Assembly (NCBI GenBank): GCA_965238225.1
Contig: OZ250183.1
Coordinates: 1,280,001-1,344,000, forward strand
Reading direction: 5' to 3'
Source: Gammaproteobacteria bacterium
GTDB taxonomy: Bacteria > Pseudomonadota > Gammaproteobacteria > Eutrophobiales > Eutrophobiaceae
Length of the DNA: 64,000 bases
Below, piece after piece: positions 1 through 64,000 of this stretch (within the stretch, counting starts at the first letter, position 1; the number at the start of each line of letters is the position of its first letter). The notes beneath the pieces were generated by a model, which saw only the letters and a list, made by a program, of their open reading frames with translations, was not told where the DNA came from and made no database searches. The translations under genes were made by a program, and so were the position numbers.

Positions 1-1265
1 TCGTAGGACTTTATTTAACCTTCGGCCTGAAAGCAATGCCCTGGAAGCTGATTCCTCGGGCATTTTTAATGCTTTGGCGAGATCGTAAGCCTGATGATGC
101 CAATAAGGGCGATATATCCCCATTTCAAGCCCTGATGACCGCATTGGCCGCCACCATCGGCACAGGCAATATCGCAGGGGTTGCAACTGCCATTTATCTT
201 GGCGGGCCTGGCGCCATCTTCTGGATGTGGGTCATTGCCCTTTTTGGTATGGCAACAAAATATGCTGAAGCTGTTTTGGCAGTAAAATATAGAGAGGTGG
301 ATGCACTGGGAAATTATGTCGGCGGTCCTATGCATTACATCAAAAATGGCCTGAGCAAAAACTGGGCATGGCTAGGCACAGCCTTTGCCTTATTTGGCAT
401 GGTTGCCGCTTTTGGCATTGGCAATATGGTGCAATCTAATACTGTGGCCAGTGAGTTGTTGAATTCATTGCAGATACCCCAGTGGGTAACGGGCACCGTC
501 ATCGCAACACTTACAGGTACTGTCATTTTAGGGGGTATTAAACGCATCGCTAATGTTACTGAAAAACTCATACCCTTCATGGCCAGTGCGTACATTATTG
601 GCGCGCTTATTATCATATTCTTGAATATTTCTGAAGTACCTGCAGCATTAATGTTGATCGTTAAAGATGCCTTCACAGGCACTGCTGCTGAGGGCGGTTT
701 TTTAGGTGCTACTGTTTTGATGGCTATCCGCTGGGGCTTTGCGCGCGGCATATTCTCGAATGAAGCGGGTCTTGGTAGCGCTGCTATTGTTCATGCCGCT
801 GCCAAAACAAACAACCCTGTTCGTCAAGGCATGATTGCCATGTTGGGCACCTTTATTGATACCATCATCATCTGCTCAATGACTGCGCTCGTAATCATAT
901 TGACAGGTGCGTGGGATAGCGGTGCGAATGGTGCGCCTATGTCATCTCTGGCCTTTAATACTGGTTTTGCGGGCGGGGGTTATATCGTTACATTTGGATT
1001 GATTGTCTTTGCCTTTAGTACAATCCTCGGCTGGAGCTATTACGGTGAACGCTGCGCAAGCTACCTTTTCGGTATCAAAATAATTTTGCCCTATCGTATA
1101 TTATGGGTACTTTCTATACTGATTGGTGCGTCGATGAAGTTAGACTTGGTGTGGATATTGGCTGATATTCTAAACGGACTAATGGCAATCCCAAATTTGA
1201 TTGCGTTACTCTTATTGAGTCCAGTTGTTTTTTCAATAAGCCGCGAATATTTTTCTAAAAAATAA
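1..1265 (+). CDS. Na+/alanine-glycine symporter (AgcS family), 5' end outside the window
   Basis: Motifs ALAATIGTGNIAGVA, GGPGAIFWMW, GGPMHYI and RGIFSNEAGLGSA. The frame is open back to the window edge (VGLYLTFGLKA precedes the Met at 36). Confidence 0.93.
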   Translation, partial: VGLYLTFGLKAMPWKLIPRAFLMLWRDRKPDDANKGDISPFQALMTALAATIGTGNIAGVATAIYLGGPGAIFWMWVIALFGMATKYAEAVLAVKYREVDALGNYVGGPMHYIKNGLSKNWAWLGTAFALFGMVAAFGIGNMVQSNTVASELLNSLQIPQWVTGTVIATLTGTVILGGIKRIANVTEKLIPFMASAYIIGALIIIFLNISEVPAALMLIVKDAFTGTAAEGGFLGATVLMAIRWGFARGIFSNEAGLGSAAIVHAAAKTNNPVRQGMIAMLGTFIDTIIICSMTALVIILTGAWDSGANGAPMSSLAFNTGFAGGGYIVTFGLIVFAFSTILGWSYYGERCASYLFGIKIILPYRILWVLSILIGASMKLDLVWILADILNGLMAIPNLIALLLLSPVVFSISREYFSKK

Positions 1266-1317
1266 TTAAACTTGAAAGACAAATCCAAAGAAAATTAACC
1301 CAAGGAAAAAGTAACAA

Positions 1318-2163
1318 ATGCATTTATTAAAAAATGTTGATGCGCTTGCCTATCAGGCACTGCGTGAAGATTTGGGTGATGGTGATCTTACAGCAAGTTT
1401 ATTGCCAGAAGATGCGCAAGTAAAGGCGTGCTTAGTCACTCGTGAAGATGCAGTATTTTGCGGTACCTGTTGGTTTAACAGTGTATTCAAACAACTAGAT
1501 AAAAATATTAATATTAAATGGCATGTTAAAGATGGTGATGACATTGTTGCCAATCAGGAGTTATGTATCTTGAAAGGATCAGCACGTACCATTTTAACTG
1601 GTGAACGTACAGCAATGAATTTTATCCAGACCTTATCTGGTACGGCAACAAGCACTCGCGAATATGTGAAGATTCTAGAAGGCACTATGACAAAATTACT
1701 GGATACGCGTAAAACCATTCCGGGATTGAGAGAAGCACAAAAATATGCGGTGCGTAGTGGTGGTGGTTATAACCACCGGTTTGGTCTGTTTGACGGTATT
1801 CTACTCAAGGAGAACCATATCATCGCAGTAGGTACTATTAAAAAAGCAATAGATATTGCAAAAAGACGTTATCCGGACACATCTATCGAGATTGAAGTTG
1901 AAACACAAGATGAATTAAAAGAAGCGATAAACGCCGGGGCAGATATCATCATGCTGGATAATTTTTCTCTAGAAAATATACGAGAGGCTGTCGCCATTGC
2001 TAATAACCGTGTACGGCTGGAAGCGTCAGGCAGCTTTGATATGGAGCGCCTACGCGAAACAGCAGAAACTGGAGTTGATTACATTTCCGTCGGCGCACTG
2101 ACCAAACATGTTCAAGCGCTAGATATATCAATGCGTTTTTTTGAACAAAACTACAAAAATTAA
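1318..2163 (+). CDS. nadC: Nicotinate-nucleotide diphosphorylase (carboxylating)
   Basis: LTGERTAMN, LDTRKTIPGLR, NHRFGL, LLKENH, IMLDNF and GVDYISVGALT motifs. Confidence 0.97.
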   Translation: MHLLKNVDALAYQALREDLGDGDLTASLLPEDAQVKACLVTREDAVFCGTCWFNSVFKQLDKNINIKWHVKDGDDIVANQELCILKGSARTILTGERTAMNFIQTLSGTATSTREYVKILEGTMTKLLDTRKTIPGLREAQKYAVRSGGGYNHRFGLFDGILLKENHIIAVGTIKKAIDIAKRRYPDTSIEIEVETQDELKEAINAGADIIMLDNFSLENIREAVAIANNRVRLEASGSFDMERLRETAETGVDYISVGALTKHVQALDISMRFFEQNYKN

Positions 2164-2300
2164 CGAGTGGCACTCTTATGAAATTGAAATACTAGAAACA
2201 GACTTAAGGATATAGTTTCGAAGGCATAGCTTTATTAGTATCCTCTCAAATTGATTACAAAATATCAAGTCTTTAAAAATAGAATTATCTTACAATAAGT

Positions 2301-2870
2301 ATGCATGATAAAATCTTGGAAATTTTAAATTTTTGGTTTTTAAAGAGTCTTTATCTGAAGAATTATTTAGACAAAAAAATTCATTTAATCAAAAAATAAG
2401 AGTATAGATTTTTTAACGCTTATGAAGCGGAAATTGCTAACGAGTATGACGATTGGCAATATAGCTCCAAGTTTTGTTTAGCTTTGATAATTTTATTAGA
2501 TCAGTTTTTACGTAATTTATTTAGAAATAACAAAAGAGCTTTTGAACAATATAAAAAATGCAGACTGATTGTTTATAAAGTTATTGATAGAGGAAGCATG
2601 TAAAGAATATATCTAAATGGAAAATTATTTTTTTATTGCCTTTTTTCACAGTGAAGAAATTTGCTATCATACCTTATGATCATCATTTGAGAGAAATTCA
2701 TTTAAATAATCATACAGAAATATATTCAATAAAAAGATTATGAGATGACCATGCAAATATAATTAAACGATTTATAAAGATACCCGCATCGTAATAGAGA
2801 ATTAGGGAGACATACCACTGCAGAAGAAAGATTATTTTTAGAACAAACCAATTTTTTTGGTAAAATTTAA
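2301..2870 (+). pseudogene. DUF924-family pseudogene
   Basis: Manual translation across stops and frameshifts gives EILNFWF, CLALIILLDQFLRNLFRNNKRAF, LPFFHSEE and RYPHRNRELGRHTTAEERLFL, the DUF924 motifs in the expected order. Confidence 0.85.
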
Positions 2871-3087
2871 TGTTAGTATGGGTTTCAATTTTTTATAAGA
2901 TATGTCTTAATATAAGACTCAGTGATTATTTATCCCCTCCATAGGGAATCAACAATAGAATCAACAAGAAAATCAACATAAAAGATAAGCACTATGAAAA
3001 AGCTGTTTTGTCTGATTAGATACCGATATACGCCCTGATAGTTTTGAGACAGCCGTCGCCTACAACAGCCAATACTATAATAAATTC

Positions 3088-4251
3088 ATGTTTGCCTCAA
3101 AAATAAATTCGCCCAAAATAAATATACATGAAAATTCATTGATATTTTCTCTTTTCTGTATTTTGGCACTACTACAGTGCCCTAATACTTGGGCAGCGAT
3201 CTATAAAGACGGCGAGCAGGCCTATCTAAACAAAGATTACGCAAAGGCTCTTAAGATTCTTAAACCATTGGCTAAAAATGGAAATTCTCAGGCACAAGTC
3301 ACTTTGGGGATTATGTATGATTTTGGTCACGGTGTTCCTAAGGATTCAAGTAAAGCAATCAAGTGGTATATTAAAGCTGCTGAGCAAGGTATTCCTGCTG
3401 TGCAGCATGATGTTGGTGTTAAATACTTTCAAGGTCAGGATGTTCCGCAAAATTACCTGAAAGCAGCATATTGGTGGGAACAATCAGCTAATGCTGGCTT
3501 GGCTGATTCCCAATTTAACCTAGGTCTACTGTATTATCGTGGTATCGGCTTGGAGGTAGACTACCAAAAGGCCTCTACTCTATTTACTTCTGCCGCCAAA
3601 CAAGAACACCAACATGCACAATACAGCCTAGCTATAATGTACGCATTTGGTCAGGGTCTGGATAAAGATTATGAACAAGCTCTGAAATGGTTTAGAAAAT
3701 CAGCAGCGCATAATGTTACTCAAGCGCAATTTAATCTGGGTGTATTTTATGAAAATGGATACGGCCTTAAGAAAGACATGGTCGTCGCCAAAAAATGGTA
3801 TACGCTCGCTGCTAATGATGGACTGGCTGAAGCGAAGTTAAGACTTGCCGCACTTGAGCAGGTCGATCAAGAAACTATCCAGCATCCTGAAACCTCTAAA
3901 CTTGCAGATAGTCAATCTAATGAGACAATGAGCAGAGCACTAGGAGAACATAGTATAAAAAGGGAAGACTGGGTCAAACAACAACCGAGCAAGTCATATA
4001 CACTACAACTCTCAAGCTTGCTCAAAGAAAGAGACATCATTCGCTTTATCCAAAAAAATAAATTAGTGGAAAATGCTGCATATATTGAGGTCGTTATTAA
4101 AGGCAAAACCCGTTACAACGCACTATACGGGCATTATCCAAGCTATGAGCAGGCAAAGAATGCAATCGCATCTCTTCCTGCAAGTGTCAGAAAAAATAAA
4201 CCCTGGGTAAGAAAATTTGGTATCCTGCAAGAATTAATCGGTACAAGATAA
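3088..4251 (+). CDS. Sel1-like repeat protein with C-terminal SPOR domain
   Basis: Signal-peptide-like N-terminus, repeated AQxxLGxxYxxGxGVxxDxxxAxxW units, and a C-terminal YTLQL...YGHYPSYEQAKNAIASLP...PWVR (DamX-like SPOR). Confidence 0.88.
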   Translation: MFASKINSPKINIHENSLIFSLFCILALLQCPNTWAAIYKDGEQAYLNKDYAKALKILKPLAKNGNSQAQVTLGIMYDFGHGVPKDSSKAIKWYIKAAEQGIPAVQHDVGVKYFQGQDVPQNYLKAAYWWEQSANAGLADSQFNLGLLYYRGIGLEVDYQKASTLFTSAAKQEHQHAQYSLAIMYAFGQGLDKDYEQALKWFRKSAAHNVTQAQFNLGVFYENGYGLKKDMVVAKKWYTLAANDGLAEAKLRLAALEQVDQETIQHPETSKLADSQSNETMSRALGEHSIKREDWVKQQPSKSYTLQLSSLLKERDIIRFIQKNKLVENAAYIEVVIKGKTRYNALYGHYPSYEQAKNAIASLPASVRKNKPWVRKFGILQELIGTR

Positions 4252-4355
4252 GAAGCGCACTTAGAATATAACAGCACCAATCTGCGTCAATCAGTATTTA
4301 AAATATATCGCTTCCGTGCAAAATAAGTTCTACGTCTAATTCACATCTATAGAAA

Positions 4356-4420
4356 AATATTCTGGGAAATAATATTCTGGGAAATATTTAGGAAATATTC
4401 TGAATAATACTCTGGGAAAT
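4356..4420. repeat. Degenerate tandem repeat, unit AATATTCTGGGAAAT
   Basis: Two exact 15-bp copies (4356-4385), then partial copies, then a one-mismatch copy at 4406-4420. Confidence 0.8.
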
Positions 4421-4845
4421 TATGAAATCTAAAATAGAAAATATCGTAAATTAACTTATAATTAAGAAATATCAAGAAAAACACTAAGGGAAACATGCAA
4501 AGCTAATAGAACCGCATACGATCATAGCCGTGTTGACGCTCTATTTGCGAAGAAAAACTGAATAATATCAGATGCTGTCTAATCCTTGCTGTGGATATTC
4601 TTTAAAAAACTGTTTTACTCAACATTATTTTAACTTAAGCAAATATGTAATATTAAGGGAAAATATAAATTTTTTTAAATAAAAACATAAGTTCTAAAGC
4701 TTGCAGAATCTTAATTTAGAAAAGTAAGATACGGTGTGCTGAGATATAGTATAGTAAGAAAAATAAAAAATAGACACTGCATAATTTCCTCACGATAGAT
4801 CATGAACACAATGCTAGAAAATAATTCTAATAGAATGGCAAACCA

Positions 4846-5559
4846 ATGATAAGTTTCACAGAATTACTCACAGCCAGTGACGCAGAACTCGTCAAAATAT
4901 TTTATAAAGTTAACTATGATCCATCAATAGGTTTTGTAAAAAATATAAACAATATCGCCAAGCAATTGCATCTCAATCACTCTCAGCTTGTTTCCGCGAT
5001 TGGCTTTAATGAAAATATACGTGATCTAACTGACATTATTACGGTGCTCGGCTTCAAATCATATAAGGTCATGGTTTATCGCCGTAATGAGTTATTTGTA
5101 ACAGACACGTACCAGCAGCTCGGTATAGATAATATCCTAGATATCTATTCAGAACGACTAGAAAATAAAGAAATTCTTGAAACATTGAGAGAATTAATTC
5201 ACACACGACTGCAACACATCGAAACCGATATTGAAAAGACCAGCGGCTCCGATCATGCAATAAGCTATAAAATGGAAATACATTCGATATATCAATCCGG
5301 GATCGCAGATGAATCTTTTTCAAAAGAAAGAATAATAAAAGATATTGGAGAGTATCGTTCTATATCAGGTGAGCTCACTGAAATGATTAACGCCGGAATA
5401 TTCCCGGCCAGCAACTTTTTTTTCATGGAGACTATTTCGCCTAATGAAAAGAAAGAATTGATTGAGCAAAATCATATTTCATCGGATATGATAAAAAATC
5501 GTCTACAAAACACAAAAATATCTAAAGATGAAAGAGATATGCTGGAAGAATTTATATAG
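4846..5559 (+). CDS. Hypothetical cytoplasmic protein (237 aa)
   Basis: Intact ORF with protein-like composition and no TM segment or recognised motif. It ends 8 bp before the TonB receptor. Confidence 0.75.
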   Translation: MISFTELLTASDAELVKIFYKVNYDPSIGFVKNINNIAKQLHLNHSQLVSAIGFNENIRDLTDIITVLGFKSYKVMVYRRNELFVTDTYQQLGIDNILDIYSERLENKEILETLRELIHTRLQHIETDIEKTSGSDHAISYKMEIHSIYQSGIADESFSKERIIKDIGEYRSISGELTEMINAGIFPASNFFFMETISPNEKKELIEQNHISSDMIKNRLQNTKISKDERDMLEEFI

Positions 5560-5567
5560 GGATTTTA

Positions 5568-7934
5568 ATGAAAAACTATCATCTGCGTCAGATTTTTTCA
5601 TTTGGCACAGTCATGTTTACTATTTTTAATAGTCTTCATGTCTTCGCAGAAAAAGTTGGTGTCGTTCAAAACGAAACTATTCAAGTAATAGGCATCACAC
5701 CATTACATGGTACTGGTCTTCCGGCAAACATGATCCCTTTTTCTATTCAATCAGCAACAGCTAAAGATATCGAAGAAAATCAAGGTCTTGATCTCAGTCA
5801 ATTTCTTAATCGCAACCTTCAAAGCGTGACCATTAACGAGGCGCAAAATAATCCATTACAGCCAGATATTCAATATCGCGGTTTTACATCTTCACCCTTA
5901 CTCGGACTTCCGCAGGGCATTGCTGTCTATCAAAACGGTGTTCGTGTAAATGAGGTCTTTGGAGATACAATTAACTGGGATTTGATTCCAAAATCTTCAA
6001 TCGCGAGTATTAACTTAATAGGTGGCGCAAACCCTATATTTGGTCTAAACACTTTAGGTGGTGCAATCTCTATCACAACTAAAAATGGTTTCACTCATGA
6101 AGGTCATAACCTAGAAGTATACGGCGGTTCTTTTGAACGTGTTATAACGACATTTGAAAGCGGTGGAAATGATGGGGCTTGGGGTTATTTCCTCACCAGC
6201 AGTTATTTTGATGAGCAAGGTTGGCGTGATGCTTCGCCGTCTAATGCGTTTAGCCTGTTTGGCGCAATTAGCTGGCAGGGGAAAGACAGTGCGCTGGATT
6301 TTTCTTTTAATCATGGTGATACTAAATTGATTGGCAATGGCTCTATTCCCGTTGAGTTAGAGGCAATAGACAGAAGCATGATCTTCACTTCTCCTGATAT
6401 CACAGAAAATAATCTTTTCTTAGTCAATCTTGAAGGCGCGCATTGGCTTAATGATGAATTGCAACTGCTTGGCAATATTTTTTACCGTAGCAATAACGCC
6501 AACTCTTTCAATGGTGATGGCACAGAATTTGAGCCCTGCGATGATGGCTTTCTTCATGAGTGGGATATAGATGACGATGCCAATCTCAACGGGAAGTGCG
6601 ATGCTTTAGAAGGGGAAATTGCTATCGATCAAAATGGCAACCCCATCCCCAATACTATTGCAGGTGCACAGTTAGACGCTATTAATAATATCAGTGCTCG
6701 TGAACAGGAAAGCTTTGGTGTCAATATCCAATTAACCTTTCTTAATGATTTGTTCTACCGCCAGAATACTTTGATTGTGGGAACCTCTTACAATCAAGGA
6801 TTAGCAGATTTTTGGGCGATTGTTGAAGCCGCGTCCTTAAATGCAGACAGAAGCACCTCAATGACAAATTTGTTTGCTGTGGAAGATGGCACGCAAATTA
6901 AAACACATATCCGAACATGGTCAATCTACCTATCAGATATTTTTTCTATCACGGATAAACTAGTCTTAACATTGTCTGGGCGTTACAACAACACCCGCGT
7001 CACAATAGGTGATCGCAGCACTCTAAATCCATTAGTTGACCCTGACGACCCTGCTGCTTTAAATGGTGAACATGATTATAGACGCTTCAATCCAGCCATA
7101 GGATTAAACTGGTCATTACATCCAGATATTGTTGCCTATGGTAGTTATAGCGAATCTGCCCGTGCACCTACTACAGTCGAACTGTCATGTGCCGATCCTT
7201 CTGCACCCTGCAATCTACCGAATGCCTTTCTTGCTGACCCGCCACTGAATCAAGTTGTAACCAAGAGTTTTGAAGGTGGTTTTCGAGGAGTATTAAACTC
7301 CAATGTGAAATGGAATTTAGGCGCATTTCATAGTGTCAATCATGATGATATTATTTTTATCAGTACTGGCGGCATAAGCTCTAACGAAGGCTTTTTCGAC
7401 AACATCGGCGACACCAAAAGAGTTGGCTTAGAGCTTGGTTTTTCAGGGACTGCAGGGAAGCTAGATTGGTTTACAAATTACAGTTTTGTCAAAGCAAGCT
7501 TCGATAATAACTTTGCATCAAGCAGCCCAAATCACTCCTTAGCAGATAGCAACGGAGATATTAGCATTCAAAAAGGAGATAGAATACCCGGGTTACCGCA
7601 ACATAATTTAAAGATCGGAAGTAACTATCATATCACCCAAAAGTTTAGTATTGGCTCAGATTTAATCTATAATTCAGACCAGTACTTCCGTGGAGATGAG
7701 GCGAATCTGCTAGATACTATTGATGGTTATGTTGTCGTTAATGCGAGGGCTTCGTATAAATTTAATAAAAATATTTCAATCTTCGCAAATATAAATAATT
7801 TATTGGATTCTGAATACGAAACCTTTGGCTTACTGGGGGAACCAGATAAAATCTTTTCTGAATTCGACAACCCACGATTTGTTAGTATCAGTGCACCAAT
7901 ATCCGGATTTATTGGCATAAAAATAGAGCTTTAG
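5568..7934 (+). CDS. TonB-dependent outer-membrane receptor
   Basis: Signal peptide, TonB-box-like ETIQVIG, plug motifs YRGF...VYQNGVR and FGLNTLGGAISITTK, and a C-terminal FANINNLLDSEY barrel motif. Confidence 0.93.
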   Translation: MKNYHLRQIFSFGTVMFTIFNSLHVFAEKVGVVQNETIQVIGITPLHGTGLPANMIPFSIQSATAKDIEENQGLDLSQFLNRNLQSVTINEAQNNPLQPDIQYRGFTSSPLLGLPQGIAVYQNGVRVNEVFGDTINWDLIPKSSIASINLIGGANPIFGLNTLGGAISITTKNGFTHEGHNLEVYGGSFERVITTFESGGNDGAWGYFLTSSYFDEQGWRDASPSNAFSLFGAISWQGKDSALDFSFNHGDTKLIGNGSIPVELEAIDRSMIFTSPDITENNLFLVNLEGAHWLNDELQLLGNIFYRSNNANSFNGDGTEFEPCDDGFLHEWDIDDDANLNGKCDALEGEIAIDQNGNPIPNTIAGAQLDAINNISAREQESFGVNIQLTFLNDLFYRQNTLIVGTSYNQGLADFWAIVEAASLNADRSTSMTNLFAVEDGTQIKTHIRTWSIYLSDIFSITDKLVLTLSGRYNNTRVTIGDRSTLNPLVDPDDPAALNGEHDYRRFNPAIGLNWSLHPDIVAYGSYSESARAPTTVELSCADPSAPCNLPNAFLADPPLNQVVTKSFEGGFRGVLNSNVKWNLGAFHSVNHDDIIFISTGGISSNEGFFDNIGDTKRVGLELGFSGTAGKLDWFTNYSFVKASFDNNFASSSPNHSLADSNGDISIQKGDRIPGLPQHNLKIGSNYHITQKFSIGSDLIYNSDQYFRGDEANLLDTIDGYVVVNARASYKFNKNISIFANINNLLDSEYETFGLLGEPDKIFSEFDNPRFVSISAPISGFIGIKIEL

Positions 7935-8090
7935 AATAAGCCACTTCTTGTTATGCGCCTAATGGCTACGAATATCCGTAAACACCTGTAGCCTAATACA
8001 ACAAAAAGCAATATTTGACCTGCCATTGGGCTGCAACGCGCTGATTTTTACACATGTAATAGATGTATATCTTGCTTGAGATGCCGTTAC

Positions 8091-8341
8091 TTTAACTCAA
8101 AACATAAGGAATATAGCCATCATTACTCACGTTTGTCATGGAAAAACCGCTTTGATTGACAAACTATATTACAATAAGCGAGCACACTTGACAGTCGTGC
8201 TCCCGACAGAACGCATTATGGATTACGATGATATTTGAATTTATTGATAATGATGAACTGGTAGAAGTGACACCATTTAATATTCGTATTTGCAAGAAAA
8301 AGCTACTAGAACATGAACGTAGCGCACATAACAAAGAATAA
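8091..8341 (+). pseudogene. typA: typA/bipA remnant: N-terminus fused to C-terminus by internal deletion
   Basis: NIRNIAIITHVCHGKTALIDKL...ERIMDYDD (G1 region) is directly followed by EFIDNDELVEVTPFNIRICKKKLLEHER (TypA C-terminal signature). Confidence 0.9.
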
Positions 8342-8359
8342 AATTGAGCTTGTCTGGTT

Positions 8360-9118
8360 TTATTGATTAAGGCGGCGCTGTCGCCAAGCTTCGTACAAAC
8401 ATATCCCTGCGGCAACAGAAACATTTAGACTCTCAACAACGCCAGCCATGGGTATATTCACCAGCTTGTCACAATATTTATGAGTATTTTGTCTAAGTCC
8501 GCGCGCCTCTGAACCCATAACCAAAGCAATGGGTAATGTTAAATCTTCTTCATAGATAGTATGTTGAGCGGAAACAGCAGTACCTATCACCCATATACCT
8601 GATTCCTGCATTGCCTTTAAAGCACGCGACAAATTAGCAACATGAATGACAGGAGTATTTTCTGCGCCACCACATGCAACTTTTCGCACTGTTTCATTGA
8701 GACCAACTGCACGATCTTTAGGAATGATAACAGCACGTGCACGCATCGCATCAGCGGTACGCAGACAAGCTCCTAAGTTATGCGGATCCTGTATACCATC
8801 AAGCACTAAAAAAAGTGTTGCTTCTTCACTATTCATTGCTAATACAGATTCTAAATCTATCCTGCTATCTATAGACACAAACCTACGTCTTATAACCACC
8901 CCTTGATGATTTGCCTGATGACTTAATTTATCTAGTGTTTTTTTTGTCATAAACTGAACGGTCACTTGCGCATTTTTCGCAAGCTCCAAAAGCTCTGACA
9001 TACCTTTGGATGGTTTTTTATTTTCCAACGCCCACATCTCCAACACATTGGCTGAAGTATTTTTTAGCGCATGTCGAACGGCATGTATGCCATAGGTAAT
9101 TTCTGATTGTTTACTCAC
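8360..9118 (-). CDS. rlmB: 23S rRNA (Gm2251) 2'-O-methyltransferase
   Basis: YGIHAV, NHQGV, LDGIQDPHNLGACLRTA, MGSEARG and ESLNVSVA. Probable GTG start at 9118. Confidence 0.95.
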   Translation of the reverse strand: MSKQSEITYGIHAVRHALKNTSANVLEMWALENKKPSKGMSELLELAKNAQVTVQFMTKKTLDKLSHQANHQGVVIRRRFVSIDSRIDLESVLAMNSEEATLFLVLDGIQDPHNLGACLRTADAMRARAVIIPKDRAVGLNETVRKVACGGAENTPVIHVANLSRALKAMQESGIWVIGTAVSAQHTIYEEDLTLPIALVMGSEARGLRQNTHKYCDKLVNIPMAGVVESLNVSVAAGICLYEAWRQRRLNQ

Positions 9119-9501
9119 TTCTGCATGAGTCCTCAAGATTATTAAAATTGCATTGCCCAGCATAACAACACATCTTCAAAAATACACATTTACCTTAATA
9201 TTTTCCATATTTATCTTTAATAAAAAATATTTCTGGATTTAGATTTTTTTATAAAAAAGTCATGTCGCCAAGATAAAAAAATAATACAAATTTAATAATT
9301 ATTTTTTATCTTATTTAGAATAGAATACAATAATTTATAATTTTTTTATTGCGTTTTCATATAATTTTATAACATCGATAATGAGAATGAATAAGATAAA
9401 TCTATTATCATGAATAATATAATAAAAAAATACTTAATTGATTAGGTTAATTATTATGACGTACCTCAATAATCTACAACTATATAAATAAAAAAATTAT
9501 T

Positions 9502-10741
9502 ATGACTAGAAAGATCGCCAGAAACGATAATATAATTACCGTAGAAAGTAATTTAGATGACTTTCACCAATTGCTTGCTAAGGTTTATGATGCTATTGAA
9601 AGACGTGATTATCAAGATCTCCTGTTGGATGTGAAAAATTGCGTATCTGCCTTTTAAAATTCCATGCTCTCATTATGCGCCAAAGTAATGGCATACCGAA
9701 AAGGCGGCATTAATTTTTCTTTAAAACCGCCTAAAGAAAAGAGATTAGCGAGTCTATTCCGCAATACGAATTGGGGATATTTTTTAGATCCACACCAATA
9801 TGATAAATCTGATTTTCGTGGTCACAGGAAAATTTCAGCTACTCAGTATCAAACACCAGAACAACAACAAAGTACAGTTAATAAAATTGTTAATGTAATA
9901 TTAGGCACTATTCCAGACATGCAGCGTGAAGATTTTTCTGCGTTCGAATGGTCTATTAATGAAATTACTGATAATGTTTTAGTGCATACTCAATCAAATA
10001 TCGGCGGACTTGTCCAAGCCTCAACTTTACAGAAAACCCAGAAACGGGTCGAATTTGTTGTTGCAGATGCAGGAGCAGGAATACCTCAAACACTTAAAAA
10101 CAGCCATCCGGAAATTAATTCTGATGCAGATGCATTAGACCAAGCTATTAGAGAGGGCGTCACAAGAGATAAATCACTCGGTCAAGGTAATGGTTTATAT
10201 GGCAGCTATACAATGATGTAGCAATTGCAACGGATATTTCAGTGTGGACTCTGGGCATGCTCATTTAAGATATGTAAAGAATAAAGATCTTTCTATATCT
10301 AATAAAAGTATTCCATACAGTGGCACATTAATTATTGCCACTATCGATTTCTCTCAGCCACATTTATTGGCAAATGCTCTTAAATTTAAAGGCAAAAAAC
10401 ATACGCCTACCGATTTTGTTGAGACAGCTTATGAAACAAATGAAGATAGATAGATAATTTTTAGTCTCTTGAAAGAATCCGGATCATTTGGCAGTCGAGT
10501 TGCAGGCAAGCCTATAAGGACAAAACTATATAATTTACTTCATATGCAACATCGAGATAAGATTTATATTGATTTATCTGACATACCAATTATGTCAAGC
10601 AGTTTCGCCGATGAGGTATTTGGCAAACTTTTTCTGGAAGCTGGTGCCATTGAATTTATGCAAAAATTTGAATTTGTTAATATGACAGAAACTGTTAAAC
10701 AAATAATTGATAAGGCAGTATCTCAGCGTATGTCGGGCTGA
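9502..10741 (+). pseudogene. HATPase-like + STAS-like (DUF4325) protein, disrupted
   Basis: One gene from the ATG at 9502 with an in-frame TAA (~9655), a frameshift (~10210) and an in-frame TAG (10451). Motifs EITDNVLVH, VADAGAGI, GQGNGLYG and C-terminal SSSFADEVFGKL. Confidence 0.85.
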
Positions 10742-10824
10742 CGTGTTAGATTAGTATCATTTAATATAATGCGCCTGAGTTTTATTTTTTGCTGCGGTTT
10801 GTATGAAATTTTGCTCGCCCACAG

Positions 10825-11316
10825 CTATCTCTCAATAATATTAACATTGGTTTCAATTTCAACCAGATCAAATAATTCGATCATATCCTGATTTCGCATA
10901 CGCACACAGCCTCTTGATCCTGGCGTACCCATAGAAACTTCATCCGGGCTACCATGAATATAAATATAACGTTCATAGCTATCGATATTGCCGCCCTGGT
11001 TCTTGCCAGTTTCACAACCATCAAGCCAGAGGATGCGCGTTAATATCCAGTCTCTATCAGGAGATTGTTCTCGTAGCTTTGGGTGATATAGCTCATTTGT
11101 CGGTTTTCTACCAACAAACACAGTATTTGACTCATAGCCTGCGCCAATCTTTTCACGGATAAGGTGCACTCCTCTCGGCGTACATTCACTATCTATTTGC
11201 TCGCCTGTGCCATTTTTTGCCGTTGAAATGATATATTGCTTCAACACATCACTTCCCTCAAACAAACTAAGTGTTTGTTTTTTGATATTTATTTCTATGT
11301 GTTTATCTTGAATCAT
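10825..11316 (-). CDS. L,D-transpeptidase (YkuD family)
   Basis: TPRG, YIYIHG and SRGCVRM catalytic motifs. Confidence 0.92.
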   Translation of the reverse strand: MIQDKHIEINIKKQTLSLFEGSDVLKQYIISTAKNGTGEQIDSECTPRGVHLIREKIGAGYESNTVFVGRKPTNELYHPKLREQSPDRDWILTRILWLDGCETGKNQGGNIDSYERYIYIHGSPDEVSMGTPGSRGCVRMRNQDMIELFDLVEIETNVNIIER

Positions 11317-12686
11317 GTTTTATTTAATTTCCCATCTACCATTAGTTTCTTTTTACTAAATACTGCAATAGATTCAACATGTGTGGTATGAGGAAATACA
11401 TCTATCACACCTGCCTTATCTAACTGAAAATTTTTGTCATTGACCAATATACCTGCATCTCTTGCTAAGGTCGATGGATTGCAAGAAACATAAACTATTT
11501 TTTCGATTGATTTGAAATTTATATTTTCTATGATTGTCTGCGCACCATTACGCGCTGGATTCAGTAATAATTTATTAAAACCATCTTTTGTAAAATCTTC
11601 ATTCAGATTGTCTTTAGCCAAGTTTATTACTCTAAATTCTACATTACTTATATTGTTAAACACCGCATTTTCTTTTGCGCGCGCCACTAAACTATGATCT
11701 CCCTCAACACCTAACACATGATCAGATTTACGAGCTAAAGGTAAGGTAAAATTTCCTATCCCACAAAATAAATCAAGCACACTATCCTGATTATTTACTT
11801 CCAATAATTTTAAAACGCGAGACACCATGGCACAATTAATCTCAAGATTTACCTGAGTAAAGTCCATTGGTAGAAAATTTAGTGTGATATCGAATTCTGA
11901 TAAGTCATAGGATAACTGCTTTACAGTCGTTTCTGTATTTTTATCTAGTAATGGTGTCACTGAATCTAGACCAGCAGACTGTAAATAGATATCAATATTA
12001 TACTGTTCTCTGAAAACATTGAGTTTTACTATATCTTCATCATTAAAAGCGGCAAGATGTCTAAAAATTAACGCCGTAATTTTATCACCCACAGCAACTT
12101 CAATTTGTGGAATTTGTTTCATTAATGATAATTTTGTAATTAAACATTGTAGCGGCTCAATCAATCTCCCCACAAAAGGATACAAAATTTCACAACTATT
12201 CATATCAGCAACAAAAGGACTATATTTTTCTCTAAACCCAACCAACACTCGTCCCTTCTTCTTTACATATTTAACACCTAATCGCGCCTTACGACGATAA
12301 CCCCATGCAGACCCGGTTAATGGTGGGATAACAAATTTCGGCTTAACTTTGCCTATATGCGTAAATTGCTCCATCAAAACAGACTGTTTATGCTTTACTT
12401 GAAAATCATGCTGCATATGTTGCAAACTACAACCACCACACAAACCAAAGAATTTACATTTTGGCGTAACACGCTCTTTTGCCGGGTTACTTATCTCCAG
12501 CGCATGCGCTTCATCATAGCCTAGGCGCTGTCTTTTATACTGGAAAAGCACGTCCTCTCCCGGCAAAGCACCATGAACGAAGACTGTTTTACCCTCAATA
12601 TGCGCGATACCTCGTCCTTCATGAGAAAGAGATTCTATCTTTGCCCAAACAGGCTCCTTCGGAAGTTTTTTACGTCGTCTTGCCAT
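11313..12686 (-). CDS. rlmD: 23S rRNA (m5U1939) methyltransferase
   Basis: TRAM domain, C-x5-CGGC Fe-S motif, LDLFCGIGNF, YVSCNPSTLARD and FPHTTHVE. Confidence 0.96.
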   Translation of the reverse strand: MARRRKKLPKEPVWAKIESLSHEGRGIAHIEGKTVFVHGALPGEDVLFQYKRQRLGYDEAHALEISNPAKERVTPKCKFFGLCGGCSLQHMQHDFQVKHKQSVLMEQFTHIGKVKPKFVIPPLTGSAWGYRRKARLGVKYVKKKGRVLVGFREKYSPFVADMNSCEILYPFVGRLIEPLQCLITKLSLMKQIPQIEVAVGDKITALIFRHLAAFNDEDIVKLNVFREQYNIDIYLQSAGLDSVTPLLDKNTETTVKQLSYDLSEFDITLNFLPMDFTQVNLEINCAMVSRVLKLLEVNNQDSVLDLFCGIGNFTLPLARKSDHVLGVEGDHSLVARAKENAVFNNISNVEFRVINLAKDNLNEDFTKDGFNKLLLNPARNGAQTIIENINFKSIEKIVYVSCNPSTLARDAGILVNDKNFQLDKAGVIDVFPHTTHVESIAVFSKKKLMVDGKLNKT

Positions 12687-12776
12687 AATAGATAATAACT
12701 AAAATATCTATCCAATCAGTTAGGTCGGATAATTTTTTAGTTTTGAAATGAAAAATAATTGATGCAGTGAGATAAA

Positions 12777-13547
12777 TTAATTCCAGGCGCTTAGAAATTC
12801 CAATAAATGTGGATGACCTTCTTCCTGCAACATATTTCTGACACGTTCACATTCTGATGTATAAGCAGTCGTTGATTTCTGGCCTCGCATAAGTTCGTAA
12901 CGTAGATACACTAAATAAGTATTAAGTACATCAGTTTCGCAATAATTACGAATACCTTCAATATTTCCTGCGAGATAATTTTCCCATACTTTGCTGCCGT
13001 CCATACCCATCTTACCTGGAAAGCCCAACATAGTAGAAATCTCTGCCAATGGTGCATTGGCACGATGATTATATCCCGCGATGACATCCATCAAATCTGT
13101 ATGCCTGTCATGAAATCGACTAATATAATTATTCCATTTAAAACTTTGGTCATCGCCTCCAGTTTCCCAATAACGTTTGGCATTGACTTTGTGCAATAAT
13201 GCACGATAGTGCAAAACTGGCAAATCAAAATTACTGCCATTCCAAGAGATCAGTCTTGGTGTGTAACGATCAATACCATCAAAAAATCTTTGAATGATAT
13301 GAGCTTCAGGTGAAGTGACATCACCTAATGACCATACGCTTAATTTATCTTTTATTCTTAATACCACTGAAATAGCAATGATTTTTTGCAGGTGATGTTG
13401 AATGAATTCACTGCCACCAGTTTGTTGCCTACGTTTAGCAAACATGGATTCAACAACCTCTGTATCTGACAAACCTTCCATGTCATGAATCTTTCTTGCA
13501 GAATCAGCGTCTGGTATAGTTTCAATATCAAATATCAATATATTCAT
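12777..13547 (-). CDS. 3'-5' exonuclease (PolB-like DEDDy)
   Basis: FDIETIPD, SWNGSNFDLPVL and YCETDVLNT. Usual position between cysM and rlmD. Confidence 0.92.
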   Translation of the reverse strand: MNILIFDIETIPDADSARKIHDMEGLSDTEVVESMFAKRRQQTGGSEFIQHHLQKIIAISVVLRIKDKLSVWSLGDVTSPEAHIIQRFFDGIDRYTPRLISWNGSNFDLPVLHYRALLHKVNAKRYWETGGDDQSFKWNNYISRFHDRHTDLMDVIAGYNHRANAPLAEISTMLGFPGKMGMDGSKVWENYLAGNIEGIRNYCETDVLNTYLVYLRYELMRGQKSTTAYTSECERVRNMLQEEGHPHLLEFLSAWN

Positions 13548-13600
13548 TATTTTACAGGTTTATTTTAACTCTATGTTAATATACATTCAGATTTCTACAT

Positions 13601-14518
13601 TTAAAATTTAAAAATATCAGTAGACAGATAACGATCTCCACGGTCACAGACAACAGTAACAATCAGCGCATTTTCAAGCTCCGTCGAAAGTTTTAATACT
13701 GCTGCAATTGCCCCTCCAGAAGAAATTCCGGCAAAGATGCCTTCTTCTCGACCGAGGGCAATAGTAGTTTGCTCCGATTCTTTTTGTCCTATATCAATAA
13801 TTCTATCTACTCTTGTTGCATCATAAATCTGTGGAATATATTCCTTAGGCCAGCATCGAATACCGGGAATTTGTGCCCCTTCTGTGGGCTGTATGCCGAT
13901 AATTTGTATTGCAGAATTTTGCTCTTTCAAATAACGCGAAACTCCCATAATGGTTCCCGTAGTGCCCATAGCACTGACAAAATGTGTGATCTTTCCATGT
14001 GTATCGCGCCAAATTTCAGGACCTGTGCCTTCATAGTGTGATAAAGGGTTATCTTGATTTGAAAATTGATCGAGAATGACACCTTTTTTATCTGCTTCCA
14101 TTTCACGCGCAAGGTCTATTGCTGCTTCCATGCTGCCTGCTTCAGGTGTCAAAATAATCTCCGCACCAAAGGTCTTCATAACCGCACATCGTTCTTCGCT
14201 CATATGCTCGGGCATAATCAAGATCATCTTGTAGCCCTTTATGGCTGCTGCCATAGCCAATGCAATACCAGTATTACCGCTGGTTGCTTCAATCAAAGTA
14301 TCGCCAGGCGCAATGGAACCTCGCGCCTGCGCATGTTTGATCATACTTAGTGCGGGTCTATCTTTGACTGAACCTGCAGGATTGTTACCTTCCAGCTTGG
14401 CCATAATAATATTGCTGGTGGCTCCAGGCAGACGTTGCAGTCTGACCAACGGCGTATTACCAACGCAAGATTCAATCGTTTGAAAAACTTCTTGATTTAA
14501 TTTCTTAGTCACAGACAT
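13601..14518 (-). CDS. cysM: Cysteine synthase B
   Basis: KLEGNNPAGSVKDR, EATSGNTG, MGTTGT and CDRGDRYLS. Confidence 0.96.
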   Translation of the reverse strand: MSVTKKLNQEVFQTIESCVGNTPLVRLQRLPGATSNIIMAKLEGNNPAGSVKDRPALSMIKHAQARGSIAPGDTLIEATSGNTGIALAMAAAIKGYKMILIMPEHMSEERCAVMKTFGAEIILTPEAGSMEAAIDLAREMEADKKGVILDQFSNQDNPLSHYEGTGPEIWRDTHGKITHFVSAMGTTGTIMGVSRYLKEQNSAIQIIGIQPTEGAQIPGIRCWPKEYIPQIYDATRVDRIIDIGQKESEQTTIALGREEGIFAGISSGGAIAAVLKLSTELENALIVTVVCDRGDRYLSTDIFKF

Positions 14519-14536
14519 TGCTCGTTGTAATTAATT

Positions 14537-15013
14537 TTATCTCTCATCTAGTAATTGTCTGGCCAATATCACGGCATCTTCACGACCAAATTTAGCGGGA
14601 TAATAATCTTTACGACTACCAACTTCACCAAAACCTGATCTTTCATAAATTTTTAATGCCCGTCTATTTGAGGGTCGCACCTCAAGAAACATAATGGTTG
14701 CGTGATATGCCTTTGCCAGCCTAATAAAATGATTAAGCATCTCTTGGCCCATGCCATTACTCTGCACATCAGGTTTAATACAAAGATTCAGAATATGCGC
14801 TTCATCCGTCAATATAGACATAATGCCATAGCCAGAAACATCATCATCTTGCTCAAGAATCCAACAACAATATCCGGCTTGTAAGCAATCTTGAAAAATA
14901 TTAATTGACCAAGGAAATTCATAGACACTCTTTTCAATATTCATCACCTTTCCCAAGTCCATTTCAGACATAGGTCGAAAGATGATGTTCGCTTGTTTTA
15001 AGACTGCGCTCAT
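14537..15013 (-). CDS. rimI: Ribosomal protein S18 alanine N-acetyltransferase
   Basis: FPWS, EAHILNLCI, FLEVRPSN, RKDYY and EDA. The ATG at 15013 overlaps the upstream stop (ATGA). Confidence 0.93.
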   Translation of the reverse strand: MSAVLKQANIIFRPMSEMDLGKVMNIEKSVYEFPWSINIFQDCLQAGYCCWILEQDDDVSGYGIMSILTDEAHILNLCIKPDVQSNGMGQEMLNHFIRLAKAYHATIMFLEVRPSNRRALKIYERSGFGEVGSRKDYYPAKFGREDAVILARQLLDER

Positions 15014-15702
15014 TTTATTTCCTGATAAACTTGCATTGCCAATTGTAAATCCTTCCATGCTTTTCTCTTTTCACGAGGAGCGCGTAATAAATAAGCTGGG
15101 TGGTAGGTCACTATCACGGGAATTCCTGTATCAGAATATTGATAATTGTGACCACGCATCTTGCCTATAGGTGTTTCTGTCTGCAGCAAATTTTGTGCGG
15201 CGATACGACCTACTGCCAAAATAATCTTTGGTTGAATGAGATCAATCTGCTCTCGCAGATAAGCAGAACATGCGACAACTTCTGTAGGCTTTGGATCTCG
15301 ATTATTTGGCGGACGACATTTTAAAATGTTTGCAATAAAGACTTCCTCTCTTTGTAAGGAGCAGGCTAATAACATGCTGTTAAGTAATTCTCCAGCACGT
15401 CCAACAAAGGGTTCTCCTTGCCTGTCTTCTTCAGCACCTGGCGCTTCGCCAATGATTAACCAGTCAGCATTATAGTTGCCGATGCCAAACACCGTCTGTT
15501 TCCGACTTTCATGCAATTCACATTGTTGGCATTTTAAAACGCGTTGTCGCAGGTTTTTCCATAGTTTGTTTTCCTCAAGAATCGATTTGGAAGGGGATAT
15601 AAAGGCAGGGTTAATATTCATCCTGTCCTTTGACCAATATACATCTACACCTATAGTCTGCAGATAATATTCCTGTGTTTGCGTCAAAGCCATAAGGCTC
15701 AC
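15010..15702 (-). CDS. Uracil-DNA glycosylase, family 4
   Basis: Cxx[27 protein letters not shown] and TYHPAYLLR. Confidence 0.95.
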
Positions 15703-15703
15703 A

Positions 15704-17251
15704 TCAAATTTGCGGATGAGTACGCTTAGCCTGAGCCTGAGCCTGAGCCTGAGCCTTATTTAGCGCATTAATATAAGCCTTTGCAGAAGCAATAATAATA
15801 TCCGTATCTGCGCCTTGCCCATTGATGACCCGACCGTCTATATTAACTCTGACCGTAACCTCTCCTTGCGAATCTGTTCCAGTAGTAATATTGCTCACTG
15901 AGTAAAGTTCTAGGACACAATCGCTTTCTATCACTGACTCGATAGCCTTGAATGTTGCGTCGACTGGTCCACTGCCTTTCGAGTTAGCATGTTTTTCTTC
16001 GTCATCAACAGCCAGAATCACCTCGGCAACAGGGACTTCACCTGTTTCAGAATTCACCTTTAGGGAAACCAGTTTAATTCGTTCAATGTTGATTCCATGC
16101 AAGGTATCAATGACCAATGCCTGTAAATCTTCATCGAAAATTTCATGCTTTTTGTCTGCAAGATCTTTAAAGCGACTAAACGCTGCATTTAAATCTTCTT
16201 CGCGTTCAAACTCCGCACCCAAATCTGATAGTCGAGATTTAAATGCATTACGCCCTGAATGTTTTCCCAAAACCATTCTACTGGCATTCCAACCCACATC
16301 TTCAGCACGCATAATCTCGTAAGTCTCTCGGCTTTTGAGCACACCATCCTGATGAATTCCCGCTTCATGAACAAAGGCATTGGCGCCGACAATGGCCTTG
16401 TTCGGTTGCACGGGGAAGCCTGTCACACTTGAAATCAAACGTGAGCAAGTCATAATCTGCGTGGTATCCAAAGTCGTATCACAGGGGAATACGTCTTGAC
16501 GCGTACGTACCGTCATAACAACTTCCTCTAAAGATGCGTTGCCAGCACGTTCTCCCAAACCATTAACGGTACACTCGACCTGTCTGGCACCGTTCATAAC
16601 TGCCGCAAGCGAGTTACCGACTGCCAAACCTAAATCATTATGACAATGTACTGAGAAGACTGCTTTATCAGAATTCGGTATCCTTTCAACTAATTGTTTG
16701 ATCAGTTCGCCAAATTGCTGAGGCAAACTATAACCCACTGTATCCGGAATGTTTAGTGTCGTAGCGCCAGCATCAATCACAGCCTCCAATATGCGACACA
16801 AAAAATCCAGTTCTGAGCGGCCAGCATCTTCTGGTGAAAATTCAACATTGTCTGTGTAATTGCGTGCCCGTTTAACTGCATGCACAGCATGTTCTACAAC
16901 CTGATTAGGTGTCATATGCAATTTTTTTTCCATATGAATAGGTGATGTTGCAAGAAAGGTATGAATTCTTGAGGATCGCGCTGGTTTCAAAGCGGCAGCT
17001 GCCTTATCGATATCTTTATCCAGAGCGCGCGCAAGTCCGCAAACCGTGCTGTCTTGGATGACTTTGGCAACTTGATGTACAGCTTCGAAATCACCAAGGC
17101 TTGCTATTGGGAAGCCTGCTTCGATGATATCAACCTTCATGCGTTCTAATGCCTTGGCAATTCGAACTTTCTCTTCCTTGGTCATTGACGCACCAGGGCT
17201 TTGTTCTCCGTCGCGAAGAGTTGTATCAAATATTATTAATTTGTCTTGCAT
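15704..17251 (-). CDS. leuA: 2-isopropylmalate synthase
   Basis: [29 protein letters not shown] and the C-terminal regulatory domain GSGPVDA. Confidence 0.98.
15729..15755. repeat. (GCCTGA)4 hexamer repeat encoding the Ala-Gln run at the LeuA C-terminus
   Basis: Read directly as gcctga x4 plus gcc. Confidence 0.9.
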
Positions 17252-17367
17252 ATTCCTGCTCCAAAACCTACGTCCATATTACAGTATGAATGTGAAACCA
17301 TAAACTAAATTTGTCCTGTGTAATATCATTACACGAACATTAATGGATTTTTAAATTTTAAGGTAGT

Positions 17368-17457
17368 TTATCTTGCCCGACAGGGCAGCAGGCGCAGCGC
17401 AAAATAATGATGCAGCTTGATCATAGAGTCAGAGCGGTTTGGAATGAATACCTTCAT
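17368..17457 (-). promoter_or_regulatory. Candidate leuA leader peptide (29 aa)
   Basis: MKVFIPNRSDSMIKLHHYFALRLLPCRAR with clustered CTG codons in a GC-rich patch, just downstream of a TTGTAA-N16-TATATT promoter-like element (17496-17469). Confidence 0.35.
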
Positions 17458-17622
17458 TTACAGTACAAAATATAGCGATACTTTCAGGTATTACAAGTTC
17501 TTTATTCGTACGTTCAATCTACGAGTGTAGTGCTTAATGAGTTAGAATGAGCTAAATTATAATGCCCAATCAGAGTAAATGAACTCCAAACACTATCAAA
17601 GCTATCCCAGTTCACTCGGAAA

Positions 17623-19467
17623 TTAATTTACCCTGACAATTGCTTTTCTGTCTAAAAATGAATTAAAGAACTCACAGGCATTATCAGATATTAATGCACA
17701 GGAATAACAAGCGGCTAAGTTCATTTCTCCCACACCTTGTCCGTCAGAATGATAACAAATCGGATCAGAAGCGCAGTCCTTGGCTCTCTCTAAAGCATTC
17801 TTTAATAACTGCTCGAACTTTACAGGGGTAGCCTGCGAAGCCAATCCACCGTAACTGCCTTCCATGCCACCTACTGTATAAATTAAAACACCTTGCATTT
17901 CATTTTCATCTACAAACAATCGTTCTTGTAAAGATACTGTGGGATAACCGCAAGAAAATTCTAACTCTTTCATCAACAAATGAGATAAAGTGTGTACAAA
18001 AATAAATTTGGCTAAATGTTGTTCATTGTTAAATTTTCTTTTAAATAGCGAGCTGTCTTTGCTTTTGTTAAAAACATTTTTTATACGGTTTTTTTCTTTG
18101 GTGAAATATTGATTTATTTTACCTTGATTAAACGTGATGAAAATGCCTTCACCAAAATTCTCAATACCTAATAAATATTCAGTCTGATTGCCTTTAGTTG
18201 AAGTATATTTTGGCTTTATTGCATCAATTTCATTATCTAAAAATAAGTCAATATCTAAGGGTTGCTGTCTGGTATAGCCCGTTTGCACTGTGGTCATTTT
18301 TAATCGCGATATTTTCACCAAATGGCGAATGTCGCATTCTATCAAATCAGTTTCTTGATGCTTAAAAATAAAATCATCTTTTTTGTAGTCTCTATTTTCT
18401 AAGATAAATTGATATTCTTTTTGCCGATAAGCCAATTCTTTTTGAAAACCTTGATTATCTTTAGTATTTATATAATCTTGTATTTCAGATTTTTGATAAC
18501 GATCATCTAAAGCATCAAACATAAAATCAACTGTTTTATTTTTATCAAGCCATCTGTCTATTTTGGCTTGATCAGTATCAGCTATACTGCCAGCGCTGGG
18601 CAAATACAGACTATGCGTTAAGATAGAATAATAAACGCTATTACTAGAACGAATTACTATTTTATATCTATGCTTTTTTTCTGTATCGGAAAAATAACTT
18701 AAACTATATAAACCTGTCAGCGTTGCGCGTCCTTTACACTCCTTGCAATTAATGTTAATGCCTGCTAAATCCTCATAGTCACCCAGCTTATAATATAAAT
18801 CTTGCTTATCACAACATTTTTGCAACTTGCTAAAATCTATGGTTTTATCCTCTTCATGTTTGGCTTGTTGTTTAAAAGTGAGCCACTTATCCCAAGGCAC
18901 ATCAGAAATCTTGCCATCAGAACTAATCATAATGAATCGCACTTGAGTTAAGTTGTGATGATGCCATTTTCCTTTTTTCTTTATCTTGGCTTCTTCGTAA
19001 CAATATCCACATTTTGGTGGAATAAAGTTTTCCTTTGCTTTATTAGAGTTTTCAAAGTCATATTGCTTGATGACTTCGTCCCATTTCTGCCACCAATCTC
19101 CTAGTGGCTTGAAGTGCCGGCATTTACTACAAAACATCCATTTTGGAAAATATGAAGCAGTGGCAACATTTTCCTGGTCTGTGGGTTGGTGGGCGTATTG
19201 AGCCTTAGAAAAACTTTTCGTGGTGTTAGTTGGCACTTTTACTAAGGCTTTTAACTTAGGGAACCCTTTCTCATCTTTTAGGCGTTCTAACAAGCGATAA
19301 TCATTAATATGGCAGTCCGTTTCTTCCAAGTGTTTATCTCCTTCGAAAAATACCCACTTATCAATGGGTTCAATTTTTACCACACCTTTGACATCTTCTA
19401 CTAACGCACCCACACCTGCAAAAGCGCCTACCATTTTCCTGCTTTGGGTTTGTATAAATTTATTCAT
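17623..19467 (-). CDS. drmB: DrmB-like DUF1998 protein
   Basis: N-terminal GVGALV, FPKWMFCSKC, RSSNSVYY, HTLSHLLMKEL, GSYGGL and the DUF1998 Cys cluster CASDPIC...AACYSC...CE..N..LDR. Probable start at 19467, overlapping the drmA stop. Confidence 0.88.
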   Translation of the reverse strand: MNKFIQTQSRKMVGAFAGVGALVEDVKGVVKIEPIDKWVFFEGDKHLEETDCHINDYRLLERLKDEKGFPKLKALVKVPTNTTKSFSKAQYAHQPTDQENVATASYFPKWMFCSKCRHFKPLGDWWQKWDEVIKQYDFENSNKAKENFIPPKCGYCYEEAKIKKKGKWHHHNLTQVRFIMISSDGKISDVPWDKWLTFKQQAKHEEDKTIDFSKLQKCCDKQDLYYKLGDYEDLAGININCKECKGRATLTGLYSLSYFSDTEKKHRYKIVIRSSNSVYYSILTHSLYLPSAGSIADTDQAKIDRWLDKNKTVDFMFDALDDRYQKSEIQDYINTKDNQGFQKELAYRQKEYQFILENRDYKKDDFIFKHQETDLIECDIRHLVKISRLKMTTVQTGYTRQQPLDIDLFLDNEIDAIKPKYTSTKGNQTEYLLGIENFGEGIFITFNQGKINQYFTKEKNRIKNVFNKSKDSSLFKRKFNNEQHLAKFIFVHTLSHLLMKELEFSCGYPTVSLQERLFVDENEMQGVLIYTVGGMEGSYGGLASQATPVKFEQLLKNALERAKDCASDPICYHSDGQGVGEMNLAACYSCALISDNACEFFNSFLDRKAIVRVN

Positions 19468-22400
19468 AATCGTTAGTAAAGGTTTGTTGAATTCTAATAA
19501 AACTACTGCTATCAATATCTCGCATCGATTGTGCAACTACCCATTTTTTATCCTTTAAGGCTAATTTGGTGTCTGGCTTAGACAACAATGCATCCTCTTT
19601 GCCGTCATAGACCTTATAAGGATTATCTTTATTTATTTTTTGTGCCCAATCCTTACTTAACTCATCTAATCTATTAAAACAAAAGTCTAAATTTACACTT
19701 TCCCCAAAACGATTTTTTAGTAATTCTTTGAAATCACTAATACAGTCATTTGTAAAATTCTTCATATCACCATTTTTATTCAGTTTCTTCTTATGTCGAA
19801 CATAGGTAATCATCAAGCTAGCAATCATCTTGTCAATGGTATTCTCAGTAAACGGAGTGATACTAAGTGGTTCAATTTGCTTATACAGCGATTGGTGAAA
19901 CGATAAAAAATGTTCAAAATAAGACTTATCTCTAGCACGGTTAGAATCAAAAAAGGCAACAACCAAACCTTTGTCTTTTCTGCCTACTCTTGATGAAGCT
20001 TGAATGTATTCCGCCGTATTTCTTGGCATACCATTGATAAGCATCATATTGAGTCTATCTATATCAATACCGACCGAAAGCATATTAGTGGCTAATACTA
20101 AATCAACCGCCTCTCTTTTAACATTTTGATAACCTTTGTCATTAGGTTCGTTGAGTGCAAAATTTTGTTCCAACTGGTCTAAATTTTGTTTGATTTTTGC
20201 ACTGTCTATACGAGAGGTTAATTCTTTAGTTCTGCTTTTTAAACCAAAATAATTAAAACCATACTGGCTCAGTTGTAAGCGTTTTTGTGTTTGCTTAATA
20301 AGTGTTTGTATTTCATCACCGACTTTATTAGACATTCTGCCCACATCTCTTAAACTATTGTAATAAGAGACCAAAGTCCAATAAGGGTTAGTTTGTTCTT
20401 CATCGGTTTTATAAATTTTTAACCTAGCAATAAATAACACCGCTAATAAATGAATTTGGGTATCAACACCAGTTTTACCTGTGGGCATAAAACCTAAATA
20501 TTTACGATCGCTATCACCAGATTCTTTGAAGAAAAAACTATCATCATAAGTAAGCCCTGATGGTGGGAAAACATTAACTGAACGATTACCATATAATTGT
20601 TTAACCTGTTCGTTGGTATTGCGAGTGGTTGCCGTAGAGGCAATAATTTTAGGGCTAGAATCTCCTTTGATGCATAAATCCTCTATAACTGCTTCAAATA
20701 AACCAACAATTGAACCCAAGGGACCTGTTAATAAATGCAATTCATCTTGGATAATTAAATCAGGTGGCAAGTCGTTATCATCGCCCAAACTATTAAAAAA
20801 GCTATGTCCTTTTTCTTTCCAACTGAGCATTGCCATTTTATCAACGGTGGCAAATAACAAAGTAGGCGGATGATTATATAAAACCTCATCCACAACTTGC
20901 ACAGGTAAGCCGTTACCTTTAGAAAAACAACACGCATTATTTAGGCATTTGATTTTTAAATCTTTTCTTCTTGACTCAAATGCGTGTGTATGAGTTTTAC
21001 CATTTTCTTTTATTAGTTTTTCATTGCACCAAGGACAGGTGTCAATTTGAAATTTATTGGCACCAATGCCTGTTTTAGTTATTTGCTCTGTTGCTTTTTT
21101 CGCATCACTAATATTATTTGGCGTTGAAGATTGACCAATCCACAAACCAATATTGATTTTTTCGTCTTTTAAATCATCGCTAAACTGCTGGCGTAAATAT
21201 TCTAAAACGGTGATTAACTTAGTGGCTCGCTCAAATTGCTGTGCGGTGAGTAATCTCAAGGTATAACGCATAATGACTGACACGCCTTGATACTTTTCAT
21301 TAGTCATCCGCCGCCAAAGTATTGTAAATGCTGCTACTGCTAAATAGGCTTCAGTTTTACCGCCGCCAGTTGGAAACCAGATTAAATCAACGTCATCTTT
21401 ACGGTATCTTGATTGTGGATTGATGGTGCTTTCTAAACTTAACAAGAAAAATGCCAACTGGAAAGGGTGGTAAGTTATTTCTTTCTTTTGTGTTTCACTA
21501 CAAGGGCATTGGGTCTTTTCCGTGCTTTGTATGTCTTGATAAAAATCGCCCTTTAATGAAAATCGCAATAACAATGAAAATTGCAATAACATTGCCGTAT
21601 TAGCATATTGAAAGACTTTAAATAATTGCTGATTGTTTGCTAATAATTGCACCCCCTCTTTTAATCTCTTTAATGTTTCATCTAATTCATTGGTAATATT
21701 TTTACCTATCTCACTATTAGCACCATCATTTTGTTTTTGTTTTGTAATCCAATCACTATATTTGCTAATAAAGTCAGTAAGTTTATTAACAGCTTGGCTT
21801 TGATTGCCGCCCCAAATAGACAAATAATACAAAGGAATATTTTCTAGATCTAGAATATCTGTTTTAGTGCTTTTTAAATTATAGGTGGGTAAAAAAGTGG
21901 TGTTTATTTTAATGGGATTAGCTAAGGGATGCCATGCAGCACTGCAATTATGTCCTATGGCAAAGTGTTCAATATTTCTATATAAAAAATCCAGCGTTTG
22001 CTGTTCTTCATCAAAATAAACCTTATTTTTATCATAAGGTTTATAAGGTAGCAATTTATTAGAATTAATACTGATTTCTGCTTGAAATAAGCAAGATGTA
22101 TTTAACTCTTTTTTGCTATTAGAAAATTTATTGTTAGGAATACCATCAAACAAATTTACCAATTGAATTTTTATATATTTTTTATTATTCTCTGGGTAGA
22201 TTTTAAGCGTCCAGCCTGCCTTTTGAAAATCAGAAAATGGCATAGGTTCATTCTTGTTTTCTAATTTGATATTTTCAGTAATATTTATTGGTTTTCTTTG
22301 CCATAATCTGGCAATTAATTTGCTAAATTGCTCGTGTAGGGGGCGTAGGATTTCTTTATAATCATTGTCTGTATTCTTTTTCCAATCATCAAAGCATTTA

Positions 22401-22994
22401 TAATCTCCTGACCTTTCTTTTTTCATTCCACCAACTAATTCTTCTTTTAATGACAAAAAACCATTTTGTTCGTTAATTTTTTTGTAGTTCAAAATTTCCT
22501 TAAAAGGAAAGCCATATTTATCATCCATTAAAATATGATAGGCATTGGGTGCCATATCTATCTTAGCTACAGTTTGTTTTGGCTGTTTATAGGTTGCAAA
22601 GGAAAATTCAACAGTAATATTATCTATCACTTCATCAACGCAAAAACTAATACCCATATTGGATGGGTGGAAATGATTAGATAAACTTATCTCTTCTTTG
22701 CTATCATTTTCTATGTCTTTCTTTGGCGTCTTGTTCACCCTCTTGCTCTGCCACATTATCGTTTTGAACTTCAACAGATTCTAAATTATCTTCTGAATCA
22801 TCTGCCATTTCCGTGTCTTTCTCTCCCTGATCGTTCAATATTTTTTTAGGAAATAAGACCCCTGTGTAATATCTCTTTAATGGAAAATCAGCAATTATTT
22901 CTACCTCTTTCTCACCAGCAAATACATCGGAACCAGGACCTAATAATTGCTCTTCAATAGTCTCTTTAAATATCTTTATCTGTTCTTTTGCCAT
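19460..22994 (-). CDS. drmA: DrmA-like SF2 helicase, split by one frameshift near 22720 (track ORFs 22704-22994 and 19460-22774)
   Basis: The N-terminal piece has LLGP...P..RY.TGVLFP. The main piece has PSNMGISF, FAIGHNCS, FPTGGGKTEAY, MRYTLRLLTAQQFER, IIQDELHLL, ASTAT, LATNMLSVGID and YIQASSRVGR. Confidence 0.88.
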
Positions 22995-25282
22995 TATTCA
23001 GCCTGCCTATCTATATAATCTATCTCTTTAATCGTCCTAATCGGCATATTATGTTCTGAAATTGCTTCAATTGAAGCATCATCAAATTGACTTAATAACT
23101 GACCTTTTTCGTTGCTAATAATATAATCAGATACCTCATCGCTTAAATCTCTACCTAATGCGATCATAATGCTATTGTATTTTTTCCTGCTGATAAATAT
23201 TTTTTGATAATCGTTGCCACAAATATCCTGCAAACTGCCAAGATTTTGCGGGAACATGGTGTTTGAATTGCTATCCAACCACTTGCTAACGGTGTTTTCA
23301 GCAATGTTGCATTTATTGGCAATTTCTACTATTTTGTCATTATCCGTGCAATATTGGCTTAATATATCTTTCCATAACTTAGCATTGTCCAAAATTTCCT
23401 TGAATTTTCCTTGTTTATCAGCATCAACAGCAATGTCAAATAACACCTCTTTGTGCTGATTGTTATACACTCTAACTTTATCTCCTACACGCAAATCACC
23501 CACACTACACTTCTCTGGCTCATTGTGTTGGTTGATTAAAATAAGTGTACTGTTAGCCGACAATTCTACATCGCTGCCATCCTCAAAAATAACCTTTTTG
23601 CTTATATGGTCTTGATAAGAGTTTTGATACTCTTTGTCATCAGGTGGCTTGTTATCAAAAATTCTATATAGTAAATTATCAGCACTTTCGGGTGTAATAT
23701 CATCAGGATAATCTATGCCCGTTAATTGTTTTCTATCGCGTGATCGGTATTCTGCTATCAGATCATTATCATATCGTTTATCAAAATCCTGATACAGCTC
23801 ATACTCCAGATCATAAAGTAGCCAATTAATTGTATGGCGACTGTCTTTTATTGAGCGATAAAAATCATAATCCATCAAAGATAAAATAGTGATGCTTTTG
23901 GGCGATGGTAGTTTTTTTAATTGACTAAAAGAAATGATTTCTGTTTTCTGCCAATTAAATTTCTTAATTTCCATTTGCCAAACTGCTAAGGTTTGTCCTT
24001 TTGGCACCAACAAATAATCTGTTTCTGTTGCTTGTTGTAGTGTGTGTGTTTTGGCATTATTTTCAAAAGAAAATTGCTCTAAAATAACACCATAATCTAT
24101 TTCTAACTGCTGACAAAATTCTGTGCAACCCTTGCCAATATTGCTAAATTCTTCACCTAATACTCGCTTTGATTTTTCCTTGAAGCTATGCAATAAACCA
24201 TCCACTCCATTTTTTAAGCGGCTGTCTTTTGCTAATACGACTAACGGAAAAATATAAGAAATATAGGGTAATATTCTTGACTGTAAATCAATATAATTAT
24301 CTTGTTCTAATTGTTTAATATTGTTGATAAATTTTTCTCTTAGTTCGGTCAAAACCTTATTTTCTACTTTGATAGGTTCAATTGTACTCGACGGTACATC
24401 GCAAAGATATTGATATTCTGGCTCTGTCCATCTCCATTTTAATATTGGTTCAATGTCAGGCTTTTGCTCACCAATGCAAATAGCCTGTTTAAAATGTCCT
24501 CTATCAATATCTTGCTTGATTTGATGGTTATATTTATTACCAATAAAAACGATTGCTTCTAATTTAATATCTTTGTCAAAAATATATTGTTGTATTGTTT
24601 TATAATCTGAGACAACAAAAAACATAGAGTCTGCTAATTCAATATTTTTAGTTTCCACACCACTATCTGCAATATGTATGTATGGAAAGGCTTTTTCCTC
24701 CAAAGCTTCAAAGCTACCTTTAAACTCATTTTTTGAGCAACAAATGGCAAATTTATATGGAAAAGACCGTATTTGCTCTTTTATATTCAATGTTTCTTTT
24801 AGAAAATCGGACATTGGCTTGACCGGAGTTCTGTTATTATTTGCTGCCTCATCAGATAGTTTTGTATAATCTTTACCCAAGTCGCTTAAATTAGGTCTGC
24901 AAGTCACCTTTTCGCTTACACCCCTGCTTTTACCCTCTAAAATAACTATTTTACGTCCACGATTGTCACAATGCTTAACTTCTCGTACCTCAAATATTTT
25001 ATCCTTGTTGTTTTTGTATCTTTGTCCTTTCTTAGGATCATCTTTTTCGTCCTCACAATAATTATTTTCAAAAAAATGCACCGACGATGCAAAAATAACT
25101 GTTTGATAAAGTTTATTTAGCTTATTGTTATCGATATGAATCCAGAAGTTTTTGCTTTTATCTAATGCTTGTTTTGTCAGAGCAATATTAATTTTATCAA
25201 ATTTTGAAAAATTAAAGTCTCCATACTTTATTTCTTCATCTGATTTTTTTAAGATTTTTTGCAGATAGTTAATAATTTTCAT
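22994..25282 (-). CDS. DrmE-like protein (~760 aa)
   Basis: Lies directly upstream of drmA with an overlapping stop/start. The C-terminal VGDLRVGD...LWKDIL...TVSKWL...FP pattern resembles DrmE-family C-termini (recalled, not searched). No Walker motifs. Confidence 0.55.
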   Translation of the reverse strand: MKIINYLQKILKKSDEEIKYGDFNFSKFDKINIALTKQALDKSKNFWIHIDNNKLNKLYQTVIFASSVHFFENNYCEDEKDDPKKGQRYKNNKDKIFEVREVKHCDNRGRKIVILEGKSRGVSEKVTCRPNLSDLGKDYTKLSDEAANNNRTPVKPMSDFLKETLNIKEQIRSFPYKFAICCSKNEFKGSFEALEEKAFPYIHIADSGVETKNIELADSMFFVVSDYKTIQQYIFDKDIKLEAIVFIGNKYNHQIKQDIDRGHFKQAICIGEQKPDIEPILKWRWTEPEYQYLCDVPSSTIEPIKVENKVLTELREKFINNIKQLEQDNYIDLQSRILPYISYIFPLVVLAKDSRLKNGVDGLLHSFKEKSKRVLGEEFSNIGKGCTEFCQQLEIDYGVILEQFSFENNAKTHTLQQATETDYLLVPKGQTLAVWQMEIKKFNWQKTEIISFSQLKKLPSPKSITILSLMDYDFYRSIKDSRHTINWLLYDLEYELYQDFDKRYDNDLIAEYRSRDRKQLTGIDYPDDITPESADNLLYRIFDNKPPDDKEYQNSYQDHISKKVIFEDGSDVELSANSTLILINQHNEPEKCSVGDLRVGDKVRVYNNQHKEVLFDIAVDADKQGKFKEILDNAKLWKDILSQYCTDNDKIVEIANKCNIAENTVSKWLDSNSNTMFPQNLGSLQDICGNDYQKIFISRKKYNSIMIALGRDLSDEVSDYIISNEKGQLLSQFDDASIEAISEHNMPIRTIKEIDYIDRQAE

Positions 25283-25320
25283 TCGCGCATTAAAAAGAAA
25301 GCGTCGATCTATTTTAAAAA

Positions 25321-26070
25321 TCAACTTTTATTGTCTGAAGATTCTTGAAGCCTTCTCGCTTTTCGATGTTTGTGAATAAAAAACAAAGTCATAACTGGGC
25401 CTGAAATAGCATAGATTAAAGCGATAGAAAATAGTACCAGCGGCGGTTCGCTAGCAATAAACACAAATAATAATACAAGGATTAATATCCTGACAAAAGG
25501 AACACGACCCTTAAAATTTATTTCTTTGAAACTGTAAAAACCTATATTACTGACCATTAATATGCCAGCAAGCACTGTGATAGAAAATGCAATTATAGTC
25601 AGACTTTTAATCTCTACGAATTCTTGTGTTCCGCCAAGCCATATACTCCCCGCGATCATGGCGGCGGCGGCTGGACTTGGCAGCCCTTGAAAAAATCGCT
25701 TGTCGTAGCTAGCAGCTTGCGTATTAAAGCGAGCAAGTCGAAGTGCGGCCGATGCTGCATAAACAAATGCGGCAAGCCAACCCAGCTTGCCCATATCAGA
25801 TAAAACCCATTGATACATAATCAATGCAGGCGCTAAGCCAAACGAAACCATATCTGCTAAACTATCGTACTCAAGGCCGAAATCTGATTGAGTGTTTGTT
25901 AAACGAGCAATACGACCATCTAATCCATCCATAACCATGGCAACAAAAATAGCGATGGCGGCACTTTCAAATTGCGAATTCATGGCCGAAACAATGCTAT
26001 AGAAACCAGCAAACAAACCTGCTGTGGTAAGCAGATTTGGTAGTAGATAAATGCCGCGACGACGTTTCAA
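25321..26070 (-). CDS. pssA: CDP-diacylglycerol-serine O-phosphatidyltransferase
   Basis: LPNLLT, DGLDGRIAR...G.EYDSLADMVSFG, LRLARFN and FFQGLPSP. Confidence 0.96.
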   Translation of the reverse strand: MKRRRGIYLLPNLLTTAGLFAGFYSIVSAMNSQFESAAIAIFVAMVMDGLDGRIARLTNTQSDFGLEYDSLADMVSFGLAPALIMYQWVLSDMGKLGWLAAFVYAASAALRLARFNTQAASYDKRFFQGLPSPAAAAMIAGSIWLGGTQEFVEIKSLTIIAFSITVLAGILMVSNIGFYSFKEINFKGRVPFVRILILVLLFVFIASEPPLVLFSIALIYAISGPVMTLFFIHKHRKARRLQESSDNKS

Positions 26071-26228
26071 ATGTATTCTGCCTTAATAATTAACAATTTA
26101 ATTTTGAGAACTTGATCTTTTATAAGTCTCAATATGAAGCATACGCCGATGCAAGTAATCTATTCCATTCAATCTTTGTTCAAACAACATAAGCTCTTAT
26201 TCAATTACATAAATAAATATTTATGTTC

Positions 26229-26939
26229 TCAAGCGGCATCACCTGCAACGATATCTTTACCATGAGGGTTATTATCGTTAATCATGCTCGCTGGACTCTC
26301 ATGGATAAGATGAGCAATAATACCCTCACCTGAAGTAATCCATTGATCAAGATCAACCTCCAATTTTGAAATTTCAGAAAAGAATACATCAACCGTGCCG
26401 CCAAAATACAAAAAGCCACATCTTTGTCCTTGACCAAGTCTCTCGCCCGATTGTATATAGATCCGAAAGAATATAGAGGCGTAGGATTTAAGTCTGAATA
26501 CGGTAACAACATCATCACCTTCATCTGTTCTAACCCAGAAAGCAAATTTACGTTGCCCGTTCCCTTTCTTGCGTTTCTCTGACCATTGCTCCATCACCTT
26601 ACCTTCAACAGGACTACGGAAAGAACAAACATTAAGGCTAGACATTTTTAATCTGACTCTTCTCGCCCGTCGATTAAGCCCCTGCTTACTCATCCATGGG
26701 TCATCTGTGTCGTCAATCTCCGTAATTTTTCCTTCTACTGGACTTACAATTGCAAGCGGTGAAGATGGAATAATCCGTTCTGGATCTCTTAATAAAAACA
26801 GAAAAAAACAAAAAACCGTAGTCAAAATAAACGCAATAGTGCTACTGATAAAATTAAACGACAGCACAGCACAGCTACCTAGCACAAACAACAACAGCCA
26901 ACCTTCTTTAGCGATAAAAGTGTAACGGCTACCAGACAT
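26229..26939 (-). CDS. psd: Phosphatidylserine decarboxylase homolog with degenerate active site
   Basis: RDPER, IVSPVEGKI, RSPVEG and GQRCG, located between ilvC and pssA. The FGS cleavage motif reads FGG. Confidence 0.8.
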   Translation of the reverse strand: MSGSRYTFIAKEGWLLLFVLGSCAVLSFNFISSTIAFILTTVFCFFLFLLRDPERIIPSSPLAIVSPVEGKITEIDDTDDPWMSKQGLNRRARRVRLKMSSLNVCSFRSPVEGKVMEQWSEKRKKGNGQRKFAFWVRTDEGDDVVTVFRLKSYASIFFRIYIQSGERLGQGQRCGFLYFGGTVDVFFSEISKLEVDLDQWITSGEGIIAHLIHESPASMINDNNPHGKDIVAGDAA

Positions 26940-27061
26940 TTTTTATATTAAAATAACAAAGATTCTGCAGTCAGCACAAAGATTTTTTTACAATAAAAAA
27001 GATTAATAATAATAAAACTTTATGTCTATCATCAGGCTATTTTTGAAAAAAATAAAACAGT

Positions 27062-28210
<1,149 letters not shown>

Positions 28211-28213
28211 CTA

Positions 28214-28699
28214 TTATATTGCCTTATCTCCACGCGCAATACCTGATACTCCTGATCGCACAACCTCCAAAATATCGTTTTCACCCAGCACATCAATAAA
28301 GGCATCCAGCTTATCACCAGCCCCTGTCATTTCTATTGTGTATGTGTTATCTGTGACATCAATAATACGGCCACGGAAAATATCTACCAGCCGTTTAATT
28401 TCTTCTCGATTTTCACCCTTAGCCTGCAGTTTTATCAGCATGAGTTCACGCTCAATATGGCGACTTTCATTCAAATCAACCACCTTGATCACATCAACCA
28501 GTTTATTTAAATGCTTGGTAATCTGTTCTATCACTTCGTCTGAACCGGAGGTTACTATGGTCATGCGTGAAACAGTGCGATCTTCTGTTGGCGCAACTGT
28601 CAGTGACTCAATATTATACGCACGTGCCGAAAATAGACCGGCAACGCGCGACAATGTGCCCGTTTCATTTTCCATGAGTAGTGAAAGTATATGTTTCAT
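28214..28699 (-). CDS. ilvH: Acetolactate synthase small subunit
   Basis: ACT domain LSRVAGLFSARAYNIESL, plus ERELMLIK. Confidence 0.96.
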   Translation of the reverse strand: MKHILSLLMENETGTLSRVAGLFSARAYNIESLTVAPTEDRTVSRMTIVTSGSDEVIEQITKHLNKLVDVIKVVDLNESRHIERELMLIKLQAKGENREEIKRLVDIFRGRIIDVTDNTYTIEMTGAGDKLDAFIDVLGENDILEVVRSGVSGIARGDKAI

Positions 28700-30429
28700 G
28701 GCGATCTTATACCTTCTTCTGATGATAGATACATCTCATGATGTCCCTTGCCTGAAACAATCATCGGGTATACGTTTTCTGTTTTATCAGTAACAAAATC
28801 AATGAACACTACTTTTTCTTTTTCTTGTAATGCTTCTTTCAATGCTGATTCAACATCGGCAGACTTTTCAATATGCATGCCAATATGACCATAACTTTCA
28901 ATCAACTTAACAAAATCAGGCAAAGCTTCCATATAAGAATGCGAATAACGCTTCTCATAGAAAAACTCCTGCCATTGCCTGACCATACCCATATAACGAT
29001 TGTTCAGATTAATCACAATAAAAGAAATGTCGTATTGCAAGCAGGTGGATAATTCCTGCAAGCACATAACAATACTTGCATCGCTTGTAATGCAGACAAC
29101 TGTTTCGTCAGGAAAGGCTTTTTTAACGCCCATAGCAGCTGGCAATCCAAAGCCCATGGTGCCTAAACCACCTGAATTAATCCATTTTCTGGGCTTATCA
29201 AATTTATAGTATTGCGCCGCCCACATCTGATGTTGCCCAACATCTGAAGTAATGTAGGCATCTCCCTTGCTTAGCTCATACAGTTTTTCAATAACGAACT
29301 GTGGCTTAATAATCTCGCTCTCACGATCATATTTAAGACAATCGATTCCTTGCCATTCTTTAATTTGATTCCACCACGGTTTTATATCTTTTGTACTCGG
29401 CAAGTCTTTGCGACCATTCAATAAATCAGATAAATCACTTAGAACATGTTTAATGTCACCAACAATAGGAATATCAACCGGCACATTTTTTGCGATGGAA
29501 GACGGATCTATATCAATATGGATAATTGTTGCCAATGGACAGAACTGCTTGATATCCCCTGTCACGCGATCATCGAACCGAGCGCCAATGGCGATTAAGA
29601 CATCACATTGATGCATTGCCATGTTTGCTTCATAGGTACCATGCATTCCCAACATGCCGATGAATTGCTTATCCGTGCCAGGGTAGGCTCCTAAACCCAT
29701 CAGCGTATTGGTAATTGGAAAGCCCAGTGTACGCGTAAATGATGTGAGTTCTTCACTGGCATTCGAGAGGATAACGCCACCCCCCGCATAAACCATTGGC
29801 CGTCTAGCAGAAGCAATTAAATCAGCCGCATGTTTAATTTGACGCATATTCCCCTTAAGGACAGGCTTGTAGGAACGCATATCCACACTCTTGGGATATT
29901 CATACTCACAACTATCAGCAGTAATATCTTTTGGCATATCTACAACTACAGGCCCTGGACGACCTGTGGTCGCAACATAAAATGCTTTTTTGATGGTGAC
30001 AGCCATATCTTCAACTTTCTTCACCATGAAGTTATGTTTCACGCAAGGACGGGTCACGCCGACAGCATCAACCTCCTGAAAAGCATCATTGCCAATCAAA
30101 TGCGTCGGCACCTGACCAGTAAAAACAACCATGGGAATAGAGTCCATGTACGCAGTGGCAATGCCTGTCACACAATTAGTCACGCCTGGACCTGAGGTCA
30201 CCAAAACCACGCCAGGTTTGCCTGTTGCGCGCGCATAGGCATCGGCAGCATGTGTTGCGCCTTGTTCGTGACGTACCAGAATATGCTCGACATCATCCTG
30301 CTTATACAAGGCATCGTAGACATGCAAAACAGAGCCGCCAGGGTAGCCAAACAAATGCTTGACCCCTTCGTCTTTTATAGCGCGGACAAAAATTTCCGCC
30401 CCTTGAAGCACCTCTTTTGATTTACTCAA
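28696..30429 (-). CDS. ilvI: Acetolactate synthase large subunit
   Basis: FGYPGG, RHEQGA, TSGPG, DVGQHQMW, SGGLGTMG and GMVRQWQ. Confidence 0.96.
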   Translation of the reverse strand: MSKSKEVLQGAEIFVRAIKDEGVKHLFGYPGGSVLHVYDALYKQDDVEHILVRHEQGATHAADAYARATGKPGVVLVTSGPGVTNCVTGIATAYMDSIPMVVFTGQVPTHLIGNDAFQEVDAVGVTRPCVKHNFMVKKVEDMAVTIKKAFYVATTGRPGPVVVDMPKDITADSCEYEYPKSVDMRSYKPVLKGNMRQIKHAADLIASARRPMVYAGGGVILSNASEELTSFTRTLGFPITNTLMGLGAYPGTDKQFIGMLGMHGTYEANMAMHQCDVLIAIGARFDDRVTGDIKQFCPLATIIHIDIDPSSIAKNVPVDIPIVGDIKHVLSDLSDLLNGRKDLPSTKDIKPWWNQIKEWQGIDCLKYDRESEIIKPQFVIEKLYELSKGDAYITSDVGQHQMWAAQYYKFDKPRKWINSGGLGTMGFGLPAAMGVKKAFPDETVVCITSDASIVMCLQELSTCLQYDISFIVINLNNRYMGMVRQWQEFFYEKRYSHSYMEALPDFVKLIESYGHIGMHIEKSADVESALKEALQEKEKVVFIDFVTDKTENVYPMIVSGKGHHEMYLSSEEGIRSP

Positions 30430-30486
30430 AACCTTGTTTCCTAGCAGTTGTATGTTTTATATTTTTAAGAAAATGTAAGCTTCTGA

Positions 30487-30515
30487 AAGTTACTGATATT
30501 CTTGCTTCAGGTCAA
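30487..30515 (-). promoter_or_regulatory. Sigma70-like promoter for the ilv operon
   Basis: TTGACC-N17-TAACTT on the minus strand, about 60 bp upstream of ilvI. Confidence 0.45.
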
Positions 30516-30744
30516 GTTGTGCTGTGCACAAAATGTAATATTTATAAAGTCTTGGTGACTCTTGTAAAAGTATGTCTAAAGGTCGAGAACAACGCAAACC
30601 TTGACGTTAAGCCTTTGGCTTTGTACTGGGATAACTTTACCAAAAAATACAAAACTATTACTGGGTTTAGAACATACGTTTCCAAGTGGTTTAGGTATAA
30701 GCTAAGATACGCATCCAGATATATTTTAATCAGAAACTTTAAAG

Positions 30745-32463
30745 ATGCGAATTTCTAAATACTTGATTGCTACTCTTAGAGAAGTTCCTGCTGAAACTGA
30801 AATCATCAGTCATCAACTGATGTTAAAAGCAGGCATGATCCGAAAAGTTGCATCGGGCATCTACACTTGGCTACCCATGGGTCTTCGTGTATTGCGTAAA
30901 ATAGAGGCAATTATTCGTGAAGAAATGGATCAAATAGGTGCTCAGGAGTTATTGATGCCAAGTGTCCAACCAGCAGAACTGTGGCAAGAATCAGGTCGCT
31001 GGGATCAATATGGGTCTGAGTTGTTGCGTATTCAAGATAGACACAAGCGTGATTTTTGTCTCGGTCCTACTCATGAAGAGATTATTACCGATTTGATCCG
31101 TAAAGAAATTAGAAGTTATAAACAATTGCCGGCTAATTTTTACCAGATACAAACTAAATTTCGTGACGAAATCAGGCCACGTTTTGGCATTATGCGCGCA
31201 CGTGAATTCTTAATGAAAGATGCTTACTCATTTCATATAACAGACGAATCTCTGCAAACAACCTATCAGGAAATGTTCTCCACCTATACTAGAATCTTTA
31301 CACGTCTAGGCTTAAAATTCCTTACGGTACAAGCTGATAGCGGCAATATTGGTAGCGGTGCTTCGCATGAATTTCATGTATTGGCTGATTCCGGGGAAGA
31401 TCAAATTGTCTTCAGCGAAGAAGGCACCTATGCCACAAATATTGAACTCGCCGAAGCACCAATTCCCACAGGCAAACGTGATGAACCTCACGCAATACTA
31501 GAATCTGTAGACACGCCTAAACAACATAGCATTGAAGAGCTTTGCCAGTTTTTAAACATAAGCGCTAATAAATGCATCAAAACATTAATAGTAAAAGGAC
31601 ACAATCAATCACTCGTCGCCATGGTGCTTAGAGGGGATCATGAACTCAATAAAGTGAAAGCAGAAAAAATATCTGCCGTTAAAAAACCACTTGAGTTTGC
31701 CGATGCCGCAGAAATCAAGAAATTATTAAATTGCGCGCCAGGCTCTATTGGGCCAGTGAATATCAATATTCCTGTCGTCGTTGATCACAGTGCCTTACAT
31801 ACTACAGATTTCGTCTGTGGTGCTAATGAAGATGACAAACACCTTACTGGTGTCAACTGGGGACGCGACTTACCTGAACCGCAAAGCGTTGACATTCGCA
31901 ACATTGTAAAAGGTGAGCCTGCAATAGACGGTTCAGGCATACTTAATATTACCAAAGGCATAGAAGTTGGTCATATCTTTCAGTTAGGAAAAAAATACAG
32001 TGCTGCTATGAAGGCCACTTGCCTAGATGAAAATGGTGATTCCAAAACTTTAGTTATGGGCTGCTATGGCATAGGCGTTTCTAGAATCCTGGCTGCTTCT
32101 ATCGAACAAAATCATGACGAACAGGGCATTATATGGCCCGCTACGATCGCACCATTTCAGGTTTCATTGGTGCCAATTAATATGCATAAATCGCAACGCT
32201 TACACGATGCTGTCATGAAACTTTATGAGGAATTGCAAGTTACAGGAATCGAAGTGCTGCTTGATGATCGCAAGGAAAGACCTGGTGTGATGTTCTCAGA
32301 TTCTGAATTAATTGGCATTCCTTACCGCCTAACCTTCAGTGAGTGCGGGATTGATTCTGGAACTATTGAATATAAGACAAGAACAGACTCTAAGAGTACT
32401 GACATCAAGCTAAATGAAGTAATTAATTTTGTTAAAACTCAACTTACTGACTCTTCACTGTAG
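30745..32463 (+). CDS. proS: Proline-tRNA ligase
   Basis: [23 protein letters not shown] editing domain, [10 protein letters not shown] and MGCYGIG. Confidence 0.98.
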
Positions 32464-33050
32464 AATATTTTAGCGCCTTACTTGCCGGTATCGCCAAAGA
32501 GACCGCCAGACTTGCATCACTGTCAGCGAGCACTCCCTGTGAAGATTTCTGCCGTTTATTGGCGGGTCTACCTGTATTTGCAGGTAACTTGCAGGGCAAT
32601 ATTTTATAGAAATCCATAAGTGTTGATTCGCCGAGATCCATAGTAAGGCGCCATACGCTCAATGAGTCTCTCTGCGCCCCATTTTCCCCAACTTCAAGGA
32701 AGTCAAAGATTGTATTTGTGGATGCGTAAGATATTCGGACACCTGATTTTTTAACTGCGTCACCGATCTTCCTACACCTTACTCTTTGCGCTAGCCATAA
32801 TTCTCCAATAATCTGGTACGCATCAAAAAAATTCCTTTGATATTCAAAATTATATTTGCCAATATCTTCCATCCGAAACACTGAAAGGTTGTAGCTAATT
32901 TGCGCACCAAACAAAACAACCAAGCAAGCAACATATACCCAAACAAAAAATATAGGCATAATCGCAAACGCACCATAAAATATGGTATTAGGTTGGCATA
33001 GCCTTTATGTACAAACCGAAAGTATATTTGCTCAGCTCAAATAAGAATAA
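32444..33050 (-). pseudogene. yihY/BrkB-family membrane protein, 3' fragment
   Basis: LFELSKYTFGLYIKAMPT*, then a frameshift into YGAFAIMPIFFVWVY...LFGAQI. Confidence 0.82.
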
Positions 33051-33124
33051 CTCTGATTCTTCATTTTACCTTGTCATACGAAGTTATATAAATAGTCATA
33101 TAACCACTATATGAGGAAATTTAT

Positions 33125-33277
33125 ATGCAACAACATCCACACAGAATAAGAGTTCGTTTGAACGATTCCTTACTTGAACAATGAGAAATAGAATCACACA
33201 GTTTAGGTAGCAATCACAGCTTAGGTAGCAATCACAGCAAAGTGATTCGACTTACCTTTAAATATTTAAACAAATAA
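33125..33277 (+). pseudogene. Ribbon-helix-helix (CopG-like) small gene, disrupted
   Basis: GAGGAA RBS, then MQQHPHRIRVRLNDSLLEQ*EIESHSLGSNHS(LGSNHS)KVIRLTFKYLNK. This is a strand-helix-G-helix pattern with one TGA and an 18-bp duplication. Confidence 0.5.
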
Positions 33278-33312
33278 ATAATACGCTTGGTATTAAATTT
33301 GTTTAATTCACT

Positions 33313-33513
33313 TTACGGCAACGACCACCAAACAAGGAGTAGTCCTGCTGAAATACCTAAGAGAAATAACCCCCATAAAGTGCCAATATTAGTTTCATCA
33401 CCGTATTTATCAGATTGACTTAAGGCTCTGCTGAATAGTGCATAGCCTGAGACTGTGCCAAGAAGCAGTAGGCCAGCCCCAATAACTAGAACTATAATTC
33501 CGAAAGTGTTCAT
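33313..33513 (-). CDS. Small two-TM membrane protein (66 aa)
   Basis: AGGA RBS and two hydrophobic segments. Starts 24 bp after the PH-domain gene ends. Confidence 0.7.
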   Translation of the reverse strand: MNTFGIIVLVIGAGLLLLGTVSGYALFSRALSQSDKYGDETNIGTLWGLFLLGISAGLLLVWWSLP

Positions 33514-33537
33514 TATAACTTTCCTAGATAATGTAAT

Positions 33538-33960
33538 TTACTCAAAGTCAACTTCACGAACACGTTTTTTATCTCTTCTCTCTTCAACATGCTTACGGAT
33601 TCTCTCTATCAATTTTTCATAATCTGGAACTGCTTTAATTACAACTACAGGATGTGATTTATCTGATGTTTCAAGAATTATGTTACCTAAAGAAAATATT
33701 CTAAGAAAAAATGGAATATCTAACTGATAATCCTTAACTCGATATAATTCTAACTCATCCATTTTTTTATTCAAAATACCATATCTAGTTCTGAATCTTT
33801 CAGTAGTTAGTTCATATTTCGTGTTCTTTATTATTAACCATTTCCATAAAATTATAAACAATGGAAATACAAGCCAAAATAATAACCCCCATTTTATAAA
33901 TTCCGACAGATTAACTACTTGTGAAGGCGTTCCCAACCATACATCTTGTTCTTCTGACAT
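33538..33960 (-). CDS. Bacterial PH domain (bPH_2/DUF304-like) membrane protein
   Basis: One TM, then YELTTER...GIL...ELELYRVKD...RIFSLGNI...TSDKSHP. Confidence 0.85.
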   Translation of the reverse strand: MSEEQDVWLGTPSQVVNLSEFIKWGLLFWLVFPLFIILWKWLIIKNTKYELTTERFRTRYGILNKKMDELELYRVKDYQLDIPFFLRIFSLGNIILETSDKSHPVVVIKAVPDYEKLIERIRKHVEERRDKKRVREVDFE

Positions 33961-34059
33961 TTTGCCTCATTAATCATTCATATTCGAGTTATTATTGTAG
34001 GTCAAATATTCTTATAATAAAAGACTTAAACACTTAACGGATAACTCTAAATATACAAA

Positions 34060-34411
34060 AGAGAGTATTGAACAAGATGATGCCGACTGTCGCCAAACGA
34101 GATGCTTGAATAGAAAAATTAATCAGATAATCCAGAATTTCTTAACCAAAACTCGGCACAAAATGATTGAATATAAACTCTTGGATAATTGCACTGAAAT
34201 CCTTAAATATAGGTAAATTACTGAAAAAACAATATCACAACGATAAGTGGTACTAGTGACAGTAGTGTCGTATAAGCTAATGAAGAGGCAGACTTTATGG
34301 TGCGTCCAACGTAAAACTTCTGAAAAACATAACGGGCAAAACAAAAAGCCAAACCGCATTAAGCTTGATGACAGAAAATAAATAACTGGCAGGTTTGTTT
34401 TTTAATGACAT
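34060..34411 (-). pseudogene. yihY/BrkB-family membrane protein, 5' fragment
   Basis: SASSLAYTTLLSLVPL...IQEFIFNHFVPSFG*EILDYLINFSIQASRLATVG, the YihY N-terminal signature, with frameshifts and a stop. Confidence 0.85.
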
Positions 34412-34478
34412 ACTTTGAATCTTTGTCTATGCTTTGCCCGTTCATAAAAAAATATTCATAAAAAATTAAGGAATTACT

Positions 34479-34826
34479 ATGGTAGCCACAATATATCATA
34501 ATCCCCGTTGTTCAAAATCAAGACAAACACTGAAAATCCTCAACGCACAAAATATAGATGTAAAAATCATTGAATACCTAAAGGCCGGTACGAATGCCAA
34601 GACTTTAAAGAAAATATTATCTTATTTAAATATCCCTGCCCGCGACCTCTTACGCAAGGGCGAGAGCGCCTACAAAAAGAATGGTCTTGATGATGTACAT
34701 CTATCCGAGAATGAGATAATTAAAGCAATGGTAAATTACCCTATATTGATCGAACGACCCATAGTAGTAGCGAATAATAAGGCAGTTATAGGTAGACCAC
34801 CGGAAAATATCCTTAATATTCTTTAA
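34479..34826 (+). CDS. arsC: ArsC family reductase
   Basis: YHNPRCSKSR, LIERPIV and IGRPPE. Confidence 0.93.
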   Translation: MVATIYHNPRCSKSRQTLKILNAQNIDVKIIEYLKAGTNAKTLKKILSYLNIPARDLLRKGESAYKKNGLDDVHLSENEIIKAMVNYPILIERPIVVANNKAVIGRPPENILNIL

Positions 34827-34844
34827 GAAGAATATAGAATTTGA

Positions 34845-36145
<1,301 letters not shown>

Positions 36146-36158
36146 AAATTTGTATCAT

Positions 36159-37211
36159 TCACAATGTATGGAGATTGCTTTCTAAATAGCTTTCACGGAC
36201 ATGTCGTAACAAAACCGCTATCACTGCTGCCACTGGTAATGCTATCAAAATACCCACAAATCCGAATAACTGCCCGCAAGCCATGACTGCAAAAATTACT
36301 GTGACAGGATGTAGACCAATTCTATCGCCAATCAATAACGGCGACAAAACCAGACTCTCAAACGCTTGCCCGACACCAAAGACAAACAGAATATATATCA
36401 TGTGAATCGTGTCGTGAAATTGCATGAATCCAGCGATACCAGCAACGCCAAAACCAACGATAAAACCGAGATAAGGTATAAAGCTAAGCAATCCTGCCAG
36501 CATGCCGATTAACAAAGAAAACTCCAGACCAACTATCCATAAACCTATGGTATAGAAAATTGCCTGCGCCAACATTACTAAGAACTGCCCGCGCATAAAT
36601 TCAGCCAATACTTCATCACACTGTCGTGCTAATTTTCTGACTAACTGCTGGTAAGATCTTGGGATCAATTCCTGTACTTTACCTATAAGAATATCCCAGT
36701 CCTTAAGTAAATAGAAAGTGACCACAGGAATCAAGGTAAGGTAGGTAGCCCATATCACAACTAACCGGACAGACTGGCTCAGTTTAATCAATAAGCGACT
36801 CATAATGCCGCTTATATCTTTTATATTGTTGGTGAAGACTTCTTTAATAACACCTAAATCAGGAGTGCTGGGATATAAACCTAATGTGTCAGATAAACGT
36901 GGCAAAATACTTTCCTCTATCCAGCTTATGAATTGGGGAAATCTTGTGGCCAGCACGGTAACCTGTCGTTCTAACTGAGGTAATATGAAGAGTAATAAAA
37001 TTAAACCACACAATATCATTACGGCAAACACAACACAAATAGATAATAGTCGTGAAAGACCAGTTTTTTCTAGACGTAAAACAATGGGTTCACCGAGATA
37101 AGCGAGTAATGCACCAACGATAAATGGCATCAATATAGGCGATAAAAGATACAGCAACCACGCTAAAAAAACGGTACTTCCGAAGATCAGCCATTTTTGT
37201 AAATCACTCAT
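36159..37211 (-). CDS. AI-2E family transporter
   Basis: Multi-TM, with FYLLKDW, FMRGQ, FIPYLG and IGLHPV. Confidence 0.92.
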   Translation of the reverse strand: MSDLQKWLIFGSTVFLAWLLYLLSPILMPFIVGALLAYLGEPIVLRLEKTGLSRLLSICVVFAVMILCGLILLLFILPQLERQVTVLATRFPQFISWIEESILPRLSDTLGLYPSTPDLGVIKEVFTNNIKDISGIMSRLLIKLSQSVRLVVIWATYLTLIPVVTFYLLKDWDILIGKVQELIPRSYQQLVRKLARQCDEVLAEFMRGQFLVMLAQAIFYTIGLWIVGLEFSLLIGMLAGLLSFIPYLGFIVGFGVAGIAGFMQFHDTIHMIYILFVFGVGQAFESLVLSPLLIGDRIGLHPVTVIFAVMACGQLFGFVGILIALPVAAVIAVLLRHVRESYLESNLHTL

Positions 37212-37238
37212 ACGTCTGCCCCTAATTGGTATATATTC

Positions 37239-38297
37239 CTATTGCACCAGTCGGTAACTACTTTCGCTAATCTGTTTTAATATCTGCCCCAAATTGACTG
37301 TCTTTGATATTGCCGAAACATCTGCCTCCATTGTCAAAAAATAAATGACATTATCTTGATTGACTTCCTTTACTTCAACTTTAGTCACTGAATTTAGCGA
37401 CTCAAGATAATTCAGTACCTTCAAATATTGATTATAATTAGTAATATTATTGACAATAATTTCTATCTCTCCTGACTGCGTATAGGTGCCCACATGACCA
37501 TATTGCTCTGCCAATATATCTGCCAAACCATCAAGACCTTCAAAAATTACTATTTCTGCTAACGCTCCTTTTGTCACCCAAGTGAATACGTGCTTATCAA
37601 TATAGGCTGTCCAGCGCGCCTGCCATGATTTTAAAGAAATATTTTCAAGCCTACCCGTTAACACAGTGTCAGCATTATATCGTCTTGATGCAGTCAGTAT
37701 TGGTTTTTGAAAACCACCCCAGATATCACTGAAATGCAATTGATTGGTATCCTCAAGATCAAGCAGGGGATGAACCAGAACAATACCTCTATTCTTTGCC
37801 TGAACTTCCATTGTCTCCACGTAATTTGCAACATTGTACGCTGTAACATCACCTGAACTAGGCAATCGTCTGCCAGTATTATCGCTTACTGCCAACCAGA
37901 CCAAGGTTGAAGGACGTTCTCTGCCCCATTTCTGGATCGTTGCCTCATGCAACACCTTGTCCAGAGATGCGCTATTAAATTTGACCCATATATAAAGTTT
38001 ACTGCCACCCTTTTCTGCATTTGTTCGGTATTCGAACTGTTGTACATATTGCTCTGCATTAAGCAACAATGCAGTTACTTCATTGCGGAAAGGAACATAA
38101 CGATCACCTGTTAGTTTTGCCAGCACAACACGTAACGCAGCAGCTATATTCTTTTTCCTGCTAATTTCCGTCTGCTCAGATACGGCAATCTCAGCCTCAT
38201 ATAATCCAGATACTACAACAGCCTGCAACACAGAAGGAAAGAACAATGTCGAATTAAAAAATATTATTGTAAAGATATAATCTGAGAATTTTTTCAT
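37239..38297 (-). CDS. DUF2066 family periplasmic protein
   Basis: Signal peptide, LYEAEI, VLAKLTG, WGRERPSTLVW and PLLDLED. Divergent from purM as is usual for this family. Confidence 0.85.
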   Translation of the reverse strand: MKKFSDYIFTIIFFNSTLFFPSVLQAVVVSGLYEAEIAVSEQTEISRKKNIAAALRVVLAKLTGDRYVPFRNEVTALLLNAEQYVQQFEYRTNAEKGGSKLYIWVKFNSASLDKVLHEATIQKWGRERPSTLVWLAVSDNTGRRLPSSGDVTAYNVANYVETMEVQAKNRGIVLVHPLLDLEDTNQLHFSDIWGGFQKPILTASRRYNADTVLTGRLENISLKSWQARWTAYIDKHVFTWVTKGALAEIVIFEGLDGLADILAEQYGHVGTYTQSGEIEIIVNNITNYNQYLKVLNYLESLNSVTKVEVKEVNQDNVIYFLTMEADVSAISKTVNLGQILKQISESSYRLVQ

Positions 38298-38414
38298 AGG
38301 ACGCACGCTATTGAAGAGCCTGTCACAAGTCAAGAACTAACATCCTTAACAATCTAAACAAAGGAAATATGTTGGGGTATTGCGATGTAAGCTACTCCCA
38401 GATACCATTGCCGC

Positions 38415-39461
38415 TTGAATAACAAGAAATCAAAAAAACTTAGCTATCAGGATGCTGGTGTCAATATTAGTCTTGGAAATCGACTGGTAGATCGGATTAA
38501 ACCATCGGCTTCATCCACCCATAACAAGGGTGTTATGGGAAATCTTGGCGGTTTTGGTGCGCTTTTTGACATTGGTGCCATGGATTATAAAGACCCAGTG
38601 CTGGTCTCAGCAACCGATGGGGTCGGCACCAAACTAAAACTCGCTATTGAGGTGAATCAACACGATACCATAGGCATTGATCTGGTATCGATGTGCGTCA
38701 ACGATGTCCTTGTTCAGGGTGCAGTTCCCTTATTTTTTCTGGATTATTTCGCCTGCGGGGAATTGGACGTTGACGCTGCAAGTGATGTGATAAATGGCAT
38801 CGCACGGGCTTGTAAGCTTGCAGACTGTGCCTTAATTGGTGGCGAAACAGCAGAAATGCCAGGTATGTATGCCAAGGGAGAATATGATCTTGCAGGTTTT
38901 TGTGTTGGTGCGGTCGAGCGCGCAGATATTATAGATGGCAGCACCGTTTCGCCTAGCGATACTTTAATAGGTATTGCCTCAAGTGGGTCGCATTCCAATG
39001 GTTATTCCCTCATTCGCAAAGTGCTTGAAGTCTCCAAGGACAAACTAACAACAAGATTTGAAGGTGGGACGCTCAAAAAAGCGCTCATGGAGCCAACAAA
39101 AATATATGTCGCGGCTATTAAGCAATTGTTTAATCACTGTAACGTGAAAGCCCTAGCTCATATTACAGGCGGCGGATTAACTGAAAATTTACCACGCGTT
39201 ATTCCTGATAATATTCAAGCTAATATAAATACTCAAAGCTGGGAGCTACCTGCTATTTTTAAGTGGTTGCAGAATGAGGGAAATATTGAAATACAAGAAA
39301 TGTACCGTACTTTCAACTGCGGTGTGGGCATGGTGATTTGCGTTTCGGACAAAGATAAAGATACAGCAATTAAATGCCTAGAAAAATCAAATGAAACTGC
39401 CTGGGAAATTGGTAAAGTTTGCATCAGACAAGAACAAGATGAGGCAATCCGCTTTCTTTAG
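38415..39461 (+). CDS. purM: Phosphoribosylformylglycinamidine cyclo-ligase
   Basis: [28 protein letters not shown] and TFNCGVG. Confidence 0.98.
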
Positions 39462-40219
39462 TCATTTTTATTTTTTGTTGCAGTCTCCTGTATCGCAGCC
39501 AAAAATCCCCTTAATATGCTCACTTCATTTTCATCAAGGTGTATGCGATTAAACAAAGATTTCAACCGTCGCATGAGTTTTCTCGGATATTCTGGATTTA
39601 AAAAACCAACGTCAATCATGCTGTGTTCTAGATGCTCGTAGAAATAAGTCATTTCATCTGTGGTCGCTAATCTTGTTTTTTCTTTATCATCTACATCAGG
39701 CTCAGCATTTTCTTCTAAATCTGCCTGTAGATACTGAGTAAACTCATAACACAGTACCTGTACTGCTGATGCCACATTCAGGGAACTAAACTCAGGATTT
39801 GCTGGTATCTGCAAAATACTATTGCAGCATTCCAGCTCTTCATTACTAAGCCCAGAACTTTCCCGACCAAAAATCAAGGCCACTCGACCAAGTTTTAATA
39901 GTTTAGATAATTTTGGTGCGTATTCACGGGGAGTGAACACGGAATGCGAAATAGAACGATATCTAGCTGTAGTTGCGACCGCTGCAACACATCCTGCTAA
40001 AGCCTCTGCAAGCGAATTGCAAATAACTGCTTTACTTAGAATATCATCCGCACCAGCGGCACGTGCTATGGACTCGGCATTAAGATGAACTGTTGGTTTT
40101 ACAAGGTAGAGGTGATTGCATCCCATTGTCTTCATTGCACGCGCAGCAGCGCCAATATTGCCAGGATGCGTGGTTTCTACCATCACCACCCTGATATTCT
40201 CTATTAAATTTCTAATCAT
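39458..40219 (-). CDS. trmJ: tRNA (C32/U32) 2'-O-methyltransferase
   Basis: [24 protein letters not shown] and SSLNVA. Confidence 0.93.
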
Positions 40220-40351
40220 TCACAAATTTCCAGATTTTTACTTCATAATAACCCGCTGGGGCAATTCTCCAGTGTTGCATTGCTCAGTATTCCTTTAAAA
40301 TGGTTATTATTCATCCTTAAATATTATTTTATTAGTTTTTCGGAGTCATCT

Positions 40352-41149
40352 ATGAGCCCCATGCTCAATATCGCAATTCGTGCTGCGCGCGCCGCAGGAG
40401 ATGTGATTATACGACAAATTGATTATGTGCAGGATTTACCAATCATTGAAAAAGGCAGAAATGACTTTGTCACTAAAGTCGACAAACATGCTGAAATAGC
40501 CATTATTGACATACTCCGCAAGGCATATCCCGATCATGCTTTTTTGGCTGAAGAGAGTGGTCAACAAGGTAATAGCCCGTATTTATGGATCATAGACCCC
40601 TTAGACGGCACTACAAACTATCTGCACGGTTTTCCACAATATGCGGTTTCGATTGCACTGCAATACCGAGACAAACTTGTGCAAGCAGTTGTGTATGATC
40701 CTTTGCGACAGGAATTATTTACCGCAAGCGGCGGTGAAGGAGCGATGCTAAATAACAAACGCATACGCGTTAGTAAGCAAAAAAATCTAGGGGGTGCATT
40801 GCTTGGTACTGGCTTTCCCTTCAAACAACAGCAACGCCTAGATGAATATCTCAGTTCTTTCAAAGTCCTGTTTCCGATGACATCAGGCATTCGTCGAGCA
40901 GGGGCTGCAGCACTTGATCTTGCTTACATTGCCTGTGGCAGACTTGATGGTTTCTGGGAACTGGGATTAAAACCTTGGGACATGGCCGCTGGGGTATTGC
41001 TTATTCAAGAGGCAGGCGGGTTCGTCAGTGATTTGTATGGCGAAGATACTTATCTACAGAACGGAGATATTATCGCGGCCAATCCAAAAATACATCACGA
41101 AATACTGAATATTATAAATAACCAGCGAACAAGCAGCTTGCATTCTTAA
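40352..41149 (+). CDS. suhB: Inositol monophosphatase family protein
   Basis: WIIDPLDGTTNY, RRAGAAALDL and WDMAAG. ATG at 40352 follows GGAG. Confidence 0.95.
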   Translation: MSPMLNIAIRAARAAGDVIIRQIDYVQDLPIIEKGRNDFVTKVDKHAEIAIIDILRKAYPDHAFLAEESGQQGNSPYLWIIDPLDGTTNYLHGFPQYAVSIALQYRDKLVQAVVYDPLRQELFTASGGEGAMLNNKRIRVSKQKNLGGALLGTGFPFKQQQRLDEYLSSFKVLFPMTSGIRRAGAAALDLAYIACGRLDGFWELGLKPWDMAAGVLLIQEAGGFVSDLYGEDTYLQNGDIIAANPKIHHEILNIINNQRTSSLHS

Positions 41150-41289
41150 ACTATCAATCACCGATAGAATTTTCAGGATGCCAGACAGCAGTTTATTAGC
41201 ATACTTACACCTAAGGTAAAGAATATTATACTGGGTATTACAGGTCAAAAATGACATGGCATGCAATATGACCCGTAGCTAAAACCAGC

Positions 41290-41483
41290 TTAAAACTCCT
41301 CATCATGTTCGCAATCTTTGTGTAGGCGGTGGCTAGCTATGCTTTTTTGACCTAATTTTGGCAGGCTTGCACTACTACTGAGATCAAGATACCAATAATT
41401 GCAACCACGATCATTAGCTCGATCAGGCTAAAACCCCGCTAATTATATTTACGTTGCACTTTCAAGTTTTTTCTGAACCCCAT
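41290..41483 (-). pseudogene. Type IV pilin remnant
   Basis: RGFSLIELMIVVAIIGILISV (prepilin cleavage/N-methylation motif), flanked by in-frame stops. Confidence 0.85.
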
Positions 41484-41588
41484 ATTCAAATATTTATTTT
41501 ACTAATGTTTAACTTAAATAATTTCAATGATTCCTGACTTAACTACTCAAAAAGATATATATCAGGAAGTCGGAAATACATACAACGC

Positions 41589-42434
41589 CTACAGTGTGTC
41601 AAATAATTCTTCGCACTTTGCCGGGATTGAATTAAATCTCGAAGGGTAGCCATTAATCAATTCCGAGAGTACATTTTCCATGGAAGCATCATTAGTATCA
41701 CCCATAACATTAACCCATATGATAGATTGATCTTGATGATATGGCACAACAATTGGTTTATAACCAATGCTTTTTAATTCATTTAATCTATTATTTACCG
41801 CTGATTGAGTTGAGAACAAACCAAGCGAAATTGAATTCTGCAAATTTCCCTTTTTAATAAGTTGATAATCTTGCACACCCTTACCTTTTAAATCTTCAAT
41901 GGCTGCCATCGCATCTTCTTCTGACTCGCTAGCAGAGAGGTATACCCAAAACATCTGATTTTGTTTACCATCTTCGGCTTTTTGATTTGTATGAATTTTT
42001 CTTTTCTCCAACCATCTGCTTAGTTCATCTGCCTGTTTCCTTTTAGCAAAAGGTCCAAAAGAAATACAGAATATTTTTTCTGCCTCAAATTCTTTAGTAT
42101 TATTGATGGAAAAATCAGGAAGATTAGAAACCAGTTTATCAATCACCTTTTTTTCGATCATTACATCACCATACTCCATCATTGAAACAATATTTTGCAA
42201 AGGGTTTATTTTATCAAAATGCTCATCTTTAGTTTTATTTTCTTGCTCAAGAGAATTTTCATCTATTGCGTCAGAGTTATGTTTAAGCTCCTTTAGAAGT
42301 TCAAGCTTTGGTACATCGGCAAAAATTTTAAGTGGCCTAGATAAATTCTTAACTTCAATGTACGTTTGCCTGTCAAGCTCCCACCCAAAGTAACAAACAT
42401 TAAGTAATAAAAAAATAATAAATAGCCATTTCAT
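41589..42434 (-). CDS. SPOR domain membrane-anchored protein
   Basis: MKWLFIIFLLLNV anchor, C.SFGPF and NSISLGLFS. Standard position downstream of coaX. Confidence 0.82.
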   Translation of the reverse strand: MKWLFIIFLLLNVCYFGWELDRQTYIEVKNLSRPLKIFADVPKLELLKELKHNSDAIDENSLEQENKTKDEHFDKINPLQNIVSMMEYGDVMIEKKVIDKLVSNLPDFSINNTKEFEAEKIFCISFGPFAKRKQADELSRWLEKRKIHTNQKAEDGKQNQMFWVYLSASESEEDAMAAIEDLKGKGVQDYQLIKKGNLQNSISLGLFSTQSAVNNRLNELKSIGYKPIVVPYHQDQSIIWVNVMGDTNDASMENVLSELINGYPSRFNSIPAKCEELFDTL

Positions 42435-43207
42435 TGCGTCTTACCAGAAAATATAGCCAACCCATGCAATACCAGCTTGGGCTCATATTCAAATTTTTCT
42501 GCAAGTTTTTGAATAAGTAGCTCGGCATTACCTCCAGTAATAATGCAATTTATCTGCTTTCCATACTTATTTTGCATTGTAATAAATATTCTATCTATTA
42601 TTGAAAGCGTTGCTAAGTAACAGCCACTATGAACACCTTCTTCCGTAGAGTTTGAAAAATTGGTTGACGGCAGTATTGTTTTTGATGAAAGGGTCGAAGC
42701 TATCTTTATAGCAGAGGTCTTATCTACGAGGGTTTCTTGCATGAGCTCAAATCCTGGAATAATGAATCCCCCCAGATGTTGGCCAGATTCTGATATGCCA
42801 TCTATAGTCGTAGCTGTGCCACAATCTACAACACATACAGGTCTTTTCTCGTGGCAAAATCTTTGCCACGCGGCGATCATTGCCATCCAACGATCAGTGC
42901 CCAAATCTGAATAGATTGAATACGCATTCCTAACGCCACAACTAAACGCTTCCGTTTTTGCATATTCTGTTTTTATTTGCCACACCTGCAAAACCCATAT
43001 ATCTATGATTTCTGCTATGTTCTGATTTGAGACATTAGAAATTACAACTCTATCTGGTGACTCAAGATGACTCCAATGTTCAGAAAAGAGAGCGGGCAAT
43101 TCTAAATTATCGTAAAACATTGCGCCATCTAAACCAAATTTATTCTCTACACTATTATAGAGACACCATTTAATTCTACTATTACCAATATCAATCAGAA
43201 GATTCAC
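42431..43207 (-). CDS. coaX: Type III pantothenate kinase
   Basis: IDIGNSRIK, LGTDRW, VDCGTATTID, GGFIIPG and TGGNA. Confidence 0.95.
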   Translation of the reverse strand: MNLLIDIGNSRIKWCLYNSVENKFGLDGAMFYDNLELPALFSEHWSHLESPDRVVISNVSNQNIAEIIDIWVLQVWQIKTEYAKTEAFSCGVRNAYSIYSDLGTDRWMAMIAAWQRFCHEKRPVCVVDCGTATTIDGISESGQHLGGFIIPGFELMQETLVDKTSAIKIASTLSSKTILPSTNFSNSTEEGVHSGCYLATLSIIDRIFITMQNKYGKQINCIITGGNAELLIQKLAEKFEYEPKLVLHGLAIFSGKTQ

Positions 43208-44181
43208 GATTCTGCTCGTAAACTTATTTCGCCTGCAGTAAATTTTCTTATACTACCATTAACTGACATAAGTAAGGCACCATCATTATCAACCCCGATG
43301 ACCTGGCCAACGATTTCCTTACCTGGTAAAATCAATTTCACTCGCTTTGTGCTCATACAATCATATTCTTGCCATTCTCTAACGATATGCTCAACCTTAT
43401 TATCCATATAACTGTCTAGTAATAACATTAGCTCAGAGATTAATTTTGCAGCAATAATATTGCGTGAAGGAAATGAATCTTTAATACTAGCAAGGTCTAT
43501 CCATGGCTGATTGATACTGCCTTTAAAGTCAGGTGGGAACACTATGTTCAAACCTAGACCTATCACTACATCGCAGGAACCTGCTGCCTCTCCCTTGGTT
43601 TCAATCAACAAACCGCCGAGCTTTTTGTCCTGAAAAAAAATATCGTTTGGCCATTTCAGGCCAATGCCTTCAAAACCTAATTTTTCTAACACTCTGATGC
43701 TTGCACAGCCAACTGCAAGCGATAGACATGTTGGTGAGTCTACTGGCTGTTCAAAATGCCATCGTGCTGACAGGCTAAGTCCTGAACCAAAGGGTGAAAC
43801 CCATGGATTTCCTCGTCTACCTCGACCGTGCGATTGATACTCAGCAAGAACTACATTTCCGTATTTTTCTGAAACTTGCAGATTTTCCAAAAGATATTGA
43901 TTCGTCGATTCAATTTCTTCAAATATTTCAAGTTTACTTAGAATTTTTGCTGCAGATAAATTGATTTCTGCAAGTAATATTTCCTTGTCCAGAAATTCTA
44001 TCGACCTTGATAGGCGATATCCTGTTCCTTTCACCGCAATAATTGTCACTCCATAATAACTCAAAGCATTAATCATCTTCCAGATTGCTGTACGTGACAC
44101 GCCTAATGTATTACCAAGCTCTTCGCCTGAATGAAACTCGCCATCTGCGATTAATCTCAATAATGTAATTCGATCATGCAA
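43204..44181 (-). CDS. birA: Bifunctional biotin ligase / repressor
   Basis: HTH SGEELG...SRTAIWK, STNQYL, GRGRRG, KWPND and KLGG. Confidence 0.97.
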   Translation of the reverse strand: MHDRITLLRLIADGEFHSGEELGNTLGVSRTAIWKMINALSYYGVTIIAVKGTGYRLSRSIEFLDKEILLAEINLSAAKILSKLEIFEEIESTNQYLLENLQVSEKYGNVVLAEYQSHGRGRRGNPWVSPFGSGLSLSARWHFEQPVDSPTCLSLAVGCASIRVLEKLGFEGIGLKWPNDIFFQDKKLGGLLIETKGEAAGSCDVVIGLGLNIVFPPDFKGSINQPWIDLASIKDSFPSRNIIAAKLISELMLLLDSYMDNKVEHIVREWQEYDCMSTKRVKLILPGKEIVGQVIGVDNDGALLMSVNGSIRKFTAGEISLRAES

Positions 44182-44291
44182 TAGCTTATGCTTAAATTTT
44201 ATTTAATCGAACAGGTGTTACTAAAATGGGTTTTATTTACTGACAGTATAATTTTGCATAGCAACAATAAATATTAAGATCCATAACGATT

Positions 44292-45923
44292 TTAATCTTG
44301 TTTTGAAGACTCATTAGGATGAATCGTCGCATCATCGCTACCATCATAATCTTCCTTGATATCTTCTCTATCATTACCATCTGAATCATTATCATCTAGC
44401 ATGGTAGTTTCATCACTGCCTTCAGGATCATCAAAAACTGTACCAGTAACATCAAAATTAGAATCCTCGCTGGGTAATTCAGTATCATCAGAACTCTCTG
44501 ATAGGAGGCTTGTGTCCGATGTCAGAATCTCTGCCTCAACGCTTGAAGTGTCTTGGCTTGCTATGATTGTCTCTCCTGTATCTGCCATCTCCGGCATGAC
44601 AAACCCAAATTTAACATTGTGCAATTGAATTATGTCGCCATGTTTTAATCGGACTTCTGAACTCACTGCCTTACCGTTTACAGAAGTTCTATTAATACTC
44701 CCCTGATCAATAATCCAGTAGGAAAAATCCTTATATTCGATCAATGCATGACGACGCCCTATGGTTGTCTCGGGAATAACAAGATAATTCAAAAATTCGG
44801 TATCTTTACCAGCGATGCGCCCCAACATTGTCGGCTTGCTCCCTAACATAAAACTTGCTTGTCCAGTAACGTTATGAATATCATTCAGATACGCCTCTTG
44901 AACAATTTCTGCATTACGAGGTTTTGATTTACTGCCTCTTAGCAACACAAACACCATCATAACTACTGCCAAAATTAGCGCCGCCAAGGCAACCAGAGTG
45001 AGCATAGAACGCTTTCGCTCCGAATCATCGGCAAGTCGTGATACGGCTGCAGAAATTTCTGTGTCGGGAAATGTGGATAATGGCTCAATAATCCTTTCGA
45101 TAATTCTTTCTACAACTACTGACTGTGCAGGTTCTTCTGGTTCATCAGGATCATTTACCAAGGTAATCAGTTTATCAAACACCTGCTGCAGATCATCAGC
45201 TAACAGTACGCGATAATATTCGCCATCCGTATTTTGAGCTAGAGATTGAATCAGTTCAAAATCTGCATCCTCGGTAAATGCTATGCCAAAAATCCTGATA
45301 CGAGCATCCGCAGCATCCGCGCCCAAGTCTTCCCTAAGCCATCTTGTTTGTTCTATATCTCGATCTGCATTACCTGTATCAACAATACCGTCCGTCATAA
45401 AGATAATTACTTTCTTTGCTTCTTCTCTGGCGTTATTTTTCAATTCATAAATAGATTTTTCTATAGCGGCAGGACTATTTGTATGCAAGCCCTTGTAATC
45501 AATTTTTGTGAGACTCTCCAACAAACCTTGTCGTGACGATGATGAAATTTCTGTTAAAGGAACTACAACATGAACATCCTCATCAAAAATTACAATTGAA
45601 ACTCGTGCAGACTCATCAAGATTGTTGATAAATGTTTTAACAGCATATTTTGCTAGAAATTGAGGATCATTTTTCTTCATGCTGCCCGAGTTATCTAACA
45701 CCAAAATAATATCTTTGGGCAGATTGCTTGCGGTAGTACTCGAAGGTTCAGCTGTATCCGTTTCTGTATCTGCTGCAATTTCAGAAAGTACTGCAGAAAC
45801 CTCTGTCGCTTGCTGTTCAAGCATCTCTTGACCTGACTCTGCTTGAGACCAAGAAACGAAGCCAAACAAAAGGAAAATAATTGATAGATAATGATAAGTC
45901 ATAATATTGTTTAATATTATCAT
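44292..45923 (-). CDS. Membrane protein with periplasmic vWA domain, TM, cytoplasmic FHA domain and acidic tail
   Basis: Signal peptide, MIDAS LDNSGSM...T...MTDG, one TM, and FHA LGR...GRRHA...DQGSIN.T.VNG...LKHGDII. Confidence 0.85.
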   Translation of the reverse strand: MIILNNIMTYHYLSIIFLLFGFVSWSQAESGQEMLEQQATEVSAVLSEIAADTETDTAEPSSTTASNLPKDIILVLDNSGSMKKNDPQFLAKYAVKTFINNLDESARVSIVIFDEDVHVVVPLTEISSSSRQGLLESLTKIDYKGLHTNSPAAIEKSIYELKNNAREEAKKVIIFMTDGIVDTGNADRDIEQTRWLREDLGADAADARIRIFGIAFTEDADFELIQSLAQNTDGEYYRVLLADDLQQVFDKLITLVNDPDEPEEPAQSVVVERIIERIIEPLSTFPDTEISAAVSRLADDSERKRSMLTLVALAALILAVVMMVFVLLRGSKSKPRNAEIVQEAYLNDIHNVTGQASFMLGSKPTMLGRIAGKDTEFLNYLVIPETTIGRRHALIEYKDFSYWIIDQGSINRTSVNGKAVSSEVRLKHGDIIQLHNVKFGFVMPEMADTGETIIASQDTSSVEAEILTSDTSLLSESSDDTELPSEDSNFDVTGTVFDDPEGSDETTMLDDNDSDGNDREDIKEDYDGSDDATIHPNESSKQD

Positions 45924-46038
45924 TAGAATGCCTGATTATAAATAGCTTATTACGGTTTTTAATATTCTTTAACATCATAATGCTTTTTTAACATCATAAT
46001 GCCTTTATATTATATAGTATGATTTTCAGGTCATAATT

Positions 46039-46889
46039 TTAATAATCTGTACCTATCGCCACAGGTCTTTATGGGTCTGAACACCAACCACCCCAAGAGC
46101 CAGCATACAAACAAGGGGGCTTGAGGTCAGCTGCGCCACCGCTAAGAGATTATGGCAGGCAGTGGACGCCAGAACCACAATACAAGGACTGTTTCTTTAA
46201 TATATCCGTTTCCCAATACATAAATAAAATTCCTTAGCGTAATTAGCAAGAGGTCTTAAAAAAACCGTCATTAATCAAGATTATTTTTTTCCAAAATCGA
46301 TTGATGGCGCTTGATATATGTCCAGCCGCTTTGTCAATCGGCTCAATTTCGCCGTTATGGAGTTTAGAATCTCTAGAATCAACCAACAATTTGGTTGCCG
46401 AAACATCATCGACAGTCGCTAGCCAATCCGTATTTGCCAACGCCTCATAATGACTGGGTATATTTTTTCTTCCCCTGCTGCATCAGGCAATCCAGCCTGC
46501 TCCCAGTCTTGTCATCCTCCATCAAGAACAGCAACAGCCTTGTGCCCCATATAACGCAACAACTACCAAAGTCTAGTAGCAAACCACGTGGATGCGTTAT
46601 CGTAAACAATCACCTGTGAATCACGATTGATTCCAAACTGAGAAAATAATTTACTCAAAGCTGCTTCTGTCGGCAACAGATGCCGTCCATAGTCTGTCAC
46701 AGGAGATCCGCTCAGATCATCATGCACACCTGTAAAGACAGCACCTTTGATATGTGATTTCAGATACAAATTCCTGCCAAAATCTTTAGCCATCAGATTA
46801 CAACTACAATCAAATATAATCTAATCAGGATCTTGTGGATGATTGGCTAATATTTTTTTGTCGATTAGTGTCGTAAATACATCCGTCAT
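46039..46889 (-). pseudogene. 3-mercaptopyruvate/thiosulfate sulfurtransferase (SseA-like) pseudogene
   Basis: HIKGA, GRHLLP, VYDN, LVDSR, AGHI, CGSGV/TACHNLL and LYAGSW in order, with several frameshifts and stops. Confidence 0.88.
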
Positions 46890-47057
46890 GTATATTGTCA
46901 TATCCTGCAAAATACCTACCTTGCTTTATAATTTTCAAAGCCCGTCAGCATCATCTCACATTTATGTATTATTTTTAATAAGTTTCCAAGAATTTATTGG
47001 TTTTTTATAAAAATCAATAAATTGTGTTAGAGTCATATATAAAATTAATATCTCTAT

Positions 47058-47093
47058 AAGGGGTGATAATACGGGAAGGGGTGATAATACGGG
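47058..47093. repeat. Perfect 18-bp tandem duplication AAGGGGTGATAATACGGG
   Basis: Read directly from the sequence. Confidence 0.9.
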
Positions 47094-47225
47094 TTTATAT
47101 TGCTAAAATTACTATTAAAAACGTAGAAATTATTATTTATAGATTTTAGTATAATGCTCACTAGGGTAACATTGAGCGTATACGAATATATACAATCTAG
47201 ATTGTTACTGAGCAAGTAAAAGGCA

Positions 47226-48113
47226 ATGTTAAATAAAATCTTTACAAAACCTCTGAAGTTAGAAGTTGGGGAGCAAACGGTGAGTTTCTTATCGATTGCC
47301 GATTTTGGATTCTGCATGTCTGGAAGAACATCAGTACCTTCATTGAAAATCACGGAACTGATAAAGCACACTACAAAACAATTACGAACAGAGGCACGCT
47401 CGATAAAAGATATCGAAAAATGCTTTGTATCGATTCTGTCTCATTCACTTGAAGATCCCTCCAGTATTAGTCGCGCACTCAAAGAATTGGACACATCTAT
47501 TTTTTCAAATGATCATGAATGGAGGAGTATCATTAGTGCACTAAATAATAGTAGTGATGAATTTAATCCTTTTCGTAGGATAGCCCTTGTAAAATACATG
47601 CAATATCTATCATCACGCCAAGATATTATTAAATTTCTATTTTCTAAAAAGAAAAAACTAGAGAAAAAATCAGAAAAACAACTAAAATATGAAAAGCAAG
47701 CAGAAGAACTGCTTAAAGAAACAATAATATTTGAAGATAACTTATTTAATCCAAACAGCAATAACACGAAAGATAATGAATTTGAACGTGTGCCAAAAGG
47801 TGAATCAGTAATTATCACGCTCAAGCCTAAAGAAAAAATTGTCGTCATGTTATCAAAGCACAGATGTGCAATTGAAATGAACGAGCAAGCTTTCTTTATT
47901 GATCAAAAAAAGCAAAAGCACGTTTTAGATAAAAAGTATAACATCATAGGTAGAAATGCTTCTGGTTCCATTGTCATAGACCCTAGTTTAAAAGATATCT
48001 CCAGAGTACATCTTGTTATCGAAAGTCTAGGTGATAATATACTGCAATTAACTGATCTTTCTGCGCATGGTACATACATACCATCAGCGCTCCTTGCAGA
48101 TCATTCATGCTGA
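47226..48113 (+). CDS. C-terminal FHA domain protein
   Basis: IIGR...ISRVHL...LTDLSAHGT. The N-terminal ~200 aa is unassigned. Confidence 0.8.
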   Translation: MLNKIFTKPLKLEVGEQTVSFLSIADFGFCMSGRTSVPSLKITELIKHTTKQLRTEARSIKDIEKCFVSILSHSLEDPSSISRALKELDTSIFSNDHEWRSIISALNNSSDEFNPFRRIALVKYMQYLSSRQDIIKFLFSKKKKLEKKSEKQLKYEKQAEELLKETIIFEDNLFNPNSNNTKDNEFERVPKGESVIITLKPKEKIVVMLSKHRCAIEMNEQAFFIDQKKQKHVLDKKYNIIGRNASGSIVIDPSLKDISRVHLVIESLGDNILQLTDLSAHGTYIPSALLADHSC

Positions 48114-48307
48114 TCTTTTTCACATCATAAATCTACAGACATAGAGAAAAATACTGCACGATTGTATGCTTATTCCAGATAATATATCTCCTAATATATC
48201 TCAGTCATTCTTTACATTGGAATATAATATTTTTCCTAATATCGGCATCCGTTCATTAATAGCGCTTTTTACCAAGGCATCAGCCTCAAAATCAACCCGG
48301 ATAAAAA

Positions 48308-49039
48308 ATGACCACAGTCACATTTGATATTGATAAATTAGCAGCAGAGTATAATGACAAAACACCTTTAGAGATACTGGCTCTAGCAATAGATCGTTTC
48401 GAGAATATATCTATTTCATTTAGTGGCGCTGAAGATGTTGTACTCATCGATATGGCGGTTCAGATTAAACCCGACATCAAGATATTTTCTTTGGATACAG
48501 GAAGATTACATCCAGAAACCTATCGATTCATAGAACAAGTAAAAAATCACTACAATATAAAAATCTATTTGGTGTCTCCCGATCCAAAACAATTAGAAAA
48601 ATTTGTCCATGATAAGGGCTTGTATAGTTTTTATCAAGATGGTCACGAGGAATGCTGCAATATTCGCAAGGTCATGCCTTTGCAACGCGCACTATCAACA
48701 CTCGATGCATGGATTACCGGACAACGCCAAGATCAAAGTCCAGACACGCGCCAAGCAATTCCTATTATTCAAGAAGATATTACGTTCTCGTCTAAAAACC
48801 ACACATTAATCAAGTTCAACCCTTTGGCTCTATGGACATCACAAAAAATTTGGCAATATATTCGAGAAAATGATGTTCCTTTTAACGAGCTTCATACAAA
48901 AGGCTTCACCAGTATTGGTTGCGAACCTTGTACACGCGCTATCCTTCCGAATCAACATGAACGAGAAGGACGTTGGTGGTGGGAGGATGTCGCTAAAAAA
49001 GAATGTGGTTTACATTTAGATAATATTAAAAATAAATAA
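48308..49039 (+). CDS. cysH: APS/PAPS reductase, Fe-S (APS-type) motifs
   Basis: SFSGAED, LDTGRL, CC.IRKV, SIGCEPCT and KECGLH. Confidence 0.95.
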   Translation: MTTVTFDIDKLAAEYNDKTPLEILALAIDRFENISISFSGAEDVVLIDMAVQIKPDIKIFSLDTGRLHPETYRFIEQVKNHYNIKIYLVSPDPKQLEKFVHDKGLYSFYQDGHEECCNIRKVMPLQRALSTLDAWITGQRQDQSPDTRQAIPIIQEDITFSSKNHTLIKFNPLALWTSQKIWQYIRENDVPFNELHTKGFTSIGCEPCTRAILPNQHEREGRWWWEDVAKKECGLHLDNIKNK

Positions 49040-49091
49040 CATGATTAAATTTTAATCTAAATAAATTTATTTTGTCCGTAGTATTTTCCCA

Positions 49092-50081
<990 letters not shown>

Positions 50082-50186
50082 TTATTCTGTATTATTATAA
50101 AAATATGTATATAAATTACTTTTAAGTATAGAGAGGAGCTTATACACTAACAAGCTCTTTTCAAAACAGCATTCATTCTTGGCGAC

Positions 50187-50972
50187 TTGATGGACATAGC
50201 ATTCATAATTATCGGTTTCTTAGTTGGTTTCGTCGTCGGTTTGACTGGCGTTGGTGGCGGCTCGCTCATGACCCCTATTTTAGTTCTGGGGTTTTCTATT
50301 CCTCCAGCTATAGCAGTTGGAACCGACTTGTTGTATGCCGCAATAACCAAATCTACAGGTATTTTTATTTATCATGCTAAAAATACTATTGACTGGAATG
50401 TTGTGAAACTTTTAAGTGCCGGAAGCATACCTTCGGCATGTTTATCTATTTTTGTGCTCAAAACCATGACTGCGTCAGGAATAGATTACAACCAAGTCAT
50501 CACTACCATTTTGAGTATCGCATTGATACTGACATCATTAGCGCTCCTGTTTAAAACTCAAATTCAAAAGCTTAGTCAAAATGAGCATATGTCTAGCCTC
50601 AAGGTTCTACACAAAGAATTCCAGAAACCATTAACTATTTTTTCTGGTGCTATGATTGGTTTTTTAGTCACGCTTTCCTCGGTTGGTGCTGGCGTATTAG
50701 GCGCTACAATATTATTTTTTCTTTACCCGCATATGCGTGCAATATCAATTGTTGGTACTGATCTGGCTCATGCTGTACCGATTACCGCTATTTCTGGCCT
50801 TGGTCATGCGTATCTAGGAGCGGTTGATTATATGCTTTTAGGAACCCTCCTGATTGGGTCTATCCCAGGCATATATCTGGGAGGCAATCTCGGCTCATAC
50901 TTACCCGAGCGCGTCATGCGACCTCTTTTGGCTGCTATGTTGCTTATGATTGGAATTTTTTTGCTATTGTAA
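50187..50972 (+). CDS. TauE/SafE sulfite exporter family protein
   Basis: GLTGVGGGSLMTP, AVGTDL and SSVGAG; multi-TM. Confidence 0.92.
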   Translation: MMDIAFIIIGFLVGFVVGLTGVGGGSLMTPILVLGFSIPPAIAVGTDLLYAAITKSTGIFIYHAKNTIDWNVVKLLSAGSIPSACLSIFVLKTMTASGIDYNQVITTILSIALILTSLALLFKTQIQKLSQNEHMSSLKVLHKEFQKPLTIFSGAMIGFLVTLSSVGAGVLGATILFFLYPHMRAISIVGTDLAHAVPITAISGLGHAYLGAVDYMLLGTLLIGSIPGIYLGGNLGSYLPERVMRPLLAAMLLMIGIFLLL

Positions 50973-51358
50973 TTAAATTACCAAAAAATTTAAGCAGTCT
51001 AATATTACTATAAGAGCAAGTGTTACTTAAGAGTAGGACTTAAGCAGCGTGATCCCTTCTATAGTTCTCAATAATTTTAAACATTTTGTCTTTCAAAAAA
51101 AATTTTTTCTTTTTCTTTTTTTCTAATTTCATATTCTCAATAGTAATCTCTCCAGTATTTTAACTGCCTATTTCTCGTTTTAAATTGGCATGTCCGATGA
51201 AAAACAAAACTGGTTATTACACGAACAAAATCACGCTAGAAATGTTACAAAAGCCTTCGCTGAACTTGAATGGGAATAAAATTAAAATTTAGAAACTTAA
51301 AACGGAATAAGCCCAAGCACAGAATAAAACTCAACAAGGAAGCGAACCCTTCATAAAC

Positions 51359-51697
51359 TTAATCTTCTATTTTCTTTTTTATATGAGGTATGGATGATGG
51401 ATCTCCTGCATTCATATAACGCTTTTCATCATCTATAGCCGTCATGTTTTCATAAACGCCATCATCTCTTTTTACAAGTTTTGTAAACCCGTGATTTTTT
51501 AACTCGGCATTACCCGTTGGAAATGCGAGCGCAGGCGCCCTGATAATTTTTCTTACAGATGCTAAAGGGTCTGTTTCGCCAAGAGGATGTTGTGTGACGT
51601 AACAAAGCTCCCCCCAGTTTTCGATATTATCCTTAATTGAATGTGTTGCCTCAATGGTTTTGCCATTTAGCCCACAAAAATAATCATAATTTGGCAA
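51359..51697 (-). CDS. FmdB-like zinc-ribbon family protein
   Basis: (M)PNYDYFC...E..H...WGELC and GFTKLVKRDDGVYEN. TTG start after GAGG. Confidence 0.72.
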   Translation of the reverse strand: MPNYDYFCGLNGKTIEATHSIKDNIENWGELCYVTQHPLGETDPLASVRKIIRAPALAFPTGNAELKNHGFTKLVKRDDGVYENMTAIDDEKRYMNAGDPSSIPHIKKKIED

Positions 51698-51820
51698 TAG
51701 ATTTTTCCTCAAATCATTATTAAAACAGGAAAGAAAATAACCATAAAAATAAGCATAGTCAAATTATGATAATTCTAACAGTAGCACTCGTTATCCGCCG
51801 AGATGGTTTGTTATATTTTA

Positions 51821-52123
51821 CTATGAAAGTCTTATTACCTTTTGGCGAAATAAGCCTTTTTCTTTTTTTCTAAGAATTTTTTTTGATATCTGTTTTATAT
51901 CTCCGCTTGTAGTAAGTCCTTGTGCATAACTTCTACAACCAAGGATGTTCTTATATTCATAAACAAAATAATCATCATTGTTATTAATTTCTTCATAATA
52001 TGAAGCTATTAATTTCTTAGGACGAAGAGATAAACTAAAACATATACTAACGATAAATAATATAATTTCTTCTTTGTTAAAATCAAAAGATGTTAAATAT
52101 ATTGTTATAAATTCTAGAGACAT
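51821..52123 (-). CDS. Hypothetical membrane protein, AT-rich
   Basis: AGGAG RBS, 100-aa ORF with one hydrophobic segment. Confidence 0.5.
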   Translation of the reverse strand: MSLEFITIYLTSFDFNKEEIILFIVSICFSLSLRPKKLIASYYEEINNNDDYFVYEYKNILGCRSYAQGLTTSGDIKQISKKILRKKEKGLFRQKVIRLS

Positions 52124-52147
52124 TACTGTATGCTCCTACTGTGTATC

Positions 52148-52620
52148 TCATAGGAACTTTCTGGATTTTAAAAATTCCTTCACCTGTTTTATGACACTAT
52201 CATTTTTCATAAGAAATGGGTGTGATACAGCTAAAGAAATGTGATCAGTCATGTCTGCCAGTTTAGTACGAACAACTGATACCTTTCCATCATCTGGGTT
52301 GGGCAGCATTAATGACAAGATAAAATTAATAGTTGATGTGCCGTCTATGATACCAATAGGGTAATTGACTGACTCCAGTGAGTTCGGAACGCTTGTTGCC
52401 TCGGTGCTAAGCTGCATACCCGCTGGACTATTTATCATTTTAAACCCATAGTATATTTCTCATTTTATCAACAACTTCACTGCTTTTATTCGGCGACCCC
52501 AGCATAACAACTCTATTTAAATTTTCTAAGTTATTATCCTCCAAATATTATTCTTAATACGATACCGCCTAATGAGTGCGTAACAAAATTTATTGGTGAC
52601 GTAGCCACACACCTAAAGCA
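52148..52620 (-). pseudogene. Alpha/beta hydrolase (lipase-like) pseudogene, 5'-truncated
   Basis: PINFVTHSLGGIV nucleophile elbow, RVVMLGSPN, DDGKVSV and SHPFLM across frameshifts. Confidence 0.82.
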
Positions 52621-52679
52621 TAATACGACACATGCACAAAGACGTGCGTTAGTAGTCGCTGCGGAATGTATCATTAAAA

Positions 52680-53815
52680 ATATTTCTTATTCTTTGGGCG
52701 ATATTTTTATATTCATCAATAAATTTTCTTTCTGCAATGTGCGCATTGTCATCCATACAATTCATTGAGCATGCTAATCCTTTATTTTCATTCAGGTCTT
52801 TTGAGAAGGTGCTGATTGACTTCATGTCAAATGCACGTATATGATTTTCTAAAGTTTTTAGGTAATCATATGCCTCAATACCTCCTTCCCGGTCTTAACA
52901 TTCCAGCACCCTGTTTTTTGTCGTATATTTGACATTTCGTCCTTAATACTGATGAATCTTTCCATATCTTCCAAACCAAATGTGCGCTGATATATATACG
53001 GGTTTAATCGCTCTAGCAGATCAGCTCCTAATTATGATGAGCCAGCCATAAATCTAGCGCGTAGCCATGCGAACCTCTCCCACGCTTCAGTGCTTGCTTC
53101 ATAGTAATGTTCAGTATCATCTATTGGCATCACCAAAGGTGCATTTCTTCCCCATGGTCGAAGGTTAAAATCAACGCGATAAAGAAATCCTGTTGGTTTT
53201 ATTTCTTCAAGATAACGAGTAAAATTGCGAATGCATTGCACGAGTGCAGAATGATATTTATCTGTATCGCCTTCAATATCTTCGCTGCTGACACAGACAA
53301 AAATAAGATCAACATCGGAACTATAATTTAATTCCTGCGCGCCTAATTTACCCATTGCAAACAAGGCAAGAGGCACTTCCTTGTCTGCTTGTTTTAAATC
53401 TTCGCATGCGCTTGCAAGCTCTAATGTTTTATTTAATATCGCGTCAGCTAATTTACTTAGCGCCAATAATATCTGTTCATATGGTTCTTGATTACTTATA
53501 TCCAAAGATGTGATTCGTAAAAGCTCACGATATTTTAATAGCCTTAAGCCTTCTATATCTGATATTTTTTTAATGTGGAGAAAGTTTCACTTTTCTTCGT
53601 TCCAATTAAGTAAATTGCTTCTGGCTTACGGCAAATATAATGAAAAAGAAAATTTGATACTGTAATGATATGAATGAAAAGCCGAGTAAATTTAACAGGT
53701 TTTTCAGATAAAAAATCACGTACAATAGCTTCTTGTCAAGGAGGTGCTCTAGTCTTAAATTTGCAAGCTCAGGGTTGGGCGATTGACCTAACAGATGTTT
53801 GTATTTAGAAATCAC
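52680..53815 (-). pseudogene. glnE: Glutamine synthetase adenylyltransferase-like pseudogene
   Basis: MGKLGAQELNYSSDVDLIF, YRVDFNLRPWG, WERFAWLRAR and downstream WNVKTG, in fragmented frames. Confidence 0.82.
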
Positions 53816-53898
53816 AAAATAAGAACTAATCTCTACAATTATCTTGTAAAATGTCTTTGTCTGGCTGTAGCAAGAATTATCTTGTAAAATTCACTCCA

Positions 53899-55827
<1,929 letters not shown>

Positions 55828-55844
55828 TCAGATGGGGAAATGTC

Positions 55845-55918
55845 TGCTTCCCTACGCCAGTACTAACCGGTTCAGGTTCAAGAGTTAATCTCAGCCATTA
55901 TGAGGCACCTCTAGCTAC
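55845..55918 (-). ncRNA. TPP riboswitch
   Basis: Minus strand reads GAGGTGC...GCTGAGA...GAACCTGAACCGGTTAGTACTGGCGTAGGGAAG, directly upstream of thiC. Confidence 0.93.
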
Positions 55919-55988
55919 ACTGCTCATATCTTTGCTGTATAATACCCCAGATGAGCCAATTGAAACCTACTTATTTGAGAATATTTTG

Positions 55989-56642
55989 ATGAATTTTAAT
56001 GAAGCCCGCTTAAACATGATTGAGCAACAAATCAAGCCTTGGAATGTGCCTGATAAGTCTGTGCTGGATCTGATTTCCGAGATTCACCGCGAAGATTTCG
56101 TACCTGCCGAATATAAGCGCTTGGCGCTTTCTGATATGCGAATACCCCTCGCTCATGACGAGATAACGATGACTCCTAAAGTTGAAGCGCGTTTAATGCA
56201 AGCGCTCGAAATACAGCCAGAAGATGAAATCCTTGAAATTGGTACGGGGTGCGCTTATTTAACCGCTTTATTAGCAAAATCTGGATGCCATGTTATAAGT
56301 GTAGATATCCAGCCTGAGTTCACAGAACAGGCAAAACTAAAACTTGAACAATATGGTATTCATAATGTAACGCTTGAATCAGGTGATGCAATTCATGGTT
56401 GGCAACAGTCTGCGCCATATAATGTGATTGTGCTCACTGGTTCTGTTCCTTTTCTGAGTGAAAAATTAAAACAGCAACTTAAAATAAACGGGCGTCTATT
56501 CATAATTACTGGCCAGTCACCTGTTATGGAAGCAACGCTAATTAAAAGATTGTCTGAAAATGAATGGAATGCTGAAATATTATTCGAAACTGACCTGCCA
56601 GAATTGGTAGGCGCCACTCAAGTTGAGCCTTTCAAGTTTTAG
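55989..56642 (+). CDS. pcm: Protein-L-isoaspartate O-methyltransferase family protein
   Basis: ARLNMIEQQIKPW, REDFVP and LEIGTG; upstream of tolC. Confidence 0.9.
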   Translation: MNFNEARLNMIEQQIKPWNVPDKSVLDLISEIHREDFVPAEYKRLALSDMRIPLAHDEITMTPKVEARLMQALEIQPEDEILEIGTGCAYLTALLAKSGCHVISVDIQPEFTEQAKLKLEQYGIHNVTLESGDAIHGWQQSAPYNVIVLTGSVPFLSEKLKQQLKINGRLFIITGQSPVMEATLIKRLSENEWNAEILFETDLPELVGATQVEPFKF

Positions 56643-56702
56643 CAAGCAATGCTAAACTAATAATTAGTTAAGAATGTAATAAAAAAGACAAAAAAATAGA
56701 AA

Positions 56703-58052
56703 ATGAATTTCGATACATACAATAATAAAGATGCTAGCTTGATGTCATATTTAAAATATAGCGCTTTGTTGGTGATTTTTAGTTGCAGAGTTGCGGCAAT
56801 GGATTTGATTGACGTTTACGCACTTGCCCAAGCCAGCGATCCGTTATACAAGCAATCTATTTTCTCAACCTTGGCTATTCGTGAATCAAAACCCCAAGCA
56901 AAGGCATTGTTATTACCCTCTGTTAATATAAATGCCAATGCAATGAGAAATGATCAAACGATCAGTAACAATGCGAGCTTTGGCCGTTCAGGTAATGTAA
57001 ATTTTGACAGTTACAACTATGCAATAGATATTACACAATCAATATTCAGATGGGATCGTTATCTCGCTCTAAAACAAGCGGATAGTCTCATTCTTCAAGC
57101 TGAAGCCGAACAAGAGTCTATGAAACAAGACTTAATTATCCGCGTAATAGAGAGTTATTTTGAAATTCTGGCTGCCTTGGATAACCTTGAATTTGCAAAA
57201 GCTGAAACAAAATCACTGAAAAGCCAACTAGAACAAGCAAGGCAACGATTTGCAGTAGGCTTAATAGCAATAACAGATGTTCAAGAGGCGCAAGCTGGTT
57301 TCGATAGAGCGACTGCAGATGAAATTTTGAATAAAAATTTACTTGACAATGCCAGAGAAAATTTGCGTGAGATAATAGGTCAATATATTACCAAACTAGA
57401 CAGCTTGGGTGATTTTATGCCCCTCATCAACCCTGAACCAGATGATATTGACCAATGGTCAAAAACGGCTGCATCGAATAATTTGAATATTATTGCGATC
57501 AAATACAAACTGGAAAACTCGCTTCGGGAAGTCAAAAAACAAAGTGCTGGTCATTTACCTACTCTCGATTTAGTTGTCAAATACGGAAAAAATTTATCGG
57601 GCGGTCTTTTTGGTACAACTGAAACCGAATCATCAGCTATTGGTTTAGAATTGAATGCGCCTATCTATCAAGGTAAATTCGTCAGCTCCAAATCAAAAGA
57701 AGCCAGACATCGTTATAATCAGTCGCTGCAAGAACTTGAACAGGCTCTACGTGCTGCACAGAAAGAAACTCGTCAGGCATATCTGGGTGTTATTTCTGGT
57801 ATCAGTCGTGTTACTGCGCTCAAGCAGGCTATTGTTTCAAGTGAGGCTGCATTAAAAGCAACAGAAACCGGTTTTCAAGTTGGTACACGCACTGCGGTTG
57901 ATGTCGTCGCATCAGAGAGAAACAACTTGAATGCAAAACGTAATTATTCACGTGCAAGATATGATTATTTACTAAACAGTATGCGTCTTAAACGTGCAGC
58001 CGGGATATTAACTCCGGATGATCTAAAGCAAATTAGTGCTTGGCTAAATTAG
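56703..58052 (+). CDS. tolC: TolC family outer-membrane channel
   Basis: DLIDVY..A...DP, RFAVGL.AITDV.EA, GHLPTLDL and GFQVGTRT.VDV. Confidence 0.93.
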   Translation: MNFDTYNNKDASLMSYLKYSALLVIFSCRVAAMDLIDVYALAQASDPLYKQSIFSTLAIRESKPQAKALLLPSVNINANAMRNDQTISNNASFGRSGNVNFDSYNYAIDITQSIFRWDRYLALKQADSLILQAEAEQESMKQDLIIRVIESYFEILAALDNLEFAKAETKSLKSQLEQARQRFAVGLIAITDVQEAQAGFDRATADEILNKNLLDNARENLREIIGQYITKLDSLGDFMPLINPEPDDIDQWSKTAASNNLNIIAIKYKLENSLREVKKQSAGHLPTLDLVVKYGKNLSGGLFGTTETESSAIGLELNAPIYQGKFVSSKSKEARHRYNQSLQELEQALRAAQKETRQAYLGVISGISRVTALKQAIVSSEAALKATETGFQVGTRTAVDVVASERNNLNAKRNYSRARYDYLLNSMRLKRAAGILTPDDLKQISAWLN

Positions 58053-58094
58053 TGCGTGAACTGTTAAAATTAAACACGTCACTAAAGCAACATT

Positions 58095-58670
58095 ATGCCT
58101 AATTTCGGTATCAATAACGTTCTATGTAGTGCCGAAAACAGTTGCCTTGTGATTATTGATACCCAAACACGTCTTAGCTTGACAATGCCGCCAAAAGTTT
58201 TAGCGCGGCTTAAGAAAAATATTAATACTTTACTTCAAAGTGCGGATACATTATCAATTCCAGTATTAATTACTGAACAATACCCCAAAGGGTTGGGTTC
58301 TACAGTGCCTGAGATTATCGAATTACTCCCTAATGACACTCTAAAATTTGAAAAAACCTGCTTTTCTTGTACCGGTTCAGAACAATTCCTGCAAAAACTA
58401 GAAAAAACTGGACGTAAACAAGTTGTTATCGTTGGTATGGAAGCTCACATCTGCATCTTACAAACAGCTATTCAATTGATCGACATAGACTATCATGTCT
58501 TTGCTGCTGCTGATGGCATCTGTTCGAGGCATAAGGAAGATTATGAAATATCATTAAAGCGCATGATTCATGCAAATGTTGTTATTTGCAGCACTGAGTC
58601 TGTAATATTTGAATGGCTGCGCGATGCTAAACATGGGCATTTTAAAAAATTATCACGCCTGTCTCAATAA
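58095..58670 (+). CDS. Isochorismatase family hydrolase
   Basis: IIDTQ, TEQYPKGLG, KTCFSC, GMEAHICILQT and ESVIFEW. Confidence 0.9.
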   Translation: MPNFGINNVLCSAENSCLVIIDTQTRLSLTMPPKVLARLKKNINTLLQSADTLSIPVLITEQYPKGLGSTVPEIIELLPNDTLKFEKTCFSCTGSEQFLQKLEKTGRKQVVIVGMEAHICILQTAIQLIDIDYHVFAAADGICSRHKEDYEISLKRMIHANVVICSTESVIFEWLRDAKHGHFKKLSRLSQ

Positions 58671-58692
58671 ACATCATTAAACATAAAATTTC

Positions 58693-61257
58693 TCAAGTCA
58701 TAAAATCTTCAATAATACCAAATAAAGTAGATTTCTGTATTGGCTTACCAACATGAGTATCAAAACCTGCGACCATACATTTATCAATTTCTTCTTTGAT
58801 GGCATGAGCCGTTAACGCGATAATCGGCGTTGGCGGGCGGCCATTTTCTGCCTCTAGTACACGTATTGCTCTAGTCGCTTCATGCCCATCCATGATGGGC
58901 ATCTGGATATCCATCAAAATAAGATTGTAAGTATTATTACGATAAAGTTCTACGCCAATTTTACCATTCTCTGCTTCATCAATGGTAATGTGGGGAAATT
59001 TTTTGAGATAAGTTCTGACTAACAAACGATTATCTGAATTATCTTCAACTAACAATATTTGTTTTTTCTCAACAGGTATTGCATCTATTTCAGAATCGTT
59101 TTGTTCACTATTATTAACGTATTCCTCTGGCATCTGATATTTATTTGAAAAAATATACAACAAATCAGATTGCTTTATTGGTTTAGTTAAATAACCATCT
59201 AACCCTAATTCATTAATCCTGTTTATTTGCTGATGCAGAGAAACAGGGTTGAGCATCGCGGTAATTACCGGGCCAGAGTCTGATTGACTTGATTTCAGAA
59301 TTTCCTCAATCTCAGAATCTTTACATTGGAACAAAATTTTATGATCCAGAAATACATACTGATATTTATCCACAGATAAGAATTCTTCAGATTCAATACA
59401 TTTTGCGCCATAGGTATGAAGTACATTACAAATCTTGGCTCTATTGTATTTATTGCTATCTAATACAAGGACTGTTTTATCTTCAAGGGGTTTATCCAGA
59501 ATCAAGTCATGCCTCGTTGCTGAATTATTGACAGGTAAATTTACAACAAATAAGAATGTACTCCCCACACCTTCTGCACTTTCTACCCAGATACGACCAT
59601 TCATCATCTCAACTAAAGATTTAGATATCGTTAGACCTAGACCTGTCCCGCCATATTTACGTGTTGTTGAAGAATCAGCCTGTGTAAAGCTGGCAAAAAT
59701 TTCTTGTTGTTTTGCTTCAGGGATACCAACGCCTGTGTCATTTACCGATATCTGCACCTCATCTGCATTCACATTAGACACCATTACAACAATATGACCG
59801 TTTTCTGTGAACTTAATCGCATTGCTAATTAAGTTAAGTACTATTTGTCTAAGTCGTGCTGGATCGCCCATCCGTCTCATATCTAATGTCGATTCAAAAT
59901 TGCTAATTAATTCAGTATGATTTTCTGCTGCCTTAATGGCATAGATTTCAACCGACTCTTCGACAACTTCAAGCAAATCAAATGAGATATTTTCTAATAC
60001 TAACTGTCCTGCTTCAATTTTTGAGAGATCTAATATATCATTTACCAAACTCAATAAGGTATTCCCTGATTTTTTGAAAATTTTGACATATTTTCCCTGG
60101 TCGCCGCTCAATTCTGTATCAGAAAGCAATTCCGCCATACCAATAATAGCCGTAAGAGGCGTTCGTATTTCATGACTCATACTTGCCAAAAAATCTGATT
60201 TCATCAGTGAAGCCTCAAGCGCTTTATCTCTGGCCAAAGCCAATTCTTCGGTCTGTTTTTCCACTTGTGATTCAATCACGACATTGCGTTCACTCAATTC
60301 CTTTTCACGTAAATCTTTCGCCCTGACCAACGACATTAGCAAAAGCGTTATACCCAACCCAATAAAGAGAGCGATATATATCAGTTCCCGATTAATGTCA
60401 GACCAATAAACATTCTTTGCTATGGATAATTTAATAGAATAGGACGCAAATTCAAATTGAATTGATGCGTCATAAATAAAACTGGATATCATAATACCTT
60501 TTCGACTGTTGGTCGGCGAAGCATTATAAATTAATTGTCTACCACTTAGACCGGATGATTCACTATATAAATCAACTTTCAATGTATCAGGAATCCCGGA
60601 GTGCTCAATTAATTTTTCCGGGCTTATCAACAAAGAAAGAATCCCTCGAATTGATTTTTTTGGTTTTCCATCAATTACTGAGGAATAATCTTCATTGAAC
60701 ATCGCTTTGAATAAGACATAATATTTTCCTGACTTCAGATTGACAATAGAAAGAATAGGATCTTCTCCTTCGTTTAAATATAAGGATTTTAGAATAGTCT
60801 CGTAATCATCAATATCTCTTATATCGTAATCTGCAATAGATTTTTGTGCGTCACGAAATCTATGGTATTCATTTTCTAGAGAGGGACTAGAATCTGATTT
60901 ACCCGAAATTTTTGGTAAGGGGTAGTAATGGATACCTTCTATAAATAGTTTTTGATCCAATACCCCTTGAACCATAGGTTGAAATATTTGCTCGCTAAGT
61001 GCATTGTTTTCATCATTGAGCGCCTTATTTGCGTCAATGAACGTTGCAAAGCTATTAATAATGTCGTTACTTACCTGAACATTATGTGCGACGGATTCTC
61101 CTATTTTTGAAGACTCAAAACTAAAACTTCTTTTGTTTTCTTCTAAGGCACTATCCCATGCGATAAAAACTAATGTAACGCCAAGCGTAAGAGCAGAAAA
61201 TAAAGTAACAGAATAGATAAGCAACCTTGATGCTTGTTTGTTCTGATTATCAAGCAT
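58693..61257 (-). CDS. Hybrid sensor histidine kinase / response regulator
   Basis: Two TMs, FLASMSHEIRTPL, NLISNAIKFT, DTGVG and GGTGLGL. A degenerate REC is followed by an intact REC (LMDIQMP). Confidence 0.95.
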   Translation of the reverse strand: MLDNQNKQASRLLIYSVTLFSALTLGVTLVFIAWDSALEENKRSFSFESSKIGESVAHNVQVSNDIINSFATFIDANKALNDENNALSEQIFQPMVQGVLDQKLFIEGIHYYPLPKISGKSDSSPSLENEYHRFRDAQKSIADYDIRDIDDYETILKSLYLNEGEDPILSIVNLKSGKYYVLFKAMFNEDYSSVIDGKPKKSIRGILSLLISPEKLIEHSGIPDTLKVDLYSESSGLSGRQLIYNASPTNSRKGIMISSFIYDASIQFEFASYSIKLSIAKNVYWSDINRELIYIALFIGLGITLLLMSLVRAKDLREKELSERNVVIESQVEKQTEELALARDKALEASLMKSDFLASMSHEIRTPLTAIIGMAELLSDTELSGDQGKYVKIFKKSGNTLLSLVNDILDLSKIEAGQLVLENISFDLLEVVEESVEIYAIKAAENHTELISNFESTLDMRRMGDPARLRQIVLNLISNAIKFTENGHIVVMVSNVNADEVQISVNDTGVGIPEAKQQEIFASFTQADSSTTRKYGGTGLGLTISKSLVEMMNGRIWVESAEGVGSTFLFVVNLPVNNSATRHDLILDKPLEDKTVLVLDSNKYNRAKICNVLHTYGAKCIESEEFLSVDKYQYVFLDHKILFQCKDSEIEEILKSSQSDSGPVITAMLNPVSLHQQINRINELGLDGYLTKPIKQSDLLYIFSNKYQMPEEYVNNSEQNDSEIDAIPVEKKQILLVEDNSDNRLLVRTYLKKFPHITIDEAENGKIGVELYRNNTYNLILMDIQMPIMDGHEATRAIRVLEAENGRPPTPIIALTAHAIKEEIDKCMVAGFDTHVGKPIQKSTLFGIIEDFMT

Positions 61258-61272
61258 CGTATAAACCTAATT

Positions 61273-61578
61273 TTATATATATACAATTTCTATATGAGAA
61301 AGGTAATGCGCTAGCTTTTTTATACTTTCATCAATGACCTCTAGCTTGTCTTCCTTTGCATTTTCTTCAATCTCCGCACCTATTATCCCTATAGCATGAA
61401 ATCCATAACCACCACTGACACCTTTAAGGTTATGTCCAATCAATTTTAGTGTTTCAAAATCTTGTTTTTCCATTGCCTGTTCAAGTTTTTCTATATCTCC
61501 TTGCCTGTTCTCAAGAAACTCATCAACAATATCTTCCAGATCAATATCTACATTAACAACTATTTTCTCATCGCTCAC
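61273..61578 (-). CDS. Hpt domain protein
   Basis: GHNLKGVSGGYG phosphoacceptor motif; co-oriented upstream of the kinase. Confidence 0.9.
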   Translation of the reverse strand: MSDEKIVVNVDIDLEDIVDEFLENRQGDIEKLEQAMEKQDFETLKLIGHNLKGVSGGYGFHAIGIIGAEIEENAKEDKLEVIDESIKKLAHYLSHIEIVYI

Positions 61579-62397
61579 TTTAAAATACCTCCCAAATTAG
61601 ACACTAATTTCTTTGATCTGAATGCCTATTTATCTTGCAAATATAGCACAACCTATGCTTTTTCTGATTGTTTATCTGAGAGAGTATATTCAAGGGAATC
61701 TGTTCCGCCATCATAGAGTTCCTTATATTGTGTCATAAAGAAGTTGTTGGTATTCTGAGTATGGGGATAGAGTGCCGATCCAAAATTTGTAAAATTTTAC
61801 ATTTCAATAATTCTATTTCTGATCGTTCTTTTTTTTCGGAAAAAATTGGATATTTAACTTCAGATACTCATCTGCTTCTCTGGAATTACTTTAACTGAGG
61901 GTCTTTTCCTGTTGATGTGTCGGAATAAACATTGAAACTAATATCTATGAGATTACTCATGCTTCTTAGGACTATGCCACTGTTACTGATTTCGTTTGAA
62001 CGGAAGGGATGGTCATCGGTGCTAGAATATGCCACAAACTTTCATCAAATCTGAAATGTTCTACACACTTTATGACAGACTACCACAGTGGTTTTTTTAC
62101 CATCATAATCTGTGTGACTAAATGGAGGTTCATTATTAACTTTGACTGCAGCCGGGACGGCATCTCTGGAGAAAATTTGACCAAACCTAACTTTAACATA
62201 TACCACAATCATAAATGTATTTACGCAACAAATTCAACTCAGGGTTAGGGACATTAATTGATACTATACCTGCTTGGTGGAGTTCGTTTGCTCGTCTATG
62301 CGACTGAGAAGGTCTGGCATCCATTAAATCTTTTAAAAAAACCCATATTTCACTCCTAATAATTATAATTATATAATAAATACAAAGGTGATGCGTA

Positions 62398-62559
62398 ATG
62401 AAAATGATTCTATTTATGCTAGGGATTGGTTGTTATTTATGGGCAGGTTACTCCATTATTCGTTTTTTATTTATGGTAACTGAGTATGCAGGTTGGCAGT
62501 GGATTATTAGCATTATTATTGAAATATATTTGGGCAATTTCTTTGTCTCAAAATCTTAA
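62398..62559 (+). CDS. Small two-TM protein (53 aa), absent from the ORF track
   Basis: AAAGGTGA RBS, then MKMILFMLGIGCYLWAGYSIIRFLFMVTEYAGWQWIISIIIEIYLGNFFVSKS. Confidence 0.5.
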   Translation: MKMILFMLGIGCYLWAGYSIIRFLFMVTEYAGWQWIISIIIEIYLGNFFVSKS

Positions 62560-62599
62560 AAGTTATAGTTTTCAGCAATCCCCGTCCTGTTCATTGAAA

Positions 62600-64000
62600 C
62601 TATTCCACAGTAACAGACTTTGCTAGATTCCTAGGTTGATCGACATCAGCACCCTTCAAGACTGCAATATGATAGGCAAACAATTGTAATGACACCGTAT
62701 AGACAATTGGAGATATATACTCACCAACTGGAGATATTTTTAATAATTCAGTCTCTTCATCTAAATCAATTTTAGCGCTCGTATCAGTAATAACATATAG
62801 TTTTCCACCGCGGGCTTTAACCTCGTGCAAATTTGATTTGAGTTTTTCCAAAAGAGTGTTATTCGGCGCTACAGCAATAACAGGCATTTCTTCGTCCACC
62901 AATGCCAATGGCCCATGTTTCAATTCACCTGCAGGATATGCTTCTGCATGAATATAAGATATTTCTTTCAGCTTAAGCGCGCCTTCCATTGCTACAGGCA
63001 ACATCGTACCTCTTCCTAGATAAAGCGCATGATTCTTATTGGCAAATTGACTTGCCAAATCTCTAATTTTCTCGTTACATTCAAGCACTGAATTTATTTT
63101 TCCAGGCAAATGCTCAAGTTGTGAAACAATTTCCTTCTCGGTTTCAGTGTTTAACCCATGTCGTCTGGCAATAACTAGAATCAGCAAAAGTAATGAAACC
63201 AATTGTGTTGTAAATGCCTTAGTCGATGCCACGCCAATTTCCATACCTGCCCTTGTCAAAAAAACTAAGTCTGACTCACGCGTCATCGTGCTCTCTGCAA
63301 CATTACATATGCTTAAGGTGCTTAAAAAAGATAATTCCTTTGCCTTCCTCAATGCAGCTAATGTGTCTGCGGTTTCGCCAGACTGTGAGATAGTTATAAA
63401 TAAAGTATTTTTTGGAACGAAAATATCTCTATATCTAAACTCACTGGCAACCTCAACTTGGCAAGGAATATTTGCAATCTCTTCAGCCCAGTATTTTGCG
63501 ACTAGGCTGGCATGATAACTGGTTCCACACGCAACAATATTCATTGACTCAACTTTATCAAAAATATGACTCGCCGCATGACCAAAGCCATCTTCCAATA
63601 CCAAGCCTTGCTCCAATCTTCCTTCAAGGGCATCTGTGATAGCTGTCGGCTGTTCATATATTTCTTTCAACATATAGTGCCTAAAGCCAGCCTTGCCAGT
63701 ATTCTCTGCGGATAATTCTGACAATCTGATCGGGCGTTCAACAACATCACCATTTTTATCATAGATAGTTAAAATATCTCGACTGATATCTGCAACATCA
63801 CCTTCCTCAAGAAAAATAAACTGTTGAGTAACAAACAATAAAGCAAACGCATCTGATGCGATGAAATACTCACCGATCCCAACACCTATTACCAATGGAC
63901 TACCACTTCGTGTGGCAAGAATTCTGTCAGGATCATTTTTATTAATAACACCAAGAGCATAGGCTCCTTTAAGCATCAGCGTTGTTTTCATCACCGCATA
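62600..64000 (-). CDS. glmS: Glutamine-fructose-6-phosphate transaminase, 5' end outside the window
   Basis: ACGTSYH, SQSGETADT, VASTKAF, GELKHGP and DQPRNLAKSVTVE. Confidence 0.98.
   Translation of the reverse strand, partial: YAVMKTTLMLKGAYALGVINKNDPDRILATRSGSPLVIGVGIGEYFIASDAFALLFVTQQFIFLEEGDVADISRDILTIYDKNGDVVERPIRLSELSAENTGKAGFRHYMLKEIYEQPTAITDALEGRLEQGLVLEDGFGHAASHIFDKVESMNIVACGTSYHASLVAKYWAEEIANIPCQVEVASEFRYRDIFVPKNTLFITISQSGETADTLAALRKAKELSFLSTLSICNVAESTMTRESDLVFLTRAGMEIGVASTKAFTTQLVSLLLLILVIARRHGLNTETEKEIVSQLEHLPGKINSVLECNEKIRDLASQFANKNHALYLGRGTMLPVAMEGALKLKEISYIHAEAYPAGELKHGPLALVDEEMPVIAVAPNNTLLEKLKSNLHEVKARGGKLYVITDTSAKIDLDEETELLKISPVGEYISPIVYTVSLQLFAYHIAVLKGADVDQPRNLAKSVTVE

Follow-up and report, generated by a model that had tools for sequence, protein, structure and literature searches.

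Class 2 DISARM comprises drmE-drmA-drmB-drmC-drmMII, as described for the Bacillus paralicheniformis system (Ofir et al. 2018), with drmC encoding a PLD nuclease and drmMII a C5 cytosine methyltransferase. The class 2 results reported in 10.1101/2021.12.28.474362 are that protection is lost when drmA, drmB or drmE is deleted, that drmC is dispensable and that loss of the methylase is deleterious. For class 1 DISARM the same source reports no autoimmunity when the methylases are absent, and drmC is again dispensable; elsewhere in the literature drmC is described as often absent. The class 1 system of Serratia sp. SCBI, drmD-drmMI-drmA-drmB-drmC plus drmMII, has yielded structures of DrmAB (7S9V and 7S9W). 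As outlined in the Bell et al. 2025 preprint, a YprA-family helicase and DUF1998 module is also at the core of ARMADA, Druantia and Dpd, in which the helicases are usually single polypeptides found with BrxHII-like and PglX-like genes, fused nucleases or deazaguanine genes.

We examined a 64-kb stretch of DNA, hereafter the window, in which three minus-strand genes occupy positions 17623-25282 between pssA and leuA, in the order drmE-like, drmA, drmB. All coordinates below refer to minus-strand features. The drmE-like gene (22994-25282) encodes 762 amino acids from an ATG at 25282, a start supported by the N-termini of 13 homologs; a longer TTG-started reading frame extends to 25324. The drmA gene (19460-22994) is split by one frameshift near 22719-22735 into a 96-aa N-terminal frame (22704-22994), which carries a conserved N-terminal segment and an acidic linker, and a 1104-aa main frame (19460-22774), in which homology starts near 22735. 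The last gene, drmB (17623-19467), encodes a 614-aa DUF1998/MZB zinc-binding protein. The drmE-like stop codon and the drmA ATG share 1 nt (TAATG), and the drmB ATG overlaps the end of drmA by 8 nt (ATGAATAA).

Upstream, only 38 bp (25283-25320) separate the pssA stop codon from the drmE-like start; pssA itself lies at 25321-26070 (NCBIfam TIGR00473). Downstream, leuA (15704-17251; NCBIfam NF002087, 886.7 bits) is separated from drmB by a 371-bp spacer (17252-17622) containing no reading frame of at least 60 aa, no Rfam family and no terminator-like site, and having no DNA match in any related locus. A preliminary description had proposed that three coupled genes fill the pssA-leuA space, about 40 bp from pssA and with no further sizeable gene before leuA, and these measurements bear it out on each point. 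A promoter scan performed at chance level (39 sites versus 41 expected), and promoter-like hexamer pairs at 25339-25311 and 25496-25467, inside the pssA 3′ end, occur at chance frequency. Joint transcription of the trio with ilv-psd-pssA, which the preliminary description had suggested, is possible.

The main frame of drmA matched the PADLOC DrmA model PDLC02575 with an E value of 3e-195, and the N-terminal frame matched PADLOC DrmA at 7.7e-4. The best NCBIfam model was DISARM_DrmAS at 834.5 bits, under its equivalog cutoff of 950; an intact ortholog likewise fell under it, at 854 bits. The translation contains GGGKT and DELH helicase motifs. When a DrmA ortholog was compared with the solved Serratia DrmA (7s9v_A), the sequence match had an E value of 6e-132 and the full-length fold match an E value of 8e-41, with a TM score of 0.57 and 25% identity. 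The structure models in this analysis were of moderate confidence (pLDDT 73 and 64). DrmB exceeded the cutoff of NCBIfam NF038324 (DrmB_fam; 288.7 versus 240 bits), matched PADLOC DrmB at an E value of 2e-58 and Pfam MZB/DUF1998, and has cysteines that are invariant in a 15-sequence alignment. Thus the locus encodes a YprA-family helicase from the DISARM branch, followed directly by a separate DrmB, and the PADLOC search that had been proposed for all three proteins recognised these two. It shares the split DrmA/DrmB arrangement with the Serratia class 1 system, but neither a DrmD SNF2 helicase nor a DrmMI N6-adenine methylase was found in the window, and the trio DrmA is about 150 residues shorter than that of Serratia (1168 versus 1325 aa). 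The part that it lacks may be the EVE-like domain known from the N-terminus in class 1.

Since MrfA and SftH, both repair helicases, also belong to the YprA family, we weighed a housekeeping DNA-repair module of the MrfAB/YprA type, with no part in defence. Such a role would explain why the trio is retained inside biosynthetic operons of small genomes, the setting being housekeeping in the window and in three related loci (L001, L003 and L005), and MrfA was among the weaker Foldseek matches (E value 6e-4). We nevertheless consider this reading very improbable. DrmA and DrmB score far higher with models specific to DISARM than with any others, and the solved DrmA was the top Foldseek match by 36 orders of magnitude. 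MrfAB/YprAB has DUF1998 fused to the helicase and an MrfB 3′-5′ exonuclease, whereas here the two are separate genes with no MrfB-like gene adjacent; according to the 2025 preprint, a helicase/DUF1998 split into two genes is consistent only in the DISARM branch. The distribution of the trio is patchy, its base composition is foreign, a plasmid as well as conjugative or mobilisable elements carry copies, and defence genes are among the neighbours. The trio also differs from ARMADA, Druantia and Dpd in having none of their associated genes: the window contains neither the BrxHII-like helicase nor the PglX-like methyltransferase of ARMADA types I and II, and the DpdJ model scored 46.7 bits against a cutoff of 800.

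To the first gene, a 762-aa protein, Pfam DrmE_C assigned 21.9 bits, under the gathering score of 27, and neither PADLOC nor NCBIfam matched it. There were 13 full-length homologs (51-68% identity), and a profile of the family recovered 172 cluster representatives. DrmE_C matched 24 of the 60 representatives scanned, 14 of them at or above the gathering score, and NCBIfam DrmE_fam was passed over the full length by 4 of 14 proteins (the window's own and 13 relatives scanned), although the PADLOC DrmE models matched none of 14 family members. DrmE families made up 23 of the 30 nearest Atlas clusters. Finally, hhalign aligned the family with the DrmE-position protein of a C5-methylase-linked locus at a probability of 92.7%, as compared with 0.4% for a DrmD-like protein. 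By remote and transitive homology, then, the 762-aa protein is a divergent DrmE upstream of drmA, and the earlier suggestion of a DrmE-like partner gained support.

The C5-methylase-linked locus is drmMII-drmE-drmA-drmB on Lactiplantibacillus plantarum plasmid pMK02 (NZ_CP012655.1), which also lacks drmC. Its 801-aa DrmE-position protein is colinear with the trio family over 628 columns, and its DrmA and DrmB are annotated merely as helicase-related and DUF1998. It differs from the trio in having an adjacent C5 cytosine methylase, and its DrmA falls outside the clade described below. This locus (L022) served as a positive control for the methylase search, Pfam PF00145 detecting the C5 enzyme at 195 bits.

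No DNA methyltransferase and no PLD domain was found among the 47 window reading frames of at least 120 aa, which were scanned with NCBIfam and, where unnamed, again with Pfam. The operon therefore has neither the drmC nor the drmMII of class 2, and the methyltransferases in the 64-kb window are of rRNA, tRNA and protein types only. We also surveyed 162 flanking reading frames of at least 90 aa beside related loci, up to 10 kb upstream and 4.8 kb downstream. PF00145 matched none of them. N6 methylases were found in two, each within its own restriction-modification (R-M) system (type III in L004 and type I in L013), and a PLD domain in one, fused to an SNF2 helicase (L002), so that there was no stand-alone PLD gene. 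The initial observation that methyltransferase and DrmC are both missing therefore extends from the window to the flanks of its relatives.

Patterns built from the drmE-like gene were used to collect the 18 related loci, and the survey is thus confined to that clade. Their hosts are Gammaproteobacteria, Bacteroidota, Calditrichota, Cloacimonadota, one deltaproteobacterium and a Nitrosopumilus MAG. The drmE-like gene, present in all 18, is followed by drmA in 17 and then by drmB in 16; the two incomplete loci are interrupted, L002 by a transposase gene and the end of its contig and L016 by a contig end. Thus a neighbourhood survey of the kind first suggested did find a recurring three-gene locus. 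In the DrmA tree the proteins linked to the trio's type of DrmE form one clade (SH-aLRT 100). Intact copies of the trio are carried by three strains that are in culture and not pathogenic: Sinomicrobium sp. N-1-3-6, Marinifilum sp. RC60d5 and Haliscomenobacter hydrossis DSM 1100, the last on its plasmid pHALHY02.

Alignment by tblastn with five intact orthologs placed the one frame change in the window's drmA at about 22719-22735: first-frame matches end at 22719-22770 and second-frame matches begin at 22720-22735. The lesion follows about codon 92, in an A-rich run within the acidic stretch; the equivalent residues of an ortholog model (56-109) have pLDDT values of 24-36. Compared with the intact DrmA of L001, identity is 81% for the 96-aa frame (against residues 1-94) and 85% for the main frame, and the N-terminal segment is kept in 17 of 18 related loci. 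Because drmA is frameshifted, the copy in the window's genome is probably inactive or only recently inactivated. Decay was also seen elsewhere in the window, where glnE is shattered into eight or more pieces.

These lesions raise the alternative that the locus is a decaying, functionless remnant of a full class 2 DISARM in a reduced genome, which has lost drmC and drmMII and is losing drmA. The frameshift, the state of glnE, the size of the contig (only 1.72 Mb), the split drmA genes of L010 and L017 and the N-terminally truncated drmE-like gene of L014 are all in its favour. Against it, the layout without methylase and drmC is common to every related locus with enough flank, in several phyla, so it was not in the window's genome that these genes disappeared. 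Moreover, the drmE-like gene and drmB are both undamaged over their full length, and drmA, 85% identical to an intact ortholog, bears just one lesion. If there is decay, it is of recent date and affects the window's copy, not the architecture, and we regard the remnant as an unlikely explanation. The preliminary description had left the choice between a variant and a truncated relic, the latter to be favoured if close homologs always carried drmC and a methyltransferase. They do not; since related loci share the bare three-gene architecture, the comparison of sequences supports a variant at the family level and not a deletion relic, even though the drmA of this copy is frameshifted.

If loss of the class 2 methylase is deleterious, as reported, a trio with no methylase should be autotoxic unless it works by a different mechanism or is methylated in trans. 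The latter possibility makes the trio the restriction half of a class 2-like DISARM whose self-marking methylase, an orphan or part of a neighbouring R-M system, has its gene at another site. R-M genes do lie within 10 kb of four loci: type III in L004, type I M and S in L013, HsdR in L009 and, immediately upstream of the trio, the M, S and R genes of a type I system in L020. A type I R fragment was also found near the trio in L002. However, of the 12 loci whose flanks extend 2.5 kb or more in both directions, 8 (L001, L003, L005, L006, L008, L010, L011 and L014) have no R-M, defence or toxin-antitoxin gene in the scanned flanks. L018 is likewise without an R-M gene, a Schlafen/AlbA_2 gene following its trio, and the window contains no DNA methylase within its 64 kb. 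The nearby R-M systems have restriction subunits of their own, and their type varies from locus to locus. We regard methylation in trans as fairly unlikely, though slightly less so than decay.

The GC content of the trio is 0.32-0.35, as compared with 0.41-0.45 in the flanks, and it changes from 0.413 in pssA to 0.321 in the adjoining drmE-like gene. In a related genome (L005) pssA and leuA are directly adjacent, and the trio lies instead between panB and panC. Housekeeping genes also flank the trio in L001, L003, L006 and L010. Other copies are on a plasmid or beside a relaxase or type IV coupling protein, and some adjoin STING-TIR, toxin-antitoxin and R-M genes. The region is best read as an island of some 7.7 kb, acquired horizontally, with a self-contained DrmE-like/DrmA/DrmB module.

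The likely explanation of these data is that the trio forms its own lineage, a relative of class 2 DISARM, horizontally acquired, with neither a dedicated methyltransferase nor DrmC, and presumably acting in defence. It resembles class 2 in its DrmA helicase, its separate DrmB, its tight coupling and its E-A-B gene order, with a DrmE-family protein encoded first, and its three genes are those reported in 10.1101/2021.12.28.474362 as essential for class 2 protection. It differs in that neither the window nor the flanks of its relatives contain a C5 methyltransferase or PLD nuclease of its own, in that its DrmE-like protein is too divergent for the PADLOC DrmE models, the window's own falling under the Pfam and NCBIfam cutoffs as well, and in that its DrmAs group in a clade of their own. 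The analysis itself showed what the genes are, how they are arranged, that the trio recurs in other genomes and that its base composition is foreign; we infer that it acts in defence, that DrmE joins the complex, and how self is told from non-self.

On the model of the homologous solved DrmAB, the SF2/YprA helicase DrmA and its partner DrmB (an OB-CON-DUF1998 "canopy") would form an ATP-driven complex that loads on single-stranded or 5′-overhang invader DNA and then translocates. The DrmE-like protein, which has no recognisable catalytic motif, would be an obligatory accessory subunit. Self DNA could be spared through recognition of DNA structure and autoinhibition, for example by the disordered acidic loop that follows the N-terminus of DrmA, or alternatively by an unlinked methylase. 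A bolder version of this model, which we put forward as possible but still tentative, is a self-sufficient, methylation-independent lineage that would recognise foreign DNA by its structure alone (for example free 5′ single-stranded ends), gated by the DrmA acidic loop and operating with no dedicated nuclease. In it DrmE would be a non-catalytic scaffold with an SF2-helicase-like fold, and the trio a promoter-poor cassette that enters host operons and moves between sponge-associated bacteria and archaea.

The locus had first been put forward as the window's best candidate for an undescribed system. That it is uncharacterised stands; it is not unseen, because the table in the Bell et al. 2025 preprint already lists two helicases of the trio clade as "DISARM-like helicase". 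The NCBI names of the three genes are hypothetical, helicase-related and DUF1998, and as this naming misses the system and the PADLOC DrmE models miss its first gene, censuses of defence systems probably under-count it. Class 2 DISARM is reportedly harmful when its methylase is missing, yet the trio keeps exactly the restriction-essential drmE, drmA and drmB and dispenses with both methylase and candidate nuclease. It therefore poses a sharp question as to how self DNA is spared and what kills phage, and its lineage provides a minimal system for working out the role of DrmE.

All genes across 14–30.5 kb of the window lie on the minus strand, and their order of transcription is ilvI, ilvH, ilvC, a psd-like gene, pssA, a gene encoding a 762-aa protein (gene 1), drmA, drmB and, after a 371-bp spacer, leuA. 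The preliminary description had placed a compact DISARM-like trio between pssA (25321–26070) and leuA (15704–17251), and both its coordinates and its account of the locus proved correct. Gene 1, which is drmE-like, occupies 22994–25282; the ATG at 25282 is its likely start because the equivalent position begins 13 homologs, and it lies 38 bp beyond the pssA stop codon. The gene 1 stop codon overlaps the ATG of drmA (19460–22994) by one base, and the ATG of drmB (17623–19467) sits 8 nt within the end of drmA, which is present as two ORFs, of 96 and 1104 aa in that order.

The 38-bp junction between pssA and gene 1 leaves no obvious room for a promoter. Promoter-like hexamers are present within the final 200 bp of pssA, and the number of promoter-like sites in the scan was at the chance level (39 versus 41 expected). 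The promoter and terminator scan revealed no terminator-like site in either trio junction. Similarly short upstream gaps (5–29 bp) occur in four related loci (L004, L005, L008 and L014), and gaps of 154–720 bp occur in nine others. Co-transcription of pssA and the trio is possible. A search with Rfam identified no RNA element in the trio junctions; the sole match in the window was a TPP riboswitch (RF00059, 59 bits) at 55832–55922 on the minus strand, directly upstream of thiC (53899–55788).

Comparison of the window DrmA with the PADLOC DrmA models gave an E-value of 3e-195. The best NCBIfam model was the short-form DISARM DrmA, for which the window protein scored 834.5 bits and an intact ortholog from a related locus 854 bits, both below the equivalog cutoff of 950; the score of the intact ortholog explains why NCBI labels such drmA genes ‘helicase-related protein’. 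The same ortholog matched the solved Serratia DrmA in sequence (E 6e-132), and its predicted fold matched over the whole length (E 8e-41, TM 0.57). For the window DrmB, the score against the corresponding NCBIfam model was 288.7 bits, which exceeds the cutoff of 240.

The identity of gene 1 was less apparent from the protein itself, which had no PADLOC or NCBIfam match and scored 21.9 bits against Pfam DrmE_C, below the threshold of 27. The preliminary description had proposed a divergent DrmE-like partner, and although the evidence from the protein alone is weak, its relatives, its Atlas neighbors and a profile alignment support kinship with DrmE. Thirteen full-length homologs were found at 51–68% identity, and the family profile retrieved 172 cluster representatives among 1.84 billion, 74 of them at E ≤1e-30. 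Among 60 full-length representatives, 24 matched DrmE_C in Pfam and 14 reached the gathering score. When the window protein and its 13 relatives were scanned with NCBIfam DrmE_fam, seven of the 14 matched, four of them above the cutoff across nearly the whole profile. In addition, 23 of the 30 ESM Atlas clusters nearest to gene 1 were DrmE families, and the family profile was colinear over 628 columns (probability 92.7%) with the protein in the DrmE position of a methylase-linked Lactiplantibacillus locus. Judged by this kinship, gene 1 encodes a divergent DrmE.

Another candidate identity for DrmE was an inactivated homolog of DrmD/SNF2. For gene 1, the AF2 model (pLDDT 73) resembled PDB structures of SF2 helicase cores (RIG-I, MDA5, Dicer, Chd1 and Hef) at E 1e-6 to 1e-4, with TM values of only 0.12–0.20, and hhalign gave a probability of 0.4% for the match between the family and a DrmD-like protein. 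A 33-sequence alignment of the family contained no conserved ATPase or nuclease motif, with no Walker A or DExx among the invariant columns. This candidate was dropped on these grounds, and the predicted SF2-like fold is taken as a lead only. The family profile found nothing among PDB sequences (best E 0.26). Complex prediction for DrmB (614 aa) with residues 556–762 of the gene 1 product, its C-terminal domain, gave 0.00 against a mark of 0.32, a result that is neutral on binding.

One scan of species-representative genomes identified 18 loci carrying a relative of gene 1. The next gene was drmA in 17 of these, followed by drmB in 16; the exceptions were L002, where a transposase gene and the end of the contig interrupt the trio, and L016, where the contig runs out. 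We then compared 162 flanking ORFs of at least 90 aa, from flanks reaching 10 kb upstream and 4.8 kb downstream at most, with Pfam. None was a C5 methylase, whereas in the control, a methylase-linked drmE-drmA-drmB locus, the same scan picked up the C5 methylase at 195 bits. Two of the 162 were N6 methylases, each within its own type III (L004) or type I (L013) system, and the only PLD domain was fused to an SNF2 helicase (L002). Thus, the three-gene layout is not a local truncation, nor do close homologs always carry drmC and a methyltransferase, as the preliminary description had allowed. As the loci were retrieved with first-gene patterns, this survey speaks for the gene 1 clade only. In a 21-row DrmA tree, which omitted L002, L010, L016 and L017 (fragmentary or absent) and included only the 1104-aa part from the window, the 17 DrmAs linked to a gene 1-type DrmE formed a clade (SH-aLRT 100), outside of which the methylase-linked Lactiplantibacillus DrmA and a class 1-like Bacillus DrmA lay on long branches. 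From these data we conclude that the proposal of a conserved DISARM variant with a divergent DrmE, lacking the methylase and DrmC, is largely borne out at the gene-family level.

The trio has a GC content of 0.32–0.35, compared with 0.41 for pssA, 0.445 for leuA and 0.376 for the window. In L005 (1–1448), from a 1.62-Mb gammaproteobacterial MAG, pssA and leuA directly overlap; the encoded proteins are 54% (PssA) and 75% (LeuA) identical to those of the window. The trio of this genome lies elsewhere, between panB and panC (within 9204–18284) in the same orientation with an 11-bp upstream gap, so L005 represents an empty site of the window's island. No convincing direct or inverted repeats bound the island. 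The closest relatives of the trio are in Candidatus Spongiihabitans MAGs, other gammaproteobacterial MAGs and a contig labelled as a Nitrosopumilus MAG. ProS of the window is at most 84–85% identical to any other, and its named matches are uncultured Gammaproteobacteria.

Several other copies have housekeeping flanks: rsmI, lpoA and others, then a TPP enzyme gene (L001 and L003), moaA (L006), or a glycosyltransferase gene and valS (L010). Elsewhere the neighbors are an integrase (L008), Fic/SocA and HsdR (L009), a type IV coupling protein (L014), a relaxase and a Schlafen-like gene (L018), or a TIR-STING effector and IS21 (L012). In L012, a Mariniphaga MAG, the TIR-STING (CBASS-type) effector gene (8779–9717) is 268 bp upstream of the trio, placing this copy within a defence island. 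At least two copies are on plasmids, among 6 of 108 plasmid records with DrmA-like matches. The trio stands alone on Haliscomenobacter hydrossis pHALHY02, and directly follows a type I R-M system on the Hymenobacter sp. DG25B plasmid. Intact trios are present in the cultured strains Haliscomenobacter hydrossis DSM 1100, Sinomicrobium sp. N-1-3-6 and Marinifilum sp. RC60d5, and L003–L006 derive from complete MAG chromosomes. Beyond the Haliscomenobacter trio, on the opposite strand (NC_015512.1, 111513–115818), are a hypothetical gene, an AAA_15/AAA_21 ATPase gene and a dGTP triphosphohydrolase gene, possibly further defence genes. In L004 the trio is bracketed by RhuM sequences: a 156-aa fragment (9504–9974; first 70 profile positions) is located 5 bp before it, and a full-length gene (17698–18717) 119 bp after it. 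The cassette seems to have entered at or within a rhuM gene, and just upstream there is a complete type III R-M system. In L002 (1–13242), the contig labelled Nitrosopumilus, drmA breaks off after about 120 aa beside a Mutator-family transposase gene, and upstream are a Gabija-like pair (AAA_15/TOPRIM and UvrD) and a 1085-aa PLD-SNF2 fusion whose resemblance to DrmD (166 bits) is sub-threshold. Cross-domain transfer or a binning error may account for this contig.

Alignment of five intact orthologs by tblastn located a single frame change in the window drmA at about 22719–22735, an A-rich run within an acidic stretch. The equivalent residues (56–109) of the 85%-identical ortholog are predicted to be disordered in its AlphaFold model (pLDDT 24–36). 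The lesion cuts a conserved N-terminal segment, kept in 17 of the 18 related loci, off from the remaining protein; a 2025 preprint describes all YprA helicases as inserting an N-terminal strand into RecA2. The frameshift may be a sequencing error. Real gene decay is plausible because glnE (glutamine synthetase adenylyltransferase; 50972–53899, minus strand) is a heavily decayed pseudogene, its 2.9 kb fragmented into at least eight short frames with family similarity confined to a 157-aa piece, and because the contig is 1.72 Mb; the state of glnE points to ongoing genome reduction. Broken copies are not rare, with the window and 3 of the 18 related loci affected: drmA is also split into two ORFs in L010 (10269–13969) and L017 (999–4644), and the drmE-like gene of L014 (9965–11752) lacks its first ~190 positions. 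The copy in the window is probably inactivated through the drmA frameshift.

Our literature search found no published description of a methylase-less DISARM. Bell et al. (2025) refer to ‘many uncharacterized DISARM-like classes’ and file the Haliscomenobacter and Hymenobacter helicases of the trio clade as ‘DISARM-like helicase’; the name DrmE is absent from the available text and four supplement files (file 2 in part). In class 2 DISARM, protection is reported to be abolished on deletion of drmA, drmB or drmE but not of drmC, and losing drmMII is deleterious, whereas class 1 systems that lose their methylases show no autoimmunity (10.1101/2021.12.28.474362). DrmAB is described as an ATP-dependent complex that binds single-stranded DNA with a 5′ overhang and is autoinhibited by a trigger loop, and DrmC, which does not co-purify with it, is often missing from operons (PMC9142583). 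Taken together, the class 1 and class 2 deletion data, the DrmAB biochemistry and the survey of Bell et al. (2025) suggest that the trio would be the restriction core of a class 2-like system, which may discriminate self from foreign DNA by DNA structure or via an unlinked methylase.
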